From a virus: a stretch of DNA of 37,376 bases. Every line of letters begins with the position of its first letter. Positions within the stretch are counted from its first letter, which is position 1. The stretch is taken from IMG/VR virus record IMGVR_UViG_3300045988_112792; one strand, given 5' to 3'. The notes below the pieces were generated by a model. It was given only the letters and a program-made list of their open reading frames with translations, did not search any database and was not told the DNA's origin. Positions 1-37,376 of this stretch are shown one piece after another. The translations under genes were made by a program, and so were the position numbers.

Positions 1-119
1 CTTTTTTTTTGCAAAAATGCGTTTTTAGCTATTGACATTCGCGGCAAAAAGTAGTATAATATAGGCACGGACAAGATAAGCCGCGGGCGCGAAAAAGCGC
101 CGGGCGTGGAGGGTAAGAA
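1..119. repeat. Terminal direct repeat: bases 1-119 are identical to 37258-37376, so the window is one circularly closed or terminally redundant unit of 37,257 bp
   Basis: Compared base for base by eye. Both copies read C T9 GCAAAAATGCGTTTTTAGCTATTGACATTCGCGGCAAAAAGTAGTATAATATAGGCACGGACAAGATAAGCCGCGGGCGCGAAAAAGCGCCGGGCGTGGAGGGTAAGAA. Confidence 0.95.
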
Positions 120-120
120 A
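11..120 (+). promoter_or_regulatory. Promoter-leader cassette copy A
   Basis: -35 TTGACA 32-37, 17-nt spacer, -10 TATAAT 55-60. Conserved ATAGGCACGGACA follows the -10. Leader hairpin 80-105 (GGCGC/GCGCC stem, GAAAAA loop), RBS GGAGGG 108-113, ATG 121. Its upstream terminator lies across the circular junction at 37237-37267. Confidence 0.8.
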
Positions 121-333
121 ATGAAGCAAATTAGTTTGGACAACGGACACAGCTACATGGACGCGAGCGAGGCCATGACGGAGATTATGGAGCGTGGCCT
201 GTGGGAGACGGTCGTGAGCCTGATGGACGACGGTATACGCGAGGCAGTGGCGGACGATATGGCGCCCTGCAGCGAGGAAGAGTTTTTGAAGGAATATCTC
301 GCGCGTGCCAATGACGATTTGGTCGTTGGCTGA
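121..333 (+). CDS. Small, very acidic hypothetical protein (70 aa); cargo of cassette A
   Basis: ORF track 106-333. ATG at 121 sits 7 nt after GGAGGG, and the GTG at 106 overlaps that RBS. By my count about 17 D/E versus 5 K/R. No recognisable motif. Confidence 0.7.
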   Translation: MKQISLDNGHSYMDASEAMTEIMERGLWETVVSLMDDGIREAVADDMAPCSEEEFLKEYLARANDDLVVG

Positions 334-344
334 CGCGCGGCAAC

Positions 345-376
345 AGCAAAGGCCGCCCGAATGGGCGGCCTTTGCT
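345..376 (+). terminator. Strong hairpin downstream of 121-333 (probable intrinsic terminator)
   Basis: AGCAAAGGCCGCCC GAAT GGGCGGCCTTTGCT, a 14-bp perfect stem. The T-tract is weak and partly inside the stem. Confidence 0.6.
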
Positions 377-377
377 A

Positions 378-406
378 TTGCATATACACCGGTATTGTGA
401 TAATAT
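378..406 (+). promoter_or_regulatory. Candidate promoter of the exonuclease gene
   Basis: TTGCAT 378-383, 17-nt spacer, TAATAT 401-406. Shares the 13-mer TGTGATAATATAT (396-408) with the repressor promoter at 33769-33781. Confidence 0.45.
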
Positions 407-437
407 ATCAGTAATGCAATCTTTTTGGAGGGATAAT

Positions 438-1643
438 ATGGGATATATATTGATAGGCATAGTCGCGCTGCTGCTTTTTAGTCCCCTGATACTGCTGATA
501 CATGGTAAAGCGCCGGAACCAGAACCGGAACCAGAGCCGGAACCAGAGCCGGAGCCAGAGCCGGAGCCAGAGCCGGAGCCGGAACCGGAGCCGCCTAAAC
601 CAGCTCCGCCTAAAGTGCCAGCGGCGTTGAGGCAGAATATAATTGACTGTCCGTCCGACTATACCGTAATAGACTTTGAGACTACCGGCCTTGACCCGGT
701 AACGGACGCGATAACCGAGCTGGGCGCGCTGCGCGTGCGCGACAACAAGATTTCCGCTTCGTATCAAACGCTGGTCGATCCGGGTCGCCCGCTGCCAGCG
801 AAGATAGTGGAGCTGACCGGCATTACCGACGATATGCTAAAGGGCCAGCCCAAGCTCGAGGACGTGCTGCCGTTTTTTGTGGATTTTCTGGGCGACGATA
901 TAACGGTAGGGCACAACGTAACGTTTGATCTCAAATTTTTAGCCATGGCGCGCGAAAAGTGCGGTATGCCCAAAAAGGATTATAAGTGGATAGACACCTG
1001 CGCGCCTGCGCGCATAATCTATCCGGACGCGGGAAAGTATAGTCTGGATGCGTTGGCAAAGCACTTAAAACTTGGCGAGCCTCAGCACCGCGCCAATGCC
1101 GACATGCGCGTGACATACGCCATATTTTTAAATGAAATGGCGCAGATTACCAAGTACGACCGCATTTGGCCGATGCTTAAAGTGCAGTATGACGTCGATG
1201 CGCCCGCCGACGCGCGCTCGGCATGGGCGCGCCCGACAGACGAAAAGAGTGCGGATTTAACGCCGCTAAAAAATGAGTTGCGGTGGTGTGACGATTTTGT
1301 GCGCAAATATTATTATACGGATGTGCGCGCGCTGCGCGATGATAAGTGCGACGGCCGAAGCGTGGCGGCGGGCACGTCCTGTATCGTGCTGTACAGCGAC
1401 CTCGATAAGCGCGCAAATATTTTTGACGTCGCCCACCCCGAAAAACCCATAGGCTACCTCCCCCAAAACCGCTTAGCCGACATGGTGTGCGACTATACGC
1501 ACAACGTGGACATGGTGCTGGCGACCGCCGACGCGATAAGCGCGGGCGGCGCGGTAAATATGCTGGAGATGGCCTTTTACATGGATGAGGGTCCCGCCGA
1601 TGACGACGACTTTGACGATGATGACGACTTTTCGGACGATTGA
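438..1643 (+). CDS. Membrane-anchored DEDDh (DnaQ-like) 3'-5' exonuclease with (PE)13 linker, HIRAN-like C-terminal domain and acidic tail
   Basis: RBS GGAGGG 427-432 then ATG 438. N-terminal hydrophobic helix MGYILIGIVALLLFSPLILLIHG. Exo I VIDFETTGL, Exo II GHNVTFDLKFL, Exo III HRANADMRVT. C-terminal segment ...ANIFDVAHPEKPIGYLPQNRLADMV resembles HIRAN. Tail DDDDFDDDDDFSDD. Confidence 0.8.
   Translation: MGYILIGIVALLLFSPLILLIHGKAPEPEPEPEPEPEPEPEPEPEPEPEPEPPKPAPPKVPAALRQNIIDCPSDYTVIDFETTGLDPVTDAITELGALRVRDNKISASYQTLVDPGRPLPAKIVELTGITDDMLKGQPKLEDVLPFFVDFLGDDITVGHNVTFDLKFLAMAREKCGMPKKDYKWIDTCAPARIIYPDAGKYSLDALAKHLKLGEPQHRANADMRVTYAIFLNEMAQITKYDRIWPMLKVQYDVDAPADARSAWARPTDEKSADLTPLKNELRWCDDFVRKYYYTDVRALRDDKCDGRSVAAGTSCIVLYSDLDKRANIFDVAHPEKPIGYLPQNRLADMVCDYTHNVDMVLATADAISAGGAVNMLEMAFYMDEGPADDDDFDDDDDFSDD
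513..590 (+). repeat. In-frame hexanucleotide tandem repeat (CCN GAR)x13 encoding (Pro-Glu)13
   Basis: Read directly: ccg gaa cca gaa ccg gaa cca gag ... ccg gag. Followed by PPKPAPPKVP. Confidence 0.95.
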
Positions 1644-1650
1644 TTCAAAA

Positions 1651-1678
1651 GCGACTGCTAAAAAGCAGCCGCTTTTTT
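1651..1678 (+). terminator. Intrinsic terminator after the exonuclease gene
   Basis: GCGACTGCT AAAA AGCAGCCGC (one mismatch) followed by TTTTTT. Confidence 0.75.
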
Positions 1679-2045
1679 GTGCGCAAAAAGCTTGCGCGCA
1701 AGTCTGCCCCATGCTAAAATATCAGCGTGCGCAAAAAATTAATCGTTTAAGCATCGGCACCGCGCAATATCAAAAACGTTTGCGCCGGGCTTTGCTTTGC
1801 GGTTGATGTAGATTATGCGGCGGCGGACATCCGCATAGGCGTACACATGGGGCTGGTCGGGCGCACTAATCGTGTCATAGTAGTAGCCGCCATATCGCGG
1901 GCGGCTCTTGTCGGATCGCAATAATATCGCCCCCCAGTATACTTGATGGTATATTATATGCCAGTCAAGCATAAAATATACCATGCAGCGGTCATAATGC
2001 AAAATTTTTGCGTTAATGATAATACATAAAAGTAGGTGTAAGAAA

Positions 2046-3200
2046 ATGGCAGTTAAGAAGTACACGACGGCAGAACCCCGATGGCTTGAGCAGTACGGTA
2101 GATGGCAGGTCAACGTCCAAAAGGACGGACGGCGCAAAACCTTTTCGTCGTCCATCGCCGGGCGCAAGGGCAAGGCCGAAGTCATGGCGCGCGCGACAGA
2201 ATGGCTGCAGTCTATGGACGCGGATAACATCCGGCTCTATGCCGCGTGGGATCGGTTTATGGCCGATCAGCAAAAAAACACCGGCAAATCCAACTGGGTC
2301 AAGCATGACAGTCACTGGCGCACTCACATCAAGCCCACTATCCCCGACAAGCGACTGGACAGCGTGACGCCGTTTGAGTGGCAGGCGTGCATCAATCACG
2401 CGGCGCAAAATGGCGCGAGTAAACGCACTTGCATTAACGTGCGCGCGACGATTATTAGATTTAGATCGTTTTGCGAGCTTGAGCGTTTTGCGCATACTAT
2501 ACCGGCCGGTACAGTGCTCAAGGTGCCTAAAAATACTCGATTCAAAAAGCGCATTATCCTCCAGCCCGACGATCTATACCGTCTTTTTACCACGGATCGC
2601 ATTACTAAGACGGTATACGGTACGCATCTGCGTACCACGCCCATATACTATATACATGCGTGGCGATTTTTAGTTGCGACGGGCTTGCGCCCCGGCGAAA
2701 TCATACCCTTGACGCATGATAGTATCGGTAAAGGTGGCATTTTATATATTGACGGCAGCCGCAATATCTTAAACGAGCACACCGACGGCAAAAATCAAAA
2801 CGCAATCCGCAAATTTATATTGACCCCGCTTGCTTTGCGAATACTGGACGATCAGGCTGATATGCTTAAGCAGCGCGGCATAATATCGCCTTACCTTTTC
2901 CCGGCGCCGGATGGCGGTCAGATCATATCATCGCGCCTCACACGGGCATGGTGTGATACGCGCGGCAGTCTGGGCATTAAGTCTCGCATGTACGACCTGC
3001 GTCACACTTATGTCAGCGTTGTCAAGTCCGACGTCCCCGACCCACTTCTGCGCGCGACGGTTGGACATAGCACTAAGATGGACACCTATGCCGTGTATGC
3101 GCATGAGCTGGACGGCGACATGCAGCGTGCCGCCGACATGGCTGAGGTAGCTTTTGATAAGGTTTTAGGTGGTGATATTGCCAATCCAAAAACACGTTAA
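2046..3200 (+). CDS. int: Tyrosine recombinase (phage integrase)
   Basis: RBS AGGTG then ATG 2046 (ORF track 2016-3200). Catalytic signature LRPGEII (Arg), HDLRHTY (His-x-x-Arg), GHSTKMDTYAVYAH (His ... Tyr). Lies directly upstream of a tRNA-like fragment. Confidence 0.9.
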   Translation: MAVKKYTTAEPRWLEQYGRWQVNVQKDGRRKTFSSSIAGRKGKAEVMARATEWLQSMDADNIRLYAAWDRFMADQQKNTGKSNWVKHDSHWRTHIKPTIPDKRLDSVTPFEWQACINHAAQNGASKRTCINVRATIIRFRSFCELERFAHTIPAGTVLKVPKNTRFKKRIILQPDDLYRLFTTDRITKTVYGTHLRTTPIYYIHAWRFLVATGLRPGEIIPLTHDSIGKGGILYIDGSRNILNEHTDGKNQNAIRKFILTPLALRILDDQADMLKQRGIISPYLFPAPDGGQIISSRLTRAWCDTRGSLGIKSRMYDLRHTYVSVVKSDVPDPLLRATVGHSTKMDTYAVYAHELDGDMQRAADMAEVAFDKVLGGDIANPKTR

Positions 3201-3274
3201 AAAACACGTTTGAGTTCCGATACTTGCGTATGCCGTTTGGATATATATACGATTTGCATAAAATGAGCAGTATA

Positions 3275-3316
3275 AAAGCCGCTATTATCTGTGCAAATCA
3301 GATATATAGCGGCTTT
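3275..3316 (-). terminator. Long hairpin immediately 3' of the tRNA-like fragment (terminator-like on the minus strand)
   Basis: AAAGCCGCTAT ... ATAGCGGCTTT arms (3275-3285 / 3306-3316) with inner ATCTG/CAGAT pairing. A short T-run follows on the minus strand. Confidence 0.4.
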
Positions 3317-3319
3317 AAT

Positions 3320-3347
3320 TGGTGGAAGCGAGGGGAGTCGAACCCCT
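3320..3347 (-). other. 3'-terminal fragment of a tRNA or tmRNA (T-arm + acceptor 3' strand + ACCA): candidate attP core
   Basis: Minus strand reads AGGGG TTCGACT CCCCT CGCTTCC A CCA. No matching 5' acceptor strand or anticodon arm upstream, so it is a fragment. U at position 70 and A73 are compatible with tRNA-Ala or tmRNA. Confidence 0.7.
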
Positions 3348-3413
3348 AGCCAAAGCGCCGGAAAGCGTCCAAATGTAGGCACTTCACGGCGCTTTACAAA
3401 ATCCAAAAACCCG

Positions 3414-3455
3414 TCAAAAAACCCATTGATGCTGAAAAACGTCAATGGGTTTTTG
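3414..3455 (-). terminator. Bidirectional intrinsic terminator ending the Cys-repeat gene
   Basis: ACCCATTGA ... TCAATGGGT (3421-3429 / 3442-3450), flanked by an A6 run on one side and a T5 run on the other. Confidence 0.8.
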
Positions 3456-3484
3456 CATGTCGGCCAATGATTAAATTGTGCTGG

Positions 3485-4393
3485 TTAATCGTTGTCTAGC
3501 GTGCAGTTGTCGTCAAGCGTGCAGCCGTCGCCTAGCTCACAGTTGACGCCCAGTTCGCAACAGTCGCCCAGCTCGCAACAACTGCCCAGCTTGCACTCGT
3601 AGCCCAGCGTGCAGTTGTTGCCCAGCTTGCACTCGTCGCCCAGCGTGCAGTGGCTGTATAGCTCGCAACCGTTGCCCAGCGTGCAGTTGTTGCCCAGTTC
3701 GCAGCACATGACCAGTTCGCAACCGCTGCCCAGCGTGCAGCCGTCGCCCAGCTTGCACCCGCCGTATAGCTCGCAACCGCTGCCCAGCGTGCAGTTGTTG
3801 CCCAGCTTGCATCCGCTGCCTAGCCTGCATCTGCTGCCCAACGTGCAGCCGTCGCCGAGCGTGCAATCGCTGCCCAGCGTGCAGTAATTGCTCAGTGCGC
3901 AACACCTACCCAGCGCGCAGTTATAGCCGAGCTCGCAGTAATCGCCCAGTTTGCAACTGCTGCCAAGCGTGCAGCCGTCGCCTAGCTCGCAACTGCCGCC
4001 CAGCGTGCAGCCGTCGCCGAGCGTGCAATCGCTGCCCAGCTCGCAACACCTGTCCAGCGTGCAGTTGTCGCCGAGCGTGCAGCCGTCGCCTAGCTCGCAT
4101 CTGAAGTTCAGCCCGCACCTGCTGCCGAGCGTGCAGCCGTCGCCAAGCTTGCAGCCGTCGCCGAGCGTGCAATCGCTGCCCAGCGTGCAGTTGTCGCCGA
4201 GCGTGCAATCGCTGCCCAGCGTGCAATTGTCGCCGAGCTCGCAGTTGTCGCCCAGCCTGCAATCGTTCGCAAAAATCAGGCGCGCGTTATCGGCGCCAAA
4301 GTCTACTTTTGTCCAATTGCCGCTGGGCAGATGTTTATACCCGCACTCATCGCGCTCGATAGCCTTAAAATCATCCTGCTCGTAACACTTCAT
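3485..4393 (-). CDS. Acidic cysteine-rich hexapeptide-repeat protein (predicted left-handed beta-helix); cargo of cassette D
   Basis: RBS AAGGAG 8 nt before ATG 4393. A 46-aa N-terminal region is followed by 42 uninterrupted LGxxCx hexapeptides (LGDNCT, LGSDCT, LGDGCT ...). About 50 Cys, about 48 D/E versus about 19 K/R by my count. No signal peptide or TM segment. Confidence 0.85.
   Translation of the reverse strand: MKCYEQDDFKAIERDECGYKHLPSGNWTKVDFGADNARLIFANDCRLGDNCELGDNCTLGSDCTLGDNCTLGSDCTLGDGCKLGDGCTLGSRCGLNFRCELGDGCTLGDNCTLDRCCELGSDCTLGDGCTLGGSCELGDGCTLGSSCKLGDYCELGYNCALGRCCALSNYCTLGSDCTLGDGCTLGSRCRLGSGCKLGNNCTLGSGCELYGGCKLGDGCTLGSGCELVMCCELGNNCTLGNGCELYSHCTLGDECKLGNNCTLGYECKLGSCCELGDCCELGVNCELGDGCTLDDNCTLDND
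3500..4255 (-). repeat. Degenerate 18-bp tandem repeat x42 (coding, underlies the hexapeptide array)
   Basis: Units such as CAGCGTGCAGCCGTCGCC / GAGCGTGCAATCGCTGCC recur without interruption. They generate long shadow ORFs in other frames. Confidence 0.9.
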
Positions 4394-4504
4394 GCTTTTT
4401 TCTCCTTGCCCGGCGCTTTCCCGCGCCCGCGGCCTTGACTGTCCGTGCCTATATTATACTACTTTCCGCCGCGATTGTCAATACCAAATCGCACATTTTT
4501 TGCG
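4394..4504 (-). promoter_or_regulatory. Promoter-leader cassette copy D
   Basis: On the minus strand: TTGACA (4476-4481), 17-nt spacer, TATAAT (4453-4458), ATAGGCACGGACA, hairpin GCCGCGGGCGCGGGAAAGCGCCGGGC, then AAGGAG and ATG. Confidence 0.8.
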
Positions 4505-4546
4505 CCAAAATACAAATAATCCCCCTGCCAAAGCAAGGGGATTATT
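4505..4546 (-). terminator. Intrinsic terminator closing the late/post-lysis operon
   Basis: AATAATCCCC ... GGGGATTATT, a 10-bp stem (4515-4524 / 4537-4546). TGTATTTTGG follows on the minus strand. Confidence 0.6.
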
Positions 4547-4560
4547 TGAAGCCGCGCTTA

Positions 4561-4875
4561 TTACCTCCGCTTATAAGCCTCCAGCAGCGCGCGCACGTCG
4601 GCGGTATCTTTGGCCACGTCGCCCAAATCGGCGTCGTACACCATCCGCGCGCCCGGCACCATCGCCGCGTCCATGCCATCGTCGGCCATGCGCGCCATGC
4701 AGTTCTGCGCCATCGACATGCCGCCGTCGTTAAATTTGAGGTGCGCGTCTGCCATGTCGCAGCACCAGTCGGCGGCCTGCCGACTTTTGTCGCGCAGCTC
4801 GTGCGCCTTGGTCGCGTACTTGCGCGCCTCGCGGACGTTTCCGCGCAGCACATCCATTATCCAGCGCATCATCAT
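4561..4875 (-). CDS. Hypothetical protein (104 aa)
   Basis: ORF with ATGA start/stop overlap with the upstream gene. No recognisable motif. Confidence 0.6.
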   Translation of the reverse strand: MMMRWIMDVLRGNVREARKYATKAHELRDKSRQAADWCCDMADAHLKFNDGGMSMAQNCMARMADDGMDAAMVPGARMVYDADLGDVAKDTADVRALLEAYKRR

Positions 4876-5306
4876 GCCAGACGCACCACCCTTACGCTGG
4901 TCAGGTCGGCCGTCGCGCCCGCGCCGCTGGCCTGCAAAGTAAGTGAGTTGACGTTGGCGCAGTTAGGCGCGATGTACCGCGCCGTGCGCGTGCTTATCGC
5001 GTACTGCCCGGCGGCGACGCTTATAGTGCGCAGCGTCTCGGGCAGGGCCACGCCGTTAAGGTATATCTGCACCGTGACAGTACCGGCGGCGGTCGCGGTC
5101 AAGTTAACGTCGCCGTCGATCTGATACGTGCCGCCCGCGCGCACGTTGACCGCCGCGCCGTTAAGCGACAGCGCGCAGCCGGTATCTGTCACGGTCGCGC
5201 CCAGATTAAGCGGCGCGGCAGTCGCAGTCAGCGTCTGCGCCGCGGTATTATACGCCTCCAGCACAGACTTGTAATGTGGGTTTTTTAGGTTGCAGCAGCA
5301 AGCCAT
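4872..5306 (-). CDS. BclA C-terminal-domain-like (C1q/TNF-like jelly-roll) protein
   Basis: Pattern GTYQIDGDVNLTATAAGTVTVQIYLNGVALPE ... SVRVVRLA resembles the BclA/C1q-like C-terminal domain. Unusual MACCCN N-terminus. Confidence 0.45.
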   Translation of the reverse strand: MACCCNLKNPHYKSVLEAYNTAAQTLTATAAPLNLGATVTDTGCALSLNGAAVNVRAGGTYQIDGDVNLTATAAGTVTVQIYLNGVALPETLRTISVAAGQYAISTRTARYIAPNCANVNSLTLQASGAGATADLTSVRVVRLA

Positions 5307-5332
5307 AAGTCATATCCCCTTTCAATAATAAT

Positions 5333-5358
5333 CGCCCGGCGACAAGCGTCGCCGGGCG
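5333..5358 (-). terminator. GC hairpin after 5392-6003 (weak terminator or attenuator)
   Basis: CGCCCGGCGAC AAGC GTCGCCGGGCG, an 11-bp stem. Only a weak ATTATTATT tract follows on the minus strand. Confidence 0.4.
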
Positions 5359-5391
5359 CGCGCTTGTTAAAGCGATGTAGTCGGCTTAGTC

Positions 5392-6003
5392 TTACATGAC
5401 GCCAAAGGCCCCGCCAAAATTGCCGCCGCACTGGCCGCAAGGATTGTACGCGGGCACCGGGTAAGGCCTCAAAGTATTGACGAGGTAGGCGTTTTGCGCG
5501 CACTGGCTCTGGCCAAGCTGCAGCTCGCTTACCTTATCGCGCAGCTGCTGAATCGTGTCGGCCTGCATCAGCGCGCGGGTCTGCTCGCCCTCCGCGTGTA
5601 TCGCGGTGGTTATCGCGCAGGTCTGCCGGTCGGTCTGCGCCGCGAGGTTAGCTATGGCCGTCTGCGTCTTGCAGCAGCAGTCCGCCAGCTGCATCTGAAC
5701 GTTGCGCCCCTCGCCGGTTATGGCATTGTTAAGGGCGTAAGTACTATTGCAGGTGCCGTCGCTTATGCGCTGCAACGCGGAGTTAAGCCCCTGGAACTGC
5801 TGGCCATAAAGTATTTCCTGCTGGCTGGCCGCCATGGCGTACTGGCCGTAATCGCTCTGGCGATTGCCCCACAGGTTGCCGCCGCCCATAAAGACAAAAA
5901 GGAAAAGGATGATAATCCACCATGCGCCGCCGCCGAATCCGTCGTCGCGGTCGCCCTCGGTCGCCGCGCGGATGTCCGCGAGGCTGTAGTTGCTCGCATC
6001 CAT
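5392..6003 (-). CDS. Single-pass membrane protein, unknown function
   Basis: RBS GGAGGG before ATG 6003. TM segment AWWIIILFLFVFMGGG. Cys/Gln-rich ectodomain or cytoplasmic domain. Confidence 0.7.
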   Translation of the reverse strand: MDASNYSLADIRAATEGDRDDGFGGGAWWIIILFLFVFMGGGNLWGNRQSDYGQYAMAASQQEILYGQQFQGLNSALQRISDGTCNSTYALNNAITGEGRNVQMQLADCCCKTQTAIANLAAQTDRQTCAITTAIHAEGEQTRALMQADTIQQLRDKVSELQLGQSQCAQNAYLVNTLRPYPVPAYNPCGQCGGNFGGAFGVM

Positions 6004-6066
6004 AGTAATCCCTCCTATATATGGATATATATATGTATACGCCGAGCGCGCATCGGCGGTATACGC

Positions 6067-6306
6067 TTACTTGAGCAGGCTGCTAAATTCCTTTGCCATC
6101 TCTTTTAGCTCGCTAAACTGCTCTTGCGACATTTGACCTTCGGTCAGCAGTTGCATGACTGCCGCTTTGGGGTCTTTGCCTGACATAAGCTGCTTAAACT
6201 GCTTAAATAGTTTTAACATATTGCCAATGCCGTTACTGCCCGTCGGCATTGTCGGCATTGTCGGCTGAGACGGGCTTTGACCGCCCCCGAACAGATTGCT
6301 GGCCAT
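6067..6306 (-). CDS. Hypothetical protein (79 aa)
   Basis: Strong RBS GGAGG 9 nt before ATG 6306. Overlaps the 3' end of the upstream gene by 74 nt. Confidence 0.6.
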   Translation of the reverse strand: MASNLFGGGQSPSQPTMPTMPTGSNGIGNMLKLFKQFKQLMSGKDPKAAVMQLLTEGQMSQEQFSELKEMAKEFSSLLK

Positions 6307-6646
6307 GTGCCTCTACCTCCTTACGCAGTGCGTCAAATTCCGCGCGCGTCACGTACTTGCTTGTGTCGCTAACGTTCCCCGCTGCCGACGTGTCAATAGG
6401 GACAAGCTTAAAGGCTTGTATTGCATCTGTCCCCGCGCCGCCGGTCTTTTTTACGTAAATCATATCTGCGCCGTTGTTAAATGGCACCCCCATGGGGTTG
6501 GGCGGCGCGGTTGGCTGCTGTGCAGGTGGCACTTGCGACAGCATTGCGTTAAGCCTGTCCATATATGACTGCGCGGCGCCCGGCTGCCACTGCGTATACC
6601 CGCCGTACGGGTTGCCCGCCTGCGCGGCCTGTCCGTATCCGTACAT
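6233..6646 (-). CDS. Gln/Pro-rich hypothetical protein
   Basis: GGGGAG RBS with ATG candidates at 6655, 6652 and 6646 (ORF track 6233-6733). Start choice is uncertain. Confidence 0.55.
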   Translation of the reverse strand: MYGYGQAAQAGNPYGGYTQWQPGAAQSYMDRLNAMLSQVPPAQQPTAPPNPMGVPFNNGADMIYVKKTGGAGTDAIQAFKLVPIDTSAAGNVSDTSKYVTRAEFDALRKEVEAHGQQSVRGRSKPVSADNADNADGQ

Positions 6647-6732
6647 TCGCATCATCTCCCCTGCCCTGATTATACCGCGCACGGCAGGTCGGGCGGGGGC
6701 GGTTGTGTCGCATTCGCGGGCGTTTTCGGGCA

Positions 6733-6763
6733 TAAAAAAAAGACCCGGCGTAATGCCGGGTCT
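6733..6763 (-). terminator. Intrinsic terminator after 6773-7180
   Basis: AGACCCGGC GTAAT GCCGGGTCT followed by T8 on the minus strand. Confidence 0.85.
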
Positions 6764-6772
6764 GCACCCCTT

Positions 6773-7180
6773 TTAATTCATCCGCGCGGCCCATCCGACC
6801 GCGCGGCTTGTGACGAACAACATCTCGTCAGCGTCAAGACCTGTCGCTTCGTACAGGCCTTTAGCGGCGGCGACGTTCCACCGCTCGTCGGCGTCCACGT
6901 CGCCGCCGATGCAGTCAAGTGAGAAGCGCCATTCGTGCCCGGTCGCCGCGACAGTAATCTCGGCGCTCCATCTGTCGCCGAAATCCCCGCAGCTATTATC
7001 AAACCAGTCGACGATAACATCACCGACCGGCGTTGCCCAGACCGCGCCGCCCGCAGGCTGGAAGTACCCGCCGCCGTTGTTGCAGGTGTCGCCATCTGCA
7101 AAGGGGTTGGTTTCGCAGCCCCAAACGCTTATCATGCGGGGAGTGGTGGTGGTATTAATGGTATTATTCATAGTGTTCAT
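6773..7180 (-). CDS. Hypothetical protein (135 aa); cargo of cassette E
   Basis: RBS GGAGGG then ATG 7180. Thr/Asn-rich N-terminus, several Cys and Trp, no recognisable motif. Confidence 0.75.
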   Translation of the reverse strand: MNTMNNTINTTTTPRMISVWGCETNPFADGDTCNNGGGYFQPAGGAVWATPVGDVIVDWFDNSCGDFGDRWSAEITVAATGHEWRFSLDCIGGDVDADERWNVAAAKGLYEATGLDADEMLFVTSRAVGWAARMN

Positions 7181-7295
7181 TTTTGTCCCTCCATGCCCGG
7201 CGCTTTTTCGCGCCCGCAGCCTTGACTGTCCGTGCCTATATTATACTACTTTACGCCGCGATTGTCAATACCAAATCACACATTTTTTGCAACAA
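7181..7295 (-). promoter_or_regulatory. Promoter-leader cassette copy E
   Basis: On the minus strand: TTGACA (7263-7268), 17-nt spacer, TATAAT (7240-7245), ATAGGCACGGACA, hairpin GCTGCGGGCGCGAAAAAGCGCCGGGC, GGAGGG. About 90% identical to copy D over about 115 bp. Confidence 0.8.
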
Positions 7296-7330
7296 AATAC
7301 AAAAATCCCCCGGCCATATCGACCGGGGGA
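7296..7330 (-). terminator. Intrinsic terminator after the lysis cassette / small HTH gene
   Basis: TCCCCCGG ... CCGGGGGA stem (7306-7313 / 7323-7330). TTTTTGTATTTT follows on the minus strand. Confidence 0.75.
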
Positions 7331-7341
7331 ATCTCCAACTC

Positions 7342-7548
7342 CTATCCTTTGCCTAGCGCATCCATAATGCCCGCCATCCTCCGCGCCACCGTGCGCCGGT
7401 CATACCCGACTGCCGCGCCTATGTCGCTGTAGTACGCGCGGTCGAGCAGCCGCATCCGCGCGATCTGCGCGTCGACGCTGCTTAGTCGCGCGTCGTCTAT
7501 CATGTCTGCCAGTGCCGATCTGCTCATGCCCTCAAAAGGGTCGCGCAT
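7342..7548 (-). CDS. Small HTH protein (sigma-70 region-4 / LuxR-like)
   Basis: YSDIGAAVGYDRRTVARRMAGIMDALG helix-turn-helix pattern. GGAGG RBS. Confidence 0.5.
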   Translation of the reverse strand: MRDPFEGMSRSALADMIDDARLSSVDAQIARMRLLDRAYYSDIGAAVGYDRRTVARRMAGIMDALGKG

Positions 7549-7549
7549 G

Positions 7550-7897
7550 TCAATCGCCTCCAGCGCCGCCGTCCTTATCCTTGCTCGCCTCGTCCCCCGA
7601 GCCCAGCACGCTTATAATATCATTGCTCAGGTCTCTAACCGCCGCCTCGATTTCCGCGCGGCTGTACTTTACGCCGCGTTCGTTAAGCCACGCTTGCGCA
7701 TAGTCCAGCTTGGCCTTGCCCATGCCCGCGCCGTAAAGCTGTTCCGCCGCCGCTACCGCCGTGCGCACAAGCACCGCGACGTTGGCCTGCTGCTGCGCGG
7801 TCGCCTTGGACTTGACGTAAGGCACCAGCCAGTACGTGATAATCGCGCCCAGCAGCGCCAGAATCGCTTGAAAAATCGCCGTAAAATCAAACTGCAT
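7550..7897 (-). CDS. Holin (LL-H-like family)
   Basis: N-terminal TM segment IFQAILALLGAIITYWLV followed by AAAEQLYGAGMGKAKLDYAQAWL, typical of LL-H-type holins. Adjacent to the endolysin. Confidence 0.65.
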   Translation of the reverse strand: MQFDFTAIFQAILALLGAIITYWLVPYVKSKATAQQQANVAVLVRTAVAAAEQLYGAGMGKAKLDYAQAWLNERGVKYSRAEIEAAVRDLSNDIISVLGSGDEASKDKDGGAGGD

Positions 7898-7926
7898 ATG
7901 CTTATCCTCCTATATCTGTATCTGCC

Positions 7927-8187
7927 TTATTCGCGCCTGATATTCTGCTCGAGGCCGTCCAGCCGATGGTGTGCTGACTTTGTGCTGCTCTCTACCGCCG
8001 CCATTCGCTCCACGAGGTGGTTGTGCTCATCTACCCGCTTGCTCAGGGTAGTCAGGTCGTCGCGCAGTTCCTTGAGCTTATACTCGATTAGCGCCATGGT
8101 CTTGCGGTGAGTAGCGACGTTGCTTACGATTACGCCCAGCAGGCTTATGCCGCCGGTTATCAGCGCCACGATGATAGTATCGGTCAT
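7927..8187 (-). CDS. Membrane-anchored coiled-coil protein in the lysis cassette
   Basis: TM segment IIVALITGGISLLGVIV followed by a heptad-rich tail. ATGA overlap with the endolysin stop. XhlA-like role is possible but the topology differs. Confidence 0.5.
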   Translation of the reverse strand: MTDTIIVALITGGISLLGVIVSNVATHRKTMALIEYKLKELRDDLTTLSKRVDEHNHLVERMAAVESSTKSAHHRLDGLEQNIRRE

Positions 8188-8972
8188 ATCTTGACCACCT
8201 CCGCGTACTTATCGCTTACCCATAGCACCTCGTCGCCCACTTTGACCGGCGTCCAGCCGTCCGTCTTTGCGCGGTCGTATGTATCGCCATAGTGTGCCAC
8301 GGTGCCCACGTCGTACTCCGTGCCCGGCCCCGTGCGCAGGTTGACGCTGCCACCGGTTATGCGTATCTGGCCGGGCTTGACCGGCGCGGGCTGGGGCGGC
8401 GCGGATTTGTAGTCAAAGTACTTTTTCATGTAGCCCCAGCAATTCCAGTTTTTGTCGTTGTTGAGGCGGGTACGCACCACGCCATACATCACGCCTTTAG
8501 CCTCAATCACGTACCAGTCTCCCGCCGTGTCGCCCTCCACCACAGGGCGCTCCAGGTAGCCGATATGGTGTATCGCGCCCGGCTTGGATCGGGTCTTAAA
8601 TACCGCCACGCCCGGCTCGCGCGGAAGCTTAGACATGTTGGTACTGTTCGCGCCCGCGCACCAATCGCTATATATATAGCGCGCCTTCGTATTGACGTCC
8701 TTGAGCGGCAGACCCAGCATCTCGACCACCGCGCCCTCCGCCATCCCCGCGCAGTCAAAGACGCGCGGCGCATTTTTGTACCAGTACTGCGCTTTGGCAT
8801 CCTGCGCCGCAGTATATTCGCCGCGGTCGTGGTACTGAGTAAAATACCAGCTATTTTTGCCCAGGTCTTTGGGTGCTTGCCCGCTCGTGCCCATGATGTA
8901 CCCGCACTTATCGTCGTGCTGTTTTTGCAGCCATCGCACAAAGTCGCTCGCCGCGATCTTAGTCATATCCAT
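8184..8972 (-). CDS. Endolysin: NlpC/P60-like cysteine peptidase + C-terminal SH3b domain
   Basis: Catalytic-type motifs FDCAGMAEG and AIHHIGYL. PQPAPV linker. C-terminal SVNLRTGPGTEYDVGTV ... GWTPVKVGDEVLWV is SH3b-like. Alternative start ATG 8966. Confidence 0.75.
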   Translation of the reverse strand: MDMTKIAASDFVRWLQKQHDDKCGYIMGTSGQAPKDLGKNSWYFTQYHDRGEYTAAQDAKAQYWYKNAPRVFDCAGMAEGAVVEMLGLPLKDVNTKARYIYSDWCAGANSTNMSKLPREPGVAVFKTRSKPGAIHHIGYLERPVVEGDTAGDWYVIEAKGVMYGVVRTRLNNDKNWNCWGYMKKYFDYKSAPPQPAPVKPGQIRITGGSVNLRTGPGTEYDVGTVAHYGDTYDRAKTDGWTPVKVGDEVLWVSDKYAEVVKI

Positions 8973-9108
8973 GCCCTCCCTTTTATATCTTTCGTGCGCA
9001 AATATTTAGTCGGCATGCGTATGGCATACTTAGCCACTTTTTCGCCCAATTAACTAGTCCCCCTAGTTAGCCTTTACTAACATTTTGACCACCTCCGCGA
9101 TCTAATCT

Positions 9109-9393
9109 TTAGCTATTTGCCGCGTCGCCTAACTTAATGCAGCGATTCTCAAACCGCTTGTACGCGTCGAAATATATTTCGTTTTTGTCTCCGTTATAAG
9201 TAACCTCATAGTACATGCCGTCAGGTCGCGGAGTTGAAAAGAGCGCCTTATTATTTTGAAGTGTCTTACAGAACCAAACGGCGTATGCATCTTCTGGACG
9301 CACCGGTTCAACCGCATCCGTTACATCACTGTGCTCGTTTGTATAATCGGCAACGAATCGAGCTGCCTTGGACAAGAAGTCTAAATTTGTCAT
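9109..9393 (-). CDS. Hypothetical protein in a low-GC islet
   Basis: RBS GAAAGG before ATG 9393 (ORF track to 9438). The region is visibly AT-richer than its surroundings. Motif VWFCKTLQNNKALFST ... YYEVTYNGDKNEIYFDAYK. Confidence 0.6.
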   Translation of the reverse strand: MTNLDFLSKAARFVADYTNEHSDVTDAVEPVRPEDAYAVWFCKTLQNNKALFSTPRPDGMYYEVTYNGDKNEIYFDAYKRFENRCIKLGDAANS

Positions 9394-9496
9394 ATTTTTT
9401 CCTTTCTCGATACTCTCTATCGCTTGAAATAAAAACAAGTAATTGGTTTACGTAGTCGGCGCGCGTATCAGATTGCTCGTGCCGCGCATGGCGCAC

Positions 9497-9877
9497 CTAC
9501 TTTTCCGTCGGCGGCACCGGCCACACCACGCTTGCCGGGAACCCCGCCTGCTTGGTCACGTCCCTAAGCCGCTGCCGATACTCCGCCCATGCGGTACGCG
9601 CGGCATATGTGGACGGATAGTCGGTCGCCTGCGTGTAGTCGCTTGCCGCCAGCAGCGCGTCCCGCTTTGCGCGCACATCGGCGGCCATCTGCTCGTAGTC
9701 GGGCGCGGCCTCGCCGCCGCTGCCGTCCGCTTCAGCGGGCGCGCCCGTCACGCCCACTATCCCGTCATACTCATCCTGCGTAATCCAGCCCTTGATTACG
9801 GCATTTTTGAGCATTTTTTTTGTCCAAAGCTGCTTAGCATAGTACCCCTTGACCAGTTCATACCTCTTGCTTGCCAT
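9497..9877 (-). CDS. XkdX-like N-terminus fused to a tail-fibre assembly (chaperone)-like C-terminus
   Basis: GGGAG RBS 8 nt before ATG 9877. N-terminal YYAKQLWTKKMLKNAVIKGWITQDEYDGIV (XkdX-like). C-terminal RDALLAASDYTQATDYP ... YRQRLRDVTKQAGFPASVVWPVPP (tail-fibre assembly motif). Confidence 0.55.
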   Translation of the reverse strand: MASKRYELVKGYYAKQLWTKKMLKNAVIKGWITQDEYDGIVGVTGAPAEADGSGGEAAPDYEQMAADVRAKRDALLAASDYTQATDYPSTYAARTAWAEYRQRLRDVTKQAGFPASVVWPVPPTEK

Positions 9878-11903
9878 CCGTCTCACTCCCTTCTATGCCC
9901 GTCGGCATGTCCATGCCGCTATCCGCGTCTGCATCGTCTACCGCCGTCAGGTCGTCCACGTCCACGTCTGCCATCATGGCGACGTAATCCAGCTTTGCAG
10001 CCTGCGCCTCTGCCGTGCTCGCCGTGGTCTGGGGCGGCGTGGGGGCAGTTATAGTCAGAGTGTCTGCGTCGGTTATGATTGCGTTTGTGCCAGCCAGCGC
10101 AAGCACCGTCTGCCCGCCCGTTGCCGTAAAAGGCACGGGCGTAGCCAGCTTGTACGCCACCTGCGCGCCAATCGTAGGAGTAGCCCCTGCCGCATACTCA
10201 TCCCTGTCGCTGATCCACTTACCCGGCAGGGTCTCGCCTGCATAGCTATCGATATGGCCCCACGTCTCTTGCCCCTGTCCTGTGATTGTATCGATTATGC
10301 CACCATAAATGGTGCGAGGCAGTGTCAGCAAGGATTGCTTGCCCGCATATGGCTGATATTCTGCGGGCACTGCCTCGGGCGCATATACGCCTATCTTTAG
10401 GGTCATGTCTACCATCACGCCGGGCACCCAGTCCTTTGCATCCACCTGCAAGGCTATAACATTCTCCTTTTGTGTCCTAAGGCCATATAGTTTGTGCGAC
10501 AAATATGTGCCACTCGTTACTGTGCTGGTGATTTTTAGCCCACGTCCACTTAGCAAGTAATTATTCAGGTATACTATCGCAAAGCTCCGAGCGCCGCTTA
10601 CGTTGTATGTGCCCTTGATTCGGATCGTGCTCTCGCCGATGGGCTCAATTGTTAAACCGTAGGCCTCTATGGAGGAGGTGTCAATATCGTCCGGATTTAG
10701 CAAGTTTGCATTTGATTCCCGCAGCGTTACAAGCTTAGTTCCTGTTATCGGCCTTATATTATCCGGCGACGGTGTGCCGCTGCCCTCCTGCTTAGGCTCC
10801 CAGCTCGCACTTAGCTCCAAAGGATACCCCTCAAGCGCCTCTATGACCACAGGATTACCTGTCACGGTCTGCATCGGCAGTAGCTTATCCACCGTATTCT
10901 TACTCGACCACGCCTTACCCTCCGCGATAACCGTATCGTCGATAATCCCCGCCGCATCCTGCGCGGCCTTTTCAGCCGCCTCCGCACTCGCCGCCGCCGC
11001 GCTCGCAGACTGCGCCGCCGCATCCTTACTGCCCGCCGCCGCCGCGGCGCTGCCCGCCGCATCGCTCGCCGCCGCGCCCGCCGCCGTCTGTGCCGCCTGT
11101 GCCGCGTCCCGCGCCGCCGCCGATTGGCTCGCGCTTCCCGCCGCCGCCGATGCAGACCCCGCCGCGTCCGTAGCCGATTGCGCCGCGCTGCTCTTACTGC
11201 CCGCCGCATCGCTCGCCGATTCAGCCGCCGCCCGCGCCGATCCTGCCGCCGCGTCCGCCGACTCCTTGACGCTATCCAGCGTGCCCGCCGCCGCCGCCGC
11301 GCTTTCCGCTGACGCTTTGGCCGATGTATCTGCCGCCGCCGCCGACTGCGCCGCTGCGCTTGCCGACCCGCTCGCCGCGTCCGCCGACGTTGCCGCGCTC
11401 GCGGCCGACTTGCTCGCCGCACTTGCGCTGCCCGCCGCCGCGTTTGCACTCGACTGCGCCGCCGCCGCCGATCCCGCCGCCGCCGCCGCGCTTTCCTGCG
11501 CCGCCGCCATCGCGCCCTGCGCCGCGTCGCTCGCGTCCAGCACGTCCTTGACCCAGCCGCTTTGCGTATCGGTATCGGGCGGGGTCAGGCTGGGCGCTAT
11601 CGCCGTGGCCGCGATTACCGACTTAGCCACCTTATCATCGACCGTGGCCACTATCTCAATCGCGCCCAGCCCCGCGACTGCCATCGCGTCCATGTCGGGC
11701 GACCACGTGATAACGCCCGTGTCGCTTACGTCCGCCTTGACTATGCGCGCCGTCTCGCCGCGCGTGCGCCGCTGCATCAGCGTCAGCCGCGCGCCCGGAT
11801 AGTCGTTCAGCATCTTCGCGCAGTCGATCTCGACCGCGCGCGCGTACTGCTCGCCCTGTCTGCCCAGCGGTATCGACTTGGGCAGGTCGTATATATCGTA
11901 CAT
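9858..11903 (-). CDS. Tail fibre / receptor-binding protein with a long Ala/Ser-rich coiled region
   Basis: RBS GGAGGGG before ATG 11903 (ORF track extends to 12017). About 200 aa of SA/AA low-complexity repeats (DNA 10947-11537). Position is downstream of the distal tail genes. Confidence 0.7.
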   Translation of the reverse strand: MYDIYDLPKSIPLGRQGEQYARAVEIDCAKMLNDYPGARLTLMQRRTRGETARIVKADVSDTGVITWSPDMDAMAVAGLGAIEIVATVDDKVAKSVIAATAIAPSLTPPDTDTQSGWVKDVLDASDAAQGAMAAAQESAAAAAGSAAAAQSSANAAAGSASAASKSAASAATSADAASGSASAAAQSAAAADTSAKASAESAAAAAGTLDSVKESADAAAGSARAAAESASDAAGSKSSAAQSATDAAGSASAAAGSASQSAAARDAAQAAQTAAGAAASDAAGSAAAAAGSKDAAAQSASAAAASAEAAEKAAQDAAGIIDDTVIAEGKAWSSKNTVDKLLPMQTVTGNPVVIEALEGYPLELSASWEPKQEGSGTPSPDNIRPITGTKLVTLRESNANLLNPDDIDTSSIEAYGLTIEPIGESTIRIKGTYNVSGARSFAIVYLNNYLLSGRGLKITSTVTSGTYLSHKLYGLRTQKENVIALQVDAKDWVPGVMVDMTLKIGVYAPEAVPAEYQPYAGKQSLLTLPRTIYGGIIDTITGQGQETWGHIDSYAGETLPGKWISDRDEYAAGATPTIGAQVAYKLATPVPFTATGGQTVLALAGTNAIITDADTLTITAPTPPQTTASTAEAQAAKLDYVAMMADVDVDDLTAVDDADADSGMDMPTGIEGSETDGKQEV

Positions 11904-11914
11904 GCTTACCCCTC

Positions 11915-12166
11915 CTACTGCTTGGGATTGCCTATCGGATACTCCACCACATACGTGCCGCTTATCTTGACTATCTTGACGCGCTGTCCCGCCGCAAACG
12001 TCAGCGCCGCGTTGCACTTATAGTGCTTTGCCGTCGGCTCGCTGTCGCCGTCAAAGATGAGCGATATGCCGTCGCTGTACACCGCGCCCACCGTGGCCAG
12101 CTGCGCCGCCGCGGGCGCGGCGCGTTCATCCTCCAGCGACTTTTTGGTTTGATAGTCCATTATCAT
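11915..12166 (-). CDS. Small tail/baseplate-associated protein
   Basis: ORF translationally coupled to its neighbours within the tail module. No specific motif. Confidence 0.5.
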   Translation of the reverse strand: MIMDYQTKKSLEDERAAPAAAQLATVGAVYSDGISLIFDGDSEPTAKHYKCNAALTFAAGQRVKIVKISGTYVVEYPIGNPKQ

Positions 12167-13200
12167 AGGCTGTATATCATCCTTTCCGCGGTGTGCTGCA
12201 TCGTGCCGCCCGCCGCTAATTCCATAGACCAGCCGGTCTCAAGGTATACGCCCGTCATATTTTTGCTATACAGCTCCACCACCTCGTCGATCTGGTGGTT
12301 GGCATTGACCGCCGTCGCAAAAGTGATTTTTTCCGACGCGTACATGCTGTTCATGCGCATGTTATTTACATATTTTTGTAATTCGCCTTGCGACGCGATA
12401 TTATTAAGCTGTACTTTTTTGACGATACGCCGCCCGCGCTGCACCGTCGATAATGCGCTGCCCGGATTGTCGTTAACCGCTGTCGCCGTTAGCCAGCCGT
12501 CATAGTCCGGATTGGGCACCATCGCGATAAAAACATTGGGCGCGTCATAGCTATCTATCGTGCTCGTGCTGCCCGCTTGTAAAAGGCTGTACGCGTCGGC
12601 GGCATACCTGACGGTTGGATTATCTATGCTCGCATCGCGCCTGGGCTGTATCACTGCCTCACCCGCAAAATTAAACCATATATGTTCATAGTTAATTTCA
12701 TTTAGCAGCTCATTGGCAATGGTTAGCAAGTCGGTGCCCACGTCCCAATCCTCGCGATCGGTTTGTAGCATCTCACTTGATTGCGTAACGCTTGCCTGTC
12801 CTATGCCCGCCATCATCAGTAGTCGCGTCACACATCTGGTATACTGCTCGCCTTTGGCAAAATGTAATCGATTTTCCAGCCGTGTCTGCTGCAAAAGCAA
12901 ACATTGGTCGTATGCCTCGATCTCATCCTCCACGCTCGACGCTCCATGCGTGCGGGTCAGCGTGCCTATCATGTATACGCCCAGCGGGTACTCAATGCCG
13001 TTGATGATAAGCACCGGCTCCAGCATGTCGTTAACGTAGTCTATATCGTCGTCGTGCGCAAATGTACCGCTTAGCGCCATCCGTATTGCGGCGCTTGTGC
13101 TGGCCGTCAGCGTCGGCGGCGCGCTGAAGCGCATTTCTTTTAATCGCGCGCTGTCGTGCCGCGCATACACCCGCGCCGATATTGTCCGTGTGGCGGGCAT
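12163..13200 (-). CDS. Tail-associated (Tal-position) baseplate protein
   Basis: Second gene after the tape measure. ATG overlaps the upstream stop. Called by synteny. Confidence 0.5.
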   Translation of the reverse strand: MPATRTISARVYARHDSARLKEMRFSAPPTLTASTSAAIRMALSGTFAHDDDIDYVNDMLEPVLIINGIEYPLGVYMIGTLTRTHGASSVEDEIEAYDQCLLLQQTRLENRLHFAKGEQYTRCVTRLLMMAGIGQASVTQSSEMLQTDREDWDVGTDLLTIANELLNEINYEHIWFNFAGEAVIQPRRDASIDNPTVRYAADAYSLLQAGSTSTIDSYDAPNVFIAMVPNPDYDGWLTATAVNDNPGSALSTVQRGRRIVKKVQLNNIASQGELQKYVNNMRMNSMYASEKITFATAVNANHQIDEVVELYSKNMTGVYLETGWSMELAAGGTMQHTAERMIYSL

Positions 13201-15323
13201 TATCTCACCTCCGAGTCTATCGCGCGTATTGTAAAGCTATACTCTGCATCGTACCGCGCGCGCGTATGTCGGCTGCTCATTTCGGCCATCATGCCAATTA
13301 TTGATATGCCTCGCCGCTTAAAGCATACCTCGTGCCCCAGCAGCGTTTCGAACCGCGCCCGGTCGTCGGGGTCGGTCAGCACCACTGTGCCGCTGTAACT
13401 CTCATCGCGGTACTCGCTCAGCTCCGCCACCGGCAAATCGCGCCCCGCGTAGTGCGTATACGTCACGTCCTGCACCACGCTCCGGCTTACTGCGCGCTCC
13501 ACGTCCGTGCCCAGTCTAAGCGATAGCCACTCAAGCGCGCCGCCCGTGTCCGTCGCCGCGATAACTGCGCCCGATATTTTTAGTGCTGCCGTCACCGCAT
13601 TGGACAGCGTATAGTCGCCGCCGCTGCCGTCCGTTGCCATCATTATGCCGTATACCGTATATGTGTGCGTCGTGGGCGCGGCGTACTCATCCGTATACTG
13701 CATGTTCGTCGTGCGTCCGATCTCTTTGCCGTCGCGATGCACCCGATAGCTGTCATACGTGCCGGTCGTCGTCCAGCTTAGTGTAGCCTTATGGCCGCTC
13801 GCCGCACAGCTTAACGTTATCGCTGCACCCGGCGTGTTGGCCGTTGCTGCCTCTATGTTTTGCCATGCGCCTGACATGCCCAACTTATTCCGCGCGCGTG
13901 CCGAAAAGGTATGCTTGCCATCCGGCAGTATGACGTCGGGATAAAAGTCGTATGGCGGCTGCGTATCTCCTACTGGAACTATGCCATTTTGGTATAAAGC
14001 GCCGTTGTCTATGTTAAGCTCATACGTCACTGCATCCGACGACGTAATTTGCACGCGCGGCAGGGGTTTGGTTGTTGCGCTTAGCGTGCCCAGCGTTGGT
14101 GATTTAAGCACCACTATGTCGGTATACGTCTCGTTGTATTGATTGTCGCTTGTGTATACTCCTAGGTTAATTCGCTGTTTGCCCGAAAAATCTATTGGAT
14201 TTACCGTTGCTTGCTGCTCCGTGTAATTTTTGCCTAAAAAGATTAATTTGCCGCCTTGTCCTTCAAGCGGTCTTCTAGTTATGCGGCATTCTTTTTGTGT
14301 TGCACCTACATCTGACGAAAAACTCCATTTAAACGTTATGCCGTTATCTCCATTGACATACTCATATGACGGCGACACGATAGTAATGTATGGTACTGGT
14401 GAGTATGCGTTTAACGTTTTTTGCCAATAACTATATTTACCCCCAACATCTGTCAACGTTACTTTAAGTTCAACGTTGCCTTTCACAGTTTGTGGCAACT
14501 TAAAGTATATTACGCGCCCAATTATGCCGTCTTGGGGTACTTCTGATTCGTTGGCTGTTTGCCACGTTTGCCCGCCGTCGGCACTATATTCGACCTTTAG
14601 CTGTGCCAGCGCTCGTTGCGTTGTGCCATTTTTAACTGCGCCGTACACCAGCCGATTGCCCCTAAATGTTGGCGTCTGCCCCGTAAAAAGGTTACTTGCA
14701 CTTTTTACTTCGCCGTTTATGCCGTATATGGCTAGCTCTGGCGCGTCGTTTGAGGCTTGTACCCCTTGAGCAGCCGAAATGTTATTCCAGCTTACCGTGT
14801 AGTATGGTTGCGCCCACTGTACTGGATCCCCCACCTTGCCCATTGTGACTACCATTTTGGTGCTTTCCGCGCCAATGGGTAAGATTCTTATATGTCTTGC
14901 GCCTTTTAATATATTTCGGATTAACATTTTGTTTGAAGCAGCATCTGTCCCGCTAACTCCATCGAGTGTAAATCCACTGCCGACGTTGGGAGTTATAGAA
15001 GCATATTGTGTTGATGCCGCCAACTCTGCCGACGTATCTGATGCCGGGCGTGTTTCCCAAGTCACATTAGCATTGTAATAACCAATTATCGTTTCTATTG
15101 CCACTCCCGCACCGGTTGTGTCTTCAGCGTTTTTTGTGCGCGGTATATACTCAAATTTTAAGCTGATCGGGTCTATAGATTCCGCGAATTCATCGTCATA
15201 TTCATAAAATCCCAAATATATTTCTTGGCTATTTTCGGTTTTTACGCCAAATATGTTCTCGTCTAAATCCCGTGCTGCAATTTGCTTGCCTTTCAGGGCT
15301 TTATTGGTAGCGTACCATGCCAT
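13200..15323 (-). CDS. Large distal-tail (Dit-position) protein with Ig/FN3-like inserts
   Basis: First gene after the tape measure. RBS GGAGGGG. The N-terminal approx. 400 aa are encoded by markedly lower-GC DNA (approx. 14100-15323). Confidence 0.55.
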   Translation of the reverse strand: MAWYATNKALKGKQIAARDLDENIFGVKTENSQEIYLGFYEYDDEFAESIDPISLKFEYIPRTKNAEDTTGAGVAIETIIGYYNANVTWETRPASDTSAELAASTQYASITPNVGSGFTLDGVSGTDAASNKMLIRNILKGARHIRILPIGAESTKMVVTMGKVGDPVQWAQPYYTVSWNNISAAQGVQASNDAPELAIYGINGEVKSASNLFTGQTPTFRGNRLVYGAVKNGTTQRALAQLKVEYSADGGQTWQTANESEVPQDGIIGRVIYFKLPQTVKGNVELKVTLTDVGGKYSYWQKTLNAYSPVPYITIVSPSYEYVNGDNGITFKWSFSSDVGATQKECRITRRPLEGQGGKLIFLGKNYTEQQATVNPIDFSGKQRINLGVYTSDNQYNETYTDIVVLKSPTLGTLSATTKPLPRVQITSSDAVTYELNIDNGALYQNGIVPVGDTQPPYDFYPDVILPDGKHTFSARARNKLGMSGAWQNIEAATANTPGAAITLSCAASGHKATLSWTTTGTYDSYRVHRDGKEIGRTTNMQYTDEYAAPTTHTYTVYGIMMATDGSGGDYTLSNAVTAALKISGAVIAATDTGGALEWLSLRLGTDVERAVSRSVVQDVTYTHYAGRDLPVAELSEYRDESYSGTVVLTDPDDRARFETLLGHEVCFKRRGISIIGMMAEMSSRHTRARYDAEYSFTIRAIDSEVR

Positions 15324-15336
15324 CCCTCACCCCTCC

Positions 15337-17019
15337 TTACCCCATCCTCATACTCCGTCTCTCACTCTGCGCGATCCTTACAATGTCCACAAACTGCTTA
15401 ACATTATCCGCATTAATGGATATGTTATACACATCCCCGCCGCCCATGCGCGCGGTCTCCTGCGCGGTATATACCCGCGTGCCGCGCGGCAACATTACCG
15501 CCTCCGGGCCGTTTTCGCCCACCAGCGCCCAGCCGCCCGGATGGAAGTCCGTGCCGCTCGCGTATCGCGGTATGGTCTTTTGCGCTTTTTGCACATTGCC
15601 CTGCACGCTGCCCACCGCATTGCCCACGCTGCTCATCGCGCGATTAAGGTCGTTGCCCTTGCCCGCGATTACCGCGATTATCGCGCTTAATGCTATCAGC
15701 GCCGCCACCACCGCCAGTATCGTGCCCAGCGTCTTTGTGGCGCTTATGCCAAAGAGGCTGGTTATCGATGTAATGGCCTTTAGCGCCTTGGCCGCCGCCG
15801 CGATTGTGGTTATCAGCGTCACCGCCACCGTCACCGTGGACAAAACGCCCGGCGGTATCGCGGTGATAATGTTCAGCACGCTCGTCAGCACCGGCAGAAG
15901 CGCCAGTGCCATCTGGTTTTTGACCGCCTCGGACGTGTTGTCAAAGCGCTGCATCGCGTCGTCCAGCGCGCCCAGCGACGATACCGTCTCATCCGACATG
16001 ACGTATCCCATGTCGTGCGCCTCTTTGCTCAGCTGCTTTAGCTTTTTGCCGCCGTCCTCGATTAGCGGGTTCAGCCGCCCGGCTTCCTCGCCAAAGATTT
16101 TCATCGCGAGCGCGGCGCGCTCGGTCGGGTTTTTGACCTCCGACAGTCGGCGGATTATCTCCTCAAAAACCTCGTTGCTGTCCCGTAGGTTGCCCTGCGC
16201 GTCGGTCACGCGCACGCCCAGCCTTTTATATGCCTCTGCCGCGTTGCCCGTGCCCGATGTGGCGTCTTTCATCGTGCCAATCATGGATTTTAATGCGTCC
16301 GCGATCTGATCTATCGACACATCCACCAGCTCGGACGCGTATTGCAGCTCTTGCAGGCGCTCAACGCTAAGTCCCGTCTGCGAGCTTAGTGTGATGAGGC
16401 TGTCCGCGTTTTTAGCCGCCGCCACACTGCAGTCCATAAGCCCCTTGACCAGCTTGACGCTCGTGCCCACCAACGCGATCGTGGACCCGTCCACCAAATT
16501 AAGCGCGTCCGTCGCCTTTTTTGCATTTTCAGGTAGGACGATACCGATCTTTTCCGCCACATTGGCTACCGTGTCGCCCAGCGCGCCGCTCTTTGCCTTT
16601 AGCTCGTCCGCCGACATGCCAAATGCGTCTTGATACTTTTGCGCGTTTTCCAGTGCCGCCGCGTTTTCTTCAAGAGCTCTATCAGTTTTGATAATGGCGG
16701 TTTCCATGTTACTTATTTTTATCGCCCAGCCCACCGCCGCCTTGCCGCCGTCGTCTATGGTGGTTATCGCGTTTTCATGCGCTTCGCGCAGTTTGTCCAG
16801 TTCTTTCTTTTGCAGCGCCTGCACCTTGTTCAGGTGCTCGTTTTTTGCCCGCAATGCTTCCAAGCTGTTTGCGTTGTCCGCATACACCGCTTCCAGCTTT
16901 TTGCCCTCGCTGGCCAGCGCGCGCATTTCGCGGCCCATTTCCTCCAGCGCTTTTTTATATTCACGCTCACCATCAATGCCGACAAACGTCGTAATTTTGG
17001 TCGCGTCACTGTTTGCCAT
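15337..17019 (-). CDS. Tail tape measure protein
   Basis: AAGGAGG 8 nt before ATG 17019. Coiled N-terminus. Core motif RLGVRVTDAQGNLRDSNEVFEEIIRRLSEVKNPTERAALAMKIFGEEAG. Hydrophobic stretch ALLPVLTSVLNIITAIPPGVLSTVTVAVTLITTIAAAA. Confidence 0.85.
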   Translation of the reverse strand: MANSDATKITTFVGIDGEREYKKALEEMGREMRALASEGKKLEAVYADNANSLEALRAKNEHLNKVQALQKKELDKLREAHENAITTIDDGGKAAVGWAIKISNMETAIIKTDRALEENAAALENAQKYQDAFGMSADELKAKSGALGDTVANVAEKIGIVLPENAKKATDALNLVDGSTIALVGTSVKLVKGLMDCSVAAAKNADSLITLSSQTGLSVERLQELQYASELVDVSIDQIADALKSMIGTMKDATSGTGNAAEAYKRLGVRVTDAQGNLRDSNEVFEEIIRRLSEVKNPTERAALAMKIFGEEAGRLNPLIEDGGKKLKQLSKEAHDMGYVMSDETVSSLGALDDAMQRFDNTSEAVKNQMALALLPVLTSVLNIITAIPPGVLSTVTVAVTLITTIAAAAKALKAITSITSLFGISATKTLGTILAVVAALIALSAIIAVIAGKGNDLNRAMSSVGNAVGSVQGNVQKAQKTIPRYASGTDFHPGGWALVGENGPEAVMLPRGTRVYTAQETARMGGGDVYNISINADNVKQFVDIVRIAQSERRSMRMG

Positions 17020-17032
17020 CCTGCTCACCTCC

Positions 17033-17670
17033 TTACATCGGCACTATGTCGTCTATGTCCGTCGCGGGCATAAGCTCCTTAGGATCGGCGGTCATGTAGT
17101 ACCGCATCATAAGGTACTGCTGCTTGCTTTGCTCAATGTGCGCCTTGTATAGCCTCAGCACCCACCCCGGCGTAAGCCGCCACGCCGCCCGCTCGCTATA
17201 CCCCAGCACCGCCATCGATATGTACATGTACCACGCCAACGCCCGCCGCTCCCGCGCCGCCGGGTCGTCGGGAGCGTCCGGATCGTCGGCGCCTATGCGT
17301 TTGGGTCGTCCGCCCCCGCCGCCGTCGCCGCGTCGGTCAGTCCGTCTGTCAGCGCCCGGATTACCGCCGTAAATATTGGCCGTATCTCTATCGCGCGGGT
17401 ATGGCGCTTGATGTACTCCGGCGTGTAGTGCTCCGGCACGTCCGCGCCCGATTCCGCCTGCCGGTCAATGTCGTCGTTGACCATGGCGCACAGCGTCCAT
17501 ATGGCCGCGTCGCGCATCTGCCGCTCATCCTCGGACTGCAGCAGCTTAAAAAGCTCATCCGTGCTCTTGTACTTGTCGCATATCGCGTCCAGTACGTTCA
17601 GCGTCAGCACAAGCGCATACTCGTGCCCCTCCAGCGTGTACTTGACGCCCGTCTCTTTTATCGCGCCCAT
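17033..17670 (-). CDS. Predicted -1 frameshift fusion form of the tail assembly chaperone (G-T analogue)
   Basis: The ORF 17033-17239 is in the -1 frame relative to 17293-17670. I verified codon by codon that this frame is open from upstream of the slippery site through 17239. Confidence 0.55.
17293..17670 (-). CDS. Tail assembly chaperone (short form)
   Basis: Lies between the major tail protein and the tape measure. RBS AAGGGG before ATG 17670. Confidence 0.7.
   Translation of the reverse strand: MGAIKETGVKYTLEGHEYALVLTLNVLDAICDKYKSTDELFKLLQSEDERQMRDAAIWTLCAMVNDDIDRQAESGADVPEHYTPEYIKRHTRAIEIRPIFTAVIRALTDGLTDAATAAGADDPNA
17299..17305 (-). promoter_or_regulatory. Slippery heptamer C CCA AAC for -1 programmed ribosomal frameshifting
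   Basis: Minus strand reads GAC CCA AAC GCA TAG in frame 0. It fits X XXY YYZ, 2 codons before the stop. Confidence 0.6.
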
Positions 17671-17699
17671 AATTTCGCCCCTTTCAAGCCAGGCGGGCA

Positions 17700-18275
17700 T
17701 TAGGTAATGCCCGCCTGTGTCTTAAGCCATGTCACGGCTTTAGCCTCATCCGCCACCGTGATCTCGCGCTTCCACTCGCCCGTCGCGTCCAGCTGTATGG
17801 TGCCTTGTATCGTGGGCGTGCCAAACGTCACCTGTTCGCCTTTTGTATCGAGCGTCTCGTTAGGGTAGCCAAACTTGACGCGCGGGAAAAATATCGCGCG
17901 GTAGCTGCGCACGCCGCCTTTTTTTCGCGGCGCGTAAAAGCCAAGTCCCACATCCGGCACGTCGTCGTCGCCCTTAAAAAGCAGCGCTTTGGTAGTCTCG
18001 TCTCCCTGCACCTCGCCCGCCGTCTCAGTCGCGCCGAATATAAATTTCGCCGCTTCCTGCGACAGATCGTCTACATTAAGATCGACCGTGCCATCCTGAA
18101 AGCCTTTTTCGGATTCCGCCAGCCCGTCGTCCGCATACAGCGTTACACTGTACTGGTTGATCGATATACTGGCCTGTATCGCTTTGGCCAGCACCATGCC
18201 GTCGGTATGGCTGACCGTGCCGCCGCTCTCGGCGTACTTGCCGACCACCGGGTACTTAAGTCCTATCATAGCCAT
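17700..18275 (-). CDS. Major tail protein
   Basis: RBS GGGAGGG. 191 aa. Sequence resembles phi13-type major tail proteins (MAMIGLKYPV ... FFPRVKFG). Called partly by synteny. Confidence 0.75.
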   Translation of the reverse strand: MAMIGLKYPVVGKYAESGGTVSHTDGMVLAKAIQASISINQYSVTLYADDGLAESEKGFQDGTVDLNVDDLSQEAAKFIFGATETAGEVQGDETTKALLFKGDDDVPDVGLGFYAPRKKGGVRSYRAIFFPRVKFGYPNETLDTKGEQVTFGTPTIQGTIQLDATGEWKREITVADEAKAVTWLKTQAGIT

Positions 18276-18294
18276 AATTTTGTCCCTCCCTTAC

Positions 18295-18645
18295 TCAGTC
18301 TACATCCTCGGTATAGTTGCACTCCATCTGCGCGTGATACATCTGCGTCTGATCGTCGTAATCCTCGCCCAGCCCGCGTATGCCGTCAAACCCCGCCGTG
18401 CGCAGCGCCTCATACGCCCGGCGCACCAGCGCCACATGCCCCGTGCGCGCGTATATGTCTATGTCATACGTGTGCCGGTTGGCGCGCAGCGTGTCGTCGC
18501 TCCAGTGCATCGGCTCGCTCTGCGTGCACTGATACACCGCCAGCGCGGGCGCGTTGTCGCCTCTGTACAGTATCCGCCTGACGGGTATCTGTAAGGCATC
18601 CTCCAGCGCTGTCTGAAGCGCCGCGTCACTGTCCCTATAAGCCAC
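18295..18645 (-). CDS. Tail completion / tail terminator-position protein
   Basis: Called by synteny, immediately upstream of the major tail protein. Confidence 0.5.
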   Translation of the reverse strand: MAYRDSDAALQTALEDALQIPVRRILYRGDNAPALAVYQCTQSEPMHWSDDTLRANRHTYDIDIYARTGHVALVRRAYEALRTAGFDGIRGLGEDYDDQTQMYHAQMECNYTEDVD

Positions 18646-19069
18646 TTTGCACCCACACCTCCATCATCGCGTCGTGTATCTTGCTCTTTGCGCGCTTGTG
18701 AGTATTTGTCACCCACAGCGTCGCCCTGATCCGGCCTTTGCCCGACTTTTTGTAGGGCGAGCGGCCATACTCCAGAACCGTGCCTATCCGCGCGCGATCC
18801 TGTTTGTGCTTATTTTTGCCGGTGGGCTTTATCTCGACCCACGCCGACGTGGACGTGTGCTTGACCTTGCCCACCCTTATGCTTTTAGCCAGGTCGCCGG
18901 TCGGATGCTTTGTAAAAGTGCGCTTGATCTCCGCGCGGAATTCTTCTTGCAGCACCGCGCCGCCTACTTTAAGCATCTCGTCCACGACTTTGCCGACGCC
19001 CGCCTCGCCGCGCGTCATGCGCTTGGCAATCTCGTCAAAGCCCTCTAAATCCAGCTTCCACAGCGCCAT
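18635..19069 (-). CDS. HK97 gp10-like head-tail joining protein
   Basis: Called by size and position. Motif KHPTGDLAKSIRV ... VLEYG is typical of the gp10 family. Confidence 0.6.
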   Translation of the reverse strand: MALWKLDLEGFDEIAKRMTRGEAGVGKVVDEMLKVGGAVLQEEFRAEIKRTFTKHPTGDLAKSIRVGKVKHTSTSAWVEIKPTGKNKHKQDRARIGTVLEYGRSPYKKSGKGRIRATLWVTNTHKRAKSKIHDAMMEVWVQSGL

Positions 19070-19380
19070 CAGCCTGCGCCTCTTTCTTCTAGCGCCTCCA
19101 GCGTCAGCTCCACTTTGTCGCCGCGCTTGTACGTGCGCACCACGCGATACCGCACGCCGTCCACTATCGCCACGCGCTGCCGGTCGTAGTCCGCGTCAAA
19201 TATGGTCGCCGTAATCTCGGGCGTTATGCCCGCCTGCTGCGCCGCGTAAAACTCGCGATACCCCACCGCGTCGAGCTGCGCATATACGTCCGCGCGCGCG
19301 GTCTCGATCTCCGCGTCTATGCCCTCCGCGTTACGACTGATCGCAAGCGTGATTAGTGTTACTACACCGTCATATCGCAT
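19069..19380 (-). CDS. Head closure / head-tail adaptor protein
   Basis: Called by synteny. C-terminal YRVVRTYKRGDKVELTLE pattern of SPP1 gp16-like adaptors. Confidence 0.6.
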   Translation of the reverse strand: MRYDGVVTLITLAISRNAEGIDAEIETARADVYAQLDAVGYREFYAAQQAGITPEITATIFDADYDRQRVAIVDGVRYRVVRTYKRGDKVELTLEALEERGAG

Positions 19381-19666
19381 AGTCGCCGCCCCCCGATAAC
19401 GCCAGCATCAGCTTGCGCTGCTGGTATGCCCTCTCAAACCGCTCCGCGCTCGCATTATCCTCATACCCAAAGTGCGCCTTGCAGTACATGATAATGGCTT
19501 CCTGCGTCTGTGGCTCTTGCGTTTCGCCGCCCGGCGCGACGTCGGGCGTATCAATGCCGGACGCGCGCATGTCGGCGCGCGCCGATTCTATCAGCGTCTC
19601 GATCTCCGCGTCATACGCCGTGGACTTAATTCTCAGCGCCAGCTTTACCAGCTCCAGCATCCGCAC
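19370..19666 (-). CDS. gp6-like head-tail connector protein
   Basis: N-terminal LELVKLALRIKSTAYDAEIETLIESARADM pattern. First gene after the capsid gene. Confidence 0.6.
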   Translation of the reverse strand: MRMLELVKLALRIKSTAYDAEIETLIESARADMRASGIDTPDVAPGGETQEPQTQEAIIMYCKAHFGYEDNASAERFERAYQQRKLMLALSGGGDYAI

Positions 19667-19716
19667 GTCCTCCTTTCATTGGGCGGACGCACCGCGCGCC
19701 CGCCCCTGCATCTGCC

Positions 19717-20943
19717 TTAGCCGCCCGCCTTTTTCTTGAGTTGCACCAGACTATTTTTGTCCACCATCTTGCCGTCTACCAGCATTACGGCCTTGCGCAC
19801 CACGTCCTCGGTGTCATTGTCCTCGTACTGCTTTATAGTCATCTCAAGGTTAGTGTTGAGCGTGTAGTCACTCAGGTTGACTATCGCCGCAAAAATCGTA
19901 CCCGCCGCCAGCGTGCTGGTATAGCTGGGCGCGTGTCGAGTCGTGATTACCTGCCTGCCCAGCAGATACCTCTCGGGCGCGCCCGCGATGCCGTGATCCA
20001 CGCGTGCGATGGGCTGGCCGTTATTGTCCACCATGCCCACAAACGCCATAAAGGTCTTTTTGGACATAAGCCATACCGCGCCCGCCTCGTACTCTTCGGG
20101 CAGTGCCGCCTCCGCATCGATAAGCGTCTGGTACGCGGGCGTTACGCACTCGACCACCTGCCCCGTGGGCGCGGTTTCGCTCAGTATGCCCTTGGGCTGA
20201 TCCATGCCCGTACCCGCGACTATGGCCTTTTCGATCGCGTCGGTCATCGCAAAGGTAATGTTTGCGATTACTTTAGCTTCAAATGCGCTCAAGGCCATCG
20301 TATCGACTTCCAGCGATACCGCCACCGCGCAGCGTAGCTTGTAGTATGCAAAGGATATCATGCCCGACTTTGCCACGGTCTTAGCCTGCTTGTCGCTCGT
20401 GGCGCGCTCCGCCACCCAGCTTGCCGTGGGTTTTACGGTGCTCGTGGGTATCATCAAACCGCCTTTATAGTTCGTGCGGTTGACCAGCGCCAGTATCTGC
20501 CCCGCGCTTTCCAACTTTTCGACAATCTGGTTGAGCACCATGGTGGGTATCACCGCGCCCGTGGACGCGTCCGCCGTCGTGTTAAACGCGTCCGTGCGGT
20601 ACTGCGTGTACTTGCCCGGTATGGGCGTGCCGCGCAGCACGTAGTCCTTAAACGCCTTGCGGTACTCTATCGTTGCAAAAGGATCGTCATCCGCATTGCG
20701 GCGCTGATTGCCCTGCGGCACGAAGCTGGTATCCGGTTCACCCGCGCCCGCTGCTATATCGTCCAGTATCCTTGCCCGGCGCTCGTTGGCCGCGATTAGC
20801 TTAGTGCGCTCTTCCTTTAGCTCCGCGATCTCGGTCTCATAATCGGTCATGGTTTTATCATCCATCTGCGCGCCGCGCGCCTGTATGTCCGCCTGTATCT
20901 CGCCCAGGCGCGTGGCAATGCTTTCCAGCGTCATATTAGCCAT
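19717..20943 (-). CDS. Major capsid protein, HK97 fold family
   Basis: 408 aa with an N-terminal coiled scaffolding-like delta domain (EIAELKEERTKLIAANERR). Lies directly after the prohead protease. Confidence 0.85.
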   Translation of the reverse strand: MANMTLESIATRLGEIQADIQARGAQMDDKTMTDYETEIAELKEERTKLIAANERRARILDDIAAGAGEPDTSFVPQGNQRRNADDDPFATIEYRKAFKDYVLRGTPIPGKYTQYRTDAFNTTADASTGAVIPTMVLNQIVEKLESAGQILALVNRTNYKGGLMIPTSTVKPTASWVAERATSDKQAKTVAKSGMISFAYYKLRCAVAVSLEVDTMALSAFEAKVIANITFAMTDAIEKAIVAGTGMDQPKGILSETAPTGQVVECVTPAYQTLIDAEAALPEEYEAGAVWLMSKKTFMAFVGMVDNNGQPIARVDHGIAGAPERYLLGRQVITTRHAPSYTSTLAAGTIFAAIVNLSDYTLNTNLEMTIKQYEDNDTEDVVRKAVMLVDGKMVDKNSLVQLKKKAGG

Positions 20944-20959
20944 ATGTTTATACCTCCGT

Positions 20960-21529
20960 CTATATCATCGTCTCAATTTCCGCCAGCGCCGTGCGCCGCC
21001 GCATGGCGCCGACTTTGCTCTCTGCCGCGCGCATGTTTTCCGCGCGCGCGCGCGCCGTGATTTCGGTCTGGTCGTTGGCCGGATACGCCACCGCCGATAC
21101 GTCATATACCCTTTTTATCCGCGTGATGGTATCCGTGTGCGTTGTCCGGTCGTACTCACTAGCCTCGACGTCAAACGCCCACGACATCTGCGTAACCAGC
21201 CCCGCCGCAATATCTTCGTACATTTCGCGCGCCGCTGTAGACCTTGACAGGTCTGCGCGTATGTGCAGCCCGTGATCGTCGGGCGCAATGTTCAGCGTGC
21301 CGTTGCTGCTGCGCGCCAGCACTCGTCCGCCGTGATTGTAGAGCATAAGCACGTCGCTCATGTCCGCGCCCTCCAGCGCCGCGCGGCTTATGATCTCCTT
21401 GTACTCAATGCCGTCGTAGCTTTCCCATAGTACATACGGCGCGTCAAAAGTGGTCGCGTACCCCTCTACTATGTACTGCCGCTCCGCGTCGGGGGCGGCG
21501 CGTATCTCAATCGTCCGTACCTGCCTCAT
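20960..21529 (-). CDS. HK97-family prohead serine protease
   Basis: VEGYATTFD, LMLYNHGG (His) and TQMSWAF (Ser) motifs. Lies between the portal and capsid genes. Confidence 0.85.
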   Translation of the reverse strand: MRQVRTIEIRAAPDAERQYIVEGYATTFDAPYVLWESYDGIEYKEIISRAALEGADMSDVLMLYNHGGRVLARSSNGTLNIAPDDHGLHIRADLSRSTAAREMYEDIAAGLVTQMSWAFDVEASEYDRTTHTDTITRIKRVYDVSAVAYPANDQTEITARARAENMRAAESKVGAMRRRTALAEIETMI

Positions 21530-22763
21530 CCTTTACATCCTCTCCTTTTCGGTTTTTGCCGTCGTCCACGACCTGCGCTGAGCCTATGCCGCCGTTGCTA
21601 TTTATCTCGCCATAGTCGCGCCGCATATAAAACTTGTCGCCGTCCGCGCTCTCGATGCGCGGCAAGTTGAGTATCTCGCGCGCCTCGTTGCGCGTCAGCA
21701 CGCCGCAGTTGAGCAGGTTGTATATAAGCGTGCGCTTGGTCGAGTTGCTCGCGTACTGCAAGCGGTTGGCTGTAAACATAATCTCGTTGCCAAACGCCAC
21801 TTCGCGCGGCGTGAAGGTCATGTTGGTCATGACTAGACTTAGCTGCACCGCAAAAGGCTCAATCGCGCCCTCGTAAAACGCGTTCCATTGATCCTCAGTA
21901 TAGTTATTTTCGAGGATCGCCGAATTGACGCCGAAATACTGATATACGTTATCTTGTATAATTCGCATCTGATCGGCGTTTATGGTGTACTGCTCGCTTT
22001 TGACCGGCGTCAGCTCCGCGATCTTGCCGTCCTGTACGATAAGCCCGCTTTGGTTGGTGTCCGGGTTAAGGTTCTTTTCGGCAAATTCCTCGCGGATTTT
22101 GTCCACGTCTGCGTCCTTGAGTATCGTGCCCAGTCGGGCGATGTACCTGACTACCGCGCTGTTGCGTATCGCGGTAAGCTGTCCCTGATCCTGCGCGTGC
22201 ATAAGCTGCAGCGTGGGCTTGAGCACATTATTGCTCTCGCCAAAAAAGTCGTTGCGGTATGCGTACTTGGTCAGTATACCGACCCGGCTCAACTCTATCG
22301 CCTTGCGCTGCCCGTTGCCAAAGGTATAGCGCACATACGGCACGCCACCCTTGTCCACCACCTCGGCCACCTGCGGTACTACCGGGTAGTAGCCTACCAG
22401 CGCGCCCGCCTCATCCTCAACCGGCACGATAAATGCCGTATTGTTAGTGTCGAGTATAGTGCTCACGCGATATAAAAATTTGGTCGTGTCCATGTATGGG
22501 TTAGGCCGGTATTGCAGCACGCTCTCCAGACTTTTGCGCGCCGTGCCGCTGATCTCAGGCTTTAGCTTGCTCGCGAGGTTGGCTCGCGCATGTATCGCCG
22601 CGCGCGTCAGCGCCATCTCGTACAGCCCGCCCTCGTATGTGGTATACGCGGGCGCGTAGCCCGACAGCGTGGTAAAGTACGCCGCGGCGGCGGTGTTCTC
22701 GGTCTTTTTAGGCCGCTTGAATATTGTCTCAAAAATTCCCGTTTTTCTCACCTCCCCCGCCAT
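21507..22763 (-). CDS. Portal protein (HK97 family)
   Basis: 418 aa directly downstream of TerL. Acidic C-terminus. Called by synteny. Confidence 0.85.
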   Translation of the reverse strand: MAGEVRKTGIFETIFKRPKKTENTAAAAYFTTLSGYAPAYTTYEGGLYEMALTRAAIHARANLASKLKPEISGTARKSLESVLQYRPNPYMDTTKFLYRVSTILDTNNTAFIVPVEDEAGALVGYYPVVPQVAEVVDKGGVPYVRYTFGNGQRKAIELSRVGILTKYAYRNDFFGESNNVLKPTLQLMHAQDQGQLTAIRNSAVVRYIARLGTILKDADVDKIREEFAEKNLNPDTNQSGLIVQDGKIAELTPVKSEQYTINADQMRIIQDNVYQYFGVNSAILENNYTEDQWNAFYEGAIEPFAVQLSLVMTNMTFTPREVAFGNEIMFTANRLQYASNSTKRTLIYNLLNCGVLTRNEAREILNLPRIESADGDKFYMRRDYGEINSNGGIGSAQVVDDGKNRKGEDVKDEAGTDD

Positions 22764-22860
22764 CGCTTGCTTTCAATGTCTTACACTCTTGACCTTTTGC
22801 TTACGTTTTCTCTTACCTTTTCAGCCAAATCTTTCATTTTGCAAATTTTTATGCTTATCA

Positions 22861-24579
22861 TCAAATGCCATCGTTTTTGAGCAGCGCGCCCAGCTGTTCA
22901 TACCACTTATCGCGCACCGTTAGCGCGTCTATCACGCTTACAAAGCCGTCGATGTGCGCCCGCGCGTCTATCTTGACCGGCTTCATTCGCCGCGTCTCCA
23001 GTTGCTGCTTTATCGCGGTGTTGAGCAGGTGCTGCTTGAGTAAGTTGTTGTCTCCGCAAAATTTTATCTGCCCGCCTTTAAGCAGGCCTTCAAAAATCAC
23101 CATTATGGGCGACAAGTTGTAGCCCTGATTTACGTCGTCCAGGCGATACCCCAGCGCCTCCATGTCCTTGACGAGGTTAGTCGCCATCCACCTGTCGTAC
23201 CCTATCATGGGCACGTATATCTCGTACTTTGTGCGCAGCTCCTCGTACCACGCGAGCACGTCGGCATAGTCCACATATGCGTCGCCGCTCAGGTGCAAAT
23301 GCCCCTGCTGCCGGTATATGTCGTATGGCACGCCCTCCGCGTCAATGTGGTCGTCCAGCGTTTCGGCGGGCATCCAAAACTGCGTAAAGACGTACAGCAC
23401 GCCCGCGCGCTCGATTACCACGCTCGCCGCCGTAAGGTCGGTGGTCTGGCTCAGGTCAAAGCCGCCCAGCGCATAGCACCCGCGAAAATCCTCCAGCGTC
23501 TTGTCCGACTGCGCATCCTCCACGTCGTCGTATCTTAACCACGCAATGGAAGCATTTTGTTTGACGTTGCAATATTTGCACATGTACTCGGCCTTAGCCG
23601 ATCTCGATGCTTCCGCAATCGCCGCCGCGTCCGCAAAAAACTCCGGCTGTACCGACACGCCCATGTTGGGGTTGGCCTTGCGCAGCTCGTCTATGTCGCG
23701 CCACTTGTCCGGGTCGTCTATCATGTACAGCAGCGGCAAAAGGTGCTTCTCGCGGCTGTTGCCGTTGAGCAGCGCCGTCGCGCGCTTGACCAGCTCGTCG
23801 TAAGGCCCATCGTTGACGTACCCCGCCGTGCTGATGGACAGTATCAGCGGTTGTCGCCGCGCGCCGATAGCCGATTTCATGACTTCGTACTGTTTTAGTC
23901 CTGTGGCTGCTGGCCACGCCGCGATCTCGTCATTGACCACGAGCAGCGGGTTGTAACCGTCGCTCTTGCGCGATGAGAATGCAAGCGGCTTTATCGATGT
24001 GTTGCTCTCCGCAATGTATAAGTCAGCACGTCGCTTTTTGATAAGCGCTTTAAGCTCCGGCTCCGCAAGGCACATCTGCCAAAAAGCTTTGTATACAAGC
24101 TCGCTCTGATCCAGCTTAGGCGCAAGGCAGTATATCTCCGCGCCGTACTCGCCGTCGATGTAGGCACAGCACGCGATGATCGCCGCCGCCAGCAGCGTCT
24201 TACCGTTTTTCCGCGCCACGATAACCACCACCTCGCGAAATACCCGGCACCCATCCTCGCCGACTATGCCAAAGATGGCCTGTACCATAGCGCGCTCCCA
24301 TAATTCCAGCTTGAGCAGGTCGTTGCGCCCGTTGCTGTGATGGCAAAAATTTTCCACGAATTTGACCGCGCGCGCGGCCTTGCGCACGTCGAACCTCCAG
24401 CGCCCCTTAGCCAGCCCGTCCGCAAGCCACGCATATGCCTTGCGCACATACTCGCCCACTATGACGTCGCCGCTAACTATCGCTTGATGGTAGTCCATCA
24501 CATAGTTGGGCGCGCGCGCCATCGCCCCGCGTCTTTTGTCCGCGCCCCCGGTGGCGCGTTCCGCCTTGTCTCCCTGCAT
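22861..24579 (-). CDS. terL: Terminase large subunit
   Basis: RBS AAGGAGGTG 7 nt before ATG 24579. Walker A-like VARKNGKT. 572 aa. Confidence 0.9.
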   Translation of the reverse strand: MQGDKAERATGGADKRRGAMARAPNYVMDYHQAIVSGDVIVGEYVRKAYAWLADGLAKGRWRFDVRKAARAVKFVENFCHHSNGRNDLLKLELWERAMVQAIFGIVGEDGCRVFREVVVIVARKNGKTLLAAAIIACCAYIDGEYGAEIYCLAPKLDQSELVYKAFWQMCLAEPELKALIKKRRADLYIAESNTSIKPLAFSSRKSDGYNPLLVVNDEIAAWPAATGLKQYEVMKSAIGARRQPLILSISTAGYVNDGPYDELVKRATALLNGNSREKHLLPLLYMIDDPDKWRDIDELRKANPNMGVSVQPEFFADAAAIAEASRSAKAEYMCKYCNVKQNASIAWLRYDDVEDAQSDKTLEDFRGCYALGGFDLSQTTDLTAASVVIERAGVLYVFTQFWMPAETLDDHIDAEGVPYDIYRQQGHLHLSGDAYVDYADVLAWYEELRTKYEIYVPMIGYDRWMATNLVKDMEALGYRLDDVNQGYNLSPIMVIFEGLLKGGQIKFCGDNNLLKQHLLNTAIKQQLETRRMKPVKIDARAHIDGFVSVIDALTVRDKWYEQLGALLKNDGI

Positions 24580-24607
24580 TCCGCGCCACCTCCTTTGTCT
24601 GCGCCGC

Positions 24608-24799
24608 TTAACGTCCCATGATGATCGCTGGCATTATAATCGCAGGCGTTATTGCGCTGATCGATGCTAGCCCAGTCTTACTTTGCGCCGCCATAAATTC
24701 GTCCGGGCTAATGATTGCTAACGTAATTTTCGCTGCTGCCAGCAGTATGTAAATTGCCACCAAGATTATCAGCCATTTGTCCAATTTGTCCAGCTTCAT
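24608..24799 (-). CDS. Small two-helix membrane protein
   Basis: RBS AAGGGGGG. Hydrophobic segments WLIILVAIYILLAAAKITLAII and ISAITPAIIMPAIIM. Confidence 0.6.
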   Translation of the reverse strand: MKLDKLDKWLIILVAIYILLAAAKITLAIISPDEFMAAQSKTGLASISAITPAIIMPAIIMGR

Positions 24800-24834
24800 T
24801 TTGCCCCCCTTATTTCATGGCGCTGCGGTCGCCC

Positions 24835-25041
24835 TTATGGCGCTATGGGTCTGATGGCCAACCCACCGACCGTGTTTACGTTGACCGTCGTCGCGGCGTT
24901 AGTCCGCGTCGCCCATCCGGTGATCGGCGTCCCATCCCACGTCGTATTGCTTAGCATCATTAGCAGCGCAATTACCAAAATCACATTGGCAACAAGCGCT
25001 GTTACCACTACCACCTCGAGCCAGTCTGTCATCATTTTCAA
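24835..25041 (-). CDS. Small membrane protein with a TM-NTTW motif
   Basis: RBS GAAAGGG. TM segment VVVVTALVANVILVIALLMML followed by SNTTWDG. Confidence 0.5.
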   Translation of the reverse strand: MKMMTDWLEVVVVTALVANVILVIALLMMLSNTTWDGTPITGWATRTNAATTVNVNTVGGLAIRPIAP

Positions 25042-25156
25042 CCCTTTCCGGTTCTGTGTCCCACCATGTCGTATTTCTTGTTATTAGCCCTATCGCGGCG
25101 AGACAAAGCACACTACCAATTAACATTATCAACATCATTTTGTTAGTCCTTCCCAT
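24899..25156 (-). CDS. Small membrane protein with a TM-NTTWW motif (overlaps 24835-25041 in another frame)
   Basis: RBS GGGAGGTG before ATG 25156. TM segment MMLIMLIGSVLCLAAIGLI followed by TRNTTWWD. The C-terminal 47 codons overlap the next ORF, so the true end is doubtful. Confidence 0.35.
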   Translation of the reverse strand: MGRTNKMMLIMLIGSVLCLAAIGLITRNTTWWDTEPERVENDDRLARGGSGNSACCQCDFGNCAANDAKQYDVGWDADHRMGDAD

Positions 25157-25583
25157 CGCCGCACCTCCCAGCATTATATCCTTGTGCCCGCCGCCGTCGC
25201 CCGTCTGCCCATCTTGCAGCAGCATTGACGGCGGGTCTTAGTCTGGCGTCGCCGCGCGCCGCGCATCAGCGTAGCGCACGGCAAGCCCTTTTATGCTGCC
25301 CACCATCATCGCCCGCCGCCTATTGTGCAGCGGCGTATGCGCCGGGCATCTTGTCCACATCTCCACGATTGCACACCGCTTTGATGGTTAGCTGCCGCCC
25401 CGCGGCAGTTGGCCGAACCTGCTCATCCCGCGCTCGTCCTATGTGGATTGGCGCATCCCCCGGACGGCCATGCGCAAGGCCGCCCGCCAATCGTTGCGCA
25501 TCACTGATTTAGTTCCGCGTGCTTATCCTCCAGCCGGGCGCGCGTTCCTCTCCATCGCGCGCCCGCCGTCAGCCTCGCCCGCT

Positions 25584-25952
25584 TCACTCTTCCATCAGCT
25601 TTTGCAGCGCCGACTGCTTCTTGGGCGCGGGCGGCGCAAGCTCGGCCAGCTGTCGTATGACAAGCGCATAATTCTTGACCATCGCGATATGTATCTTCAC
25701 TTCGGGCGTCTCCTTCGTCCCGCGCTGATTCTCGCCGTTCTGGTACTCGCACGTATATCCGCTGTCATTGATAATTTCTTCCAGCTCGGCCAGCGAAACC
25801 GCCAAAAACGCCGCGCGTTTGATCAATCCGTCCACGACTTTGCGCTTATTTTCGTCGATATTCTGGTATATCGCCGCAAGTCGCCGCGTCTCTTTCTTAA
25901 TCGCTTTATCTTTCACAATGTTACTAATATCTGCCGCACTTTTTTGCCCCAC
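25584..25952 (-). CDS. terS: Terminase small subunit (P27-like family)
   Basis: RBS AAAGGAGGGG then GTG 25952 (ORF track to 26003). ...LAELEEIINDSGYTCEYQNGENQRGTKETPEVKIHIAMVKNYALVIRQL resembles P27-type TerS. Adjacent to an HNH gene. Confidence 0.7.
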   Translation of the reverse strand: MGQKSAADISNIVKDKAIKKETRRLAAIYQNIDENKRKVVDGLIKRAAFLAVSLAELEEIINDSGYTCEYQNGENQRGTKETPEVKIHIAMVKNYALVIRQLAELAPPAPKKQSALQKLMEE

Positions 25953-26056
25953 TTTTCGCCCCTCCTTTCTCCACAATTTTCCCCGCCGATCTACACCCGT
26001 CACGCAATCCCCACACGGTATTTTGTGAGACCCCCGCTCCGGTGATTATCCACCCC

Positions 26057-26374
26057 CTACTCGTGGTCAGCAGGGGGGGATAGCGTGCCGTCGGCGCGCA
26101 AAGTGTATTGCGCGGCGCGGGCGCGTGGTGCTCGCCGACTGTGCTCGCGGTTGTGACAGTCGATGCACAGCGCCTCGAGGTTGTCCGGGTTGAGCGAGAC
26201 GCTCGCGTCGTCGATGTTGCGCGGCGTCAGGTACACCTTGTGATGGATGATCGCCGTCGCGTTGTACCTGCCGCGCCGTTTGCAGCGCTCGCATAGCGGA
26301 TGCTGCGCCCAGTATGCCGCGCGCAGCTCGTGCCACGCCCGGCTCGCGTAAAATTGCTTTGCCCAGTCTTTCAT
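26057..26374 (-). CDS. HNH endonuclease (packaging-associated)
   Basis: CERCKRRG ... IIHHKV ... NLEALCIDCHNREH, i.e. an HNH/zinc motif. Immediately upstream of TerS. Confidence 0.85.
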   Translation of the reverse strand: MKDWAKQFYASRAWHELRAAYWAQHPLCERCKRRGRYNATAIIHHKVYLTPRNIDDASVSLNPDNLEALCIDCHNREHSRRAPRARAAQYTLRADGTLSPPADHE

Positions 26375-26385
26375 TTGGATTTGCC

Positions 26386-26428
26386 TTTTACAAAATTCGG
26401 TTGGGCAGGTAGTCCGCCCAACCGAATT
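26386..26428 (-). terminator. Intrinsic terminator between the early operon and the packaging module
   Basis: AATTCGGTTGGGC ... GCCCAACCGAATT, a 13-bp perfect stem (26394-26406 / 26416-26428). TTTTGTAAAA follows on the minus strand. Confidence 0.8.
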
Positions 26429-26431
26429 GTA

Positions 26432-26830
26432 TCATCTGCTCGCCTGTGCGACCATGCAGTCAGTCGGGCGCGAATCGGGCAGTGCTTTGCCTTGCCTGCT
26501 TAGCTGCAGCGCAGCAGGCGCGCCAAAGATGCACACCGCCATGTCACTTACGATCTGACTGCGCCACCGCCTTGCCGTGCGCTCATCGTGCAGCAGGTCT
26601 CGTGCATCCATCGCGTCCGTGATCTGCTCCCATGTATAGTACTTGCCCGCGGGCAGTTGCTCCCCGTCCAGCCCGCGTCCAAAGTACCGCATCTGTATCA
26701 CGGGGTACTCGCGCCGCGCCGCATATGCCTTGACCACTTGCGCCAGCCTATCGTCGTGCATGTGCGGATAGTTATACAACAATAACTCTGTCGCCCTGAA
26801 GTAGTTAACTTCCTCGCCCCGCTTGCTCAT
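26432..26830 (-). CDS. ArpU/RinA-like late transcriptional regulator
   Basis: 132 aa. N-terminal ATELLLYNYPHM. Last early gene, directly upstream of HNH-terminase. RBS GGGAGGG. Confidence 0.5.
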   Translation of the reverse strand: MSKRGEEVNYFRATELLLYNYPHMHDDRLAQVVKAYAARREYPVIQMRYFGRGLDGEQLPAGKYYTWEQITDAMDARDLLHDERTARRWRSQIVSDMAVCIFGAPAALQLSRQGKALPDSRPTDCMVAQASR

Positions 26831-26845
26831 GTAAGCCCTCCCATG

Positions 26846-27268
26846 TCATACTGGCATCGCCTTGCCATCCTCCAGCGCAAGGTATCGCAGTATCACGCCT
26901 TGCGCATCCTCCGCGCCGTAGCATACCTGCGCATGATAGCCCTGCACGCCCAGCTCCACCAGCCACCACCTTTGACTGTCGCGCACGCGGCTGGCGCGCT
27001 GATCGCGGCGCTTAAGCTCGACGTATAAGCCATGATACTTGCCGCGCGCTACCGGCAGGCATATGTCGGGCACGCCCGGCTTGAGCCCCTCCGACTTGAG
27101 CCGCGCGCCCGTGCGCCATGTGCGCTTGCCCTCATTGGGCACGTGGTAAAGCAACTGCAGCTCCGGGTGCGCGCGCCGCATAAGCCCCGCCCACTCGAAG
27201 ATGTTGCGCTGCTCCGCCGCCTCGTGCGGGCAGGGCAGGGCGGCGCTGTTGTGCCTTTGCTTTTGCAT
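26846..27268 (-). CDS. VRR-NUC domain nuclease (PD-(D/E)xK)
   Basis: GVPDICLPVARGKYHGLYVELKRR matches the GxPD ... ExK core. Confidence 0.75.
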   Translation of the reverse strand: MQKQRHNSAALPCPHEAAEQRNIFEWAGLMRRAHPELQLLYHVPNEGKRTWRTGARLKSEGLKPGVPDICLPVARGKYHGLYVELKRRDQRASRVRDSQRWWLVELGVQGYHAQVCYGAEDAQGVILRYLALEDGKAMPV

Positions 27269-27280
27269 ATGTCGTCCCTC

Positions 27281-27640
27281 CTACTCCATACTCTTAATGC
27301 CTAGCCCGCGCCACGAAAAGTAAAAGTAATCGCGGCACTCCTTACACATACAGCTCGCGCTCTTGCACTTTGCGCACTCGCCATCCGCCGCGATGCACAT
27401 TAGCACCTCCATGTCGCCAGCACCCATGCAAGGCTTGTGCGCGCACACGGCGCACGGATTGCATATGGCCGCCTTGAGTATATCTGCGCCTGCGGCCATA
27501 TACAGCGCGCGCAGAAGTATCATGTTCAGCGCCGCGTTATCTTTGACCATCGCGCCGCAAACGTCGCATATATGCCGGTCTATCTGCTCGGGCGTCGCCA
27601 GCGGCGTACCGCACAAAAAACATTTGCCATTAGTCGTCAT
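27281..27640 (-). CDS. Cysteine-rich (zinc-ribbon-like) hypothetical protein
   Basis: CFLC ... CDVC, CNPCAVCAHKPC and CAKCKSASCMCKEC clusters. Confidence 0.6.
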   Translation of the reverse strand: MTTNGKCFLCGTPLATPEQIDRHICDVCGAMVKDNAALNMILLRALYMAAGADILKAAICNPCAVCAHKPCMGAGDMEVLMCIAADGECAKCKSASCMCKECRDYFYFSWRGLGIKSME

Positions 27641-28382
27641 GTCTTATCGCCTCCAGTATCTCACCGCATCTTTTTACTGCCGTATCATAGTAGCCTTTGT
27701 TCAGCTCAATCCCGATCGCCTTGCGCCCCTCTTGCAGCGCCGCGACGCACGTCGATCCCGAACCCATGCAAAAGTCCAGCACAGTATCGCCCGGATCGGT
27801 GTATGTGCGGATAAGATAAGCCAGCAGGTCGGTCGGCTTTTGTGTCGGATGTGCGCCGCGCTGCACCTCAAAGCCGCTTAAAACGTCCGTCGGATAACGC
27901 GAGCCATCGTTAACCGTTACGCTCGTGCCGTATGAGCGATAGTTAGTCGTAGTGTTCGCCGGGCACCTGCGTATATAGCGCTTGCCACCCGACTGCATTT
28001 GTGGGTTATACGTCGGCAAGCGCACATAAAAAGTCAGTATTAGTTCATGCGTGCGCATTGGCATTTTATGGCTGTTCAAAAAGCCCGTCGGGTTGCGCTT
28101 GCAGTAAACCCACTCATAGTGATACTCGCGTCGGTTGCTGTTTATCAGGTCGCTCGCAAACGGCTGCTGTGCAAAGAGCAGCGTCGCGGCGGCAGGCGTG
28201 CGCACGCGCCGGATATGCGGCCATATCGCATCCATGTCCATCACTTTGTCCCACGCATTGCTCGTCGTGTCAAACGGCGGGTCGGCCAGTATCAGGTGCA
28301 CGCTCTTGTCCTCCAGCGTCGGCAGTACCTCCATGCAGTCGCCGCATATCAGCGTCGCATCGCCGACTTGCGTAATCTCCAT
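27630..28382 (-). CDS. Orphan DNA methyltransferase (N6A/N4C, beta-class motif order)
   Basis: Motif IV ILADPPFD near the N-terminus and motif I VLDFCMGSGSTCVAA near the C-terminus. No adjacent restriction gene. Confidence 0.8.
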   Translation of the reverse strand: MEITQVGDATLICGDCMEVLPTLEDKSVHLILADPPFDTTSNAWDKVMDMDAIWPHIRRVRTPAAATLLFAQQPFASDLINSNRREYHYEWVYCKRNPTGFLNSHKMPMRTHELILTFYVRLPTYNPQMQSGGKRYIRRCPANTTTNYRSYGTSVTVNDGSRYPTDVLSGFEVQRGAHPTQKPTDLLAYLIRTYTDPGDTVLDFCMGSGSTCVAALQEGRKAIGIELNKGYYDTAVKRCGEILEAIRHDD

Positions 28383-28429
28383 ATGACATTTTGCCCCCCC
28401 TCACAGTTATTAATTAATATGCTTTTGTC

Positions 28430-29272
28430 TCAGTCCCGCACCATGCGCACATAGATATACGCGCCCGGAAAATCGCCCGCCGTGCGTATGTCCACGCTCA
28501 AAAATCGATAGCCCTTGTACAGCCGCTCGAAAATCTCCTTAGCCGCGCCCGGCAGGTCGGCGGCCATGCGCTCCACGCGGCGGCGGCTCAGCTTGTGATC
28601 GGCCACGGTCACGCGCGGCTGAATCAAATTGCGGCTGCACGTCCACGAGCGCCAGCGCGTCACGCCCGGCTTGCGCGTCATCGCGTGTACTCGCGCGCCC
28701 TTGACGATATACCTGGCCATACCCTCAAGGCCATAATCCGGGTCGGGCTGTAGTCGGCGCGTCTGCGCATACCCGTGCGGCCACATGCCCTCCAGCTCGT
28801 CCCGGTCAAGCCCGCCCGGCATCACGATATGGTGGTGCAGTCTGACCGTCTCGCCCTCGCCGTCGGCGTGCTCTATGGTGCCCAGATACTTGAGTTCCGG
28901 CAGGCCGCGTTTTTTGCGTAGTCGCTTAACTCGGTCAAGGTAGTTGCGCACGTCTTTGCGCGCCCGCTCCTGCTCCGGGCACTCGCCGCGATACGTAAGC
29001 GTCACCCACACGTCGCCCGCGCCGAAGTTGGCGTTGAGCAGCCGCGCCACCCGCCGCCAACGATTTGTGGCGTTGATGCGCTCCTGCGCCGCGCTCGTGA
29101 CTGCATTGCGCATCGCGCGCCGGGTCTCGCGGTTGATAACGATGGGGCAGGCGTTGACCTCCAGCGCCGCGCCCGACTTGATGGTCTGCGTGCGGTATCC
29201 GCTTACGCTGGTATGATCCAGCGGCGCGTCCGTCGGCTCGCTGTACAGCGCCTCAATCGTCTGCATATCCAT
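28430..29272 (-). CDS. HUH-superfamily rolling-circle replication initiator (Rep)
   Basis: Motif 1 VWVTLTY, motif 2 RLHHHIVM (HUH), motif 3 MARYIVKG (Y-x-x-K). Only recognisable replication gene in the genome. Confidence 0.65.
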   Translation of the reverse strand: MDMQTIEALYSEPTDAPLDHTSVSGYRTQTIKSGAALEVNACPIVINRETRRAMRNAVTSAAQERINATNRWRRVARLLNANFGAGDVWVTLTYRGECPEQERARKDVRNYLDRVKRLRKKRGLPELKYLGTIEHADGEGETVRLHHHIVMPGGLDRDELEGMWPHGYAQTRRLQPDPDYGLEGMARYIVKGARVHAMTRKPGVTRWRSWTCSRNLIQPRVTVADHKLSRRRVERMAADLPGAAKEIFERLYKGYRFLSVDIRTAGDFPGAYIYVRMVRD

Positions 29273-29287
29273 CGCTATCTTCCTTCC

Positions 29288-29318
29288 CGCGGGGGCGGCG
29301 CTATCGCCCGCCCCCGCG
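29288..29318. promoter_or_regulatory. 13-bp GC hairpin (one bulge, CTAT loop) just upstream of rep: candidate origin/nick-site hairpin
   Basis: CGCGGGGGCGGCG CTAT CGCCCGCCCCCGCG. Overlaps four C-tracts (29307-29327) that form a G4 motif on the minus strand. Confidence 0.45.
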
Positions 29319-29526
29319 CCCCCACCCTCACCGACTTGGGGTTACGGTCGGTATGAGCGGTTCTGCCAGCCTCCCGCTTATCCTCCCGCGCCCTCATGCC
29401 GTCATGCGAGTGTCCTTTTTTCTTTTTGCTGAATGTACGCACGTAAATTATTAATACAGATTACTAGCCCTCCCAGCACCCTGCGCGGGTGCTGGTTTTG
29501 TCGAGTACCTACTATATACTATATAT

Positions 29527-29760
29527 CTACTTGTGCTTGCCGCGCGCGTGCTGCAGTCTTACCCGCGCGCGCTCGTGCGTCGGCGTGTACGTGTCGCAGT
29601 CCCAGTTGAGCCGCTTGCTCTCCAGCCGCCGGTCGTACTCCGCGCGCCGGTCGGCGGCGTAGCGCTGATATGCGGCGCATTGGCCATGACACCCGACCGC
29701 CCGCGCGGGACAGTCGGGTGTGCACGGCGGCTGCATGTTACACAGCCGCATCGTCTTCAT
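29527..29760 (-). CDS. Small Cys-rich hypothetical protein
   Basis: RBS AAGGGGG. CNMQPPCTPDCPARAVGCHGQC. Confidence 0.6.
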   Translation of the reverse strand: MKTMRLCNMQPPCTPDCPARAVGCHGQCAAYQRYAADRRAEYDRRLESKRLNWDCDTYTPTHERARVRLQHARGKHK

Positions 29761-30223
29761 TTGTTTTTGCCCCCTTGTCAGCCATGTCGGCGGCGCGCAT
29801 GGGTATCATCGGGTCGAGTGCCCTTGCAATGTTGATAGTACCTTTAGCCGCCGCCGTGGTGCTCTCGTCGCGCGCGCGCTGCTGGCTGATAATGCGCTTG
29901 GCCTCAAATCCGCGTTTACCCAGCCGCATTATCAGGCGGCTGCCGTCGATAAGGTATACCGTCGTGCTCTCGACTAAGCCCTTGATAACGCATTGCGCCA
30001 CCTGCTCAATCGCGGTTACAGTCTCATCGTTCAGCAGGCCGTCGTCCAGTACGCCCGCCAACACCTCGTGCACAGCGACTATCATGCGCGCATGTATCGC
30101 GCCGCTGCAATGGCATTGTGCTGTCGCGCGCAGGTCGGCATCGCGCTGGCTTAAGTCGTCCTTTGCGCTTATGATTTGCGGCGATCCGCAAAAGACGCAG
30201 CAGCCCGTAAGTGCATTAATCAT
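29738..30223 (-). CDS. Hypothetical protein (161 aa)
   Basis: RBS GAGGAGG. N-terminal CCVFCGS ... CHCSG. Confidence 0.65.
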   Translation of the reverse strand: MINALTGCCVFCGSPQIISAKDDLSQRDADLRATAQCHCSGAIHARMIVAVHEVLAGVLDDGLLNDETVTAIEQVAQCVIKGLVESTTVYLIDGSRLIMRLGKRGFEAKRIISQQRARDESTTAAAKGTINIARALDPMIPMRAADMADKGAKTNEDDAAV

Positions 30224-30563
30224 TTTCGAGTACCTCCTCTAGCTCCTCTTTCTTTCTGCGATACCAAAGCGCTCTTTCAGCGTGCCCTTCCAAGTCGTTC
30301 ATAAAGCATCTGACCTCCATGATCTCGCAATAATCCCTCATTCTTTCCATGCCAAAATATTCCATCAGCAACCTAAAATTCGCTTCCGTCTCTGGCATAT
30401 CGCCAAAAAATGGAGTTGGCAATTTTTCTATCATTTTTCCATTTTCGTATTTCTGCATTAGGGCATATGCTACCCCTGCGATAAAGCTGCTGGCCAGTGC
30501 ATCGTCGGCATTCCGTGGCGTCTCGGGCTTGAACGTTTTAACTTGATTAAAGCAATCCGTCAT
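30216..30563 (-). CDS. Hypothetical protein (115 aa)
   Basis: RBS present. Lower GC than flanking DNA. Confidence 0.6.
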   Translation of the reverse strand: MTDCFNQVKTFKPETPRNADDALASSFIAGVAYALMQKYENGKMIEKLPTPFFGDMPETEANFRLLMEYFGMERMRDYCEIMEVRCFMNDLEGHAERALWYRRKKEELEEVLEND

Positions 30564-30889
30564 TTTTTACCGCCTTTCTTTTTGCCCTTGCTCAGCTCCG
30601 GCGAGCGGTAAACCCCGTCCCGCTTTTGACGCGCGATCTCATCTAACCGCTCGCCGTACTCGCTGTGCGCCCGCCACATCGCGCGGTCGTAGTAGCGCTG
30701 CTTGTCGCGCACCTCATCCAGCCACGTGCGGCGGTAGTAGTCCGCGTCCGCACGCGCGCCGTCCAAAGCGTCCTCCAGATACGCGACGCGCGCCTTGAGG
30801 CGGCGGATGATCTCGTTGGCGTTGTGAAGTTCAGTCACCATCTGCACCGGGATTTGCAGCTCTACGTCCTTGGTCATGCCCTGCATCAT
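30560..30889 (-). CDS. Coiled-coil hypothetical protein with a Lys-rich tail
   Basis: RBS AGGAGGGG. C-terminal KGKKKGGKK. Confidence 0.6.
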   Translation of the reverse strand: MMQGMTKDVELQIPVQMVTELHNANEIIRRLKARVAYLEDALDGARADADYYRRTWLDEVRDKQRYYDRAMWRAHSEYGERLDEIARQKRDGVYRSPELSKGKKKGGKK

Positions 30890-30890
30890 A

Positions 30891-31238
30891 TCAGTCCCCT
30901 CCTGTCAAAATCCACTTATATATCGTCGTTTTCTCGCGTCCAAACGCCTGCGCAATCGCGCCCAGCGACAGACCCTCGCGCATATGCAGCCGTCTGGCCA
31001 GCCGTTTTTCTTTTTCGCTTGCCCGGAAGGCGCTTGCGAAGCCGTACTGATCGTATGCGCGCCGTGCGCGCACCACCTGCCGGTTAAACTTTGCGTGCGC
31101 GGGGTCGATTGGTTTTTCTGCGCACTGCGCGGCGATTATGTCGCGCATGGTATCCTCATCCGTGCCATAGGCGCGCGCCACGTCGGCCATGGTGGCCGAC
31201 GTGCGGCAAAAAAGTATCGTCGCTTGTCGTGCCGTCAT
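30891..31238 (-). CDS. HTH DNA-binding protein
   Basis: RBS GGAG before ATG 31238. C-terminal LSLGAIAQAFGREKTTIYKWI. Confidence 0.6.
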   Translation of the reverse strand: MTARQATILFCRTSATMADVARAYGTDEDTMRDIIAAQCAEKPIDPAHAKFNRQVVRARRAYDQYGFASAFRASEKEKRLARRLHMREGLSLGAIAQAFGREKTTIYKWILTGGD

Positions 31239-31239
31239 A

Positions 31240-32034
31240 TTATTCTCCTTCGGCTGGTTCTTTTTTTGCCCACGGAAATTCCTGCTTGAAGTCATCGCCC
31301 ATCAAGTCGCGCAGGCTATCTTTCATGAAGATTGGCTTTCCCAGCTCCGCACAAACCATTGCGATGTTGTCAATCCATGCTTTTTCGGGAACGACCTTTT
31401 CTTTGCGATTGCCCGTTTCCACCCCAACAATAACCCATTCATTTGTTGCGGCAATCTCCATCGCTTCCGCACGGGATAGATTGCGCAGCAAAGGCTCTAT
31501 GCTCACGAAGCGGCTTTGCCACGGAGGGAGCACAAGAGGCGTGTAATTGCGCGCTGCACCAGTAAAGCTCTGACCAAACCACATTTCGGCCACGTTCGGC
31601 GGTCGCCTGTGCCTCGGCAAGAGATTGGGCAGTTGCGCATACCTGCCGGGGTTCTTGGTCAAGAACATGTATCGGTGCTGCGAGGCCTCATCACAGGCTT
31701 CAAAGATTTCTTGAATCCACTCGTCCGGCACCCATTCGCCGAACAAATCGGCCATGCTGCACACGAAGATGTTGCGCGGCTTTTTCCAGTGCTGCGGCTC
31801 ATCCAGTTTATAGCGGTGGAACGTGGGCTTGAAGCCGTAAGGATACGATTCCGGCCTCGTGCGCACTCGGCGCGTAGGAACATGGAGCACAGGCTCATAT
31901 GGCCTTTTATATTTCTTTTCGGTGCTGAACCGCTCCGCAATTTTCCGTGCATAACAGTATTTACACCCATGCAAGCAGCCGGTTACGGGATTCCATGTGC
32001 TGTCACACCAGTCAATTTTTGTCTTACTTCCCAT
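31240..32034 (-). CDS. Phage Gp37/Gp68-family (DUF5131-like) protein
   Basis: N-terminal KIDWCDSTWNPVTGCLHGCKYCYA signature. RBS GAGGT 7 nt before ATG 32034 (ORF track to 32091). Confidence 0.7.
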   Translation of the reverse strand: MGSKTKIDWCDSTWNPVTGCLHGCKYCYARKIAERFSTEKKYKRPYEPVLHVPTRRVRTRPESYPYGFKPTFHRYKLDEPQHWKKPRNIFVCSMADLFGEWVPDEWIQEIFEACDEASQHRYMFLTKNPGRYAQLPNLLPRHRRPPNVAEMWFGQSFTGAARNYTPLVLPPWQSRFVSIEPLLRNLSRAEAMEIAATNEWVIVGVETGNRKEKVVPEKAWIDNIAMVCAELGKPIFMKDSLRDLMGDDFKQEFPWAKKEPAEGE

Positions 32035-32099
32035 TTTCGCTACCTCTAATATACTGTCGTCATATGCCATGCCGATATTTTCATCAGGCATGGATCATG

Positions 32100-32291
32100 T
32101 CATTCCCCTCCCTCCGGCGCGGCAGGCGGCGACATCCAGTGCGTTATCAGCTTGGACGTGCCCATCAGCGGGTTATCCCACCCCAGCATCTGCGTGCCGT
32201 TGTATATGTGCCATACCATCACGCATCCCCACGCGTCCGCGTCCTGCGCGGTCGGACGGCGCTCGGCCATCGGTATCCATGTCATACTCAT
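32100..32291 (-). CDS. Small hypothetical protein (DUF551-like?)
   Basis: RBS GGAGGGG. WIPMAERRP ... VMVW pattern. Confidence 0.45.
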   Translation of the reverse strand: MSMTWIPMAERRPTAQDADAWGCVMVWHIYNGTQMLGWDNPLMGTSKLITHWMSPPAAPEGGE

Positions 32292-32542
32292 ACTCCATAC
32301 CCCTCCAGCATAGTCGCGCCGATCTCGTCCATGATCCGGCTTAGCTCGTCAATCGCCGCCTCGGCGTTTGGCTGCCAGTCGAATTCGTTATCCACCTGCC
32401 ACACCCAGTGCCGCTCGGGCTGTGCGGAGTAGACGTGATAGCCATACCCCGGCACCCACCTGACGCGGTACTTTGTGTATGTTTCTTCATCCTTGTACAG
32501 CGGCCCCACAAAGCAGGGACCCGCTCCATACCCGCAATACAT
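32288..32542 (-). CDS. Hypothetical protein (84 aa)
   Basis: RBS AAGGTGGTGGG before ATG 32542 (ORF track to 32692). Confidence 0.55.
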   Translation of the reverse strand: MYCGYGAGPCFVGPLYKDEETYTKYRVRWVPGYGYHVYSAQPERHWVWQVDNEFDWQPNAEAAIDELSRIMDEIGATMLEGYGV

Positions 32543-32811
32543 CACCCGCCCACCACCTTGAGTACCGGCGGTTCGCACTCTGCGTATCCGTCCGGCGGGA
32601 AGTAATCGTATATCTCTCTGAGGGGCAACCCCATCCAGCGCATGATCTCGTATGCCTCGCCCATGTCCCACGAGGCCACGCCGCGTATGCACTTGCTTAC
32701 GTAGTCCACGCTGCGCCTCAGATGCACGGCCACGTCGCTTTGGAGCAAGTCGCGCTCCATCATCGCCGCACGCAATTTGGCGTATGGCCGCGTACGTCTT
32801 TGCTTAGTCAT
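32542..32811 (-). CDS. Small HTH (XRE-like) protein
   Basis: RDLLQSDVAVHLRRSVDYVSKCIRG helix-turn-helix pattern. Confidence 0.55.
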   Translation of the reverse strand: MTKQRRTRPYAKLRAAMMERDLLQSDVAVHLRRSVDYVSKCIRGVASWDMGEAYEIMRWMGLPLREIYDYFPPDGYAECEPPVLKVVGG

Positions 32812-33091
32812 GATACCCTAGCCCCCTCCTCTTGGCGCGCCGCGAACCGTTGCCGCCGTGATCGCTGTAGCACGGGTCGAGCTGGATGAAGCCTCCGTAT
32901 ACGGTCGCTTCGTCCGGCAGTAAGCGCCGCGCGTCCAGCTCATACTGTCGAAAATGCTTATACACACTCTCGACACTCCACAGCTTGCGCGCACGCTCGC
33001 GCGCGTCGGGCAAGTTGTCGGCCAGCAGGTCGATCGCCCAGTGATGCCTGCGGATTGTGCGCGTCTCAAAAGTCACACGATACCTGTCCAT
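32804..33091 (-). CDS. Hypothetical protein (95 aa; alternative start at 33184)
   Basis: Excellent RBS GGGAGG 8 nt before ATG 33091. The longer ORF-track form would start inside the sRNA terminator hairpin. Confidence 0.55.
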   Translation of the reverse strand: MDRYRVTFETRTIRRHHWAIDLLADNLPDARERARKLWSVESVYKHFRQYELDARRLLPDEATVYGGFIQLDPCYSDHGGNGSRRAKRRGLGYHD

Positions 33092-33105
33092 TTCTATATC
33101 CTCCC

Positions 33106-33134
33106 TTGACAACGCTGGCTCGGAGGTGTATAAT
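33106..33134 (+). promoter_or_regulatory. Perfect consensus promoter on the + strand inside the minus-strand early operon
   Basis: TTGACA 33106-33111, exactly 17 nt, TATAAT 33129-33134. Confidence 0.6.
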
Positions 33135-33140
33135 ACGTAT

Positions 33141-33217
33141 GTCAAACGTTGACCCTCCAGAGTGTCAGCTTTGATTGTCCGCATAGCGCCCTCGACACCT
33201 ACGGGGCGCTATTTTTT
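33141..33217 (+). ncRNA. Predicted ~77-nt antisense small RNA (promoter-to-terminator unit)
   Basis: Start inferred about 7 nt after the -10. Internal GTCAA ACG TTGAC hairpin. Terminator TAGCGCCC ... GGGCGCTA (33184-33211) + T6 (33212-33217). No RBS or credible ORF. Confidence 0.45.
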
Positions 33218-33221
33218 AGTA

Positions 33222-33455
33222 TCATTCGTCGTATGATTCAATCGCCCTTTTGGCGGCTTTCCATTTCATCATGCGATGAAAATTCTTGTCAATCTCCGTT
33301 TGGGCGATTTCCGTTAGCACCGGCTTTAGGGCTGATACTTCATATTTTTCGCCGCGCCTGATGTGCGCCTTGTCAAACGTCTTTGCCACCGCCCAATCTA
33401 CTGTCGCATATGACAGGTCAAACATTTTCGCTATGCCGCCGACGGTCATTTTCAT
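33222..33455 (-). CDS. Small HTH protein (Cro/excisionase-type)
   Basis: RBS AAGGAGGAG. TVGGIAKMFDLSYATVDWAV helix-turn-helix. Confidence 0.6.
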   Translation of the reverse strand: MKMTVGGIAKMFDLSYATVDWAVAKTFDKAHIRRGEKYEVSALKPVLTEIAQTEIDKNFHRMMKWKAAKRAIESYDE

Positions 33456-33501
33456 TTCAAACCTCTCCTCCTTTTTTCTTGTTCGGCACGGCGCGTGTGC
33501 G

Positions 33502-33666
33502 TCACGCCGGTTTGCGCTGTATGCTATCCATTTGCGCCATCATGCACATGCCAGACAGCACGTTGACGATCTTGCGCTGTGTATCTGGCGTAAGCTGTGA
33601 TAGTACTTTGATGCAGTCCAGTAGCTGCATATCCTGCGGTGCTGGTGCCGTCGCAGTCGGTGTCAT
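33502..33666 (-). CDS. First early-operon protein (54 aa), unknown function
   Basis: RBS GGGAG 8 nt before ATG 33666. About 27 nt downstream of the predicted early promoter start. Confidence 0.5.
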   Translation of the reverse strand: MTPTATAPAPQDMQLLDCIKVLSQLTPDTQRKIVNVLSGMCMMAQMDSIQRKPA

Positions 33667-33699
33667 CTTATCATCTCCCGTTTGTGTGATTGCATGTGT

Positions 33700-33728
33700 A
33701 TTATACCACACACGGTTGCACACGTCAA
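33700..33728 (-). promoter_or_regulatory. Early lytic promoter (PR analogue)
   Basis: Minus strand: TTGACG (33723-33728), 17-nt spacer, TATAAT (33700-33705). Flanked by TGTGTG/CACAC motifs. Confidence 0.65.
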
Positions 33729-33750
33729 TACTTTCAGGATAATTTTAGAC

Positions 33751-33779
33751 TTGATTTTGTCCTGAATGTGTGATAATAT
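33751..33779 (+). promoter_or_regulatory. Repressor promoter (PRM analogue)
   Basis: TTGATT 33751-33756, 17-nt spacer, TAATAT 33774-33779. Overlaps the TGTGTGAT motif. Confidence 0.5.
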
Positions 33780-33804
33780 ATATGTATGGATTGGAGGTGA
33801 TACA

Positions 33805-34347
33805 ATGGCAGACACAATTAATGCTCGCTTTAGGGCTTTGCGCAAACGGCTCGACTTAACTATCGCGCAAATGGCGGATGTGCTGGGCTTGTCGCCGTCC
33901 GGCATATCGGCGATCGAGTGTGCACAGCGTAACGTTACTGATAAGCACATTCGGCTTTTGGCAAGTGCATATCCGCGCCTTAATGTCGAGTGGCTTAAAA
34001 GCGGCGAGGGCGATATATTTTTGCCTGAAAGCGACCATACAGGCAGTATAGATGATCTATGCGCTCAATACGGTCTTGACAGTATGGCCGCGTCTATGCT
34101 GCGCAGCTATGTCCAGCTTGACGCCGAGCATCGTCAGATGATACACGACTGGCTTATGGCGTGGCATGACGACTATGACAAGCGCAAGGCGCGCACCAGC
34201 GGCGGCGATGGCCAGACCGCCGACGATGCAGCGCCCTCCAGCGCAGACCCGGACGCCGACTTTAAACGGCAGGTGCTTGAGGGTCGCGCGCGGCACGAGG
34301 CATACATGGCCGCCCAGCGCGACGCCGAAAGCAAGCAGGCGCAGTAG
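33805..34347 (+). CDS. XRE-family HTH repressor (CI analogue), no S24 peptidase domain
   Basis: RBS GGAGGTG then ATG 33805. LTIAQMADVLGLSPSGISAIECAQRNV HTH. Divergent from the early operon. The C-terminal half lacks a Ser/Lys autoprotease signature. Confidence 0.8.
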   Translation: MADTINARFRALRKRLDLTIAQMADVLGLSPSGISAIECAQRNVTDKHIRLLASAYPRLNVEWLKSGEGDIFLPESDHTGSIDDLCAQYGLDSMAASMLRSYVQLDAEHRQMIHDWLMAWHDDYDKRKARTSGGDGQTADDAAPSSADPDADFKRQVLEGRARHEAYMAAQRDAESKQAQ

Positions 34348-34360
34348 CGACCGACCAATG

Positions 34361-34390
34361 ACCGCCCCACTTTGGGGCGGTTCTTTTTTT
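34361..34390 (+). terminator. Intrinsic terminator after the repressor gene
   Basis: ACCGCCCCA CTT TGGGGCGGT followed by TCTTTTTTT. Confidence 0.85.
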
Positions 34391-34410
34391 ATGCGAGCGG
34401 CAAAATTTTT

Positions 34411-34498
34411 TTGAAAAAAGCGCTTTAGGGTATTGACATTCGCGGCGGAAAGTAGTATAATATAGGCACGGACAATCAATAAATGGAGGACGAGAACG
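34411..34498 (+). promoter_or_regulatory. Promoter cassette copy C (lacks the leader hairpin)
   Basis: TTGACA 34433-34438, 17 nt, TATAAT 34456-34461, ATAGGCACGGACA, then GGAGG and ATG 34499. Confidence 0.8.
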
Positions 34499-35116
34499 AT
34501 GTGTGACGAGATTAAGATTACAAAGGTAGCTGACGACAAGATAGAGGTTCGCACCCCGTACAACCCGCAGTTTGTATCTAAAATAAAGACTGCGGGCGCG
34601 CGCTGGAACGCCATTGATAAGGCGTGGACGATGCACGCCGCCAACATCGACGTGGCGCGCGAAATCCTGCGCGCGGTGTATGGCCGCGACGATATGCCCG
34701 CGGCGGACGAAAAGCTGGTGCGCGTGCGCGTCACCGCGCTGCAAAACATCAGCGCAGACCGCGGGCCGATAGTCCTGCTGGGGCGTATCATCGCTTCCGC
34801 GCGCGGCCGCGATTCCGGCGCGCGCGTCGGTGAAGGCGTTGCGTTTATAGATGGAAAGCCGCAGAGCGGCGGCAGCGTGAAGAACTGGACGACTGAGATT
34901 AGCGAGGGTAGCATTTTCGTGGTGGCCGACGTACCCACCACGCTGCTTGGCGAGCTGGATGAGACCGGCTGGCGTGGGCAGAAGCTGTATCGGTACGAAA
35001 TCATTGACGACGACCGTGACGAGCAGCTCCGCAAGCTGCAGGCGCGCCGCGAAGAGCTGGCCGCCGCCTTGGCCGATATTGATGCGCAGATTAATGCGCT
35101 TAAAGGAGGTAACTAA
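34499..35116 (+). CDS. Hypothetical protein; DUF5710-like N-terminus + C-terminal coiled coil
   Basis: VRTPYNPQFVSKIKTAGARWNAIDKAWTM resembles the (K)ALGARWD...KxW motif. C-terminal LRKLQARREELAAALADIDAQINALK. Confidence 0.65.
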   Translation: MCDEIKITKVADDKIEVRTPYNPQFVSKIKTAGARWNAIDKAWTMHAANIDVAREILRAVYGRDDMPAADEKLVRVRVTALQNISADRGPIVLLGRIIASARGRDSGARVGEGVAFIDGKPQSGGSVKNWTTEISEGSIFVVADVPTTLLGELDETGWRGQKLYRYEIIDDDRDEQLRKLQARREELAAALADIDAQINALKGGN

Positions 35117-35118
35117 AA

Positions 35119-35667
35119 ATGAAGTTTGATATTTTTGCCGTTGATAACGTTAACGGCGGTCGGTGGTTTTTCGATGTGCGTCCGGATGCAGATTGCATCC
35201 GGTACGCGGTGGACATCCCCGACGCGTACGACCCCGTTCGCGGCGACGATGGGCATATATCGTTGACGCGCGAGGGCGAAGAGTATTCGCTGGACGATAT
35301 TTTAACGGCCAACGACATCAATCAACCAGTCTTTAATTGGCCCTACATCACGGGAGACTGCGATGCGCCATGCGTTGCTTTGGAGGTGTTACCCAGCGGC
35401 GAGCGCGAGCCGTTGTCATGGCCGGAGGGCGTTGACGATTTGATAAGCCGTTTTGCGTCAATGGGGCTGCGCTTTAGCATCCACCCCGAGACCGGGCAGC
35501 TGGTAATCAGACCCGAGGATAGCGCCGCGCGGTTTGTGCGCAAGATGTATCCCAAAGAGCTTGAGGTCATCCGGTATGGTCTCAAAAACCGCTGGAATCA
35601 AAGGCGTTACGCTGAGCTTGCGCGGCAGCAGTCAACCGAAAAAGCCGCCGAAAAGGATGGGGAGTGA
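35119..35667 (+). CDS. Hypothetical protein (182 aa)
   Basis: RBS AAAGGAGG. Tightly coupled to flanking genes. No motif recognised. Confidence 0.65.
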   Translation: MKFDIFAVDNVNGGRWFFDVRPDADCIRYAVDIPDAYDPVRGDDGHISLTREGEEYSLDDILTANDINQPVFNWPYITGDCDAPCVALEVLPSGEREPLSWPEGVDDLISRFASMGLRFSIHPETGQLVIRPEDSAARFVRKMYPKELEVIRYGLKNRWNQRRYAELARQQSTEKAAEKDGE

Positions 35668-35669
35668 CG

Positions 35670-36245
35670 ATGATGATCTCCCTGAAGGACTATGCCGACA
35701 AGATCGGCAAGCCCTACCCCTTGGTCTACCAAAAAGCCGTGCGCGGCGGCTTTGAGACCGCGCAAAAGGTCGGCTCGCGCTGGGTGATAGAGGCCAGCGA
35801 GCCGTGGATTGATATGCGCGCAAAAGCAGCGCGCTACCCCGCCGCCGTGCCTGCCGATGCCGACGACTTGGTGCCCGTCGCTGACTACGCGCGCGACCGT
35901 GGTATAGACGTGCGCAACGTCGAGCGCAAGGCCGCCCGCGGCTCACTTAAGACGGCGCGCAAGATTGGGGATCGCTTGTACGTCAGCGCAAGCGAGCCAT
36001 ACACCGACGCGCGGACGCGCTCCCCGCTTGCGGCGCAGCGTGACACAAGCGCCGAGCCACGCCTGATACCGCTTGTTGAATACAGCGAGCGGCTGGGCAA
36101 GCACAAATCGCACATTTTACGTAAGGCTGCGCGCGGCGATTTTAAGACCGCGCGCAAGATCGGCGGGTGCTGGTACATCTCCGCCGATGAGCCTTATGTT
36201 GACCGACGCGTCATTTCTGGTGCGTACAAGGATTGGCGCAAATAG
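35670..36245 (+). CDS. Protein built from three tandem excisionase/MerR-type winged-HTH repeats
   Basis: Three ~55-aa units, each with (D/E)YA..(I/L)G ... RKAARG.(F/L)KTA(R/Q)K(I/V)G..(W/L)(Y/V).(S/A)(A/S).EP(Y/W).D.R. GGGGAG RBS before ATG 35670. Confidence 0.7.
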   Translation: MMISLKDYADKIGKPYPLVYQKAVRGGFETAQKVGSRWVIEASEPWIDMRAKAARYPAAVPADADDLVPVADYARDRGIDVRNVERKAARGSLKTARKIGDRLYVSASEPYTDARTRSPLAAQRDTSAEPRLIPLVEYSERLGKHKSHILRKAARGDFKTARKIGGCWYISADEPYVDRRVISGAYKDWRK

Positions 36246-36278
36246 TTTTAAGATACGAATAAATGGGAGAGTGTAGTT

Positions 36279-36677
36279 ATGACTTTGAATGACGTTATGG
36301 CCGCCGGGAAGCGCGTGGTCGGTTTGTGTGCTGGACGACATCAGCTGCCGGTGGATGAATATATTTACGGCGAAATCAAGGACGTTCTTGATTTCGCCGG
36401 ATTGCTTCATATCGCGGACAAATATGTCCACGAACATTGTAATCCGCGCAATGCGATCGGCAGCGCTATTAACGGCTGGGATGATACTAAAATAGTTGTT
36501 GGCGAGCCGCTGAATGTGATCGTGACGGGACTAACGCCATGCACGGCAGCCGTCATGTATGCTTGCGCGTGTTACGGCGTTGACTTAACGCTATGGCACT
36601 ACGATCGCGAGGCCGACGACTATAAGCCTCAGTCGTTTCGTTTCGCCATAACCCCCAATCGTTTCGCTTCGCCATAA
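36279..36677 (+). CDS. Hypothetical protein (132 aa)
   Basis: RBS GGGAGAG. The 3' end runs through a 22-bp direct repeat. Confidence 0.6.
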   Translation: MTLNDVMAAGKRVVGLCAGRHQLPVDEYIYGEIKDVLDFAGLLHIADKYVHEHCNPRNAIGSAINGWDDTKIVVGEPLNVIVTGLTPCTAAVMYACACYGVDLTLWHYDREADDYKPQSFRFAITPNRFASP

Positions 36678-36680
36678 CCC
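36633..36680 (+). repeat. 22-bp direct repeat x2 (1 mismatch) separated by CCAA
   Basis: TCGTTTCGTTTCGCCATAACCC (36633-36654) and TCGTTTCGCTTCGCCATAACCC (36659-36680). The stop codon lies in copy 2. Confidence 0.9.
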
Positions 36681-36692
36681 TGCAATAGTTTA

Positions 36693-36722
36693 GTGTCGCT
36701 CGTATGAGCGGCACTTTTTTTT
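36693..36722 (+). terminator. Intrinsic terminator (copy 1 of a duplicated terminator)
   Basis: GTGTCGCTC GTAT GAGCGGCAC + T8. Identical stem-loop at 37237-37258. Confidence 0.85.
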
Positions 36723-36829
36723 GTAAAAATGCGCCTTTGCATATTGACATTCGCGGCGCAAAGTAGTATAATATAGGCACGGACAATCAAAGCCGCGGGC
36801 GCGAAAAAGCGCCGGGCGTGGAGGCGGCA
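36723..36829 (+). promoter_or_regulatory. Promoter-leader cassette copy B
   Basis: TTGACA 36744-36749, 17 nt, TATAAT 36767-36772, ATAGGCACGGACA, hairpin 36792-36817, GGAGG, ATG 36830. Confidence 0.8.
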
Positions 36830-37195
36830 ATGAAATATAAAGTAGTGATCGAAACCAAAAGCCGGTCGCTGTGCGGCACAGTAACCGCGCAGCTGGAGCC
36901 GACATACAAGCACGTAAGCATCCCGTCCGGCGCTTACGCCACGCCTGCCGACTTTTGCCGCAAGGCATTGGACGGCCTCAAGGATCTGGCGCGCGACGAC
37001 ATAGAGCGCGCCATCGACGAGGCCGGTATGGACGCGGCGCGCGCAGGCTTTGAGGCCGGGCGCGACACGTACTATAGCATACGCTTGTACGCGGTAGACG
37101 CGGACGGCGAGCCGATTAACCCGCGGCGCGCGGATGCGCATAAAGGGTTTTGGACGTCCAAAGTGTTTGGGCAGGAGTATGTGACGCGTCGATGA
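36830..37195 (+). CDS. Hypothetical protein (121 aa); cargo of cassette B
   Basis: ATG 36830 after GGAGG (ORF track 36818). No motif recognised. Confidence 0.65.
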   Translation: MKYKVVIETKSRSLCGTVTAQLEPTYKHVSIPSGAYATPADFCRKALDGLKDLARDDIERAIDEAGMDAARAGFEAGRDTYYSIRLYAVDADGEPINPRRADAHKGFWTSKVFGQEYVTRR

Positions 37196-37236
37196 GCCTT
37201 ACGTCAATCGGCGCGTATCAGGTGCAAATAGATTTA

Positions 37237-37267
37237 GTGTCGCTCGTATGAGCGGCACTTTTTTTTT
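37237..37267 (+). terminator. Intrinsic terminator (copy 2)
   Basis: GTGTCGCTC GTAT GAGCGGCAC + T9. The T-run continues into the terminal repeat. Confidence 0.85.
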
Positions 37268-37376
37268 GCAAAAATGCGTTTTTAGCTATTGACATTCGCG
37301 GCAAAAAGTAGTATAATATAGGCACGGACAAGATAAGCCGCGGGCGCGAAAAAGCGCCGGGCGTGGAGGGTAAGAA
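37258..37376. repeat. Second copy of the terminal direct repeat (equals 1-119; contains the duplicate image of promoter cassette A)
   Basis: Identical to 1-119 by direct comparison. Confidence 0.95.

Follow-up and report, generated by a model that had tools for sequence, protein, structure and literature searches.

The stretch of DNA analysed here (37,376 nucleotides, hereafter the window) is a complete temperate phage of ~37.3 kb. On its lysogeny side, at 438–1643 on the + strand (ATG at 438, TGA at 1641–1643), it encodes a 401-residue protein assembled from five parts: a predicted N-terminal transmembrane helix, a (PE)13 plus PPKPAPPK spacer, a PolC-type DEDDh exonuclease, a C-terminal domain and a DDDDDFSDD tail. 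Judged from its sequence, the gene appears to be accessory cargo that is probably expressed in the lysogen from its own promoter, and its most likely role, which we favour tentatively, would be that of a superinfection-exclusion or defence nuclease. All features described below lie on the + strand unless stated otherwise.

The sequence features listed for this gene in a first-pass annotation were all found where that annotation had placed them. The entire architecture is also present in five full-length protein clusters (48–77% identity) and in one IMG/VR homologue (L092) at 96% identity. It is rare, being common to only about six protein clusters among the 5.8 billion proteins searched, all of them in the same genomic slot. 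Purifying selection is evident from a dN/dS of 0.05–0.33 in every domain; the outlier of 0.71 represents one saturated comparison of the short segment 246–284. The recurrence of the architecture and the dN/dS values thus show that the gene is genuine and under selection, as opposed to an open reading frame arisen by chance. Full-length homologues were not found in 185,579 GTDB species genomes, which returned exonuclease-domain matches only, at ≤43% identity apart from one short fragment at 53%. Likewise, blastn of positions 1–3500, tblastn of the C-terminal region and tblastn of a transmembrane HIRAN protein (P0127) yielded nothing useful among 50,697 GenBank phages. Two loci that matched beyond the exonuclease domain were rejected as relatives of the C-terminal domain, one (L055) being an exonuclease–BRCT protein and the other (L105) lacking a continuous open reading frame in the one frame translated.

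The DEDDh (DnaQ/PolC-type) 3'-5' exonuclease domain spans residues 77–230 (666–1127) and is matched by Pfam (RNase_T PF00929, E = 2e-33, 116.7 bits against a cut-off of 24, profile positions 2–164 of 164), NCBIfam (TIGR00573 dnaq, 105.6 against a cut-off of 71.5), PHROG 192 and the PADLOC DEDDh model. Alignment places D79/E81 in Exo I (DFETTG, 672–680), D164 in Exo II (HNVTFD, 927–929) and H217 and D222 in Exo III (HRANAD, H-x4-D, 1086–1103). All of these residues are invariant in 7/7 aligned sequences, which together with the Pfam score bears out the earlier reading of three DEDDh motifs. Among solved structures, the PolC-type exonuclease 2p1j is the nearest in sequence (E = 2.3e-33). The domain is hence assigned to the PolC type with a full catalytic set, and 3'-5' exonuclease activity is predicted. 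The full-length domain match and all five catalytic residues are shared with PolC/DnaQ-like DEDDh domains such as 2p1j, the N-terminal exonuclease of S. aureus DinG and Cas2-DEDDh. However, whereas those domains occur in polymerase, helicase or Cas2 fusions, the present one is located between a proline-spacer membrane anchor and a HIRAN domain in a lysogeny-side phage locus. The PADLOC model PDC-S48 aligned only with residues 74–268 (model positions 5–200 of 411, E = 2.1e-27), corresponding to its DEDDh half; no full-length match to PDC-S48 was obtained, and the C-terminal region alone gave no PADLOC match at all. The exonuclease is followed by an inter-domain segment (residues 246–284, 1173–1289) that carries a conserved W-A-R-P motif in the alignment and is of low confidence in the AF2 model.

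The C-terminal domain (residues 285–384, 1290–1589) is a divergent HIRAN domain, its membership being by fold and profile only; the HIRAN fold is a six-stranded barrel with a flanking helix. Pfam HIRAN (PF08797) was not matched at E ≤ 10 by the C-terminal region alone or by the homologues P0004–P0006, and scans of the region against Pfam, NCBIfam, PHROG and PADLOC returned no family. As a single sequence it retrieved nothing among PDB chains, and a word-indexed search of 5.8 billion proteins yielded nothing beyond a fragment of this protein itself. A solute-binding protein found when the own-family profile was compared with PDB chains was discarded as a chance match (E = 0.57). An exhaustive profile search of 1.84 billion representatives recovered three relatives (P0122, P0124 and P0125); the first two score above the Pfam HIRAN threshold in the aligned region, and the third falls below it with 20.1 bits. 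The own family aligned with its relatives over 98 columns (hhalign probability 97.7%, E = 1.4e-12), and the joint profile retrieved HIRAN chains only from the PDB (3k2y, E = 2.8e-4; HLTF, 0.014). AF2 modelling of the domain, in which one of five models was confident, gave a pLDDT of 87.1 and a pTM of 0.79. The top 15 Foldseek matches in the PDB were all HIRAN domains (HLTF, Rad5 and lp_0118; TM 0.60–0.69, probability 1.00), the next class being SmpB at 0.46, and the full-length AF2 model gave the same top matches. The fold is thus that of HLTF, Rad5 and lp_0118 (PDB 4s0n, 4xzf, 6l8n and 3k2y), with homology established via the Pfam-positive intermediates. A YxYxDV strand and a GY...DM..DY helix are common to this domain and one bacterial and phage HIRAN subfamily. 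The HIRAN-like character noticed earlier in residues ~280–400 is consequently upheld by fold and profile, albeit not by a direct Pfam match and not in its 3'-OH pocket motif, which is lost.

In the HIRAN domain of HLTF, Tyr72 and Tyr93 pinch the bases and Asp94 binds the 3'-OH (PMC5773155). The Tyr/His-Asp pair is not conserved in any allele of the present family in either alignment register (MAFFT, hhalign). In place of the canonical EPxNxYDxNA pocket loop, which in HLTF contains the base-pinching Tyr93 and the 3'-OH-binding Asp94, all alleles have Y-[SN]-[DE]-x3-R-A, with an invariant Arg at the position of HLTF Asp94 or Asn96, depending on register. What corresponds to the R71-Y72-Y73 region of HLTF, an aromatic YxY strand, is retained. 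The domain is also acidic, with a net charge of -5 to -9. As Y93 and D94 are not conserved, the binding of free 3' ends, which the first-pass annotation had cited for HIRAN domains in general, cannot simply be transferred.

At the N-terminus, residues 3–22 (444–503) are predicted to form a single transmembrane helix; AF2 models them as helical, and residues 3–21 are strongly hydrophobic, with a Kyte–Doolittle mean of 2.83 over 19 residues, in agreement with the membrane anchor proposed previously. The N-terminal flank of the helix is free of charge, and H-[G/R]-K follows directly after it. All relatives with transmembrane helices carry 3–5 K/R after the last of these, which places their HIRAN domains in the cytoplasm. 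By such rules of thumb, an N-out/C-in topology with a cytoplasmic catalytic part is predicted. A cleavable Sec signal peptide was considered and rejected on account of the missing basic n-region, the lack of an A-x-A-like site and the K/R after the helix. The opposite orientation, N-in/C-out, would make the protein an extracytoplasmic nuclease on a signal anchor, with the spacer spanning the wall and outside DNA degraded before it crosses the membrane. Membrane-anchored extracellular nucleases do occur in Gram-positive bacteria, the acidic flank (4–5 D/E within 15 residues after the helix) could favour translocation, and the EP-then-KP spacer resembles the periplasm-spanning region of TonB, although the TonB_N match is weak (homologue P0004, E = 8.4). 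Against this stand the absence of a positively charged n-region, the K/R after the helix, the predicted cytoplasmic HIRAN domain of all transmembrane relatives and the seven cysteines in the soluble part, secreted proteins of Gram-positive bacteria being depleted in cysteines. Moreover, to our knowledge no DEDDh enzyme acts as a secreted nuclease, and we regard this orientation as very improbable.

The helix is followed by a perfect (Pro-Glu)13 repeat (residues 26–51, 513–590) and by PPKPAPPK (residues 52–59, 591–614), as reported before and as confirmed here by both translation and Tandem Repeats Finder (512–593, period 6 with 13.7 copies; period 12 at 92% matches). This spacer (513–614) is probably extended, of an acidic and then basic proline type. 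Its length varies among homologues: the distance from residue 24 to a conserved LRQ motif is about 26–40 residues, and the 96%-identical L092 allele has two PE units fewer. The comparison of repeat length between related prophages, suggested by the first-pass annotation, thus reveals a length polymorphism.

The protein ends in an acidic tail, GPADDDDFDDDDDFSDD (residues 385–401, 1590–1640), with a net charge of about -11. A terminal DDDxSDD is conserved among the full-length protein clusters; the last residues are D-F-S-D-D in the window and in 4/5 of these clusters and D-L-S-D-D in P0003, and the 96%-identical IMG/VR copy ends in DDDFLED. The C-terminal tip of SSB is an acidic run ending in D-D-D-[IL]-P-F-COOH, whose terminal Phe carboxylate is recognised by partner proteins. 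The tail described here resembles the SSB tip and the tails of T7 gp2.5 and T4 gp32 in being an Asp-rich C-terminus with interspersed Phe on an OB-like nucleic-acid-binding fold. However, it closes with FSDD-COOH and lacks both the terminal P-F and the Phe carboxylate. Of the SSB-like tail described earlier, the conserved acidity therefore remains; since the end, ...DDDFSDD, is without the defining feature of the SSB tip, the accompanying suggestion that it hijacks SSB partners is unsupported. The tail also bears on the possibility of an abortive-infection toxin, in which a nuclease restrained by the membrane tether and the acidic tail would be freed or activated upon infection and would degrade the DNA of both cell and phage. 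Such a scheme fits a prophage-encoded, non-specific and potentially dangerous exonuclease with two possible restraints, and elsewhere in bacteria HIRAN domains accompany HipA-type toxin kinases (candidate defence system PDC-M03). Still, the neighbouring genes include no protease, sensor or antitoxin partner, the sequence shows no evident means of release, and a DnaQ-type 3'-5' exonuclease would be a poor killer of circular chromosomes. We consider this outcome improbable.

The ends of the genome are identical over 119 bp, and in the circular form the repressor block (33.7–37.3 kb) consequently lies directly upstream of the gene. The resulting order is a repressor-like gene (33766–34347), an excisionase-like gene (35664–36245), the acr-like gene, the exonuclease gene and an integrase gene (2016–3200; tyrosine integrase, Pfam PF00589, PHROG 1). 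As the first-pass annotation had stated, the gene is therefore on the lysogeny side, and the repressor-like, excisionase-like and integrase genes share its orientation. The same synteny, with the integrase as conserved downstream neighbour, was observed in 7/7 homologous loci that extend past the gene. The upstream neighbour (121–333) encodes a 70-residue homologue of the AcrIC5 (anti-CRISPR I-C) family (Pfam PF22147, E = 1.5e-10, 41.5 bits against a cut-off of 27), and an AcrIC5-like gene also precedes the homologue in L001–L004. More generally, the slot just upstream of the exonuclease is occupied by different small genes in related phages (70, 119–120 or 138 residues). The first-pass annotation had overlooked the AcrIC5-family identity of this neighbour.

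The exonuclease gene and the acr-like gene differ in their transcription signals. Sequence reading located a hairpin, AAAGGCCGCCC-GAAT-GGGCGGCCTTT, between the two genes (348–373); its stem is invariant in six homologous loci, and it is likely to be the terminator of the upstream transcription unit, missed by the terminator scan because it has no T-run. It is followed by a putative extended -10 promoter (378–406) consisting of TTGCAT (378–383), a 17-nt spacer and TG-n-TAATAT (398–406), with TG-n-GATAAT at 396–404 as an alternative register. This promoter was not flagged by the consensus scan because its -35 hexamer matches at only 3/6 positions. The block 394–417 nevertheless shows no variation across six loci that share only 46–67% identity in their coding bodies. 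A Shine–Dalgarno sequence, GGAGGG (427–432), lies 5 nt before the ATG, and an intrinsic terminator, GCGaCTGCT-AAAAA-AGCAGcCGC plus TTTTTT (1651–1678), the core of which is listed by the terminator scan, follows the gene. This terminator is conserved in six loci, with its loop inverted from AAAAA to TTTTT in two of them. Read from these signals, the gene is a self-contained unit with its own predicted promoter, Shine–Dalgarno sequence and terminator, in line with the earlier claim of a separate promoter. The acr-like gene, for its part, is preceded by a perfect sigma70 promoter (TTGACA-17-TATAAT, 32–60) within a 41-nt cassette (32–72) that precedes five transcription units, including the acr-like gene, and that is absent from the exonuclease gene. 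The hairpin in the leader of this repeated cassette is of unremarkable stability (z = -1.2), and an Rfam scan of the window returned no family.

This arrangement bears on a role in counter-defence, in which an early or post-induction protein would, together with the AcrIC5-like protein, remove a nucleic acid needed by host immunity; 3'-tailed ends used by end-sensing systems, reverse-transcriptase cDNA and CRISPR prespacers are candidate targets. The adjacent, co-oriented AcrIC5-family gene and the variable small upstream genes, which resemble an anti-defence hotspot, speak for such a function, as do the strongly acidic character of the protein and its DNA-mimic-like tail. Conversely, the hairpin and the separate, different promoter uncouple the exonuclease from the acr gene, the 41-nt cassette is not used, and a membrane anchor would be of no obvious use to such a nuclease. 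Furthermore, relatives that combine a transmembrane anchor with HIRAN are located immediately after CI-type repressors, an arrangement suggestive of expression in the lysogen. DEDDh enzymes need a free 3'-OH, so cyclic signalling nucleotides, a further conceivable target, would not be opened. On balance, counter-defence appears unlikely.

The same setting is relevant to a function in the DNA metabolism of the phage itself, as a proofreading, recombination or end-processing exonuclease acting in replication, integration/excision or packaging and sited, like those processes, at the membrane. The similarity to PolC/DnaQ proofreading domains, the PHROG 192 annotation ('DNA polymerase exonuclease subunit') and the presence of the gene in all known members of the lineage, always beside the integrase, are compatible with this, and in eukaryotes HIRAN functions at replication forks (PMC5773155). 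However, the gene lies outside the replication module (on the other strand, about 25–33 kb), is equipped with its own promoter and terminator, and has no adjacent polymerase partner. Among near-identical genomes, the sole hyper-divergent, domain-shuffled gene would hardly be expected to encode a core replication enzyme. We also know of no described proofreading subunit with a transmembrane anchor, a PE spacer and an acidic tail, and judge a role of this kind to be quite unlikely.

The divergence of the gene is pronounced, its body forming an island of 46–67% DNA identity within phage backbones that are 88–99% identical. The exonuclease and HIRAN alleles reassort among homologous loci, and dS is saturated between alleles and differs by domain within a pair, indicating the exchange of old alleles. 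Positive selection was rejected as the source of the island in view of the dN/dS values, the one saturated outlier included. The combination of divergence island, allele reassortment and low dN/dS is typical of conflict loci, a pattern that would fit counter-defence as well as defence.

Its closest relatives are small HIRAN proteins, mostly with a transmembrane anchor (P0125, P0127, P0128, P0129, P0131, P0122 and an open reading frame of L194). In 6/6 loci examined, these relatives reside in lysogeny modules of temperate phages, and in four of the six the HIRAN gene directly precedes the integrase and/or follows the repressor, with ≤1 gene between. Thus, a CI-like repressor, a transmembrane HIRAN protein and an integrase follow one another in L007; the HIRAN gene follows the repressor in L009, L010 and L193 and directly precedes the integrase in L194. 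The small anchored proteins belong to the same HIRAN subfamily as the present domain and occupy the same slot, between or beside repressor and integrase; N-terminal transmembrane helices are followed by a basic patch and often by a proline-rich linker. In contrast to the protein described here, they lack both the exonuclease and the acidic tail and retain the canonical pocket motif of HIRAN. No characterisation of such small proteins of temperate phages was found. It is possible, although we are rather doubtful, that membrane-anchored HIRAN proteins constitute an unrecognised prophage class of exclusion or defence proteins acting on entering DNA ends, of which the present gene would be an 'armed' derivative. 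On this model, the rigid, length-variable PE tether would let the enzyme patrol the inner face of the membrane, a free DNA end at the membrane would be the sole, geometric cue for telling self from non-self, and the invading DNA would have its 3' end destroyed. The retooled HIRAN domain, its pocket lost, would serve as an exchangeable specificity determinant, which would account for its being the most divergent and allele-shuffled part of near-identical phages.

For the favoured role in superinfection exclusion, the following mechanism can be envisaged. The N-terminal helix would insert N-out/C-in, leaving the remainder of the protein in the cytoplasm, and the extended proline–glutamate/proline–lysine spacer would tether the catalytic part ~8–13 nm below the inner face of the membrane. 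There, the exonuclease would trim free 3' ends of entering linear DNA, such as the leading end of an injected genome or a cohesive 3' overhang, and the trimmed invader would neither circularise nor replicate. The circular chromosome and the integrated prophage would present no free ends at that site. The divergent HIRAN domain could act as a substrate- or target-recognition module, its 3'-OH pocket having been lost; such a pocket would otherwise rival the exonuclease site for the same end. The simplest view of the acidic tail is that of a DNA mimic acting in cis, which might occlude the DNA-binding surfaces until substrate arrives. The intact DEDDh set, the HIRAN homology, the predicted topology, the self-contained unit, the lysogeny slot, the slot of the relatives and the conflict-locus pattern make this role plausible. 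The slot between repressor and integrase is the classical place of exclusion genes of the Sie2009/Ltp type. In addition, bacterial HIRAN domains have been proposed by Gerdes and colleagues to sense phage DNA ends (PMC8262856). Several observations weigh on the other side. With the 3'-OH-binding residues absent in all alleles, end recognition is not assured, and the HIRAN domain is acidic. The AcrIC5-family homologue directly upstream makes the neighbourhood at least partly a counter-defence locus. No known defence-system model in PADLOC matches beyond the exonuclease domain (for PDC-S48, residues 74–268). Finally, as the gene occurs in every member of a small phage lineage, it may serve a core function instead of being a moron.

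Known exclusion proteins such as Sie2009 of lactococcal P335 phages, Ltp of the S. thermophilus phage TP-J34 and SieA of P22 block injection and have no enzymatic domain. They resemble the present protein in genomic slot, predicted membrane association, probable expression from the prophage and the proposed failure of incoming DNA; however, there is no sequence similarity, and a nuclease is carried only here. Likewise, no characterised Sie protein emerged as a relative from PHROG, Pfam, NCBIfam or PADLOC, which gave exonuclease families only. The membrane-sited systems Zorya (ZorAB with ZorC/D) and Kiwa destroy DNA locally at its point of entry. The concept of coupling membrane localisation to local attack on invading DNA is the same, but those systems are multi-gene, with motor or sensor components and other nucleases, whereas a single polypeptide with no detectable sensor is found here. 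A link between DEDD-superfamily nucleases and HIRAN in mobile or defence contexts is known from Gram-positive genomic islands, where DEDD 'diDNase' genes associate with HipA–HIRAN pairs (PDC-M03; PMC11706625). In those clusters, however, the nucleases are Orn/Rexo2-like dinucleases encoded by separate genes beside a HipA kinase. Membership of the present gene was rejected, given that it encodes a PolC-type exonuclease instead of an Orn-like one, that this is fused to HIRAN, and that no kinase is encoded in the vicinity.

If correct, the exclusion reading would amount to one-gene immunity with a new logic, in which enzymatic destruction of DNA is confined to the site of entry by a physical tether and no sequence recognition, modification or separate sensor is required. 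It would also provide a first function for the HIRAN domains of bacteria and phages, which have been known from genomes since 2006 but never characterised, and would point to a wider family of small, mostly membrane-anchored HIRAN proteins in the exclusion slot of Gram-positive temperate phages. Were the protein instead a counter-defence or replication factor, the architecture would still be undescribed and the wider significance smaller. The length-polymorphic PE spacer would lend itself to use as a natural 'molecular ruler'.

With regard to the host, an attP-like core on the - strand (3318–3347) is identical to the 3'-terminal part of clostridial tmRNA (ssrA) genes. An exact 27-mer of this core occurs in 56 GTDB contigs, nearly all from Clostridia, with a local match of 30 nt, and ARAGORN calls a tmRNA at the matching sites. 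As the identity stops after ~30 nt, the host is assigned to class level only, and the hosts are probably gut Clostridia. These bacteria are hard to manipulate genetically, and a barrier to linear DNA would matter for both transformation and phage-based tools.

The exonuclease-HIRAN gene runs on the plus strand from an ATG at 438 to a TGA at 1641-1643, encodes 401 residues and is preceded by a Shine-Dalgarno sequence (GGAGGG, read from the sequence) 5 nt before the start codon. The N-terminal features proposed in the first-pass annotation held up. The hydrophobic helix is evident at residues 3-21 (19 residues; Kyte-Doolittle mean 2.83), and residues 3-22 form a helix in the AlphaFold2 model. 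The perfect (Pro-Glu)13 spacer occupies residues 26-51 and is followed by PPKPAPPK, the underlying 6/12-nt repeat being detected at 512-593 by Tandem Repeats Finder. With an EP run and then a KP run, the spacer resembles that of TonB; among homologues its length varies (~26-40 residues between position 24 and the conserved LRQ motif), and it differs by two PE units between the window and the 96%-identical allele. The three DEDDh motifs reported earlier lie in a Pfam RNase_T match over residues 77-230 (E=2e-33; score 116.7 bits, cut-off 24), and the catalytic residues D79/E81, D164 and H217/D222 are invariant across all homologues aligned. The domain is also matched by PHROG 192 and the PADLOC DEDDh model, is nearest to PolC and DinG-type exonucleases in NCBIfam, and has the PolC-type exonuclease 2p1j as its closest solved structure by sequence (E=2.3e-33). 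A protein with such an exonuclease domain might be an enzyme of phage DNA metabolism, a reading that we regard as distinctly unlikely.

The C-terminal region gave no family match in Pfam, PHROG or PADLOC scans, and nothing was returned by either a PDB sequence search or a word-indexed protein search. A profile built from six family members, searched exhaustively against 1.84 billion representative proteins, yielded two family representatives and, beyond them, only four distant proteins; three of these four match Pfam HIRAN exactly at the profile-aligned place (P0122 and P0124 above the gathering score, P0125 below it). Searching again with the joint alignment added seven further proteins, four of them annotated as HIRAN, and the PDB sequence matches of the joint profile were HIRAN chains only. 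Likewise, hhalign of the family alone against the HIRAN relatives gave 97.7% probability (E=1.4e-12, 98 columns). The AlphaFold2 model of the C-terminal domain, based on a 15-sequence alignment, reached a pLDDT of 87.1 and a pTM of 0.79, only one of the five models being confident; its 15 best PDB matches in Foldseek were all HIRAN structures (HLTF, Rad5 and L. plantarum lp_0118; TM-scores 0.60-0.69, probability 1.00), and the low-confidence full-length model retrieved the same top matches. On the basis of the profile searches, hhalign and the predicted-structure matches, homology to HIRAN and a predicted HIRAN fold are thus considered established. The HIRAN-like pattern recognised at first pass was correct, albeit without a direct Pfam match.

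In HLTF, Asp94 binds the 3'-OH, and Tyr72 together with Tyr93 pinches the two terminal bases (PMC5773155). These pocket residues are located in an EPxNxYDxNA loop, which is kept in all small phage relatives and replaced by Y-[SN]-[DE]-x3-R-A in every allele of the exonuclease-fused family. No conserved Tyr-Asp is present in the HIRAN domain of this family in either alignment register, and an invariant arginine, R325, aligns with HLTF Asp94 or Asn96, depending on the register. The domain is moreover acidic, with a net charge of -5 to -9. With the pocket residues replaced and the domain acidic, 3'-end binding cannot simply be carried over from HLTF; the HIRAN-like label given at first pass is right as to the domain, but the binding of free 3' ends known for HIRAN domains may or may not apply here.

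Net charge over the final 17 residues is about -11, and the terminus DDDDDFSDD-COOH is conserved among homologues (DDDFLED in the 96%-identical one). SSB tips end in [IL]-P-F-COOH, the terminal Phe being recognised by partner proteins. This defining end is missing from the protein, which terminates in FSDD without P-F, and the SSB-like tail of the first-pass annotation survives as a conserved Asp-rich terminus but not as an SSB tip. By analogy with SSB, T7 gp2.5 and T4 gp32, a more economical guess is that the tail acts in cis as an autoinhibitory DNA mimic, in which case it would serve as a brake on the nuclease. An abortive-infection toxin kept sequestered is another conceivable identity for the protein, though an improbable one.

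With regard to topology, the N-terminal flank of the helix (M-G) is uncharged and H-[R/G]-K follows it. The single-helix relative P0127 has ARAGKRK after its helix, and the two-helix relatives P0122, P0125, P0128, P0129 and P0131 have K/R ahead of helix 1 and 3-5 K/R behind helix 2. By the positive-inside rule, these flanking charges place HIRAN in the cytoplasm. A cleavable Sec signal peptide was rejected on sequence grounds, since the basic n-region and the A-x-A site are missing. In combination with the seven cysteines of the soluble part, the charge pattern and the lack of these two signals favour an N-out/C-in arrangement with a putatively cytoplasmic enzyme, and we accordingly give very little credence to an extracytoplasmic nuclease.

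The window begins and ends with the same 119 bp (1-119 and 37258-37376), indicating a complete circular phage assembly of ~37.26 kb (about 37,257 bp), in which the right-end genes lie directly upstream of the left-end genes. Read in this order on the plus strand, an HTH_3 repressor-like gene (33766-34347) and an HTH_17 excisionase-like gene (35664-36245), each followed by two unknown genes, precede a gene of the AcrIC5 family (anti-CRISPR type I-C; 121-333) encoding an acidic 70-aa protein (Pfam E=1.5e-10, above the curated cut-off). The exonuclease gene follows, and downstream of it lie a small minus-strand ORF (1742-1972), between its terminator and the integrase, and the tyrosine integrase (2016-3200, plus strand). 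The gene order on the circular genome confirms that the exonuclease gene is co-oriented with repressor and integrase. A candidate attP core at 3318-3347 on the minus strand comprises 30 nt identical to the 3' end of tmRNA (ssrA), covering T-arm, acceptor stem and CCA. A 27-mer of this core is present in 56 GTDB contigs, almost all of them from Clostridia, and the tmRNA 3'-end matches include Christensenellaceae, Oscillospiraceae, Saccharofermentanales and Mageeibacillus. Given this identity downstream of the integrase, the phage is temperate, and it probably integrates into ssrA of a Clostridia host.

The exonuclease gene appears, from its sequence signals, to be an independent transcription unit. 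A hairpin at 348-373 (plus strand) separates it from the acr-like gene, its extended -10 promoter block TTGTGATAATAT is invariant in six loci, bearing out the suggestion that it has its own promoter, and a canonical terminator, found by terminator scan and conservation, lies at 1651-1678 on the plus strand. The small minus-strand ORF beyond has equivalents of 60-62 aa in L001, L005 and L192, three of the homologous loci, in a region showing about 90-98% identity among phages. PHROG gave no match for it, and no Pfam match is recorded for its homologues; it might be a regulator or merely a conserved non-coding region.

Among 5.8 billion protein clusters the full architecture is common to P0001-P0006 and one fragment only. 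One further copy, 96% identical, is found in IMG/VR, and the architecture was not found in GTDB species genomes or in GenBank phages. Seven homologous loci continue beyond the gene, and in all of them (7/7) it is located immediately ahead of the same integrase. The preceding gene differs between loci (70, 119-120 or 138 aa): an AcrIC5-like gene occupies this slot in L001-L004, and unrelated genes of 119-138 aa occupy it in L005, L006, L191 and L192. Both the AcrIC5-like neighbour and the variable slot would suit a counter-defence factor, which we nevertheless consider unlikely.

DNA identity between the window and L001 is 88-99% over the acr gene, promoter, TM-coding region, terminator and integrase, and drops to 46-67% between roughly nt 500 and nt 1600. 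Similarly, promoter, 5'UTR and TM-coding part (window 340-520) are about 90% identical to L001, L005, L092, L191 and L192, and the tail, terminator and downstream region (window 1590-1760) are about 85-100% identical in all six loci; the stretch between these two parts is only 46-67% identical, so that conservation shifts abruptly within the gene. The two transitions coincide with the PE repeat and the poly-Asp tail, which may act as recombination junctions. Three exonuclease alleles (A, window; B, P0002, P0003 and P0004; C, P0005 and P0006) and three HIRAN alleles (alpha, window, P0002 and P0003; beta, P0004; gamma, P0005 and P0006) are seen in the combinations A+alpha, B+alpha, B+beta and C+gamma, HIRAN being the most divergent module (alleles 33-41% identical). 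Every domain has a dN/dS of 0.05-0.33, apart from a value of 0.71 for the short segment 246-284 in one saturated comparison, and between alleles dS is saturated. This indicates alleles that are old and functional and have been exchanged through recombination at conserved flanks rather than created by hypermutation, a pattern typical of genes in genetic conflict that does not indicate the side.

The HIRAN relatives, small proteins from unrelated temperate phages, are 134-176 aa long and have a canonical HIRAN domain and, in most, N-terminal TM helices (one or two in several; a TM2 domain in L194); P0126 of L009 lacks a TM helix and has a CxxC in its N-terminus. All six loci examined (6/6) lie in lysogeny modules: CI-like repressor, TM-HIRAN, integrase in L007/L008 (HIRAN gene at L007 6001-6465); repressor, HIRAN in L009 (2083-2490); repressor, DUF4352, HIRAN in L010 (1984-2427); HIRAN adjoining an antirepressor and HTH gene in L011 (157-675); CI-like repressor, HIRAN, TM protein, serine integrase in L193 (3920-4324); and TM2-HIRAN, integrase in L194 (3767-4297). 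The repressor/integrase slot is where Gram-positive temperate phages keep exclusion genes, e.g. sie2009 and ltp. Taken by themselves, these proteins seem to make up a prophage cargo family that is uncharacterised, and a wider family of mostly membrane-anchored HIRAN proteins possibly lies behind the studied gene.

Our best-supported reading, possible rather than probable, is that the protein is expressed from the prophage and works as a cytoplasmic 3'-5' exonuclease tethered to the membrane, attacking linear DNA close to where it enters the cell, with HIRAN as a targeting module retooled so that it would no longer sequester the 3'-OH needed by the nuclease. Every sequence feature noted at first pass is confirmed, and the first-pass interpretation holds in part: its domains and genomic context are retained, its SSB-tip idea is dropped, and end-binding by HIRAN is left uncertain. 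Gerdes and colleagues suggested sensing of phage DNA ends as a possible role of HIRAN domains in bacteria (PMC8262856), and DEDD dinucleases have been reported to be associated with HipA-HIRAN pairs (PMC11706625), although these belong to another nuclease subfamily and differ in gene organisation from the studied gene. Neither this architecture nor HIRAN proteins with a membrane anchor were found described in the literature searches. The gene would represent an undescribed architecture among prophage accessory nuclease or exclusion genes, a kind already known, and the exclusion-nuclease hypothesis is a clear one and cheap to test.

A 41-nt cassette, TTGACATTCGCGGCnnAAAGTAGTATAATATAGGCACGGAC, consisting of a perfect TTGACA-17-TATAAT promoter and leader, precedes five other transcription units and not the exonuclease gene. 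Its five occurrences (≤1 mismatch; 0 expected by chance) lie at 32-72, 34433-34473 and 36744-36784 on the plus strand and at 4441-4481 and 7228-7268 on the minus strand, with 37289-37329 as the terminal duplicate of the copy at 32-72. A GC hairpin follows three of the copies read (32, 34433 and 36744), and the same terminator (TAGTGTCGCTCGTATGAGCGGCACTTTTTTTT) precedes two (32 and 36744). The units may form a co-regulated early or accessory regulon; among the separate units so headed are the AcrIC5-like gene and, just across attP from the integrase, a minus-strand gene at 3485-4393. The latter encodes a cysteine-rich protein of 302 aa made almost wholly of hexapeptide repeats of the left-handed beta-helix type (C-[TE]-L-G-x-x; Pfam Hexapep E=9e-60; PHROG 5353, annotated unknown), and its DNA has an 18-nt period in about 38 copies.

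Follow-up and report, generated by a model that had tools for sequence, protein, structure and literature searches.

The gene at positions 3485 to 4393 of the window, i.e. of the whole 37,376-nucleotide stretch of viral DNA (IMG/VR record IMGVR_UViG_3300045988_112792) that was analysed, raises the question of what a phage gains from a protein built almost purely of one cysteine-bearing hexapeptide. The gene and its 302-residue product are divided as follows:

3485 to 4393, minus strand: coding sequence of the 302-residue cysteine-hexapeptide protein, with the stop codon at 3485 to 3487 and a Pfam Hexapep match at E=9.4e-60
4256 to 4393, minus strand: N-terminal cap, residues 1 to 46, formed in the AF2 model by one short helix and a pair of strands packed against the first rung
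3500 to 4255, minus strand: 42 uninterrupted L-G-x-x-C-x hexads, residues 47 to 298, corresponding to 18-bp DNA units
3488 to 3499, minus strand: four-residue acidic tail LDND, where relatives have a C-terminal domain

By residue count the protein consists of a 46-residue N-terminal region that starts with an acidic stretch (MKCYEQDDFKAIERDE...), 42 complete L-G-x-x-C-x hexads in strict register and without insertions, and the terminal LDND. Repeat position 1 is Leu in 43 of 43 units and position 2 is Gly in 35 of 43, Asp replacing Gly in the last two units; position 5 is Cys in 42 of 42 hexads, and a degenerate unit, FANDCR, just before the array supplies a 43rd in-register Cys. CC occurs in five hexads (units 12, 20, 31, 38 and 39), and the total of 50 Cys makes up 16.6% of the residues. 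With 47 D+E and 19 K+R the protein has a net charge of -28, a pI of 4.12 and a mass of 31.3 kDa; its only His residues, H21 and H248, are not in conserved context. By inspection neither a signal peptide nor a TM segment is visible, and there is no hydrophobic stretch. These counts bear out the initial annotation, which had described a 46-residue region followed by 42 gap-free LGxxCx copies, an invariant position-5 Cys, five CC repeats, some 50 Cys, strong acidity (about 48 D/E) and no signal peptide or TM segment.

The DNA of the array has a periodicity of 18, 36 and 54 bp (TRF) and contains exact internal repeats of 24-42 nt; because the longest of these (42 nt) is shorter than the assembler k of 119, the array is not an assembly artefact. 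The hexad repeat is far beyond chance. The invariant Leu is written with five different codons, a sign that selection bears on the amino-acid sequence and not on the nucleotides; together with the invariant Cys, the absence of a frameshift over 756 bp and a mean nucleotide identity between units of only 69%, this argues for old, diverged repeats under purifying selection. ORFs of 92-144 residues in other frames and on the opposite strand, of low-complexity Q/R/L/H or S/P/L/Q composition, were set aside as by-products of the periodic DNA, since they come with neither an RBS nor a promoter and find no backing in the family.

The hexapeptide rule of left-handed parallel beta-helices (LbH) is [LIV]-G-x2-[STAVC]-x, and all 42 hexads obey it in the form [LIV]-[GAED]-x2-[STAVC]-x of Pfam PF00132 (Hexapep), which matches ten stretches of the protein with 196.4 bits against a cut-off of 27 (E=9.4e-60). 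The LbH_EIF2B model is also matched above its cut-off (97 against 54 bits), and a 172-residue stretch aligns in register with the LpxD helix at E=1.5e-14. AF2 models of the protein and of its homologue P0013 show a 6-periodic EE---- strand pattern. The model of P0013 has an overall pLDDT of 95.8; in that of the 302-residue protein pLDDT is above 90 for residues 1-100 (90-98 in the cap) and falls below 50 over the last 60 residues. The hexapeptide-rule reading of the initial annotation, for which a Pfam profile search had been proposed, is thus supported by the profile match far over its cut-off, by the LpxD helix alignment and by the predicted strands. Left-handedness and a count of 14 turns are inferred from this homology. 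A Foldseek search of the PDB with both models gave no match at E<=0.001, and its top, non-significant rows are right-handed helices with a TM of about 0.3; this null result, which probably stems from the masking of repetitive 3Di strings, is uninformative and does not speak for right-handedness. In BFVD the neighbours are unnamed hexa- and pentapeptide phage proteins, stand-alone look-alikes of the family's C-terminal domain and a "polymer-forming cytoskeletal protein".

Traces of the 18-residue rung expected of a left-handed triangular prism, three hexads to the rung, are faint in the repeat itself: the distribution of charged residues versus Thr at position 6 has a weak 18-residue superperiod (period 3 reaches p=0.04, whereas periods 2, 4 and 5 give no signal), and hexad identity at lags 1-9, in protein and in DNA alike, peaks at lag 3, though with a z of only 1.1. 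The spacing between the N-terminal cap and the C-terminal domain in the family populates all three mod-18 classes and is not quantised in whole rungs; it is thus no confirmation of the rung size and no sign that the end domains keep a fixed orientation. Two other repeat folds were considered. Beetle antifreeze proteins TmAFP/DAFP (TCTxSxxCxxAx) have a Cys at every sixth residue of a beta-helix with the adjacent Thr facing out (PMC4046741), and the phage protein shares this Cys spacing and a neighbouring outward Thr. However, the beetle proteins are secreted, eukaryotic and built of 12-residue disulfide-braced coils, whereas the phage protein has Leu-Gly in each hexad, no signal peptide and an anaerobe's cytoplasm as its surroundings; the Leu-Gly pattern and the homology to Hexapep, together with the missing TCT motif and signal peptide, rule against a TmAFP-like 12-residue disulfide helix, which is rejected. 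Pentapeptide-repeat proteins have a 5-residue repeat and form a right-handed four-sided helix; this identity (A(D/N)LXX) is excluded by period 6 throughout and by the lack of a Pfam Pentapeptide match.

The initial annotation had not recognised such an arrangement, but it is not unprecedented: 1040 homologues at E<1e-5, metagenomic and phage proteins, combine this cap with a Cys-hexad solenoid in which Cys fills 98% of the corresponding positions. The family consensus over 1748 hexads is L(90%)-G(93%)-[DN]-x-C(98%)-[KET], always in strict hexad register. The cap (~45 residues, motif ..Q.DF.A..R...GY..LP.G.W..VDF) is conserved in the family, the present one being 34-42% identical to those of other aligned members, and in every homologue read the hexad array comes straight after it. 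The Cys-type relatives (P0001-P0120) thus resemble the 302-residue protein in their homologous cap, their L-G-[DN]-x-C-[KET] grammar, their lack of loops and their being phage-borne. They differ in the number of hexads, in the C-terminal domain, in their placement in early or replication modules rather than in a moron slot adjacent to attP, and in having Lys at position 6 where the present protein has largely Thr on its outward face and a net charge of -28.

The 42-hexad array is the longest seen in the family, the other top-120 of the 1040 matches having 2 to 24 in-register Cys hexads, and it is without the usual tail domain. Each of those other matches has a C-terminal region of at least 68 residues, and the family's C-terminal domain is an alpha/beta domain of about 80-100 residues (GRV..., VRAGCWF..., phrog_20532); the present protein ends four residues past its last hexad, with no coding capacity left before the terminator. 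This absence of the domain had not been seen in the initial annotation, whose idea that repeat number would vary among relatives proved right. Cap and solenoid without the C-terminal domain recur independently, as in P0155, an 81-residue protein that is 72% identical over residues 1-78 (cap and first five hexads) and is encoded by a complete gene on six contigs, in an early operon. Full-length relatives belong to modules for early functions, replication or recombination, with methylases and an AcrVA2-like gene close by. PHROG matches are to 5353 and 2154 (the repeat) and 20532 (the C-terminal domain), all labelled "unknown function"; a Pfam search with the isolated cap and three types of C-terminal domain gave no match, and the literature yielded nothing that describes the family, a phage cysteine ladder, a cysteine-rich LbH protein or an anti-defence LbH protein. 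The sequence of the 302-residue protein is a database singleton on a single contig, and an IMG/VR search with it found no relative. On these comparisons the family is a large, uncharacterised set of phage accessory proteins built of a cap, a Cys-type solenoid whose length varies freely and, in most cases, an alpha/beta domain at the C-terminus, and the present protein appears to be an extreme derivative in which the array is longest, a four-residue tail takes the place of the domain and position-6 Lys is largely replaced by Thr.

The surroundings of the gene mark it as cargo. The relevant features are:

3434 to 4434, minus strand: swappable cargo segment; sibling phage IMGVR_UViG_3300045988_172742 has 476 bp with an unrelated 134-residue ORF instead
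3320 to 3412, minus strand: attP core, the 3' T-arm and acceptor end of tmRNA (ssrA); Rfam RF00023, E=2.3e-7
2016 to 3200, plus strand: tyrosine integrase; PHROG 1, E=5.8e-39
4453 to 4481, minus strand: consensus sigma-70-type promoter TTGACA-17-TATAAT with 12/12 matches, unchanged in all five copies of the cassette as well as in the sibling phage
4394 to 4452, minus strand: 5' leader that contains a GC hairpin and, at 4407 to 4402, the RBS AAGGAG
4389 to 4524, minus strand: promoter/leader cassette, copy 1 of 5
7176 to 7311, minus strand: promoter/leader cassette, copy 2, 88% identical, upstream of the ORF at 6773 to 7180
1 to 119, plus strand: promoter/leader cassette, copy 3, upstream of the AcrIC5-like ORF at 106 to 333
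36713 to 36831, plus strand: promoter/leader cassette, copy 4
34402 to 34520, plus strand: promoter cassette, copy 5, with a diverging leader
4513 to 4548, minus strand: intrinsic terminator of the upstream operon, which insulates the hexapeptide gene
about 3417 to 3460, both strands: bidirectional intrinsic terminator with A-tract, 15-bp stem and U-tract; z = -5.0 on the plus strand

Cassette copy 3 is identical to positions 37258-37376 because of the circular overlap. The sibling phage, found by IMG/VR searches with the neighbouring genes, is 94% identical on both sides of the slot and has the same promoter and terminator; since an unrelated ORF lies between them there, the hexapeptide gene is a true cargo gene, or moron, in a promoter-to-terminator slot beside attP. 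The initial annotation had called it a moron next to attP that has a promoter of its own and a terminator working in both directions, a description that the cargo swap strengthens. Expression from the prophage is predicted from the consensus promoter. A search of genome contigs for the exact 40-nt att core found nothing, and its 28-nt end matches Clostridia MAGs, which assigns the host at class level only; the phage is a temperate, tmRNA-integrating one of gut-type Clostridia.

The explanation that best accounts for these observations, and that is given somewhat better than an even chance as a whole, is that the protein is a capped, non-enzymatic LbH-type rod, horizontally gained as attP-side cargo, that binds or mimics a macromolecule. 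The small N-terminal cap would be followed by a beta-solenoid of about 14 rungs (42 hexads, roughly 65-70 A), with Asp, Asn, Ser, Gly, Thr and Glu on the outside giving the strong acidity. The gene would have entered the slot adjoining attP by horizontal transfer, to be transcribed from the consensus cassette that the phage also uses for the AcrIC5-like gene. A rigid acidic rod might then act stoichiometrically by binding, sequestering or mimicking a macromolecule, be it nucleic acid or an interaction partner that full-length members of the family have, and the benefit to phage or lysogen may be anti-defence or superinfection exclusion. The ideas of mimicry, immunity and anti-defence in the initial annotation are likewise hypothetical. 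The pentapeptide-repeat DNA mimics MfpA, Qnr and AlbG are likewise almost pure repeat, capped acidic rods without an enzymatic site; such proteins are weak Foldseek neighbours with no sequence relation, and by analogy macromolecular mimicry is plausible here. The excess of D/E over K/R in the repeat region is +24 in this protein and -5 to +18 in relatives, and strong acidity is thus not a family trait, so that any DNA mimicry would be confined to this protein and a small number of relatives. PADLOC matched none of its families (0) with the protein and three homologues.

An unlikely alternative is that the protein is a dominant-negative decoy, i.e. an effector-less, extra-long scaffold that co-assembles through its LbH faces with the early full-length proteins of superinfecting phages and poisons them, giving superinfection exclusion. 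LbH faces normally trimerise. The missing C-terminal domain, which all other top-120 matches have, fits this proposal, as do the prophage-end location under a strong promoter of its own with terminator insulation, the occurrence of full-length relatives in the early modules of other phages, and the absence of any full-length copy from the same phage, where no other ORF of at least 80 residues in any frame lies in 18-bp hexad-repeat DNA. However, the oligomerisation of the family and the function of the full-length proteins are hypothetical, and the domain-less P0155 sits in an early operon rather than in a lysogeny slot.

Chances are smaller still that the protein is a filament or fibre former, its uncapped C-terminus allowing an end-to-end polymer or a pentapeptide-repeat-like tail-to-tail dimer that serves as an intracellular scaffold. 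Removal of caps from beta-solenoids, LbH proteins included, is reported to permit self-assembly into fibres; the tail here has only four residues, and the polymer-forming protein among the BFVD neighbours points the same way. Yet the position-2 Asp of the last two units and the LDND tail resemble negative design against further stacking, and with an intact N-terminal cap at most tail-to-tail dimers are expected.

The cysteines invite a different kind of proposal. The spacing of stacked residues in LbH proteins is about 4.8 A, and that between the three corners about 10 A. In the preferred capped-rod explanation the Leu (position B3) and Cys (position B1) of each hexad would form the core, Cys being the small inward residue of the LbH rule, so that the thiols, in an anaerobic Clostridia host whose cytoplasm is reducing, would be free, would pack the core and would not be metal ligands. 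Cys at the inward B1 position is a known option within the grammar of the fold (bioRxiv 10.1101/2023.06.27.546660). Moreover, phiRM10 gp34 of a Ruminococcus phage and Javan64_0019 of a Streptococcus phage, early-region genes that also encode uninterrupted hexads in the same register, have a C-terminal domain that is homologous to the Cys-family one (BLASTP E=1e-11) and that the 302-residue protein lacks; they differ in their N-terminal domain and in their repeat, which is G-[DN]-A-x-V-x instead of G-x-x-C-x-L, with Ala/Val in place of the Cys/Leu pair. The known fold grammar and the Ala of these sister families argue against the metal- or redox-binding rod suggested in the initial annotation.

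That the 42 stacked thiols nonetheless bind metals or Fe-S, or zip into disulfides when oxidised, as a sink, sensor or wire, is accordingly improbable. The constancy of the residue (42/42 here and 98% across the family, more extreme than plain steric need predicts), its 16.6% share of the protein and the anaerobic host speak for such a ladder; against it stand, besides the sister families, the packed-core position, at which Cys is reported to hydrogen-bond to the main chain, the LbH spacings given above, the lack of CxxC or CxC chelating motifs and the lack of a match to any Pfam metal-binding family. The broader proposal that a Cys-only core is functional, as a redox-switchable thiol zipper or a metal-thiolate or Fe-S-like chain, the protein, with its 14 rungs and no C-terminal cap, being a lysogen-expressed redox or metal device or a novel kind of DNA-mimicking anti-defence rod of anaerobic gut bacteria, is highly speculative; if true, the family would be a distinct class of phage beta-solenoids with functional stacked thiol ladders.

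It is likewise improbable that the gene is evolutionary debris, a truncated paralogue whose array grew by slippage and was kept because it is harmless. The missing C-terminal domain and the singleton sequence would suit such an origin, the 24-42 nt exact repeats offer a substrate for slippage, and repeat DNA that is open in several frames makes an intact ORF weak evidence; but the purifying selection seen in the invariant Leu and Cys, the five Leu codons, the unbroken 756 bp and the divergence of the units, the perfect promoter, RBS and terminator, and the independent recurrence of the domain-less architecture all oppose it.

Finally, an ordinary hexapeptide acyltransferase (a lysogenic-conversion enzyme like LpxA, LpxD, GlmU or NeuO) is hardly credible, despite the generic Hexapep and LpxD-type HMM matches and the precedent of prophage LbH acetyltransferases such as NeuO of CUS-3 (PMC3046976), because all 25 listed NCBIfam enzyme models score under their curated cut-offs (best LpxD NF002060, 156 against 207) and there are no insertion loops; nor is there an extra catalytic or C-terminal domain, the two His are not in conserved context, and the HMM matches are restricted to the repeat itself. 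The LbH acyltransferases (PF00132; LpxA, LpxD, GlmU, CysE, NeuD and WcaB among them) share the hexapeptide rule and sequence-level helix matches with the protein, and NeuO, like it, is prophage cargo with a variable repeat tract (PMC3046976); they differ in having catalytic loops, catalytic His and extra domains, where the phage protein has none of these, no sign of a trimeric active site and an all-Cys B1 ladder. Acyltransferase-type homologues with catalytic loops had been named beforehand as evidence that would speak against a bare helix, and the protein has neither loops nor an enzyme signature.

The analysis exposes a large, unstudied family, common in gut, rumen and digester phages, of idealised beta-solenoids that lack loops, vary freely in length and have an internal ladder made up of cysteines alone, of which the protein of the window phage, with 42 repeats, no C-terminal domain and a net charge of -28, is the most extreme member seen. 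If the cysteines are merely steric, the outcome is a tidy annotation of an orphan family and no new principle. The attP-side promoter-to-terminator slot is a clean example of phage cargo exchange, and as it lies under the same cassette as an anti-CRISPR-like gene, the protein is a reasonable candidate for anti-defence or exclusion screens in Clostridia. The family also provides natural, near-perfect LbH scaffolds with a defined N-terminal cap for studies of capping, length tolerance and buried thiols, and as design templates.

The ORF at 3485..4393 (minus strand), the first-start-to-stop ORF of its frame, encodes a 302-aa protein (the window protein) consisting, by script count, of a 46-aa N-terminal region, 42 complete L-G-x-x-C-x hexads with zero insertions or deletions among them, and LDND as a 4-aa tail. 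Hexad position 1 is Leu in 43/43 units, position 2 is Gly in 35/43 and position 5 is Cys in 42/42; a degenerate unit directly before the array, FANDCR, supplies a 43rd in-register Cys, and CC is present in five units. The protein has 50 Cys, 47 D/E and 19 K/R (pI 4.12), and its description in the initial annotation was right almost to the residue. The gene shows an 18-bp period and its multiples (TRF, repeat finder), but the 18-bp units have a mean identity of only 69%. No exact internal repeat exceeds 42 nt, short of the k=119 of the MEGAHIT assembly from which the contig comes, and this rules out an assembly artefact as the origin of the array. Five codons (CTG, CTC, CTA, CTT, TTG) spell the invariant Leu, so the periodicity is kept at the protein level. 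ORFs in other frames across the repeat were dismissed as low-complexity by-products of periodic DNA.

The Pfam comparison proposed at first reading gives a strong match to Hexapep (E=9.4e-60, 196 bits, cut-off 27) and another to LbH_EIF2B (97 bits, cut-off 54), and phmmer against the PDB gives an in-register alignment of 172 residues to the LpxD helix (E=1.5e-14), LpxA and GlmU also being matched. [quoted passage not shown] In a survey of type I LbH proteins the hexad is B1-B2-B3-B4-T1-T2, with B1 and B3 inward and B3 being I/V/L (bioRxiv 10.1101/2023.06.27.546660). Read as C-x-L-G-x-x, the present hexads would have B1=Cys and B3=Leu, a known LbH grammar pushed to Cys in every rung.

The AF2 model of the window protein (35-sequence alignment) has a mean pLDDT of 71.6, with values >90 over residues 1-100 (cap and first rungs), 73-79 over 171-220, and <50 over 138-145, 240-293 and 299-302; toward the C-terminus, the alignment has the C-domain of homologues set against repeats. 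The homologue P0013, with 15 hexads, is modeled at pLDDT 95.8 and pTM 0.86, with a cap, a solenoid of strict 6-residue periodicity, and a C-domain built from four strands and two helices. Foldseek against the PDB gave no significant neighbor for either model. The beta-helix of the initial annotation is well supported by homology, and sequence homology is the basis for its predicted left-handedness and three hexads per rung. Both are supported by a weak period-3 signal in the window protein, where every third hexad is enriched in charged residues at position 6 (p=0.04) and periods 2, 4 and 5 show no signal; a general hexad-similarity test was not significant. The rise of a canonical LbH is ~4.8 A per rung, and on that assumption 14 rungs would give a rod of ~67 A.

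A word-indexed search with the window protein returned 1040 proteins at E<1e-5, and an exhaustive search 783 at E<=1e-10, many of them unrelated long LbH proteins. Most of the best ~120 matches share a homologous N-cap, an unbroken CxLGxx array and a C-terminal domain. The hexad consensus of this family (117 proteins, 1748 hexads) has L in 90% and G in 93%, [D/N] at position 3, [K/E/T] at position 6 and C in 98%, the last figure being partly by construction because Cys was used to delimit the arrays. Within a subtype, the distance from cap to C-domain is always the same modulo 6 (26/26 and 35/35 proteins in the two main register classes, with 5/66 anchored proteins outside them), and all three values occur modulo 18. 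The homologues P0008 and P0029, 90% identical over their aligned length, align with one gap of 12 aa and one of 6 aa, each a whole number of hexads. It follows that repeat number shifts readily in single hexad steps and that the end domains need no fixed azimuth; the comparison of repeat number among relatives suggested earlier thus finds that it varies. Database names in the family are automatic only ("isoleucine patch superfamily", "LpxD"), PHROGs 5353, 2154 and 20532 are annotated "unknown function", PADLOC gave no match for the window protein and three homologues, and a literature search found no description of the family. The family is large, unnamed and orphan, and its existence softens the initial view of the arrangement as unrecognized. 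Residues 135-209 of P0013 superpose over ~70 residues (rmsd 1.1-1.9 A) on three stand-alone phage proteins of ~80-115 aa (BFVD A0A8S5VXK1, A0A8S5UZA9 and A0A6J5SX87); the size of these partners suggests that the superposed part is the family's C-terminal domain (phrog_20532), which has no neighbor in the PDB.

The window protein is an outlier among the best 120 matches, with 43 in-register Cys versus a maximum of 24 in the others and a C-terminal tail of 4 aa versus at least 68. Its net charge is -28, and Thr, chiefly replacing Lys, stands at position 6 in 48% of units versus 12% in the family. The last two units have Asp for Gly at position 2 and are followed by LDND, which looks like a polar stop replacing the cap domain. 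The loss of the C-domain recurs and is more than a single accident: P0155, whose N-cap subtype is the closest (72% identity across its first 78 aa), is encoded by a complete gene on six contigs and has, in its 81 aa, just five hexads and an acidic terminus. At the syntenic position in a related phage lies P0006 (273 aa, different C-terminus), and both share an early operon with FtsK/SpoIIIE-like and AcrVA2-like genes. Two related serine-recombinase phages (Logan SRR33025842_3129 and SRR23529744_22256) carry the 81-aa or 273-aa version at one syntenic position of the early operon, a few genes upstream of an AcrVA2-like gene. The full-length relatives, too, have small genes of early, replication and recombination modules as neighbors, and methylases are often close by.

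The role of the cysteines is illuminated by phiRM10 gp34 (Ruminococcus phage) and Javan64_0019 (Streptococcus phage), in which G-[DN]-A-x-V-x hexads run unbroken and the C-domain is a homologue of the one in the Cys family (BLASTP E=1e-11), with Ala opposite Cys and Val opposite Leu in the alignment. The Cys position accordingly tolerates Ala, in Ala/Val-type proteins that presumably share the job of the Cys family. In a canonical LbH stacked residues are ~4.8 A apart and the three corners ~10 A apart. These distances, the Ala tolerance, the facing of the Cys position toward the packed core and the absence of chelating CxxC or CxC spacing in the hexads together point to core packing, for which Cys would be a small, H-bonding residue that costs little in the strictly reducing cytoplasm of an anaerobe. 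The near-complete fixation of Cys in the family goes beyond what steric need would call for, and a redox or metal role retains a small probability. Beetle antifreeze proteins likewise have Cys every sixth residue (PMC4046741), but the likeness is superficial: they consist of 12-residue coils braced by disulfides, are secreted, and lack the Leu-Gly motif.

Features of the hexapeptide gene and its surroundings (window coordinates)
106..333, plus strand: small, acidic AcrIC5-like ORF (Pfam PF22147, 41.3 bits, cut-off 27)
2016..3200, plus strand: tyrosine integrase, beyond the tmRNA fragment
3412..3320, minus strand: tmRNA 3' end fragment (T-arm and acceptor), attP core; Rfam E=2.3e-7; integration gene ssrA
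~3417-3460, both strands fold: A-tract/15-bp stem/U-tract hairpin downstream of the gene, z = -5.0 on the plus strand
4407..4402, minus strand: RBS AAGGAG, 8 nt ahead of the ATG
Downstream of the promoter, minus strand: leader with GC hairpin
4481..4453, minus strand: perfect promoter TTGACA-17-TATAAT
4548..4513, minus strand: strong terminator ending the preceding operon, upstream of the gene
33766..34347: HTH_3 repressor-like gene
Promoter/leader cassette copies: 4389-4524 (minus), 7176-7311 (minus), 1-119 (plus; =37258-37376), 36713-36831 (plus), 34402-34520 (plus)

The first 119 nt of the window equal the last 119 nt (repeat finder) and ARAGORN found no complete tRNA or tmRNA in it; the window is a circular phage genome in attP configuration, with ssrA as its integration site. 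The 28-nt tmRNA end was matched in uncultured Clostridia MAGs (Christensenellaceae, Oscillospiraceae, Ruminococcaceae, Saccharofermentanales), which points to a host at class level, Clostridia. A sibling phage, IMGVR_UViG_3300045988_172742 (IMG/VR), has an integrase 97% and an upstream ORF 95% identical to those of the window and is collinear on either side of the gene at 94% nucleotide identity. The swapped segment, window 3434-4434, starts just past the promoter and ends inside the terminator; in its place the sibling has 476 bp with an unrelated, Cys-rich ORF of 134 aa (6897..7301 of that contig), which has no match in Pfam or PHROG. The initial reading of a moron beside attP is thereby supported and sharpened to exchangeable cargo in a promoter-to-terminator slot.

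The cassette in front of the gene is one of five in the window, and ~45 nt of it, including the entire 17-nt spacer, are invariant in all five and in the sibling phage, pointing to a site for a regulator within the spacer or to gene conversion and shuffling of cargo through the cassette. The copies on the plus strand fall in the lysogeny arm, between the HTH_3 repressor-like gene and the integrase, and one of them drives the AcrIC5-like ORF. The hexapeptide gene is probably co-regulated with this anti-CRISPR-like gene; its expression we infer from sequence. Twin 41-nt terminator hairpins (36689-36729 and 37233-37273, 93% identical) end two successive cassette-driven units. A second cassette-driven operon, 4561..7180 (minus), follows the lysis genes. 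Besides ORF135 and small ORFs it encodes a TM protein in which a CCCK motif occurs (5392..6003) and a protein that starts MACCCNLK and weakly resembles BclA_C/TNF (4872..5306). ORF 372..1643 (plus) encodes a DnaQ-like 3'-5' exonuclease (PHROG 192) to which a hydrophobic segment at the N-terminus and a long (Pro-Glu)n linker are fused; the repeat number of the linker differs between window and sibling. ORF 9858..12017 (minus, 719 aa), in the late-gene arm of that strand, includes an Ala-rich periodic segment encoded by a GC-rich 42/21-nt repeat present 15 times (10933-11525).

The hexapeptide gene is real, selectively maintained cargo with its own promoter and terminator, and its product is a loop-free, capped, acidic hexapeptide solenoid without any catalytic feature. 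The reading ranked first is that the acidic rod would sequester or mimic a macromolecule and so serve anti-defense or exclusion, because of the promoter shared with the AcrIC5-like gene, the anti-defense-like surroundings in which relatives lie, and the parallel to pentapeptide-repeat proteins that mimic DNA. In a narrower version of this reading, it would be a dominant-negative decoy for the full-length family members that competing phages encode. End-to-end or tail-to-tail assembly is an alternative, uncapped LbH having been reported able to form fibers, and a thiol/metal device is another. Decaying debris is disfavored by the synonymous-codon pattern of the invariant Leu and the perfect expression signals. 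The window protein, a non-enzymatic LbH repeat protein, would act stoichiometrically, by binding or mimicry.

Follow-up and report, generated by a model that had tools for sequence, protein, structure and literature searches.

A conserved antisense small-RNA gene predicted in the early operon of a temperate, Clostridia-type phage

We describe a short transcription unit in the early region of a temperate tailed phage that is very probably not a chance pattern but a small-RNA gene of ~77 nt that carries both a promoter and a terminator of its own. As read from this phage and its relatives, the predicted RNA gene is previously undescribed, conserved, phage-borne and of the cis-antisense kind. On balance, we lean slightly toward the view that it is a genuine, selectively maintained small RNA (sRNA) gene of a temperate Clostridia-type phage and that its product would act in cis as a negative gate within the early operon.

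Antisense control of the lysis–lysogeny circuitry is textbook material in enterobacterial phages, with OOP, sar, and c4 as examples; to our knowledge, such control is almost undescribed in the abundant temperate phages of gut Clostridia. The unit reported here is compact and highly conserved and its signals are unusually clean, which makes it a good test case. It raises the questions of whether an antisense RNA can act through the release of an anti-Shine–Dalgarno (anti-SD) sequence rather than by covering the ribosome-binding site (RBS), whether the same 30 bp can hold promoter information on one strand and mRNA regulatory information on the other, and whether one phage sRNA could coordinate mobile promoter–leader cassettes with accessory and anti-defense cargo. 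A perfect promoter, a short RNA, and a short target motif may also make a portable regulatory part for Firmicutes.

Results

Genome of the phage and location of the unit

The window analyzed is the entire 37,376-nt stretch of DNA of the IMG/VR virus record IMGVR_UViG_3300045988_112792. Positions 1 to 119 of the window duplicate positions 37258 to 37376; the genome is therefore circular, with a length of 37,257 bp. Judged by its sequence, the element is a circular temperate tailed phage. It carries a tyrosine integrase gene (2016..3200, + strand) and an HTH_3 repressor-like gene (33766..34347, + strand), the latter divergent from a strong predicted minus-strand promoter (TTGACG-17-TATAAT with a TG extension, 33728..33700). 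This early lytic promoter heads a long minus-strand operon comprising small early genes and the genes for a DUF5131 protein, a rolling-circle Rep, a methylase, the terminase, and structural proteins. An earlier note on this DNA had placed the unit within an early lytic operon, and the minus-strand promoter, the divergent repressor-like gene, and the integrase bear out that context. The large terminase is ~60% identical to those of the Butyrivibrio phages Arawn and Idris, and the host probably belongs to the Clostridia. Among the GTDB species representatives nothing similar was found, neither a prophage nor a host match.

The unit fills the 130-nt gap between the minus-strand ORFs 33455..33222 and 33091..32804, as the earlier note had it, and its promoter is convergent with the early promoter. 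The upstream ORF (33222..33455, − strand) encodes a protein of 77 aa and is optional, being absent or replaced in three related loci (L005, L009, and L024). The downstream ORF (32804..33091, − strand) encodes a protein of 95 aa and is always linked to the unit, which stays attached to it even in relatives that lack the 77-aa gene; the 95-aa gene is the likely cis-regulated target. Its Shine–Dalgarno (SD) sequence, GGGAGG, occupies 33100..33105 on the minus strand, 8 nt before the ATG at 33091. Both neighboring proteins are hydrophilic and charged. The 95-aa protein has no match in Pfam, PHROGs, NCBIfam, or the PDB, its AF2 model reaches a pLDDT of 46, and a search of GTDB genomes returned no homologue. 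Two loci considered as distant homologues (L003 and L004) proved spurious, lying antisense to structural genes. A type I toxin–antitoxin RNA was also considered and rejected, as it needs a small (<60 aa) hydrophobic toxin and the neighbors are hydrophilic, charged proteins of 77 and 95 aa.

Promoter, fold, and terminator of the predicted RNA

On the plus strand, the unit opens with the sequence TTGACA-17-TATAAT at 33106–33134, exactly as the earlier note had read it. The −35 hexamer TTGACA (33106..33111) sits directly beside the positions complementary to the 95-aa gene's SD and is followed by a 17-nt spacer (33112..33128), the −10 hexamer TATAAT (33129..33134), and a 6-nt discriminator (33135..33140). 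Both hexamers are identical in all variants of the unit recovered from related phages, whereas the center of the spacer differs between relatives, with spacer positions 3 to 11 varying; the discriminator differs as well. No occurrence of the perfect 12/12 promoter pattern is expected by chance (0.00 in 100 dinucleotide-preserving shuffles of the window), in agreement with the low chance expectation estimated earlier, yet the window holds seven such sites, or six in the circular genome when the terminal repeat is counted once. Perfect consensus promoters are the usual strong promoter of this phage, which makes the sRNA promoter more credible as a working promoter. The sRNA promoter has a spacer of its own, unrelated to the spacer common to the other five perfect promoters.

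Conservation among relatives restarts at G33141, the predicted transcription start, seven bases past the −10 box. The predicted sRNA runs from there to 33217 on the plus strand (~73–77 nt), an assignment supported by its fold and a covariance model. The plus-strand RNA of 77 nt folds with a predicted energy of −28.9 kcal/mol (z = −4.7 relative to shuffled sequences), and its complement has a z-score of −2.2. Hairpin 1 (33141..33175) consists of a basal stem GUCAAA/UUUGAU, a 1-nt bulge, and an upper stem GUUGAC/GUCAGC. Its loop contains a C-rich, anti-SD-like motif, CCCUCC (33153..33158), in 11 of the 12 variants, the variant in L005 being CCCUUC; the complement of this motif, GGAGGG, constitutes a pseudo-SD on the early mRNA. 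A seed sequence, CUUUGAUUGUCCG (33169..33181), is identical in 12 of 12 variants, and its 3′ part, UGUCCG(C), forms the 7-nt single-stranded linker between hairpin 1 and the intrinsic terminator.

The terminator (33183..33217) has a 9-bp stem, a 12-nt loop, and a U6 tract. In the stem, TAGCGCCC (33184–33191) pairs with GGGCGCTA (33204–33211) and A33183–U33212 adds the ninth pair; the T6 run (33212–33217) follows directly. The GC-rich hairpin with T6 described earlier is thereby present as reported, with a stem of 9 bp once the A–U pair is included. We assigned the RNA to the plus strand on the orientation of the promoter and of the U-run, as G·U pairs do not decide the matter. On the minus strand the hairpin lacks a following U-run and therefore is not a minus-strand terminator.

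The unit contains no conserved plus-strand ORF. In relatives, the sole candidate, with an ATG at 33139 and 11 codons, shifts its frame, differs in length, or has no ATG, in keeping with the earlier view that there is no credible ORF in the unit. That note had also entertained a longer ORF from 33184, whose start codon the sRNA would cover; this part of the proposal fails. Neither the 126-aa nor the 113-aa extension of the downstream minus-strand ORF survives in relatives, where a 2-nt deletion, a TAA ahead of the ATG, or frame shifts interrupt them. The real start of the 95-aa gene is therefore the ATG at 33091, and the sRNA covers no real start codon. With no conserved peptide on one strand and interrupted extensions on the other, we conclude that the RNA overlaps no real coding sequence.

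Conservation in related phages

Relatives were collected in two ways, by searching for homologues of the 95-aa protein and by scanning for exact matches to the RNA core. They provide 12 distinct versions of the unit, all from related gut-metagenome phages. The architecture of the minimum free energy fold is the same in all variants: a 12-bp bulged hairpin, the linker UGUCCGC, and the terminator. Within this constant frame, the upper stem of hairpin 1 takes the forms UUGAC/GUCAG, UUGGC/GUCAG, UUGGC/GCCGA, and (C)UCGGC/GCCGA, so that at least two double compensatory changes, along with wobble intermediates, can be read from the individual folds. In five variants (L016, L018, L019, L020, and L024), a paired C/G insertion extends the terminator stem, and in L007 a U·G pair is replaced by U–A, with extra pairs. 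The U-run measures 6 to 7 nt in every variant. The homology between relatives runs up to the final T and no further; the flanks that follow are of at least four unrelated kinds, because the upstream gene has been swapped or is absent. The fixed hexamers, the plus-strand U-run, and the conservation from +1 to the last T together indicate that the transcription unit is selected as such. The central prediction of the earlier note, a ~77-nt antisense sRNA gene with its own promoter and terminator, thus gains support from 12 conserved variants with compensatory changes.

A covariance model (R1) derived from the variants gives a single hit in each related locus, with scores of 91 to 102 bits; a search with this model found no homologous unit in Butyrivibrio phage Arawn. 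Automatic covariation statistics, computed on MAFFT and covariance-model alignments, were not significant, because the family is shallow (at least 83% protein identity) and the bulged variants misalign: arms of the CTCGGC class remain out of register in both alignments. The strand signal given by G·U pairs is mixed, and the minus-strand complement folds about equally well in several variants.

These comparisons also bear on the idea that the unit is a chance pairing of a promoter with a terminator, a decayed copy of the repeated cassette described below, or the gene of a tiny protein, which we regard as very improbable. A decayed sixth cassette is conceivable given the five other perfect promoters, but the spacer of the sRNA promoter is unrelated to the cassette spacer, and chance is a poor source for a pattern with an expectation of zero that is conserved, with compensatory changes, in 12 variants. 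As for a peptide, the ATG at 33139 does lie 12 nt past a GGAGG, but that GGAGG is upstream of the transcription start, and neither the frame, nor the length, nor the start codon of the ORF is conserved.

Database searches returned no known family for the RNA. Rfam gave no match, either for the whole window at the gathering threshold or for 33000–33300 at E ≤ 10, where only noise appeared, and a search for tRNA and tmRNA found none. The DNA of the unit region is unlike that of any of 50,697 phage records, among which the segment 31000–35200 gave short coding matches far from the unit. Two 20-mer matches to the sRNA core in GTDB are chance hits within coding DNA that has neither promoter nor terminator, and two metagenome matches to the core (L014 and L017) are also due to chance. 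An exact-pattern scan of IMG/VR with the 5′ sRNA pattern recovered only the contig of the phage itself, and an exact-pattern scan of GTDB genomes with the cassette pattern gave no match. Inspection by eye for an RNA anti-CRISPR, in the form of a solitary repeat unit, found no type-specific repeat handle.

We note that invariance of the primary sequence is not required of a purely cis-antisense RNA. The 23-nt block from the seed into the terminator is invariant, a hint of an additional constraint imposed either by trans targets or by a protein.

A predicted anti-SD switch in the early mRNA

On the early mRNA, the stretch complementary to the RNA lies 50 to 126 nt ahead of the start codon of the 95-aa gene. 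With its 5′ end 50 nt away from that ATG, the RNA would form a duplex that does not reach the SD; direct occlusion of the RBS is therefore excluded, and any translational block must be indirect. The promoter spacer offers a possible route. Its GGAGG(T), at 33122–33127, is unchanged in all relatives, although promoter function does not require GGAGG at this place; the minus-strand mRNA reads CCUCC there, which makes it a candidate anti-SD.

We propose the following mechanism. A constitutive consensus σA/σ70 promoter would start the sRNA at ~G33141, and synthesis would end in the U-run at 33212–33217. In the free early mRNA, the pseudo-SD GGAGGG would pair with CCUCC, and the true SD (33100–33105) would stay open. 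Binding of the sRNA to its 77-nt complement would free the CCUCC, which lies just outside the duplex, and the freed CCUCC would then sequester the SD, switching off translation of the 95-aa gene and of the overlapping genes downstream. The 77-bp duplex would be an additional substrate for RNase III. The convergent promoters would interfere mutually, so that, upon induction, less sRNA would be made while early transcription is strong. As a negative gate, the sRNA would in this way separate the first one or two immediate-early genes from the remainder of the early operon. The arrangement suits a decision made co-transcriptionally; in lambda, the tR1/N checkpoint after cro has a role comparable to that of the proposed gate.

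Folding of the early mRNA is consistent with such a switch. In the predicted fold of the free leader, GGAGGG is paired with CCUCC and the SD is open; with the sRNA-complementary region blocked, the predicted partner of CCUCC is the SD. When the stretch complementary to the sRNA was changed from free to blocked, the unpaired probability of the SD fell from 0.89 to 0.05 in the window and from 0.83 to 0.06 in the related locus L020. The predicted accessibility of the SD drops upon blocking in 8 of 10 variants, a folding result that depends on the chosen mRNA window; the switch fails in silico in L005, where the SD is closed in both states, and is reversed in L016. The arrangement of anti-SD and pseudo-SD, as modeled, makes an indirect translational block plausible. 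The earlier suggestion that the RNA blocks translation of the downstream gene accordingly holds in an altered form, with the direct occlusion of the RBS discarded and an indirect block through anti-SD and pseudo-SD in its place. From these models, the RNA most likely throttles the next lytic gene. If the switch operates as predicted, promoter information and mRNA-switch information would be overlaid on opposite strands, an unusual arrangement.

The same features could be taken to mean that the conserved sequence serves the minus-strand early mRNA, as a structured leader or RBS switch, or that the promoter acts only by convergent interference or as a roadblock, with the plus-strand RNA a by-product that has no pairing role. 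We consider this unlikely. The leader domain does offer pseudo-SD:anti-SD pairing and a closing helix GACAA/UUGUC, the complement folds as well as the plus strand in several variants, and a perfect convergent promoter ~590 bp past the early promoter has the classical geometry of interference. Interference by itself, however, would not require a conserved 77-nt RNA body, and a minus-strand element would account neither for hexamers that are fixed while the spacer center varies, nor for a U-run that works on the plus strand only, nor for conservation that begins at the predicted +1 and stops at the final T of the terminator. We retain the gating of the early operon by a plus-strand sRNA as the preferred reading.

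Repeated cassettes and predicted pairing in trans

Five of the six perfect promoters belong to a repeated cassette that combines the spacer (T/A)TCGCGGCnnAAAGTAG with a common leader. The seed of the sRNA, CUUUGAUUGUCCG, is the exact complement of CGGACAATCAAAG, located at ~+9 to +22 of the P36744 cassette leader (13-nt match at 36780–36792). The full motif in this leader, CGGACAATCAAAGC (36780..36793, + strand), is a perfect complement of the sRNA over 14 bp. The corresponding motif in cassette P34433, CGGACAATCAA (34469..34479, + strand), pairs over 11 bp and ends ~5 nt before the SD. On the minus strand, the motif of cassette P7240(−), CGGACAGTCAAGGCTG (7217..7232), pairs over 16 bp and that of cassette P4453(−), CGGACAGTCAAGGC (4432..4445), over 14 bp, each including two G·U pairs. 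The motif of cassette P32, which is the same as the cassette at 37289, is CGGACAAGATAAGC (68..81, + strand) and pairs over 7 + 4 bp. The match of the invariant seed and loop to the five cassette leaders is absent from the earlier note.

A plain duplex-energy scan of the genome did not discriminate between sites, the genome being GC-rich, and a contiguous-pairing scan and cofold ΔΔG values were used instead. The matches in the cassette leaders are the best low-wobble complementarities to the sRNA genome-wide, the cis site aside. Cofold binding energies of the cassette leaders range from −14.7 to −25.1 kcal/mol, relative to −7.5 ± 7.4 kcal/mol for 264 other SD-containing initiation regions. A two-site complex, with the seed bound to the leader motif and the SD bound by the loop CCCUCC, is predicted for 14 of 14 leaders from seven phages, each cofolded with the sRNA of its own phage; between the two pairing sites, a covarying leader hairpin remains folded. 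Scrambling of the seed costs ~2 to 10 kcal/mol in cofolds with the leaders. The leader motif is unstructured at the 5′ end of the mRNA, in long and short leaders alike.

These predictions admit a tentative reading, compatible with the cis model, in which the RNA would be mainly or additionally a trans regulator of the five cassettes through the pairings CUUUGAUUGUCCG:CGGACAAUCAAAG and CCCUCC:SD. Its effect might possibly be a block of translation or a change of stability for the accessory, excision, and exonuclease operons, and the perfect 77-nt complement in the early transcript could conceivably serve as a sponge that removes the sRNA upon induction. The 14-bp perfect complement at 36780–36793 and the further complements in the other four leaders speak for such pairing, as do the standing of the leaders as the best low-wobble complementarity outside the cis site, their cofold energies below the mean of the 264 other initiation regions, the two-site complexes in all 14 leaders with the energetic cost of a scrambled seed, and the unpaired state of the motif at the 5′ end of the leader mRNA. 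The cassettes are paralogous, however, so their matches amount to about one independent observation, and plain duplex-energy scans lack discrimination in this GC-rich genome.

The pattern of variation is similarly divided. Pairing of the seed with the cassette leaders would account for a seed that is fixed in 12 variants while the upper stem covaries freely, and L018 has the sole change in the basal stem, A5 to G, on the arm that faces the seed. A seed that never varies, on the other hand, gives the covariation of seed and motif no test case, and the pairing is broken in some leader variants (GAT for TCA, T to A, and a 1-nt deletion). A bias toward wobble-compatible transitions is not significant: four of four are compatible, with a probability of ~0.26 by chance, as we estimate it. 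Further, the best-conserved bases of the leader, AUAG(G/A)CA, are not paired with the sRNA, hairpin 1 buries 8 of the seed's 13 bases, and the common motif could instead be a site for a protein or a DNA site.

A combination, in which a dual riboregulator would gate the early operon in cis through the anti-SD in the promoter spacer and, by pairing at two sites, would hold down or stabilize the five strong, constitutive, mobile cassettes in trans, appears to us somewhat less probable still. If it were true, the early transcript would upon induction titrate the sRNA and collide with its promoter, and the lytic operon and the cassette regulon would switch together.

Discussion

The RNA invites comparison with antisense RNAs of other temperate phages. 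P22 sar is an antisense regulator of 68/69 nt of the antirepressor gene ant (PMC12197685). Like sar, the predicted sRNA has its own strong promoter, is intercistronic and convergent with the operon promoter, and has its promoter at the translation start of the downstream gene; by analogy, a lowered translation of that gene would be expected. Whereas sar covers the RBS of ant, the RNA at 33141–33217 leaves both the SD (33100–33105) and the ATG (33091) outside. There is also no similarity to sar in sequence or in Rfam, the 95-aa protein is not recognizably an antirepressor, and the probable host is of Gram-positive type rather than enterobacterial.

The earlier note had likened the unit to lambda OOP, a 77-nt RNA antisense to cII that overlaps this gene at the 3′ end of its coding sequence and favors lysis by lowering cII (PMC12197685). 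The likeness holds for the size class, the possession of a promoter and an intrinsic terminator, and the antisense position in the early operon of a temperate phage, and duplex-dependent cleavage by RNase III is plausibly shared, by analogy. It does not extend to an overlap with a coding 3′ end or to homology, none of which was detected by the Rfam scans or among the 50,697 phage records. In contrast to OOP, the RNA described here has no conserved ORF opposite it; the gene presumed to be its target lies downstream on the early transcript, and its effect would be to hold back lytic genes. The unit is closer in position to sar than to OOP and is a member of neither family.

In P1 and P7, short exposed sequences of the c4 RNA pair with two target sites that include the RBS region (PMC12197685). 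The pairing of seed and loop with the cassette leaders, as predicted by cofolding, would follow the same logic; c4, however, is processed from the transcript of its own target, whereas the phage RNA has a promoter on the opposite strand.

Other parallels come from sRNAs of Firmicutes. The Rsa RNAs have an unpaired C-rich loop motif complementary to the G-rich SD (PMC2790875), and RNAIII binds coa mRNA at two sites that are distant from each other (PMC2837412). The CCCUCC in the loop of hairpin 1, found in 11 of 12 variants and predicted to pair with the SDs of the leaders, resembles the former, and the further pairing site predicted at a distance on each leader resembles the latter. The RNA differs from RsaE, RoxS, and RNAIII in being phage-encoded, in having no Rfam match, and in having targets predicted in silico only.

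The cassettes, as opposed to the sRNA, have a likeness of their own. PeSLs were reportedly described by Arbiol et al. in 2010 as mobile promoter–stem-loop regulatory cassettes of T4-type phages. Like these, the cassettes are repeated terminator–promoter–leader modules beside exchangeable accessory genes; unlike them, they reside in a temperate, siphovirus-like genome, and their conserved leader motif matches an sRNA of the phage.

Genome closure and repeated promoter-leader cassettes

Positions 1-119 of the window are identical to 37258-37376, and because both contig ends carry this 119-nt repeat, the contig is shown to be a circularly closed genome of 37,257 bp. Five repeated regulatory cassettes are present in the window, each made up of a promoter plus flanking sequence, ~50 nt on its upstream side and ~60 nt on its downstream side. 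Their promoters, all perfect TTGACA-17-TATAAT, lie on the + strand at 32-60 (the same as 37289-37317, one cassette), 34433-34461 (P34433) and 36744-36772, and on the − strand at 4481-4453 (P4453) and 7268-7240. Upstream of each promoter are an intrinsic terminator and an A/T-rich stretch; the promoter spacer is conserved as (T/A)TCGCGGCnnAAAGTAG. The leader is likewise conserved, reading ATAG(G/A)CACGGACAA..., with a covarying hairpin (GCCGCGGGCGC-GAAAAA-GCGCCGGGC) as an optional part; GGAGG and ATG come next.

Cassette cargo

The genes beside the same cassettes differ among related phage loci (L001, L005, L010, L018-L021), and the cassettes look like mobile promoter-leader modules serving accessory genes. 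In L010 (contig VALL22-1 scaffold_2911, 1-1627), the cassette slot adjoining the repressor gene is occupied by two genes, one AcrVA2-like and the other for a GNAT acetyltransferase, which suggests that cassettes carry in anti-defence or accessory cargo. In the window, an 18-nt periodicity across ~800 nt (3451-4290, − strand; ORF 4393..3485) corresponds to a predicted acyltransferase of 302 aa with hexapeptide repeats (left-handed beta-helix). This protein, expressed from P4453, may be a lysogenic-conversion enzyme. P34433 drives a gene on the repressor/integrase strand (35664-36245, +) encoding a 193-aa protein with matches to HTH_17/excisionase-like (Cox-like) proteins; it may serve as an excisionase or as a cassette regulator.

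Early promoter and immunity types

Early promoter sites were compared between the window (33700-33728, − strand) and its relatives (L009, L010, L018 and L019 versus L001, L007, L015, L016 and L020 versus L005), and the operator-like repeats in the spacer differ. The window spacer contains the direct repeat CACACG-N4-CACACG, some relatives have the palindrome ACACGTG-N4-CACGTGT, and further relatives have AT-rich versions. All of them share one and the same sRNA module further downstream, which indicates that this module is combined with several immunity types.

Reading frame upstream of the 95-aa gene

An upstream reading frame (33145..33092, − strand) starts at TTG 33145, 7 nt past the pseudo-Shine–Dalgarno GGAGGG. 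In the window, it continues in frame into the 95-aa ORF, giving a "113-aa" gene call. The frame closes with a TAA overlapping the ATG (AUGUAAAUG) in L005 and L007, and is frame-shifted in L007 and L009. The frame might be translated, with coupling to the 95-aa gene, but its peptide is not conserved.

Other repeats

A 71% GC stretch of degenerate 21/42-nt repeats (10930-11530, − strand), GCCGCC-rich and Ala-rich in frame, sits within a 719-aa structural ORF (12017..9858), which is probably a tape-measure or fibre protein. A tandem 26-nt repeat with copies 85% identical (36622-36673, +) is located at the 3′ end of a 132-aa ORF, directly ahead of the terminator at 36692.

Follow-up and report, generated by a model that had tools for sequence, protein, structure and literature searches.

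The region between the repressor and integrase genes of the phage analysed here is probably an anti-defence island of independently exchangeable units, set in an accessory ('moron') array, and not one multi-component system. The window (the whole stretch of DNA analysed, 37,376 nucleotides) represents a circular temperate siphovirus of 37.3 kb that originates from human-gut metagenomes. Bases 37257–37376 repeat bases 1–120 exactly, as the overlap of a circular assembly, and cassette 3 therefore spans the circular junction; this 120-base terminal identity backs the earlier proposal that the third unit continues over the junction. The array comprises six open reading frames, A to F, all on the plus strand, with intergenic gaps of 2, 2 and 33 nt for A/B, B/C and C/D, respectively. 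Its features and those of its surroundings are as follows.

33805–34347, plus strand: CI-like repressor, 180 aa according to the gene calls of public assemblies; the longest open reading frame begins at 33766
34360–34392, plus strand: intrinsic terminator 3' of the repressor gene, hairpin 34360–34382, 10-bp stem (7 GC pairs), T-run
34402–34498, plus strand: cassette 1, with promoter 34433–34461, ATAGGCACGGACA, a short leader without hairpin, and GGAGG
34499–35116, plus strand: gene A, 205 aa
35119–35667, plus strand: gene B, 182 aa, pI 4.7
35670–36245, plus strand: gene C, 191 aa, pI 9.8; alternative GTG at 35664
36279–36677, plus strand: gene D, 132 aa
36692–36722, plus strand: intrinsic terminator 3' of D, hairpin 36692–36715, 10-bp stem, T-run
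36723–36829, plus strand: cassette 2, with promoter 36744–36772 and leader hairpin plus SD 36792–36824
36830–37195, plus strand: gene E, 121 aa; alternative GTG at 36818
37187–37230, plus strand: remnant resembling the 3' end of a C-type gene, immediately 5' of the E terminator
37236–37266, plus strand: intrinsic terminator 3' of E, hairpin 37236–37259, 10-bp stem, T-run, identical to that of D
37267–37376 (= 11–120), plus strand: cassette 3, with promoter 37289–37317 (= 32–60)
37337–37369 (= 80–112), plus strand: leader hairpin and SD of cassette 3
121–333, plus strand: gene F, 70 aa, pI 4.05
345–374, plus strand: terminator hairpin 3' of F, 12-bp stem
438–1643, plus strand: DEDDh (DnaQ-like) exonuclease, RNase_T match with E=2e-33
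2046–3200, plus strand: tyrosine integrase, matching Phage_integrase and phrog_1 (E=6e-39)
3320–3412, minus strand: attP core, duplicating the 3'-terminal part of a tmRNA gene (Rfam tmRNA, E=6e-6)
4382–4550, minus strand: cassette 4, with terminator, promoter 4453–4481 and leader hairpin 4401–4433
7169–7340, minus strand: cassette 5, with terminator, promoter 7240–7268 and leader hairpin 7188–7220

Each unit follows an intrinsic terminator and begins with a near-identical cassette. The six frames, the gaps between them, the terminators and the three plus-strand promoter cassettes of the preliminary description were all recovered, and its view of the lysogeny side as a row of self-contained accessory units is supported. 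Its repressor, exonuclease and integrase flanks likewise hold, on the basis of HTH_3, RNase_T and Phage_integrase matches. For the repressor, the matches are to Pfam HTH_3 (E=6e-9) and to repressor families of PHROG. The exonuclease has a hydrophobic segment at its N-terminus and a linker of (PE)n type, and matches the PADLOC models DEDDh (E=5e-39) and PDC-S48 (E=2e-27). The tmRNA match at attP falls below the gathering score because the copy is a fragment, and ARAGORN detected no whole gene.

The cassettes consist of an A-rich upstream tract, a TTGACA-17-TATAAT promoter, the invariant initial transcribed region and GGAGG, and most of them add a 9-bp 5'-UTR hairpin located 2–3 nt 5' of GGAGG. 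The promoters of cassettes 1–3 match the sigma-70 consensus at 12 of 12 positions, and their −10 boxes place the expected transcription start sites at 34468, 36779 and 37324. The 29-nt cassette core has six matches in the window, corresponding to five distinct copies, versus 0.00 expected (100 shuffles). An eight-way alignment of cassettes is invariant from TATTGACA through GGACA, with variable terminators and cargo. Together, the five cassettes lie to either side of the integration module. Cassette 4 drives a 302-aa Cys-rich hexapeptide-repeat protein (3485–4393, minus strand) and cassette 5 a post-lysis operon that runs from 7180 down to about 4561 (minus strand); the two are 88% identical across 136 nt (repeat D8) and serve cargo lying across attP from the array. 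These minus-strand cassettes were absent from the preliminary description. The near-identity of the cassettes could reflect recent duplication or gene conversion instead of selection. Judging from their sequence, the cassette promoters probably fire via the host RNA polymerase, both at DNA entry and in the lysogen, which would provide the timing that anti-defence genes need; the promoter anatomy thus suggests that the cargo may be prophage-expressed, as had been proposed.

Gene F matches the AcrIC5 family (Pfam PF22147; E=1.5e-10, 41.5 bits versus a cut-off of 27) in an alignment that covers 34 of the 53 profile positions. The same label is found in an independent precomputed annotation of identical genes, and none of the control sequences (one reversed, four shuffled) matched. 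With 17 acidic and 5 basic residues, the product is predicted by homology to be an acidic anti-CRISPR of this family and, by analogy with characterised AcrIC5, would keep type I-C Cascade off target DNA. Orthologues of AcrIC5 are reported from Firmicutes and Actinobacteria (PMC7913775), and a homologue from a gut Bifidobacterium prophage has been confirmed by experiment (PMC10651486). The earlier statement that no function was assignable from motifs is thereby superseded for F, and the anti-defence role that had been proposed for the island gains direct homology support from F, together with the position of D beside an AcrVA2 homologue elsewhere. Family-level homology to a known anti-defence protein was observed for F only; A, B, C and E have no match to any defence or anti-defence model in Pfam, PHROG, PADLOC or NCBIfam. 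Known AcrIC5 loci include acrIC5-aca1 of Pseudomonas and acrIC5-racrIC1 of a Bifidobacterium prophage (PMC7913775, PMC10651486). The F unit shares with them the Pfam family, a small and very acidic product, a strong promoter and a temperate phage context. In contrast to these loci, it has neither an aca1-type gene within its transcription unit nor a repeat-like Racr downstream, and a terminator on each side makes F monocistronic; C, which is the only nearby HTH gene, is of the HTH_17 type and belongs to another unit.

The leader hairpin occurs in 23 copies, upstream of at least 10 different cargo genes and on at least three backbones. In the alignment of these copies, 98.9% of cells are paired, and the covariation amounts to one GC->GU->AU compensatory series, that is, a single pair. 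The stability of the hairpin does not exceed that of shuffled sequence (z from −0.7 to −1.5). Hairpin and SD form a separable leader that moves without the promoter in L019, L033 and L034. In three window copies the stem-loop is followed by GCGTGGA, a layout superficially like that of a type I-C repeat, and RacrIC1 sits 11 nt 3' of an acrIC5 homologue (PMC10651486), so one could read the hairpin as an RNA anti-CRISPR (Racr), a solitary CRISPR-repeat mimic like the one beside the Bifidobacterium prophage AcrIC5 homologue. This is extremely improbable: conservation after the stem is limited to GGAG, the SD (other copies read CAAGGAG, CATGGAG, CACGGAG or CGAGGAA), the hairpin always lies directly 5' of a start codon, Rfam CRISPR-DR models gave no match even at E<=10, and the motif was found in 0 of 185,579 species-representative genomes.

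Gene D has 25 homologues, in which the GLCAGRH..PV and VVTGLT motifs are invariant (alignment A1). A Foldseek search with its AF2 model (pLDDT 85.5) returned Cam1, Cap5-SAVED, Csa3, Can2, Csm6 and ring nucleases as best matches, with scores (E=0.04–0.8, TM 0.40–0.49) that denote a weak CARF/SAVED resemblance; a sequence-profile search found no CARF family match. The best structural neighbours include the CARF ring nucleases Sso2081/Crn1 (7ygh) and Sis0455 (7z55), as well as Cam1 (8t65), Csa3 (2wte) and Cap5 (8fmh). Like these proteins, D is modelled as a small alpha/beta domain of Rossmann-like type in which conserved glycine-rich loops follow beta-strands, but it has fewer helices than canonical CARF domains, and its matches are weak (E>=0.04, TM<0.5) and have no sequence-profile counterpart. 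D is a candidate for a protein that binds or degrades cyclic-oligonucleotide signals. Homologues with about 84–85% identity occur without A, B or C on two other backbones. In the 54-kb phage L019, D is about 85% identical in amino acids and 80% in DNA, leader and terminator are also shared, and the gene adjoins an AcrVA2 homologue (PDB 7ci1, E=3.5e-11); the other backbone, L026, is a Tn916-Xis/Int element (84% identity). The D-type terminator also lies 3' of D homologues in other phages, with three mismatches in the L019 copy. Within the window's lineage, D of L024 is only 83% identical versus 97–98% for B and C. We infer that D is a horizontally mobile single-gene module, present in two separate acr neighbourhoods.

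Gene A comprises a HARP/DUF5710-like N-domain, a beta domain (GRDSGARVG...SGGSVKNW, conserved) and a long C-terminal helix, which spans residues 172–203 in the AF2 model (pLDDT 90.7). It has 63 homologues and matches phrog_18108 (E=8e-29), a PHROG family of unassigned function. The model has no fold match in the PDB; against BFVD it finds full-length uncharacterised phage homologues, and its N-domain resembles HARP, DUF5710 and helicase N-domains. The earlier label 'DUF5710-like/coiled-coil' applies at family level, with a DUF5710 match in 27 of 44 family members (best E=1e-4) and the C-terminal helix in the model, and not to the window's own protein, which the DUF5710 profile does not match. 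Gene A may encode a DNA-binding-type protein with a HARP/DUF5710-like domain and a coiled coil. Gene C contains three tandem Xis/Cox-type HTH_17 winged-helix repeats, as previously described: it matches Pfam HTH_17 (E=3e-7), a Cox-like excisionase/repressor PHROG (E=5e-7) and an excisionase PHROG, and its internal self-matches are about 40% identical (DNA repeat D11). Among the encoded proteins, this basic one is the most plausible DNA-binding regulator. The A N-domain and the Xis-type domains of C would be equally compatible with a role in replication, recombination or regulation. Genes B and E appear to be lineage-restricted ORFans. B is confined to its own lineage, with only six homologous clusters, all at least 54% identical, and has no match in Pfam, PHROG, PADLOC, NCBIfam or PDB searches; the sole match of E among 1.84 billion representatives is its own cluster.

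A comparison of relatives reveals that the units come and go separately. L008 is 100% identical to window positions 34300–36824 (the operon up to the cassette 2 leader) and lacks E, which is thus individually dispensable. Its deletion junction is chimeric: promoter, spacer variant and leader derive from cassette 2, whereas the SD and the gene that follows are those of cassette 3. Conversely, E is present and F missing in L001 and L028, and the terminator hairpin at 345–374 directly follows E in relatives without F (junction read in L001). A 150-aa gene fills the slot of F in L024, an unrelated 134-aa gene that of the hexapeptide protein in L001, and an unrelated 83-aa gene that of A in L028, where B and C are 54% and 93% identical to the window. 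L002 retains A–C with a repressor that is only 60% identical. The C-type remnant located 5' of cassette 3 in the window also speaks for modular exchange. The cassettes, leaders and terminators would act as portable homology, and recombination between copies would delete, insert or swap cargo; the indels and the one chimeric junction are directly seen in the relatives, and recombination is their presumed mechanism.

The same comparison does not support the idea that the four-gene operon is one multi-component system: A–D do not co-occur across genomes. A and D are each found alone elsewhere, A is replaced in L028, and B is lineage-confined. In four other contexts, homologues of A (46–71% identity) are unaccompanied by B, C or D; among these are a solitary moron on the opposite strand that has a promoter, leader hairpin and terminator of its own (L014), a position between two integrases (L016, homologue P0011) and a position one gene apart from ArdC (L018). 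None of A–F, including the operon, has a PADLOC match. B-C-D are never separated among members of the window lineage and may therefore form a functional unit.

An unlikely alternative is that A–D, or at least B-C-D, constitute a prophage-encoded defence or superinfection-exclusion system that guards the lysogen against other phages; C or A would sense foreign DNA, and D would respond to a nucleotide signal. The operon lies immediately 3' of the repressor, on the lysogeny strand and under a strong promoter, B-C-D stay together in all lineage members seen, the fold matches of D are sensor domains of defence systems, and the adjoining exonuclease has the two PADLOC matches. However, PADLOC matches none of the four genes, no effector (nuclease, TIR, pore, NTPase) is recognisable among A–D, both A and D are found on their own elsewhere, and the neighbours of D elsewhere are anti-defence (the AcrVA2 homologue), not defence. 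Equally doubtful is that the operon is not a conflict system and instead functions in DNA transactions or regulation of the prophage itself, with C as an RDF or Cox-like switch (a covalent Xis trimer), A as an accessory DNA-binding protein and B and D as partners. The Cox-like, excisionase and HTH_17 matches of C, the likeness of the A N-domain to HARP/DUF5710 domains on helicases, topoisomerases and primases, the two integrases flanking P0011 and the lack of any other identified excisionase in the window would agree with such a role. Yet an excisionase would not be expected under a constitutive consensus promoter on the lysogeny strand, A can be replaced (L028), D moves between unrelated backbones whose integrases differ, and a small HTH gene of the early lytic operon (33222–33455, minus strand) may be an alternative excisionase.

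We likewise attach a low probability to the units being ordinary early lytic genes, whose consensus promoters would be early, silenced in the lysogen, and active during takeover only. The PeSL promoters of T4-like phages are early promoters (PMC2839356), and anti-CRISPRs are first needed when DNA enters. In addition, none of the 23 contigs of this phage that were read exceeds 50 kb or has host flanks, which may mean that mostly replicating phage was sampled. Against this, transcription of the units points away from the lytic operon and in the same direction as that of repressor and integrase, a motif comparison found no motif common to the cassette promoters and the cro/cI operator region, and two further cassettes lie 3' of the lysis genes by attP, a classic position for lysogenic conversion.

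The island of exchangeable units favoured here can be compared with three known arrangements. Anti-defence islands are found on mobile elements, for example in the leading regions of conjugative elements with ArdC. They share with the array small same-strand genes in which known anti-defence functions are mixed with uncharacterised ones, and a homologue of A lies near ArdC (L018); the window differs in being a phage lysogeny module rather than a leading region, and ssDNA promoters are not involved. Morons were reportedly described in lambdoid phages by Juhala and Hendrix in 2000 as genes with their own promoter and terminator between conserved genes. The E and F units each consist of a promoter, one gene and a terminator, and near-identical relatives either have or lack them between the same conserved neighbours; unlike the unrelated promoters of lambdoid morons, those of the window belong to one common regulatory cassette. 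PeSL (promoter-early stem-loop) cassettes of T4-like myoviruses (Arbiol et al. 2010, PMC2839356; Comeau et al. 2014, PMC4122927) also combine an intrinsic terminator stem-loop with a strong sigma-70 promoter in several copies per genome, are concentrated at non-essential ORFan genes, and contain the end-points of indels and replacements between close relatives. The chimeric junction of L008 indicates a similar exchange. The sequences are unrelated, though, and the phage that carries the cassettes is a small, temperate siphovirus infecting a gut bacterium, not a large lytic myovirus; in the window cassette, the initial transcribed region is invariant and the 5'-UTR hairpin/SD is separable, and the copies flank the integration module.

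Two further sequence relationships were also found. The exonuclease and repressor promoters share the 13-mer TGTGATAATATAT, which occurs only at 396–408 and 33769–33781, and the remnant 5' of the E terminator includes one copy of repeat D17 (37187–37216 versus 36182–36211, 80% identity).

The open reading frames of the preliminary description were all found on the + strand: genes A (34499–35116), B (35119–35667), C (35670–36245) and D (36279–36677) form an operon with gaps of 2, 2 and 33 nt, and genes E (36830–37195) and F (121–333) constitute single-gene units. The flanks agree with that description, with an HTH_3 repressor upstream and a DEDDh exonuclease and a tyrosine integrase downstream (Pfam, PHROG). 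So does the regulatory layout, in which σ70 promoters with a 12/12 consensus match at 34433, 36744 and 37289 (equivalent to 32) are each located behind a 10-bp intrinsic terminator. Bases 1–120 of the window exactly repeat 37257–37376, and the window matches ENA contig k119_186706; the 120-nt terminal overlap, together with the k119 of the contig name, fits a circular assembly and a complete genome of about 37,256 bp. This genome is of the 37-kb temperate siphovirus type and has an integrase, and its closest terminases are those of Butyrivibrio phages (60% amino acid identity). The array is best interpreted as an anti-defence/moron island of independently exchangeable units with a portable terminator-promoter-leader cassette. 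The island first described is thus real and its reading as an accessory array stands, whereas the proposal that the operon is one four-part system does not.

Anti-defence genes are hard to detect, being small, fast-evolving and without homologues, and gene F, as a member of the AcrIC5 family, anchors the island in an uncultured gut phage. No function had been assigned from motifs in the preliminary description, and Pfam now places F, by its sequence, in this anti-CRISPR family. The match to PF22147 (AcrIC5) scores 41.5 bits (gathering cut-off 27, E=1.5e-10), with residues 28–61 aligned to profile positions 10–43 of 53. The precomputed annotation of the identical gene on other contigs independently gives the same family, and neither the reversed nor four shuffled sequences of F produced an AcrIC5 match. 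The protein is small and strongly acidic (70 aa, pI 4.05, 17 D+E versus 5 K+R); AcrIC5 is known to be highly acidic and stops type I-C Cascade from binding target DNA. Orthologues of AcrIC5 occur in Firmicutes and Actinobacteria (PMC7913775), and a homologue from a gut Bifidobacterium prophage has been validated (PMC7913775, PMC10651486). The setting of F differs from an acr-aca operon in that F is monocistronic between terminators, the sole nearby HTH_17 gene (C) belongs to another unit, and the F promoter core has no inverted repeat, the leader hairpin being the only palindrome. Armadillo-repeat matches of F were rejected as the sum of weak repeat matches, none of which is significant singly.

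Genes A–D do not co-occur beyond this lineage. Homologues of A (46–71% identical) are found without B, C and D in four contexts. In two of these (L014 and L015) the gene is a solitary moron on the opposite strand, equipped with a promoter, a leader hairpin and a terminator of its own, in another (L016) it sits between two integrases, and in the last (L018) it lies one gene from ArdC within a run of small genes. Within the lineage, A is replaced in L028 by an unrelated 83-aa gene, and B there is only 54% identical. The adjacency of B, C and D is kept in all lineage members, and reflects shared ancestry and not independent evidence of a system. Cloning and testing the operon solely as a four-part system is inadvisable after this correction of the first reading.

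Gene D is mobile, and a function can be proposed for it. Its homologues (n=25) share invariant GLCAGRH..PV and VVTGLT motifs, and those lacking A, B and C occur, at about 85% identity, in two other backbones. One of them, the 54-kb phage L019, shares the leader and the terminator of D as well, and its D homologue adjoins a gene that matches AcrVA2 (PDB 7ci1, E=3.5e-11); the "AcrVA2-like" Pfam label of this neighbour was not reproduced by a Pfam profile scan, and the match to 7ci1 confirms it instead. The other, L026, is a Tn916-Xis/Int element. In the relative L024, D is 83% identical to that of the window, and B and C are 97–98% identical. The predicted structure of D is confident (pLDDT 85.5), and its best Foldseek neighbours in the PDB are almost all CARF/SAVED sensors of cyclic oligonucleotides and ring nucleases, with weak scores (E=0.04–0.8, TM 0.40–0.49, none at E≤0.001). 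A Pfam scan of 19 members for the CARF sequence family gave no family beyond chance matches, and comparison of the D profile with the PDB returned nothing relevant. As a high-identity, horizontally hopping gene with an AcrVA2 homologue as its neighbour elsewhere, D is a guilt-by-association candidate with a biochemically testable hypothesis, and we propose with moderate confidence that it has an anti-defence role.

The predicted structure of A is confident (pLDDT 90.7), and consists of a HARP/DUF5710-type N-domain, a strongly conserved β domain and a long C-terminal helix. A full-length fold search against the PDB found no solved structure that fits, whereas a BFVD search was informative. Neither B nor E matched the libraries searched (Pfam, PHROG, PADLOC, NCBIfam, PDB), and NCBIfam and PDB sequence searches with A, B, C, E and F gave nothing useful. 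B has six homologous clusters, and E is essentially the sole cluster of its kind among 1.84 billion representatives. A segment of E (residues 84–108) is similar to seven repeated stretches in P0097, a protein of 637 aa that is otherwise unrelated to it (E=7e-7). Anti-defence roles are weakly suggested for A, B and E.

The 29-nt promoter core that precedes the operon (cassette 1), E (cassette 2) and F (cassette 3) is present in five copies in the circular genome, compared with an expectation of 0.00, and the integration module is flanked by cassettes on both sides. The elements on the opposite side are as follows.

7240–7268, − strand: promoter of cassette 5, directly after the lysis genes, driving a six-gene post-lysis operon
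4453–4481, − strand: promoter of cassette 4, beside attP, driving a 302-aa Cys-rich hexapeptide-repeat protein
3320–3412, − strand: attP core, a fragment like the 3′ end of tmRNA (Rfam, E=6e-6)

Eight cassettes aligned from the window and its relatives share an invariant stretch that starts at TATTGACA, takes in the -10 box and ends at GGACA; three or four spacer positions vary, and the terminators upstream are of three unrelated types. In most copies there is also a leader, GCCGCGGGCGCGAAAAAGCGCCGGGC, behind which come a variable dinucleotide and a GGAGG Shine-Dalgarno sequence. In the 54-kb phage type the leader also occurs between genes on its own, with no promoter, and its slots are occupied there by a gene of 96 or 73 aa and by either D or an acidic protein of 87 aa. 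The latter is found in L034, where the same leader hairpin (2426–2458, − strand) lies ahead of an extremely acidic 87-aa protein without a Pfam match, in the slot occupied by D in L019 and L033; this protein is a candidate DNA-mimic-type anti-defence gene. The cassette and leader mark cargo slots across several phage backbones, and the leader is a simple sequence query for more candidate cargo. Control of the cassettes by the repressor found no support: neither of the cro/cI intergenic motifs, TGTGTGAT and TGTGATAATATAT, occurs in any cassette in the core that runs from promoter to leader. A copy of TGTGTGAT at 7275–7282 (− strand) lies just upstream of the -35 box of cassette 5.

Among 23 leader copies, 98.9% of the cells of the proposed 9-bp leader stem are paired. 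One GC→GU→AU series and three one-sided G·U changes provide covariation that is suggestive only, and the folding energy of the hairpin is unexceptional, its stability being not above that of shuffled sequence. The hairpin may act at the RNA level. In a search for riboswitches or other known cis-RNAs, no Rfam family reached its gathering score, and the matches in the region are terminator look-alikes.

Comparison with relatives indicates that the units are exchanged individually. L008 is 100% identical to the window over 34300–36824 and lacks E, and its junction is chimeric, with the spacer variant and leader of cassette 2 fused to the Shine-Dalgarno sequence of cassette 3 and gene F. L001 and L028 carry E without F, and in both, E runs directly into the terminator found behind F in the window. 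Both E and F thus have the features of morons, namely a promoter and a terminator of their own and a variable presence. The F slot of L024 holds a 150-aa gene, and the hexapeptide slot of L001 a 134-aa gene. The cassette and leader appear to mediate this exchange of cargo. A 30-nt C-like 3′ remnant (D17), within 37187–37230 (+ strand) and 80% identical to the end of gene C, directly precedes the terminator between unit E and cassette 3, and suggests that an HTH_17 gene once stood ahead of the F cassette in a donor.

Cargo is also found on the other side of attP. The 302-aa protein of cassette 4 (3485–4393, − strand) is Cys-rich and consists almost entirely of hexapeptide (left-handed β-helix) repeats, encoded by about 34 DNA copies with an 18-nt period; its slot in relatives holds versions of 242, 269 or 297 aa, or the unrelated 134-aa gene. 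The cassette 5 operon (4561–7180, − strand) encodes six small proteins downstream of the holin and endolysin genes, a position typical for lysogenic conversion. Among them are a BclA_C-like (TNF-fold) protein (4872–5306), whose Pfam match (E=1.6e-6) falls short of the cut-off, and several that contain CCC or CxC motifs.

The cassettes resemble the promoter-early stem-loop elements (PeSLs), whose shuffling is known from lytic T4-like phages (PMC2839356, PMC4122927). Both combine a terminator stem-loop with a strong σ70-like promoter in repeated form, here in five copies with a 12/12 consensus after 10-bp terminators, and in both, indels and replacements end in the cassettes, as at the L008 junction and in the slot swaps of L001, L024 and L028. 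By contrast, the window cassettes have no sequence homology to T4-type PeSLs and do not lie in T4-like hyperplastic regions. Given a 37-kb temperate siphovirus-type genome whose closest terminases are from Butyrivibrio phages, the cassette is an analogue of PeSLs and not a member. The units are likewise functionally analogous to classical morons. The island holds an anti-CRISPR of a known family, a shuffling cassette that resembles PeSLs and, in D, a good new candidate for an anti-defence gene. The locus would carry PeSL-type shuffling over to temperate human-gut phage.

Other explanations were weighed against an exchangeable anti-defence island. That the operon is a defence or exclusion system was considered, and the PADLOC-style HMM scan proposed in the preliminary description gave 0 families at E≤1 for A–F (PADLOC-DB v2); in the region, matches came only from the repressor and the exonuclease. 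It was also considered that the operon serves regulation or excision. Gene C is basic and is composed of three tandem Xis/Cox-type HTH_17 repeats, and on the preferred reading, too, a regulatory role is presumed for it. If the units were early lytic genes only, their products would be confined to that phase, and this too was considered; from the strong cassette promoters we infer constitutive expression in lysogens and at entry. The proposal that the leader hairpin is a Racr, an RNA anti-CRISPR that mimics a solitary CRISPR repeat, is disfavoured. Only the Shine-Dalgarno sequence is conserved 3′ of the stem and the rest varies, and the Rfam CRISPR-DR models did not match the leader; the variation and the scan both count against it.

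The anti-defence island may be extended to a reading in which a group of gut phages uses the cassette and leader as a plug-in platform for expressing counter-defence genes. A, B, D and E would be mostly undescribed anti-defence proteins, as would most of the 83-, 87-, 96-, 134- and 150-aa ORFans of the relatives. D would be the founder of a new viral family of minimal CARF-like proteins, which would counter type III CRISPR or CBASS by sequestering or cleaving the cyclic oligonucleotides used as alarm signals. C would act as a regulator of Xis type with three covalently joined domains and would silence the five cassettes after an initial burst, with conserved promoter-proximal DNA or the leader hairpin RNA as its target. 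That all these parts hold jointly is rather unlikely. If they do, the 33-nt leader becomes a search handle for further anti-defence genes.

The phage is an uncultured gut phage that is present on hundreds of contigs. No DNA-level relative was matched among 50,697 phage records, and scans with the A protein, the cassette and the leader found no match in 185,579 species genomes. The tmRNA-end fragment of the attP core indicates that integration probably occurs into ssrA. Two exact attP/tmRNA-end patterns (29 and 40 nt), which included the encoded CCA and were maybe too strict, are absent from the same 185,579 genomes. The A-carrying contigs read (n=23) are all ≤50 kb, and accordingly none of them shows the phage integrated between host flanks.

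Further features were observed around the island. The DEDDh exonuclease (438–1643, + strand) combines a hydrophobic N-terminal segment with a (PE)n linker and an acidic tail. Its PADLOC matches are "DEDDh, Cas-associated" (E=5e-39) and, among candidate defence families, PDC-S48 (E=2e-27), and the prophage may use this nuclease for defence or exclusion. The 13-mer TGTGATAATATAT is common only to its promoter (382–410) and that of the repressor, which are of a type unlike the cassettes, and this suggests that the exonuclease is co-regulated with the repressor. A perfect 12/12 σ70 promoter unrelated to the cassette (33106–33134, + strand) lies antisense within the early lytic gene 32804–33184 (− strand) and is directed towards the repressor and cro-like genes; weak hairpins that resemble terminators (33190–33256) follow 60–120 nt downstream. 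The promoter may be a source of antisense RNA or an establishment-type promoter. The stretch 10933–11541 has 71% GC and carries degenerate repeats with a 21/42-nt period; it lies inside a 719-aa structural (tail/fibre-region) gene (9858–12017, − strand). In L002, positions 1830–2381 are 60% identical to the window repressor (33805–34347) with a divergent N-terminal HTH, and the cargo is 94% (A and C) and 85% (B) identical, a pattern that looks like an immunity swap beside a conserved cargo operon.

Follow-up and report, generated by a model that had tools for sequence, protein, structure and literature searches.

Repeated composite elements of about 100 bp have been described in T4-type phages as PeSLs (promoter-early stem-loops; Arbiol et al. 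2010, PMC2839356; Comeau et al. 2014, PMC4122927); copies that recombine with each other give rise to mini-circles. Strong anti-CRISPR promoters are as a rule under repression by Aca proteins; these bind hairpins in 5' UTRs too and are able to act on further loci (PMC13551039). RNA-level control is likewise familiar: the c4 RNA of P1/P7 acting on ant/icd, sar of P22 and OOP of lambda are phage immunity antisense RNAs directed at ribosome-binding regions, and c4 works in trans via short matching boxes. The stretch analysed here (IMG/VR record IMGVR_UViG_3300045988_112792; its full 37,376 nt are called the window) comes from a temperate siphovirus of human gut metagenomes and also contains repeated composite elements of this size, namely five cassettes, A to E, in each of which a terminator, an UP-like A/T tract, a full-consensus housekeeping-sigma promoter, a leader opening with the box ACGGACA..., in most cases a 26-nt hairpin, and finally a strong SD follow one another (Table 1). 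Each cassette would insulate one accessory gene or operon and drive its strong expression, which we infer from sequence alone; promoter activity and transcription start sites are predictions only, without expression data.

The pattern TTGACA-N17-TATAATATAGGCACGGACA matched the window exactly six times (32, 34433, 36744 and 37289 on the plus strand, 4481 and 7268 on the minus strand) and shuffled sequences not at all. Because the two ends of the window overlap by 119 nt (assembly overlap), the matches at 32 and 37289 represent a single copy, cassette A, leaving five unique cassettes. All five combine promoter hexamers of 12/12 consensus and a 17-nt spacer with a terminator-like hairpin and T-run directly upstream, and ahead of the -35, at about -25 to -5 relative to it, there is an A-run/T-run resembling an UP element. 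The 44-nt core copies of the window agree at 41 or more of 44 positions, with variation limited to the base after the -35 (T/A) and three spacer positions. Similarity extends beyond the core: cassettes A and B have 119 nt in common at 84%, together with a terminator of 41 nt at 93%, and D and E have 136 nt in common at 88%. In four of the five the leader reads GC(C/T)GCGGGCGCG(A/G)(A/G)AAAGCGCCGGGC, followed by GGAG and ATG, and a 26-nt hairpin stands immediately before the SD; the leader of cassette C is short and hairpin-less. A promoter, one ORF and a terminator make up each of the units A, B, D and E, which is the autonomous layout of a moron inserted between core phage genes. Two further near-perfect promoters (33106 on the plus, 33728 on the minus strand) do not belong to cassettes.

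A preliminary description of the window had proposed five near-identical cassettes with cores alike at 40 or more of 44 positions, TTGACA and TATAAT exactly 17 nt apart, a hairpin followed by GGAG and ATG in four copies and an intrinsic terminator directly upstream of each. These claims held, including the positions of the copies, the terminators being supported as terminator-like hairpins with T-runs in 5/5. The lengths it gave for the regions shared by A and B (about 145 bp) and by D and E (about 115 bp) compare with the measured values above. Two claims were not supported. That the cassettes drive every accessory gene was overstated, since the accessory-looking DEDDh exonuclease gene (about 414-1643) and the block 4561-6733 are cassette-free, and the stretch of roughly 13 nt that follows the -10 is not invariant, relatives reading ATAG[G/A/T]CACGG[A/G][C/T]A.

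Table 1 Positions of cassettes, predicted small RNA and cargo genes in the window.
Feature	Coordinates	Strand	Remarks
Cassette B, terminator	36692..36723 (hairpin 36692-36715)	+	10-bp stem and T8 run; ends slot-C operon
Cassette B, UP-element-like A-tract/T-tract	36724-36741	+	just before promoter core
Cassette B, promoter core	36742..36785	+	-35 36744-36749; -10 36767-36772; predicted start about 36779; 12/12
Cassette B, leader box 1 (CGGACAATCAAAGC)	36780..36793	+	perfect complement of small RNA 33168-33181
Cassette B, leader hairpin	36792..36817	+	26 nt; 9 pairs, two bulged G, A-rich hexaloop
Cassette B, SD GGAGG	36820-36824	+	ATG at 36830
Cassette A, first part	37236..37376	+	terminator 37236-37259 and T-run; core 37287-37330; continues as 1-120
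Cassette A	30..120	+	core 30-73; box 1 68-73; hairpin 80-105; SD 108-113
Cassette C	34360..34498	+	terminator 34360-34382; core 34431-34474; hairpin-less leader; SD 34485-34489
Cassette D	4408..4548	-	terminator 4548-4513; core 4483-4440; box 1 4445-4432; hairpin 4433-4408
Cassette E	7195..7330	-	terminator 7330-7306; core 7270-7227; box 1 7232-7217; hairpin 7220-7195
Predicted small RNA gene	33106..33217	+	perfect promoter 33106-33134; predicted transcript about 33141-33217 (~77 nt)
Small RNA, 5' stem-loop with unpaired CCCUCC	33153-33158	+	
Small RNA, stretch GCUUUGAUUGUCCG	33168-33181	+	single-stranded part is the linker UGUCCGC (33176-33182) only
Small RNA, terminator	33183-33212 and U-run	+	
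Cargo A, AcrIC5-family anti-CRISPR homologue	121..333	+	70-aa acidic protein; own terminator about 345-370
Cargo B, ORFan	36830..37195	+	121 aa; restricted to this phage family
Cargo C, four-gene operon	34499..36677	+	205 aa (phrog_18108), 182 aa, 193 aa, 132 aa
Cargo D, cysteine-rich hexapeptide-repeat (left-handed beta-helix) protein	3485..4393	-	302 aa; Pfam Hexapep, E 9e-60
Cargo E, ORFan	6773..7180	-	135 aa; then terminator 6763-6741

The phage is about 37 kb in size and has an integrase, a CI-like repressor (33766-34347) and an HK97-type morphogenesis module; its nearest characterised terminases (TerL), about 60% identical, are those of Butyrivibrio siphoviruses. Among the cargo, the protein of slot A is an AcrIC5-family homologue by sequence membership (Pfam PF22147, E 1.5e-10, 41.5 bits, cut-off 27), and the PF22147 domain is present in 29/29 of its homologue clusters. 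Its AF2 model (pLDDT 91) has AcrIC5 (7yhr) as top PDB fold match by a wide margin (probability 0.82, TM 0.46/0.53), but with an E of 0.28, and a PDB sequence search with this protein did not find the AcrIC5 structure, returning only spurious designed-repeat proteins. A Bifidobacterium prophage homologue of the family inhibited type I-C CRISPR-Cas (PMC10651486); that the protein encoded here does the same is inferred. Unit A is monocistronic and lacks an Aca HTH gene, the HTH_17 protein of the phage, a 193-aa product with three HTH_17/excisionase-like repeats (35664-36245), belonging to unit C. Cargo B has homologues at 78-93% identity only, all within this phage family, and no match in Pfam, PHROG or PADLOC, while the gene of cargo D shows an 18-nt DNA periodicity. 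None of the cargo received a defence assignment from PADLOC, most of it drew nothing informative from Pfam and PHROGs, and most cargo besides A consists of ORFans. An anti-defence assignment exists for only 1/13 of the cargo families seen in this phage group. With this one member supported, we consider it likely, by inference, that the cargo set is enriched for counter-defence or host-interaction genes, and in our model it would form a pool of small ORFans including the AcrIC5-family anti-CRISPR.

Comparison with about 12 collinear relatives from gut metagenomes showed that homology to the window breaks at the cassettes, with 5' breakpoints just past the promoter core or at the ATG and 3' breakpoints at the stop codon or terminator. 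The number of cassettes ranges from 4 to 6 per genome, and their cargo falls into 13 families in total, with identical families turning up in different slots. The AcrIC5-like gene, e.g., occupies slot A here and slot D in L147 and L149 (upstream terminator) and L148 (downstream flank); its family, F01, stands nine times behind T_ab and twice behind T_d terminators. Families F05 and F08 are each seen in T_d as well as in T_e slots, and leader type is independent of slot and of cargo. Cargo D is substituted by other cargo in L001, L021, L147 and L149 (L001 6935-7412 in place of window 4435-3433, L021 1413-1708 in place of 4389-3479), and slot A is missing from L019. Exchange of cargo at the cassettes is thus shown by where homology breaks between relatives and by the mosaic that cargo, slot and leader types form, which supports the mobile, PeSL-like regulatory cassette of the preliminary description. 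The repeats are very likely both expression cassette and recombination module: about 100 bp of cassette homology lets relatives exchange, insert and delete cargo, like PeSLs in T4-type phages.

Paralogous slots of one genome are 93% identical in the core and at background (57-68%) in the flanks; between orthologues the core is 94% and the flanks 87-90% identical. These values are biased upward, as copies were found with patterns requiring much of the core, and gene conversion rather than selection may maintain the near-identity. A smaller unit moves as well. Between the relative L156 and the unrelated element L003, homology runs from the first base of the hairpin to the stop codon, and in L003 the hairpin and SD lie inside an operon without promoter or box 1, with hairpins on both sides of the ORF. 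Hairpin, SD and ORF together are consequently a transferable unit, also promoter-free.

Outside the family we found little. GenBank phages contained no blastn match to the cassette, and exact and relaxed scans of IMG/VR and GTDB species genomes for the promoter core returned two close relatives only; the phage family is absent from the species-representative genomes scanned. The hairpin with an adjoining SD (NNGGAG or NNGGA downstream) had no real copies in about 185,000 species genomes. Several candidates were set aside: unrelated promoters with TATAATATAGGCACGG in two contigs (L014, L015), treated as chance or generic strong promoters; hairpin-pattern matches in ten viral contigs (L004-L013), which are one chance match inside conserved coding sequence; more than 120 genome matches to a degenerate hairpin pattern, all noise in high-GC genomes; and 11 genome matches to the two small-RNA motifs, chance occurrences in coding regions.

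Investigating the leader hairpin across the family, we found 144/144 alignment cells paired. In the stem, its 15 distinct sequences show three C-to-T sites, where the sense RNA keeps a G.U pair, a compensatory change of one pair, and a disruptive change seen only once. The loop is A-rich throughout and takes 7 different forms, and one bulge varies; the bases before GGAG vary as well (GT, AT, AA, GC or AC). The hairpin covariation which the preliminary description had named as a check is present to some degree (one pair shows GC, GU and AU states, and all stem changes but one keep pairing) and statistically weak, the observed score being reached by 60/500 shuffles. On this weak and consistent support we lean towards regarding the hairpin as a structure of the sense-strand mRNA, and conservation beyond the promoter would then act at the RNA level, with the hairpin folding in the transcript.

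The preliminary description had also suggested a dedicated regulator or an RNA element, for which a concrete candidate now exists in a small RNA, predicted from its own promoter, that is complementary to leader and SD. It is kept in 9/9 genomes covering the region (the window, L002, L019, L021, L022, L150, L152, L154 and L156), together with its promoter and terminator, and the region is non-coding, because indels of 1-2 nt among relatives break any reading frame. Compensatory double changes occur in 8/19 stem pairs, 8/8 distinct sequences fold with CCUCC and UGUCCG unpaired, and the MFE z-score is -4.7. The minus strand of the locus resembles a leader (CGGACAATCAAAG ... GGAGG), has no promoter and belongs to the early operon. 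Rfam gave no match at gathering score over the whole window, and for the small RNA and cassette B only sub-threshold, terminator-driven matches. The small RNA is likely a real gene, its existence being predicted without expression data.

Its two invariant unpaired motifs complement the leader box (CGGACA...) and the SD of the cassettes. Contiguous helices reach 16, 14, 14 and 11 nt with cassettes E, B, D and C, respectively; that with box 1 of cassette B comprises 14 nt with zero G.U pairs and is paired in the cofold complex. Cofold binding amounts to -16 to -24 kcal/mol vs. -6 to -8 (sd 3) for shuffled leaders, with an identical geometry on leader and SD in 5/5 complexes, mismatched leader type included, and among 89 SD-bearing initiation regions in trans the cassettes rank 1, 2, 3, 5 and 8 by predicted binding. 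Recurrent changes in the leader seed are G.U-compatible (CGGGCA, CGGATA), the disruptive CGAACA being a singleton. Together, the small RNA shows sequence features expected of a trans-acting RNA: a predicted promoter of its own and a Rho-independent terminator, a covarying structure with an unpaired seed, and complementarity near the RBS.

Several points weaken this evidence. As the five cassettes are paralogues of one another, their high ranks amount to a single event. The leader AAGATAAG, present in about 40% of the family's cassettes and in slot A here, has three central mismatches to the small RNA, leaving only CGGACA and the SD to pair. CCUCC, moreover, would pair with any strong SD. Helices of 13-16 nt with many G.U pairs arise by chance, and in this GC-rich genome duplex scores computed without constraints do not stand out; a ranking by unconstrained duplex energy was dropped as too noisy, and helix-length, cofold and initiation-region controls were used instead. 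Because the minus strand of the small-RNA gene is a leader paralogue, the complementarity may exist by descent and the RNA may be cis-only. Regulation of the cassettes in trans is inferred, not shown, and on present evidence we place it slightly on the doubtful side.

In the mechanism we propose, the small RNA would be made in the early/immunity region from its own perfect promoter; UGUCCG would pair with the 5'-most nucleotides of every cassette mRNA and CCUCC with the SD, while the mRNA hairpin would stay folded between the two contacts. The SD would thereby be occluded and mRNA decay perhaps altered on all cassette mRNAs together. In cis, the small RNA would in addition be antisense over its full length to the leader that belongs to the next early gene, and the accessory regulon would in this way be coupled to the lysis-lysogeny circuit. 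In this way it would fill the role that Aca repressors play for anti-CRISPR operons, with sign and timing not established. The co-regulated regulon claimed in the preliminary description remains an inference, as does the activity of its promoters.

Four other explanations have to be weighed. It is possible that no dedicated regulator exists and that the cassettes are strong constitutive moron promoters, alike through recent duplication and gene conversion, the hairpin being a generic mRNA stabiliser or translation insulator and the small RNA a cis-only element whose match to the leaders is a by-product of ancestry. In favour of this stand the leader-like paralogue on the minus strand of the small-RNA locus, an orthologue core barely above its flanks (94% vs. 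87-90%), the mosaic spread of variant states, which implies frequent recombination between copies, the mismatched and common AAGATAAG leader, and the hairpin with SD that sits within an operon of L003 without promoter or box 1. Against it, the never-varying unpaired motifs of the small RNA match exactly the two invariant motifs of the leaders whereas its stems change freely, seed changes found in more than one copy stay G.U-compatible (CGGGCA, CGGATA) with CGAACA as a singleton only, and cofold predicts one two-site complex for all five cassettes, even with the mismatched type. A phage protein, either an Aca-like HTH protein or a CI-type repressor, might alternatively bind the promoter core and/or the hairpin RNA, the candidates being the conserved triple-HTH_17 protein of the slot-C operon and the CI-type repressor. 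This possibility draws on the Aca precedent at anti-CRISPR operons (Aca2, Aca1; PMC13551039), the AcrIC5 homologue among the cargo, the conserved hairpin adjoining the SD, and the acr-aca-like layout of the slot-C operon, whose first genes are swapped and whose HTH gene is retained in every relative. It is opposed by the lack of any inverted or direct repeat operator or dyad symmetry between -35 and +20 in any cassette copy, by a promoter that is unchanged in copy C and other hairpin-less leaders, and by the weak HTH_17/excisionase assignment (E about 1e-7), as the protein may simply be an excisionase. The core contains none of the operator-like TGTGTGAT motifs found in the cI/cro region, and upstream of the core they are not conserved; one such motif upstream of cassette E was rejected as a CI operator, not being conserved in orthologues.

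The two remaining explanations concern the hairpin itself. That it is a DNA-level recombination site (a PeSL hotspot or attC-like) instead of an RNA element would fit the L156/L003 homology, which starts at its first base, the hairpins flanking the L003 ORF, several replacements that break at hairpin or ATG, and the mapping of PeSL crossovers in and around their stem-loops (PMC2839356). We regard this as unlikely: the three single-base stem changes are all C-to-T on the sense strand and would leave A.C mismatches on the other strand, no integron integrase was found in the phage, and breakpoints also fall just past the promoter core or at stop codons, so that ordinary homologous recombination over the roughly 100-bp cassette suffices. 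The 26-nt hairpin also has no integron-type core sites of the attC kind. An RNA anti-CRISPR (Racr), a solitary mimic of the host CRISPR repeat made from a strong promoter, is a very unlikely reading of the promoter-proximal hairpin. Racr units with a single repeat are frequently located immediately behind a promoter and grouped with acr genes, and a type I-C Racr was found 11 nt from a prophage AcrIC5 homologue (PMC10651486); moreover, the hairpin here is GC-rich and in some copies followed by GTGGA. The bases after the hairpin are variable before GGAG and serve as SD, however, and the hairpin is bulged with a 6-nt A-rich loop. Type I-C repeats end in an ATTGAAA(C/T) 3' handle, which the hairpin lacks. 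The absence of real hairpin-SD copies from the species genomes also speaks against a Racr, with the reservation that the patterns were blind to repeats in CRISPR arrays. Both the integron attC-like and the Racr reading were thus rejected.

Overall, portable cassettes combined with RNA-level control remain the explanation that we prefer by a modest margin. A bolder reading, which is no more than possible, makes the small RNA the master regulator of a recombination-shuffled counter-defence/accessory regulon, an RNA equivalent of Aca control. If so, any gene arriving behind a cassette would gain a maximal promoter, an RNA-recognised 5' end and SD, and a hairpin joining both boxes, and 'guilt by cassette' would become a route by which new anti-defence genes of gut phages could be discovered. 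Should the cassette interpretation be correct, homology-guided gene shuffling of the PeSL type extends from lytic T4-type to temperate gut phages and is linked to an anti-CRISPR gene. With the cassette and the hairpin-SD unit as a sequence handle, metagenomes could be mined for candidate counter-defence ORFans, of which 13 families have been collected so far, and the matching small RNA is a testable answer to how very strong accessory or anti-defence promoters are restrained without an Aca-type repressor. A single phage small RNA with predicted control over dispersed, interchangeable genes via a common leader would also be rare.

Compared with known systems, the small RNA shares with the RsaE/RoxS type of Firmicutes, as generally understood, an unpaired C-rich loop motif complementing the G-rich SD and a Rho-independent terminator; it has no sequence or Rfam relationship to them, is phage-encoded and has an additional leader-specific seed. 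Like c4, sar and OOP, which are familiar as short, strongly expressed, terminator-ended RNAs of the immunity/early region pairing with a leader or RBS, it is predicted to act on leaders, but its predicted targets are 4-6 dispersed, recombining cassettes plus one cis site, and its two target boxes are parted by a folded mRNA hairpin. The acr-aca operons (PMC13551039) resemble the locus in the very strong promoter before an anti-CRISPR homologue, the 5' UTR hairpin adjoining the RBS and the logic of one regulator for several loci, whereas here the promoter has no operator repeat, the AcrIC5 unit has no Aca gene, and the candidate regulator is an RNA, not an HTH protein. Lambdoid and HK97 morons, which as a class are expressed from the repressed prophage, are likewise accessory promoter-gene-terminator units between core genes near lysis, integrase and immunity regions; classical morons, however, have unrelated promoters of their own and are thought to come by illegitimate recombination, whereas all units here use one cassette that is itself the homology for exchange. 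Another likeness is to the PeSLs, with which the cassettes have in common an AT-rich tract, a strong sigma-70-type promoter, a stem-loop/terminator and an SD at the 3' edge, variable ORFans as preferred neighbours, transcriptionally insulated cargo, and indels or replacements between close relatives that map to the elements; the second hairpin downstream of the -10 even corresponds to one described PeSL subclass. PeSLs occur in hyperplastic regions of lytic T4-type myoviruses as dozens of loosely similar copies, whereas the 37-kb temperate siphovirus studied here has 4-6 nearly identical ones in which terminator and leader hairpin are separate parts. Because of this genome type (integrase, CI-like repressor, HK97-type module and Butyrivibrio-like TerL), the cassettes are a PeSL analogue and not a member by descent, distinguished further by a hairpin-SD-ORF unit that also moves promoter-free and by a matching, predicted small RNA.

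The stretch represents a phage genome that assembled as a circle of about 37,257 bp (119-nt overlap of the ends, GC content 57%), with genes for an integrase, a CI-type HTH repressor, HK97-type morphogenesis and a holin. The pattern TTGACA-N17-TATAATATAGGCACGGACA has six exact matches in the window and none in shuffles; two of the six are one copy spanning the assembly junction, leaving five unique cassettes (A to E), all with perfect hexamers, a 17-nt spacer and a preceding terminator-like hairpin with T-run. Conservation extends from the A-run/T-run upstream of the -35, across the promoter, to about 13 nt past the -10, and in cassettes A, B, D and E further through a 26-nt hairpin ending 2 nt before GGAG; cassette C has the promoter and a short leader without hairpin. 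Pattern scan and alignment thus confirmed the five cassettes proposed in the preliminary description, and the repeat extents quoted there held as well. Its interpretation of them as resembling promoter-early-stem-loop (PeSL) elements is supported; its claim that they drive every accessory gene is not.

Coordinates of the cassette cores, their cargo and further features of the window
Feature	Position	Strand	Remarks
Cassette A core	30-73 (same copy as 37287-37330)	+	
Cassette B core	36742-36785	+	site of the finding in the preliminary description
Cassette C core	34431-34474	+	
Cassette D core	4483-4440	-	
Cassette E core	7270-7227	-	
Cargo A	121-333		70 aa, acidic
Slot D cargo	3485-4393	-	cysteine-rich hexapeptide beta-helix protein
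Slot-C operon protein	35664-36245	+	193 aa, three HTH_17/excisionase-like repeats
Alternative slot-C cargo in relatives			small GNAT acetyltransferase
Tandem duplication	36622-36673	+	26 nt, 85% identity
Small-RNA promoter	33106-33134	+	perfect promoter
Small-RNA gene	33106-33217	+	antisense to early operon
Small RNA (predicted)	33141-33217	+	
Early gene beside small-RNA gene	32804-33092		
Early gene	33222-33455	-	77 aa
Exonuclease gene	372-1643	+	probable start ~414
TGTGATAATATAT (13-mer)	396-408 and 33769-33781	+	extended -10
Four-gene block	4561-6733	-	between cassettes E and D
Periodic repeats	10933-11525	-	GC-rich, 21/42-nt period

Exact or near-exact cores are rare, being found in two IMG/VR contigs and at nine loci in human-gut metagenome assemblies, and a core scan of ~185,000 species genomes yielded no such copies. 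Additional phage-sized relatives were retrieved via cargo A homologues. All phage-sized relatives are collinear with the window (71-99.9% identity), homology to them breaks at the cassettes, and a fuzzy search (≤8 mismatches) detected 4-6 cassettes per genome. The hexapeptide gene of slot D is replaced in L001, where the break lies just past the promoter core, ahead of a different leader, and in L021, where the breaks are the ATG and the stop codon. In L017 slot A is filled with different cargo (1.3 kb), L019 lacks the slot, the first genes of the slot-C operon are replaced in L019, L021 and L022, and 3' ends of displaced cargo survive as remnants in L001 and L017. Typing of all cassettes by upstream terminator, leader and cargo family revealed 13 cargo families, mixed combinatorially, with three to five different families per slot type: the AcrIC5-like family occurs nine times behind A/B-type terminators and twice behind D-type terminators (L147, L149), and both the beta-helix and a 134-aa family occupy D as well as E slots. 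The three main leader variants (AGATAAGC, ATCAA... and GTCAAGGC) are independent of slot and of cargo. The tandem duplication, located 3'-terminally in the last slot-C gene and directly before the cassette B terminator, might be a recombination scar.

Paralogous slots within one genome share 93% identity in the 44-nt core, with terminator, leader and coding sequence at background (57-68%), and between orthologues the core is 94% identical versus 87-90% for its surroundings; therefore the core alone is kept uniform, by selection, gene conversion, or both. The search patterns prescribed much of the core, which biases these values upward. In relatives the spacer is not invariant (it can read GCGG[C/T]NN[A/G]) and the bases following the -10 vary as ATAG[G/A/T]CACGG[A/G][C/T]A. 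A dyad operator was looked for in the promoter core and not found.

Regarding the cargo, cargo A matches Pfam AcrIC5 above the curated threshold, as do 29 out of 29 homologue clusters, and the top PDB match of its AlphaFold model (pLDDT 91) is the solved AcrIC5 (7yhr), by a wide margin though with weak significance. The most divergent AcrIC5-like homologue (64% identity; L146, Logan SRR25322305 contig, 70-282) belongs to a different, GC-richer element and has Nmad4 and Amidoligase_2 genes as neighbours; a cassette is not visible at this gene, whose contig is cut at the start. The slot D cargo is unusually cysteine-rich, repeating C-x-L-G-x-x about 45 times with a period of 18 nt in the DNA; beta-helix variants of 404 aa and of 269-297 aa occur in relatives, and L003, an unrelated 54.7-kb element, encodes a related YGNAKIYG-repeat protein. 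The triple HTH_17 gene is retained in all relatives, with upstream genes of the same operon swapped. Its product may be an excisionase or an Aca-like regulator, and if it is an excisionase, the cassette would need silencing in lysogens. Besides AcrIC5-like, hexapeptide, GNAT and HTH_17 proteins, the cargo comprises ORFans. Since no cargo matches any defence-system model, an 'anti-defence regulon' is only a reasonable guess resting on one member.

Elsewhere in the window, the protein encoded by the exonuclease gene, which has no cassette, is membrane-anchored and combines a DEDDh/RNase T exonuclease domain with a (PE)n repeat and an acidic tail. Two PADLOC models of candidate defence systems, PDC-S48 and DEDDh, match it, and the gene could be a prophage-borne defence or exclusion gene. 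The 13-mer TGTGATAATATAT occurs exactly twice (0.04 matches in shuffles), preceding this gene and the cI-like repressor gene, which suggests a second, shared 'lysogenic' promoter type or CI control of both. The four-gene block, whose products include one that is BclA_C-like (sub-threshold) and one rich in Gly and Cys, has neither a cassette nor an obvious promoter, is missing from L156 and is variable in L152. The periodic repeats lie in a 719-aa tail-fibre-like gene and encode Ala/Gly-rich repeats.

The leader hairpin also occurs outside these phages: L003 carries the identical hairpin and SD twice, between small genes and without promoter, and the relative L156 carries a homologous gene as cassette cargo. 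As the only alignment between the two loci begins with the first hairpin base and ends with the stop codon, hairpin, SD and ORF together form a transferable unit. Across 16 distinct copies the structure (((.(.(((((......))))))))) is paired in 144 out of 144 pair cells, one pair varying (GC 14, GU 1, AU 1); the covariation control is weak, 60 of 500 shuffles attaining the observed score. In an enlarged set (15 distinct hairpins from 53 copies), stem changes comprise three C-to-T sites, at which G.U pairing persists only in the sense RNA, besides one compensatory pair and one disruptive singleton, and the remaining variation is confined to seven different A-rich loops and one bulge. This pattern modestly favours a sense-strand RNA structure, a reading to which we lean without pressing it. 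A role as terminator was ruled out due to the absence of a U-tract, and no Rfam family matched the hairpin.

The most informative addition to the preliminary description is a predicted, conserved small RNA of about 77 nt with unpaired motifs matching the shared leader and SD, which could explain, in a specific and testable way, the extra conservation noted there. Its promoter, the genome's other perfect one besides those of the cassettes, falls in a gap without coding sequence within the minus-strand early operon and is followed by a terminator. The gene sits just upstream of the RBS of the neighbouring early gene, and the predicted RNA folds (z = -4.7) into a 5' stem-loop, a single-stranded linker and the terminator. 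Besides the window, 8/8 relatives covering the region have the locus, which is non-coding as judged by 1-2 nt indels. No variation occurs among these nine genomes in the -35, the -10 or the block CTTTGATTGTCCGCA, the block reaching CTTTGATTGTCCGCATAGCG in eight of them; in L154 the terminator stem behind it is rewritten. According to RNAalifold, 8 of 19 pairs carry compensatory double changes, and 8/8 distinct sequences fold with CCUCC (apical loop) and UGUCCG (linker) unpaired. Between the cro-like gene and the small RNA, only the window, L002 and L154 have the 77-aa early gene; in six other relatives (L019, L021, L022, L150, L152, L156) homology ends exactly at the small-RNA terminator (window 33218).

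UGUCCG and CCUCC complement the two leader parts that are invariant among the cassettes: CGGACA, located around +2 to +7 in the predicted mRNA, and the SD GGAGG. Contiguous helices reach 16 nt for E and 14 nt for D (two G.U each), 14 nt for B and 11 nt for C (no G.U), and two-strand folding predicts net binding of -16 to -24 kcal/mol for the five leaders versus -6 to -8 ± 3 for shuffled leaders. In all five predicted complexes the small RNA pairs with leader and SD, and the mRNA hairpin between them stays folded. Among 89 initiation regions (all 91 SD-bearing regions of the genome minus two cis-antisense entries) the cassettes rank 1, 2, 3, 5 and 8. The recurrent seed-site variants in relatives, CGGGCA and CGGATA, are G.U-compatible; the singleton CGAACA is not. 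Occlusion of the SD would suggest repression; alternatively, pairing at the extreme 5' end could stabilise the cassette mRNA, and the direction of effect is open.

The small RNA, itself a prediction, would certainly be antisense in cis to the early transcript. The match to the cassettes might, however, be inherited rather than selected, since the small-RNA gene, read on its minus strand, resembles a leader itself (GCGGACAATCAAAG ... GGGAGGA-ATG of the next early gene). Furthermore, the cassette ranks are not independent because the five cassettes are paralogues, the common leader AAGATAAG, including that of slot A, mismatches the small RNA at three central positions, CCUCC is a generic anti-SD, and neither unconstrained duplex scores nor G.U-rich helices stand out in this genome. 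Without expression data, we regard regulation of the cassettes in trans as a serious hypothesis against which the balance tilts slightly.

Compared with known systems, the cassette differs from classical morons in that one cassette is common to all units. It resembles acr-aca control, in which Aca2 and Aca1 bind 5'-UTR hairpins (PMC13551039), in logic, but has neither an operator nor an in-operon Aca gene. The small RNA has no Rfam match; the phage immunity antisense RNAs P1/P7 c4, P22 sar and lambda OOP, together with the C-rich-loop small RNAs of Firmicutes, are among its closest mechanistic precedents. PeSLs are defined by a strong sigma-70-type promoter, an AT-rich tract, a stem-loop/terminator and an SD at the 3' edge, as well as by ORFan association and recombination-mediated indels (PMC2839356, PMC4122927). 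Except for phage lineage, the cassette meets every feature testable from sequence and is thus likely a PeSL analogue in a temperate gut siphovirus rather than a member by descent.
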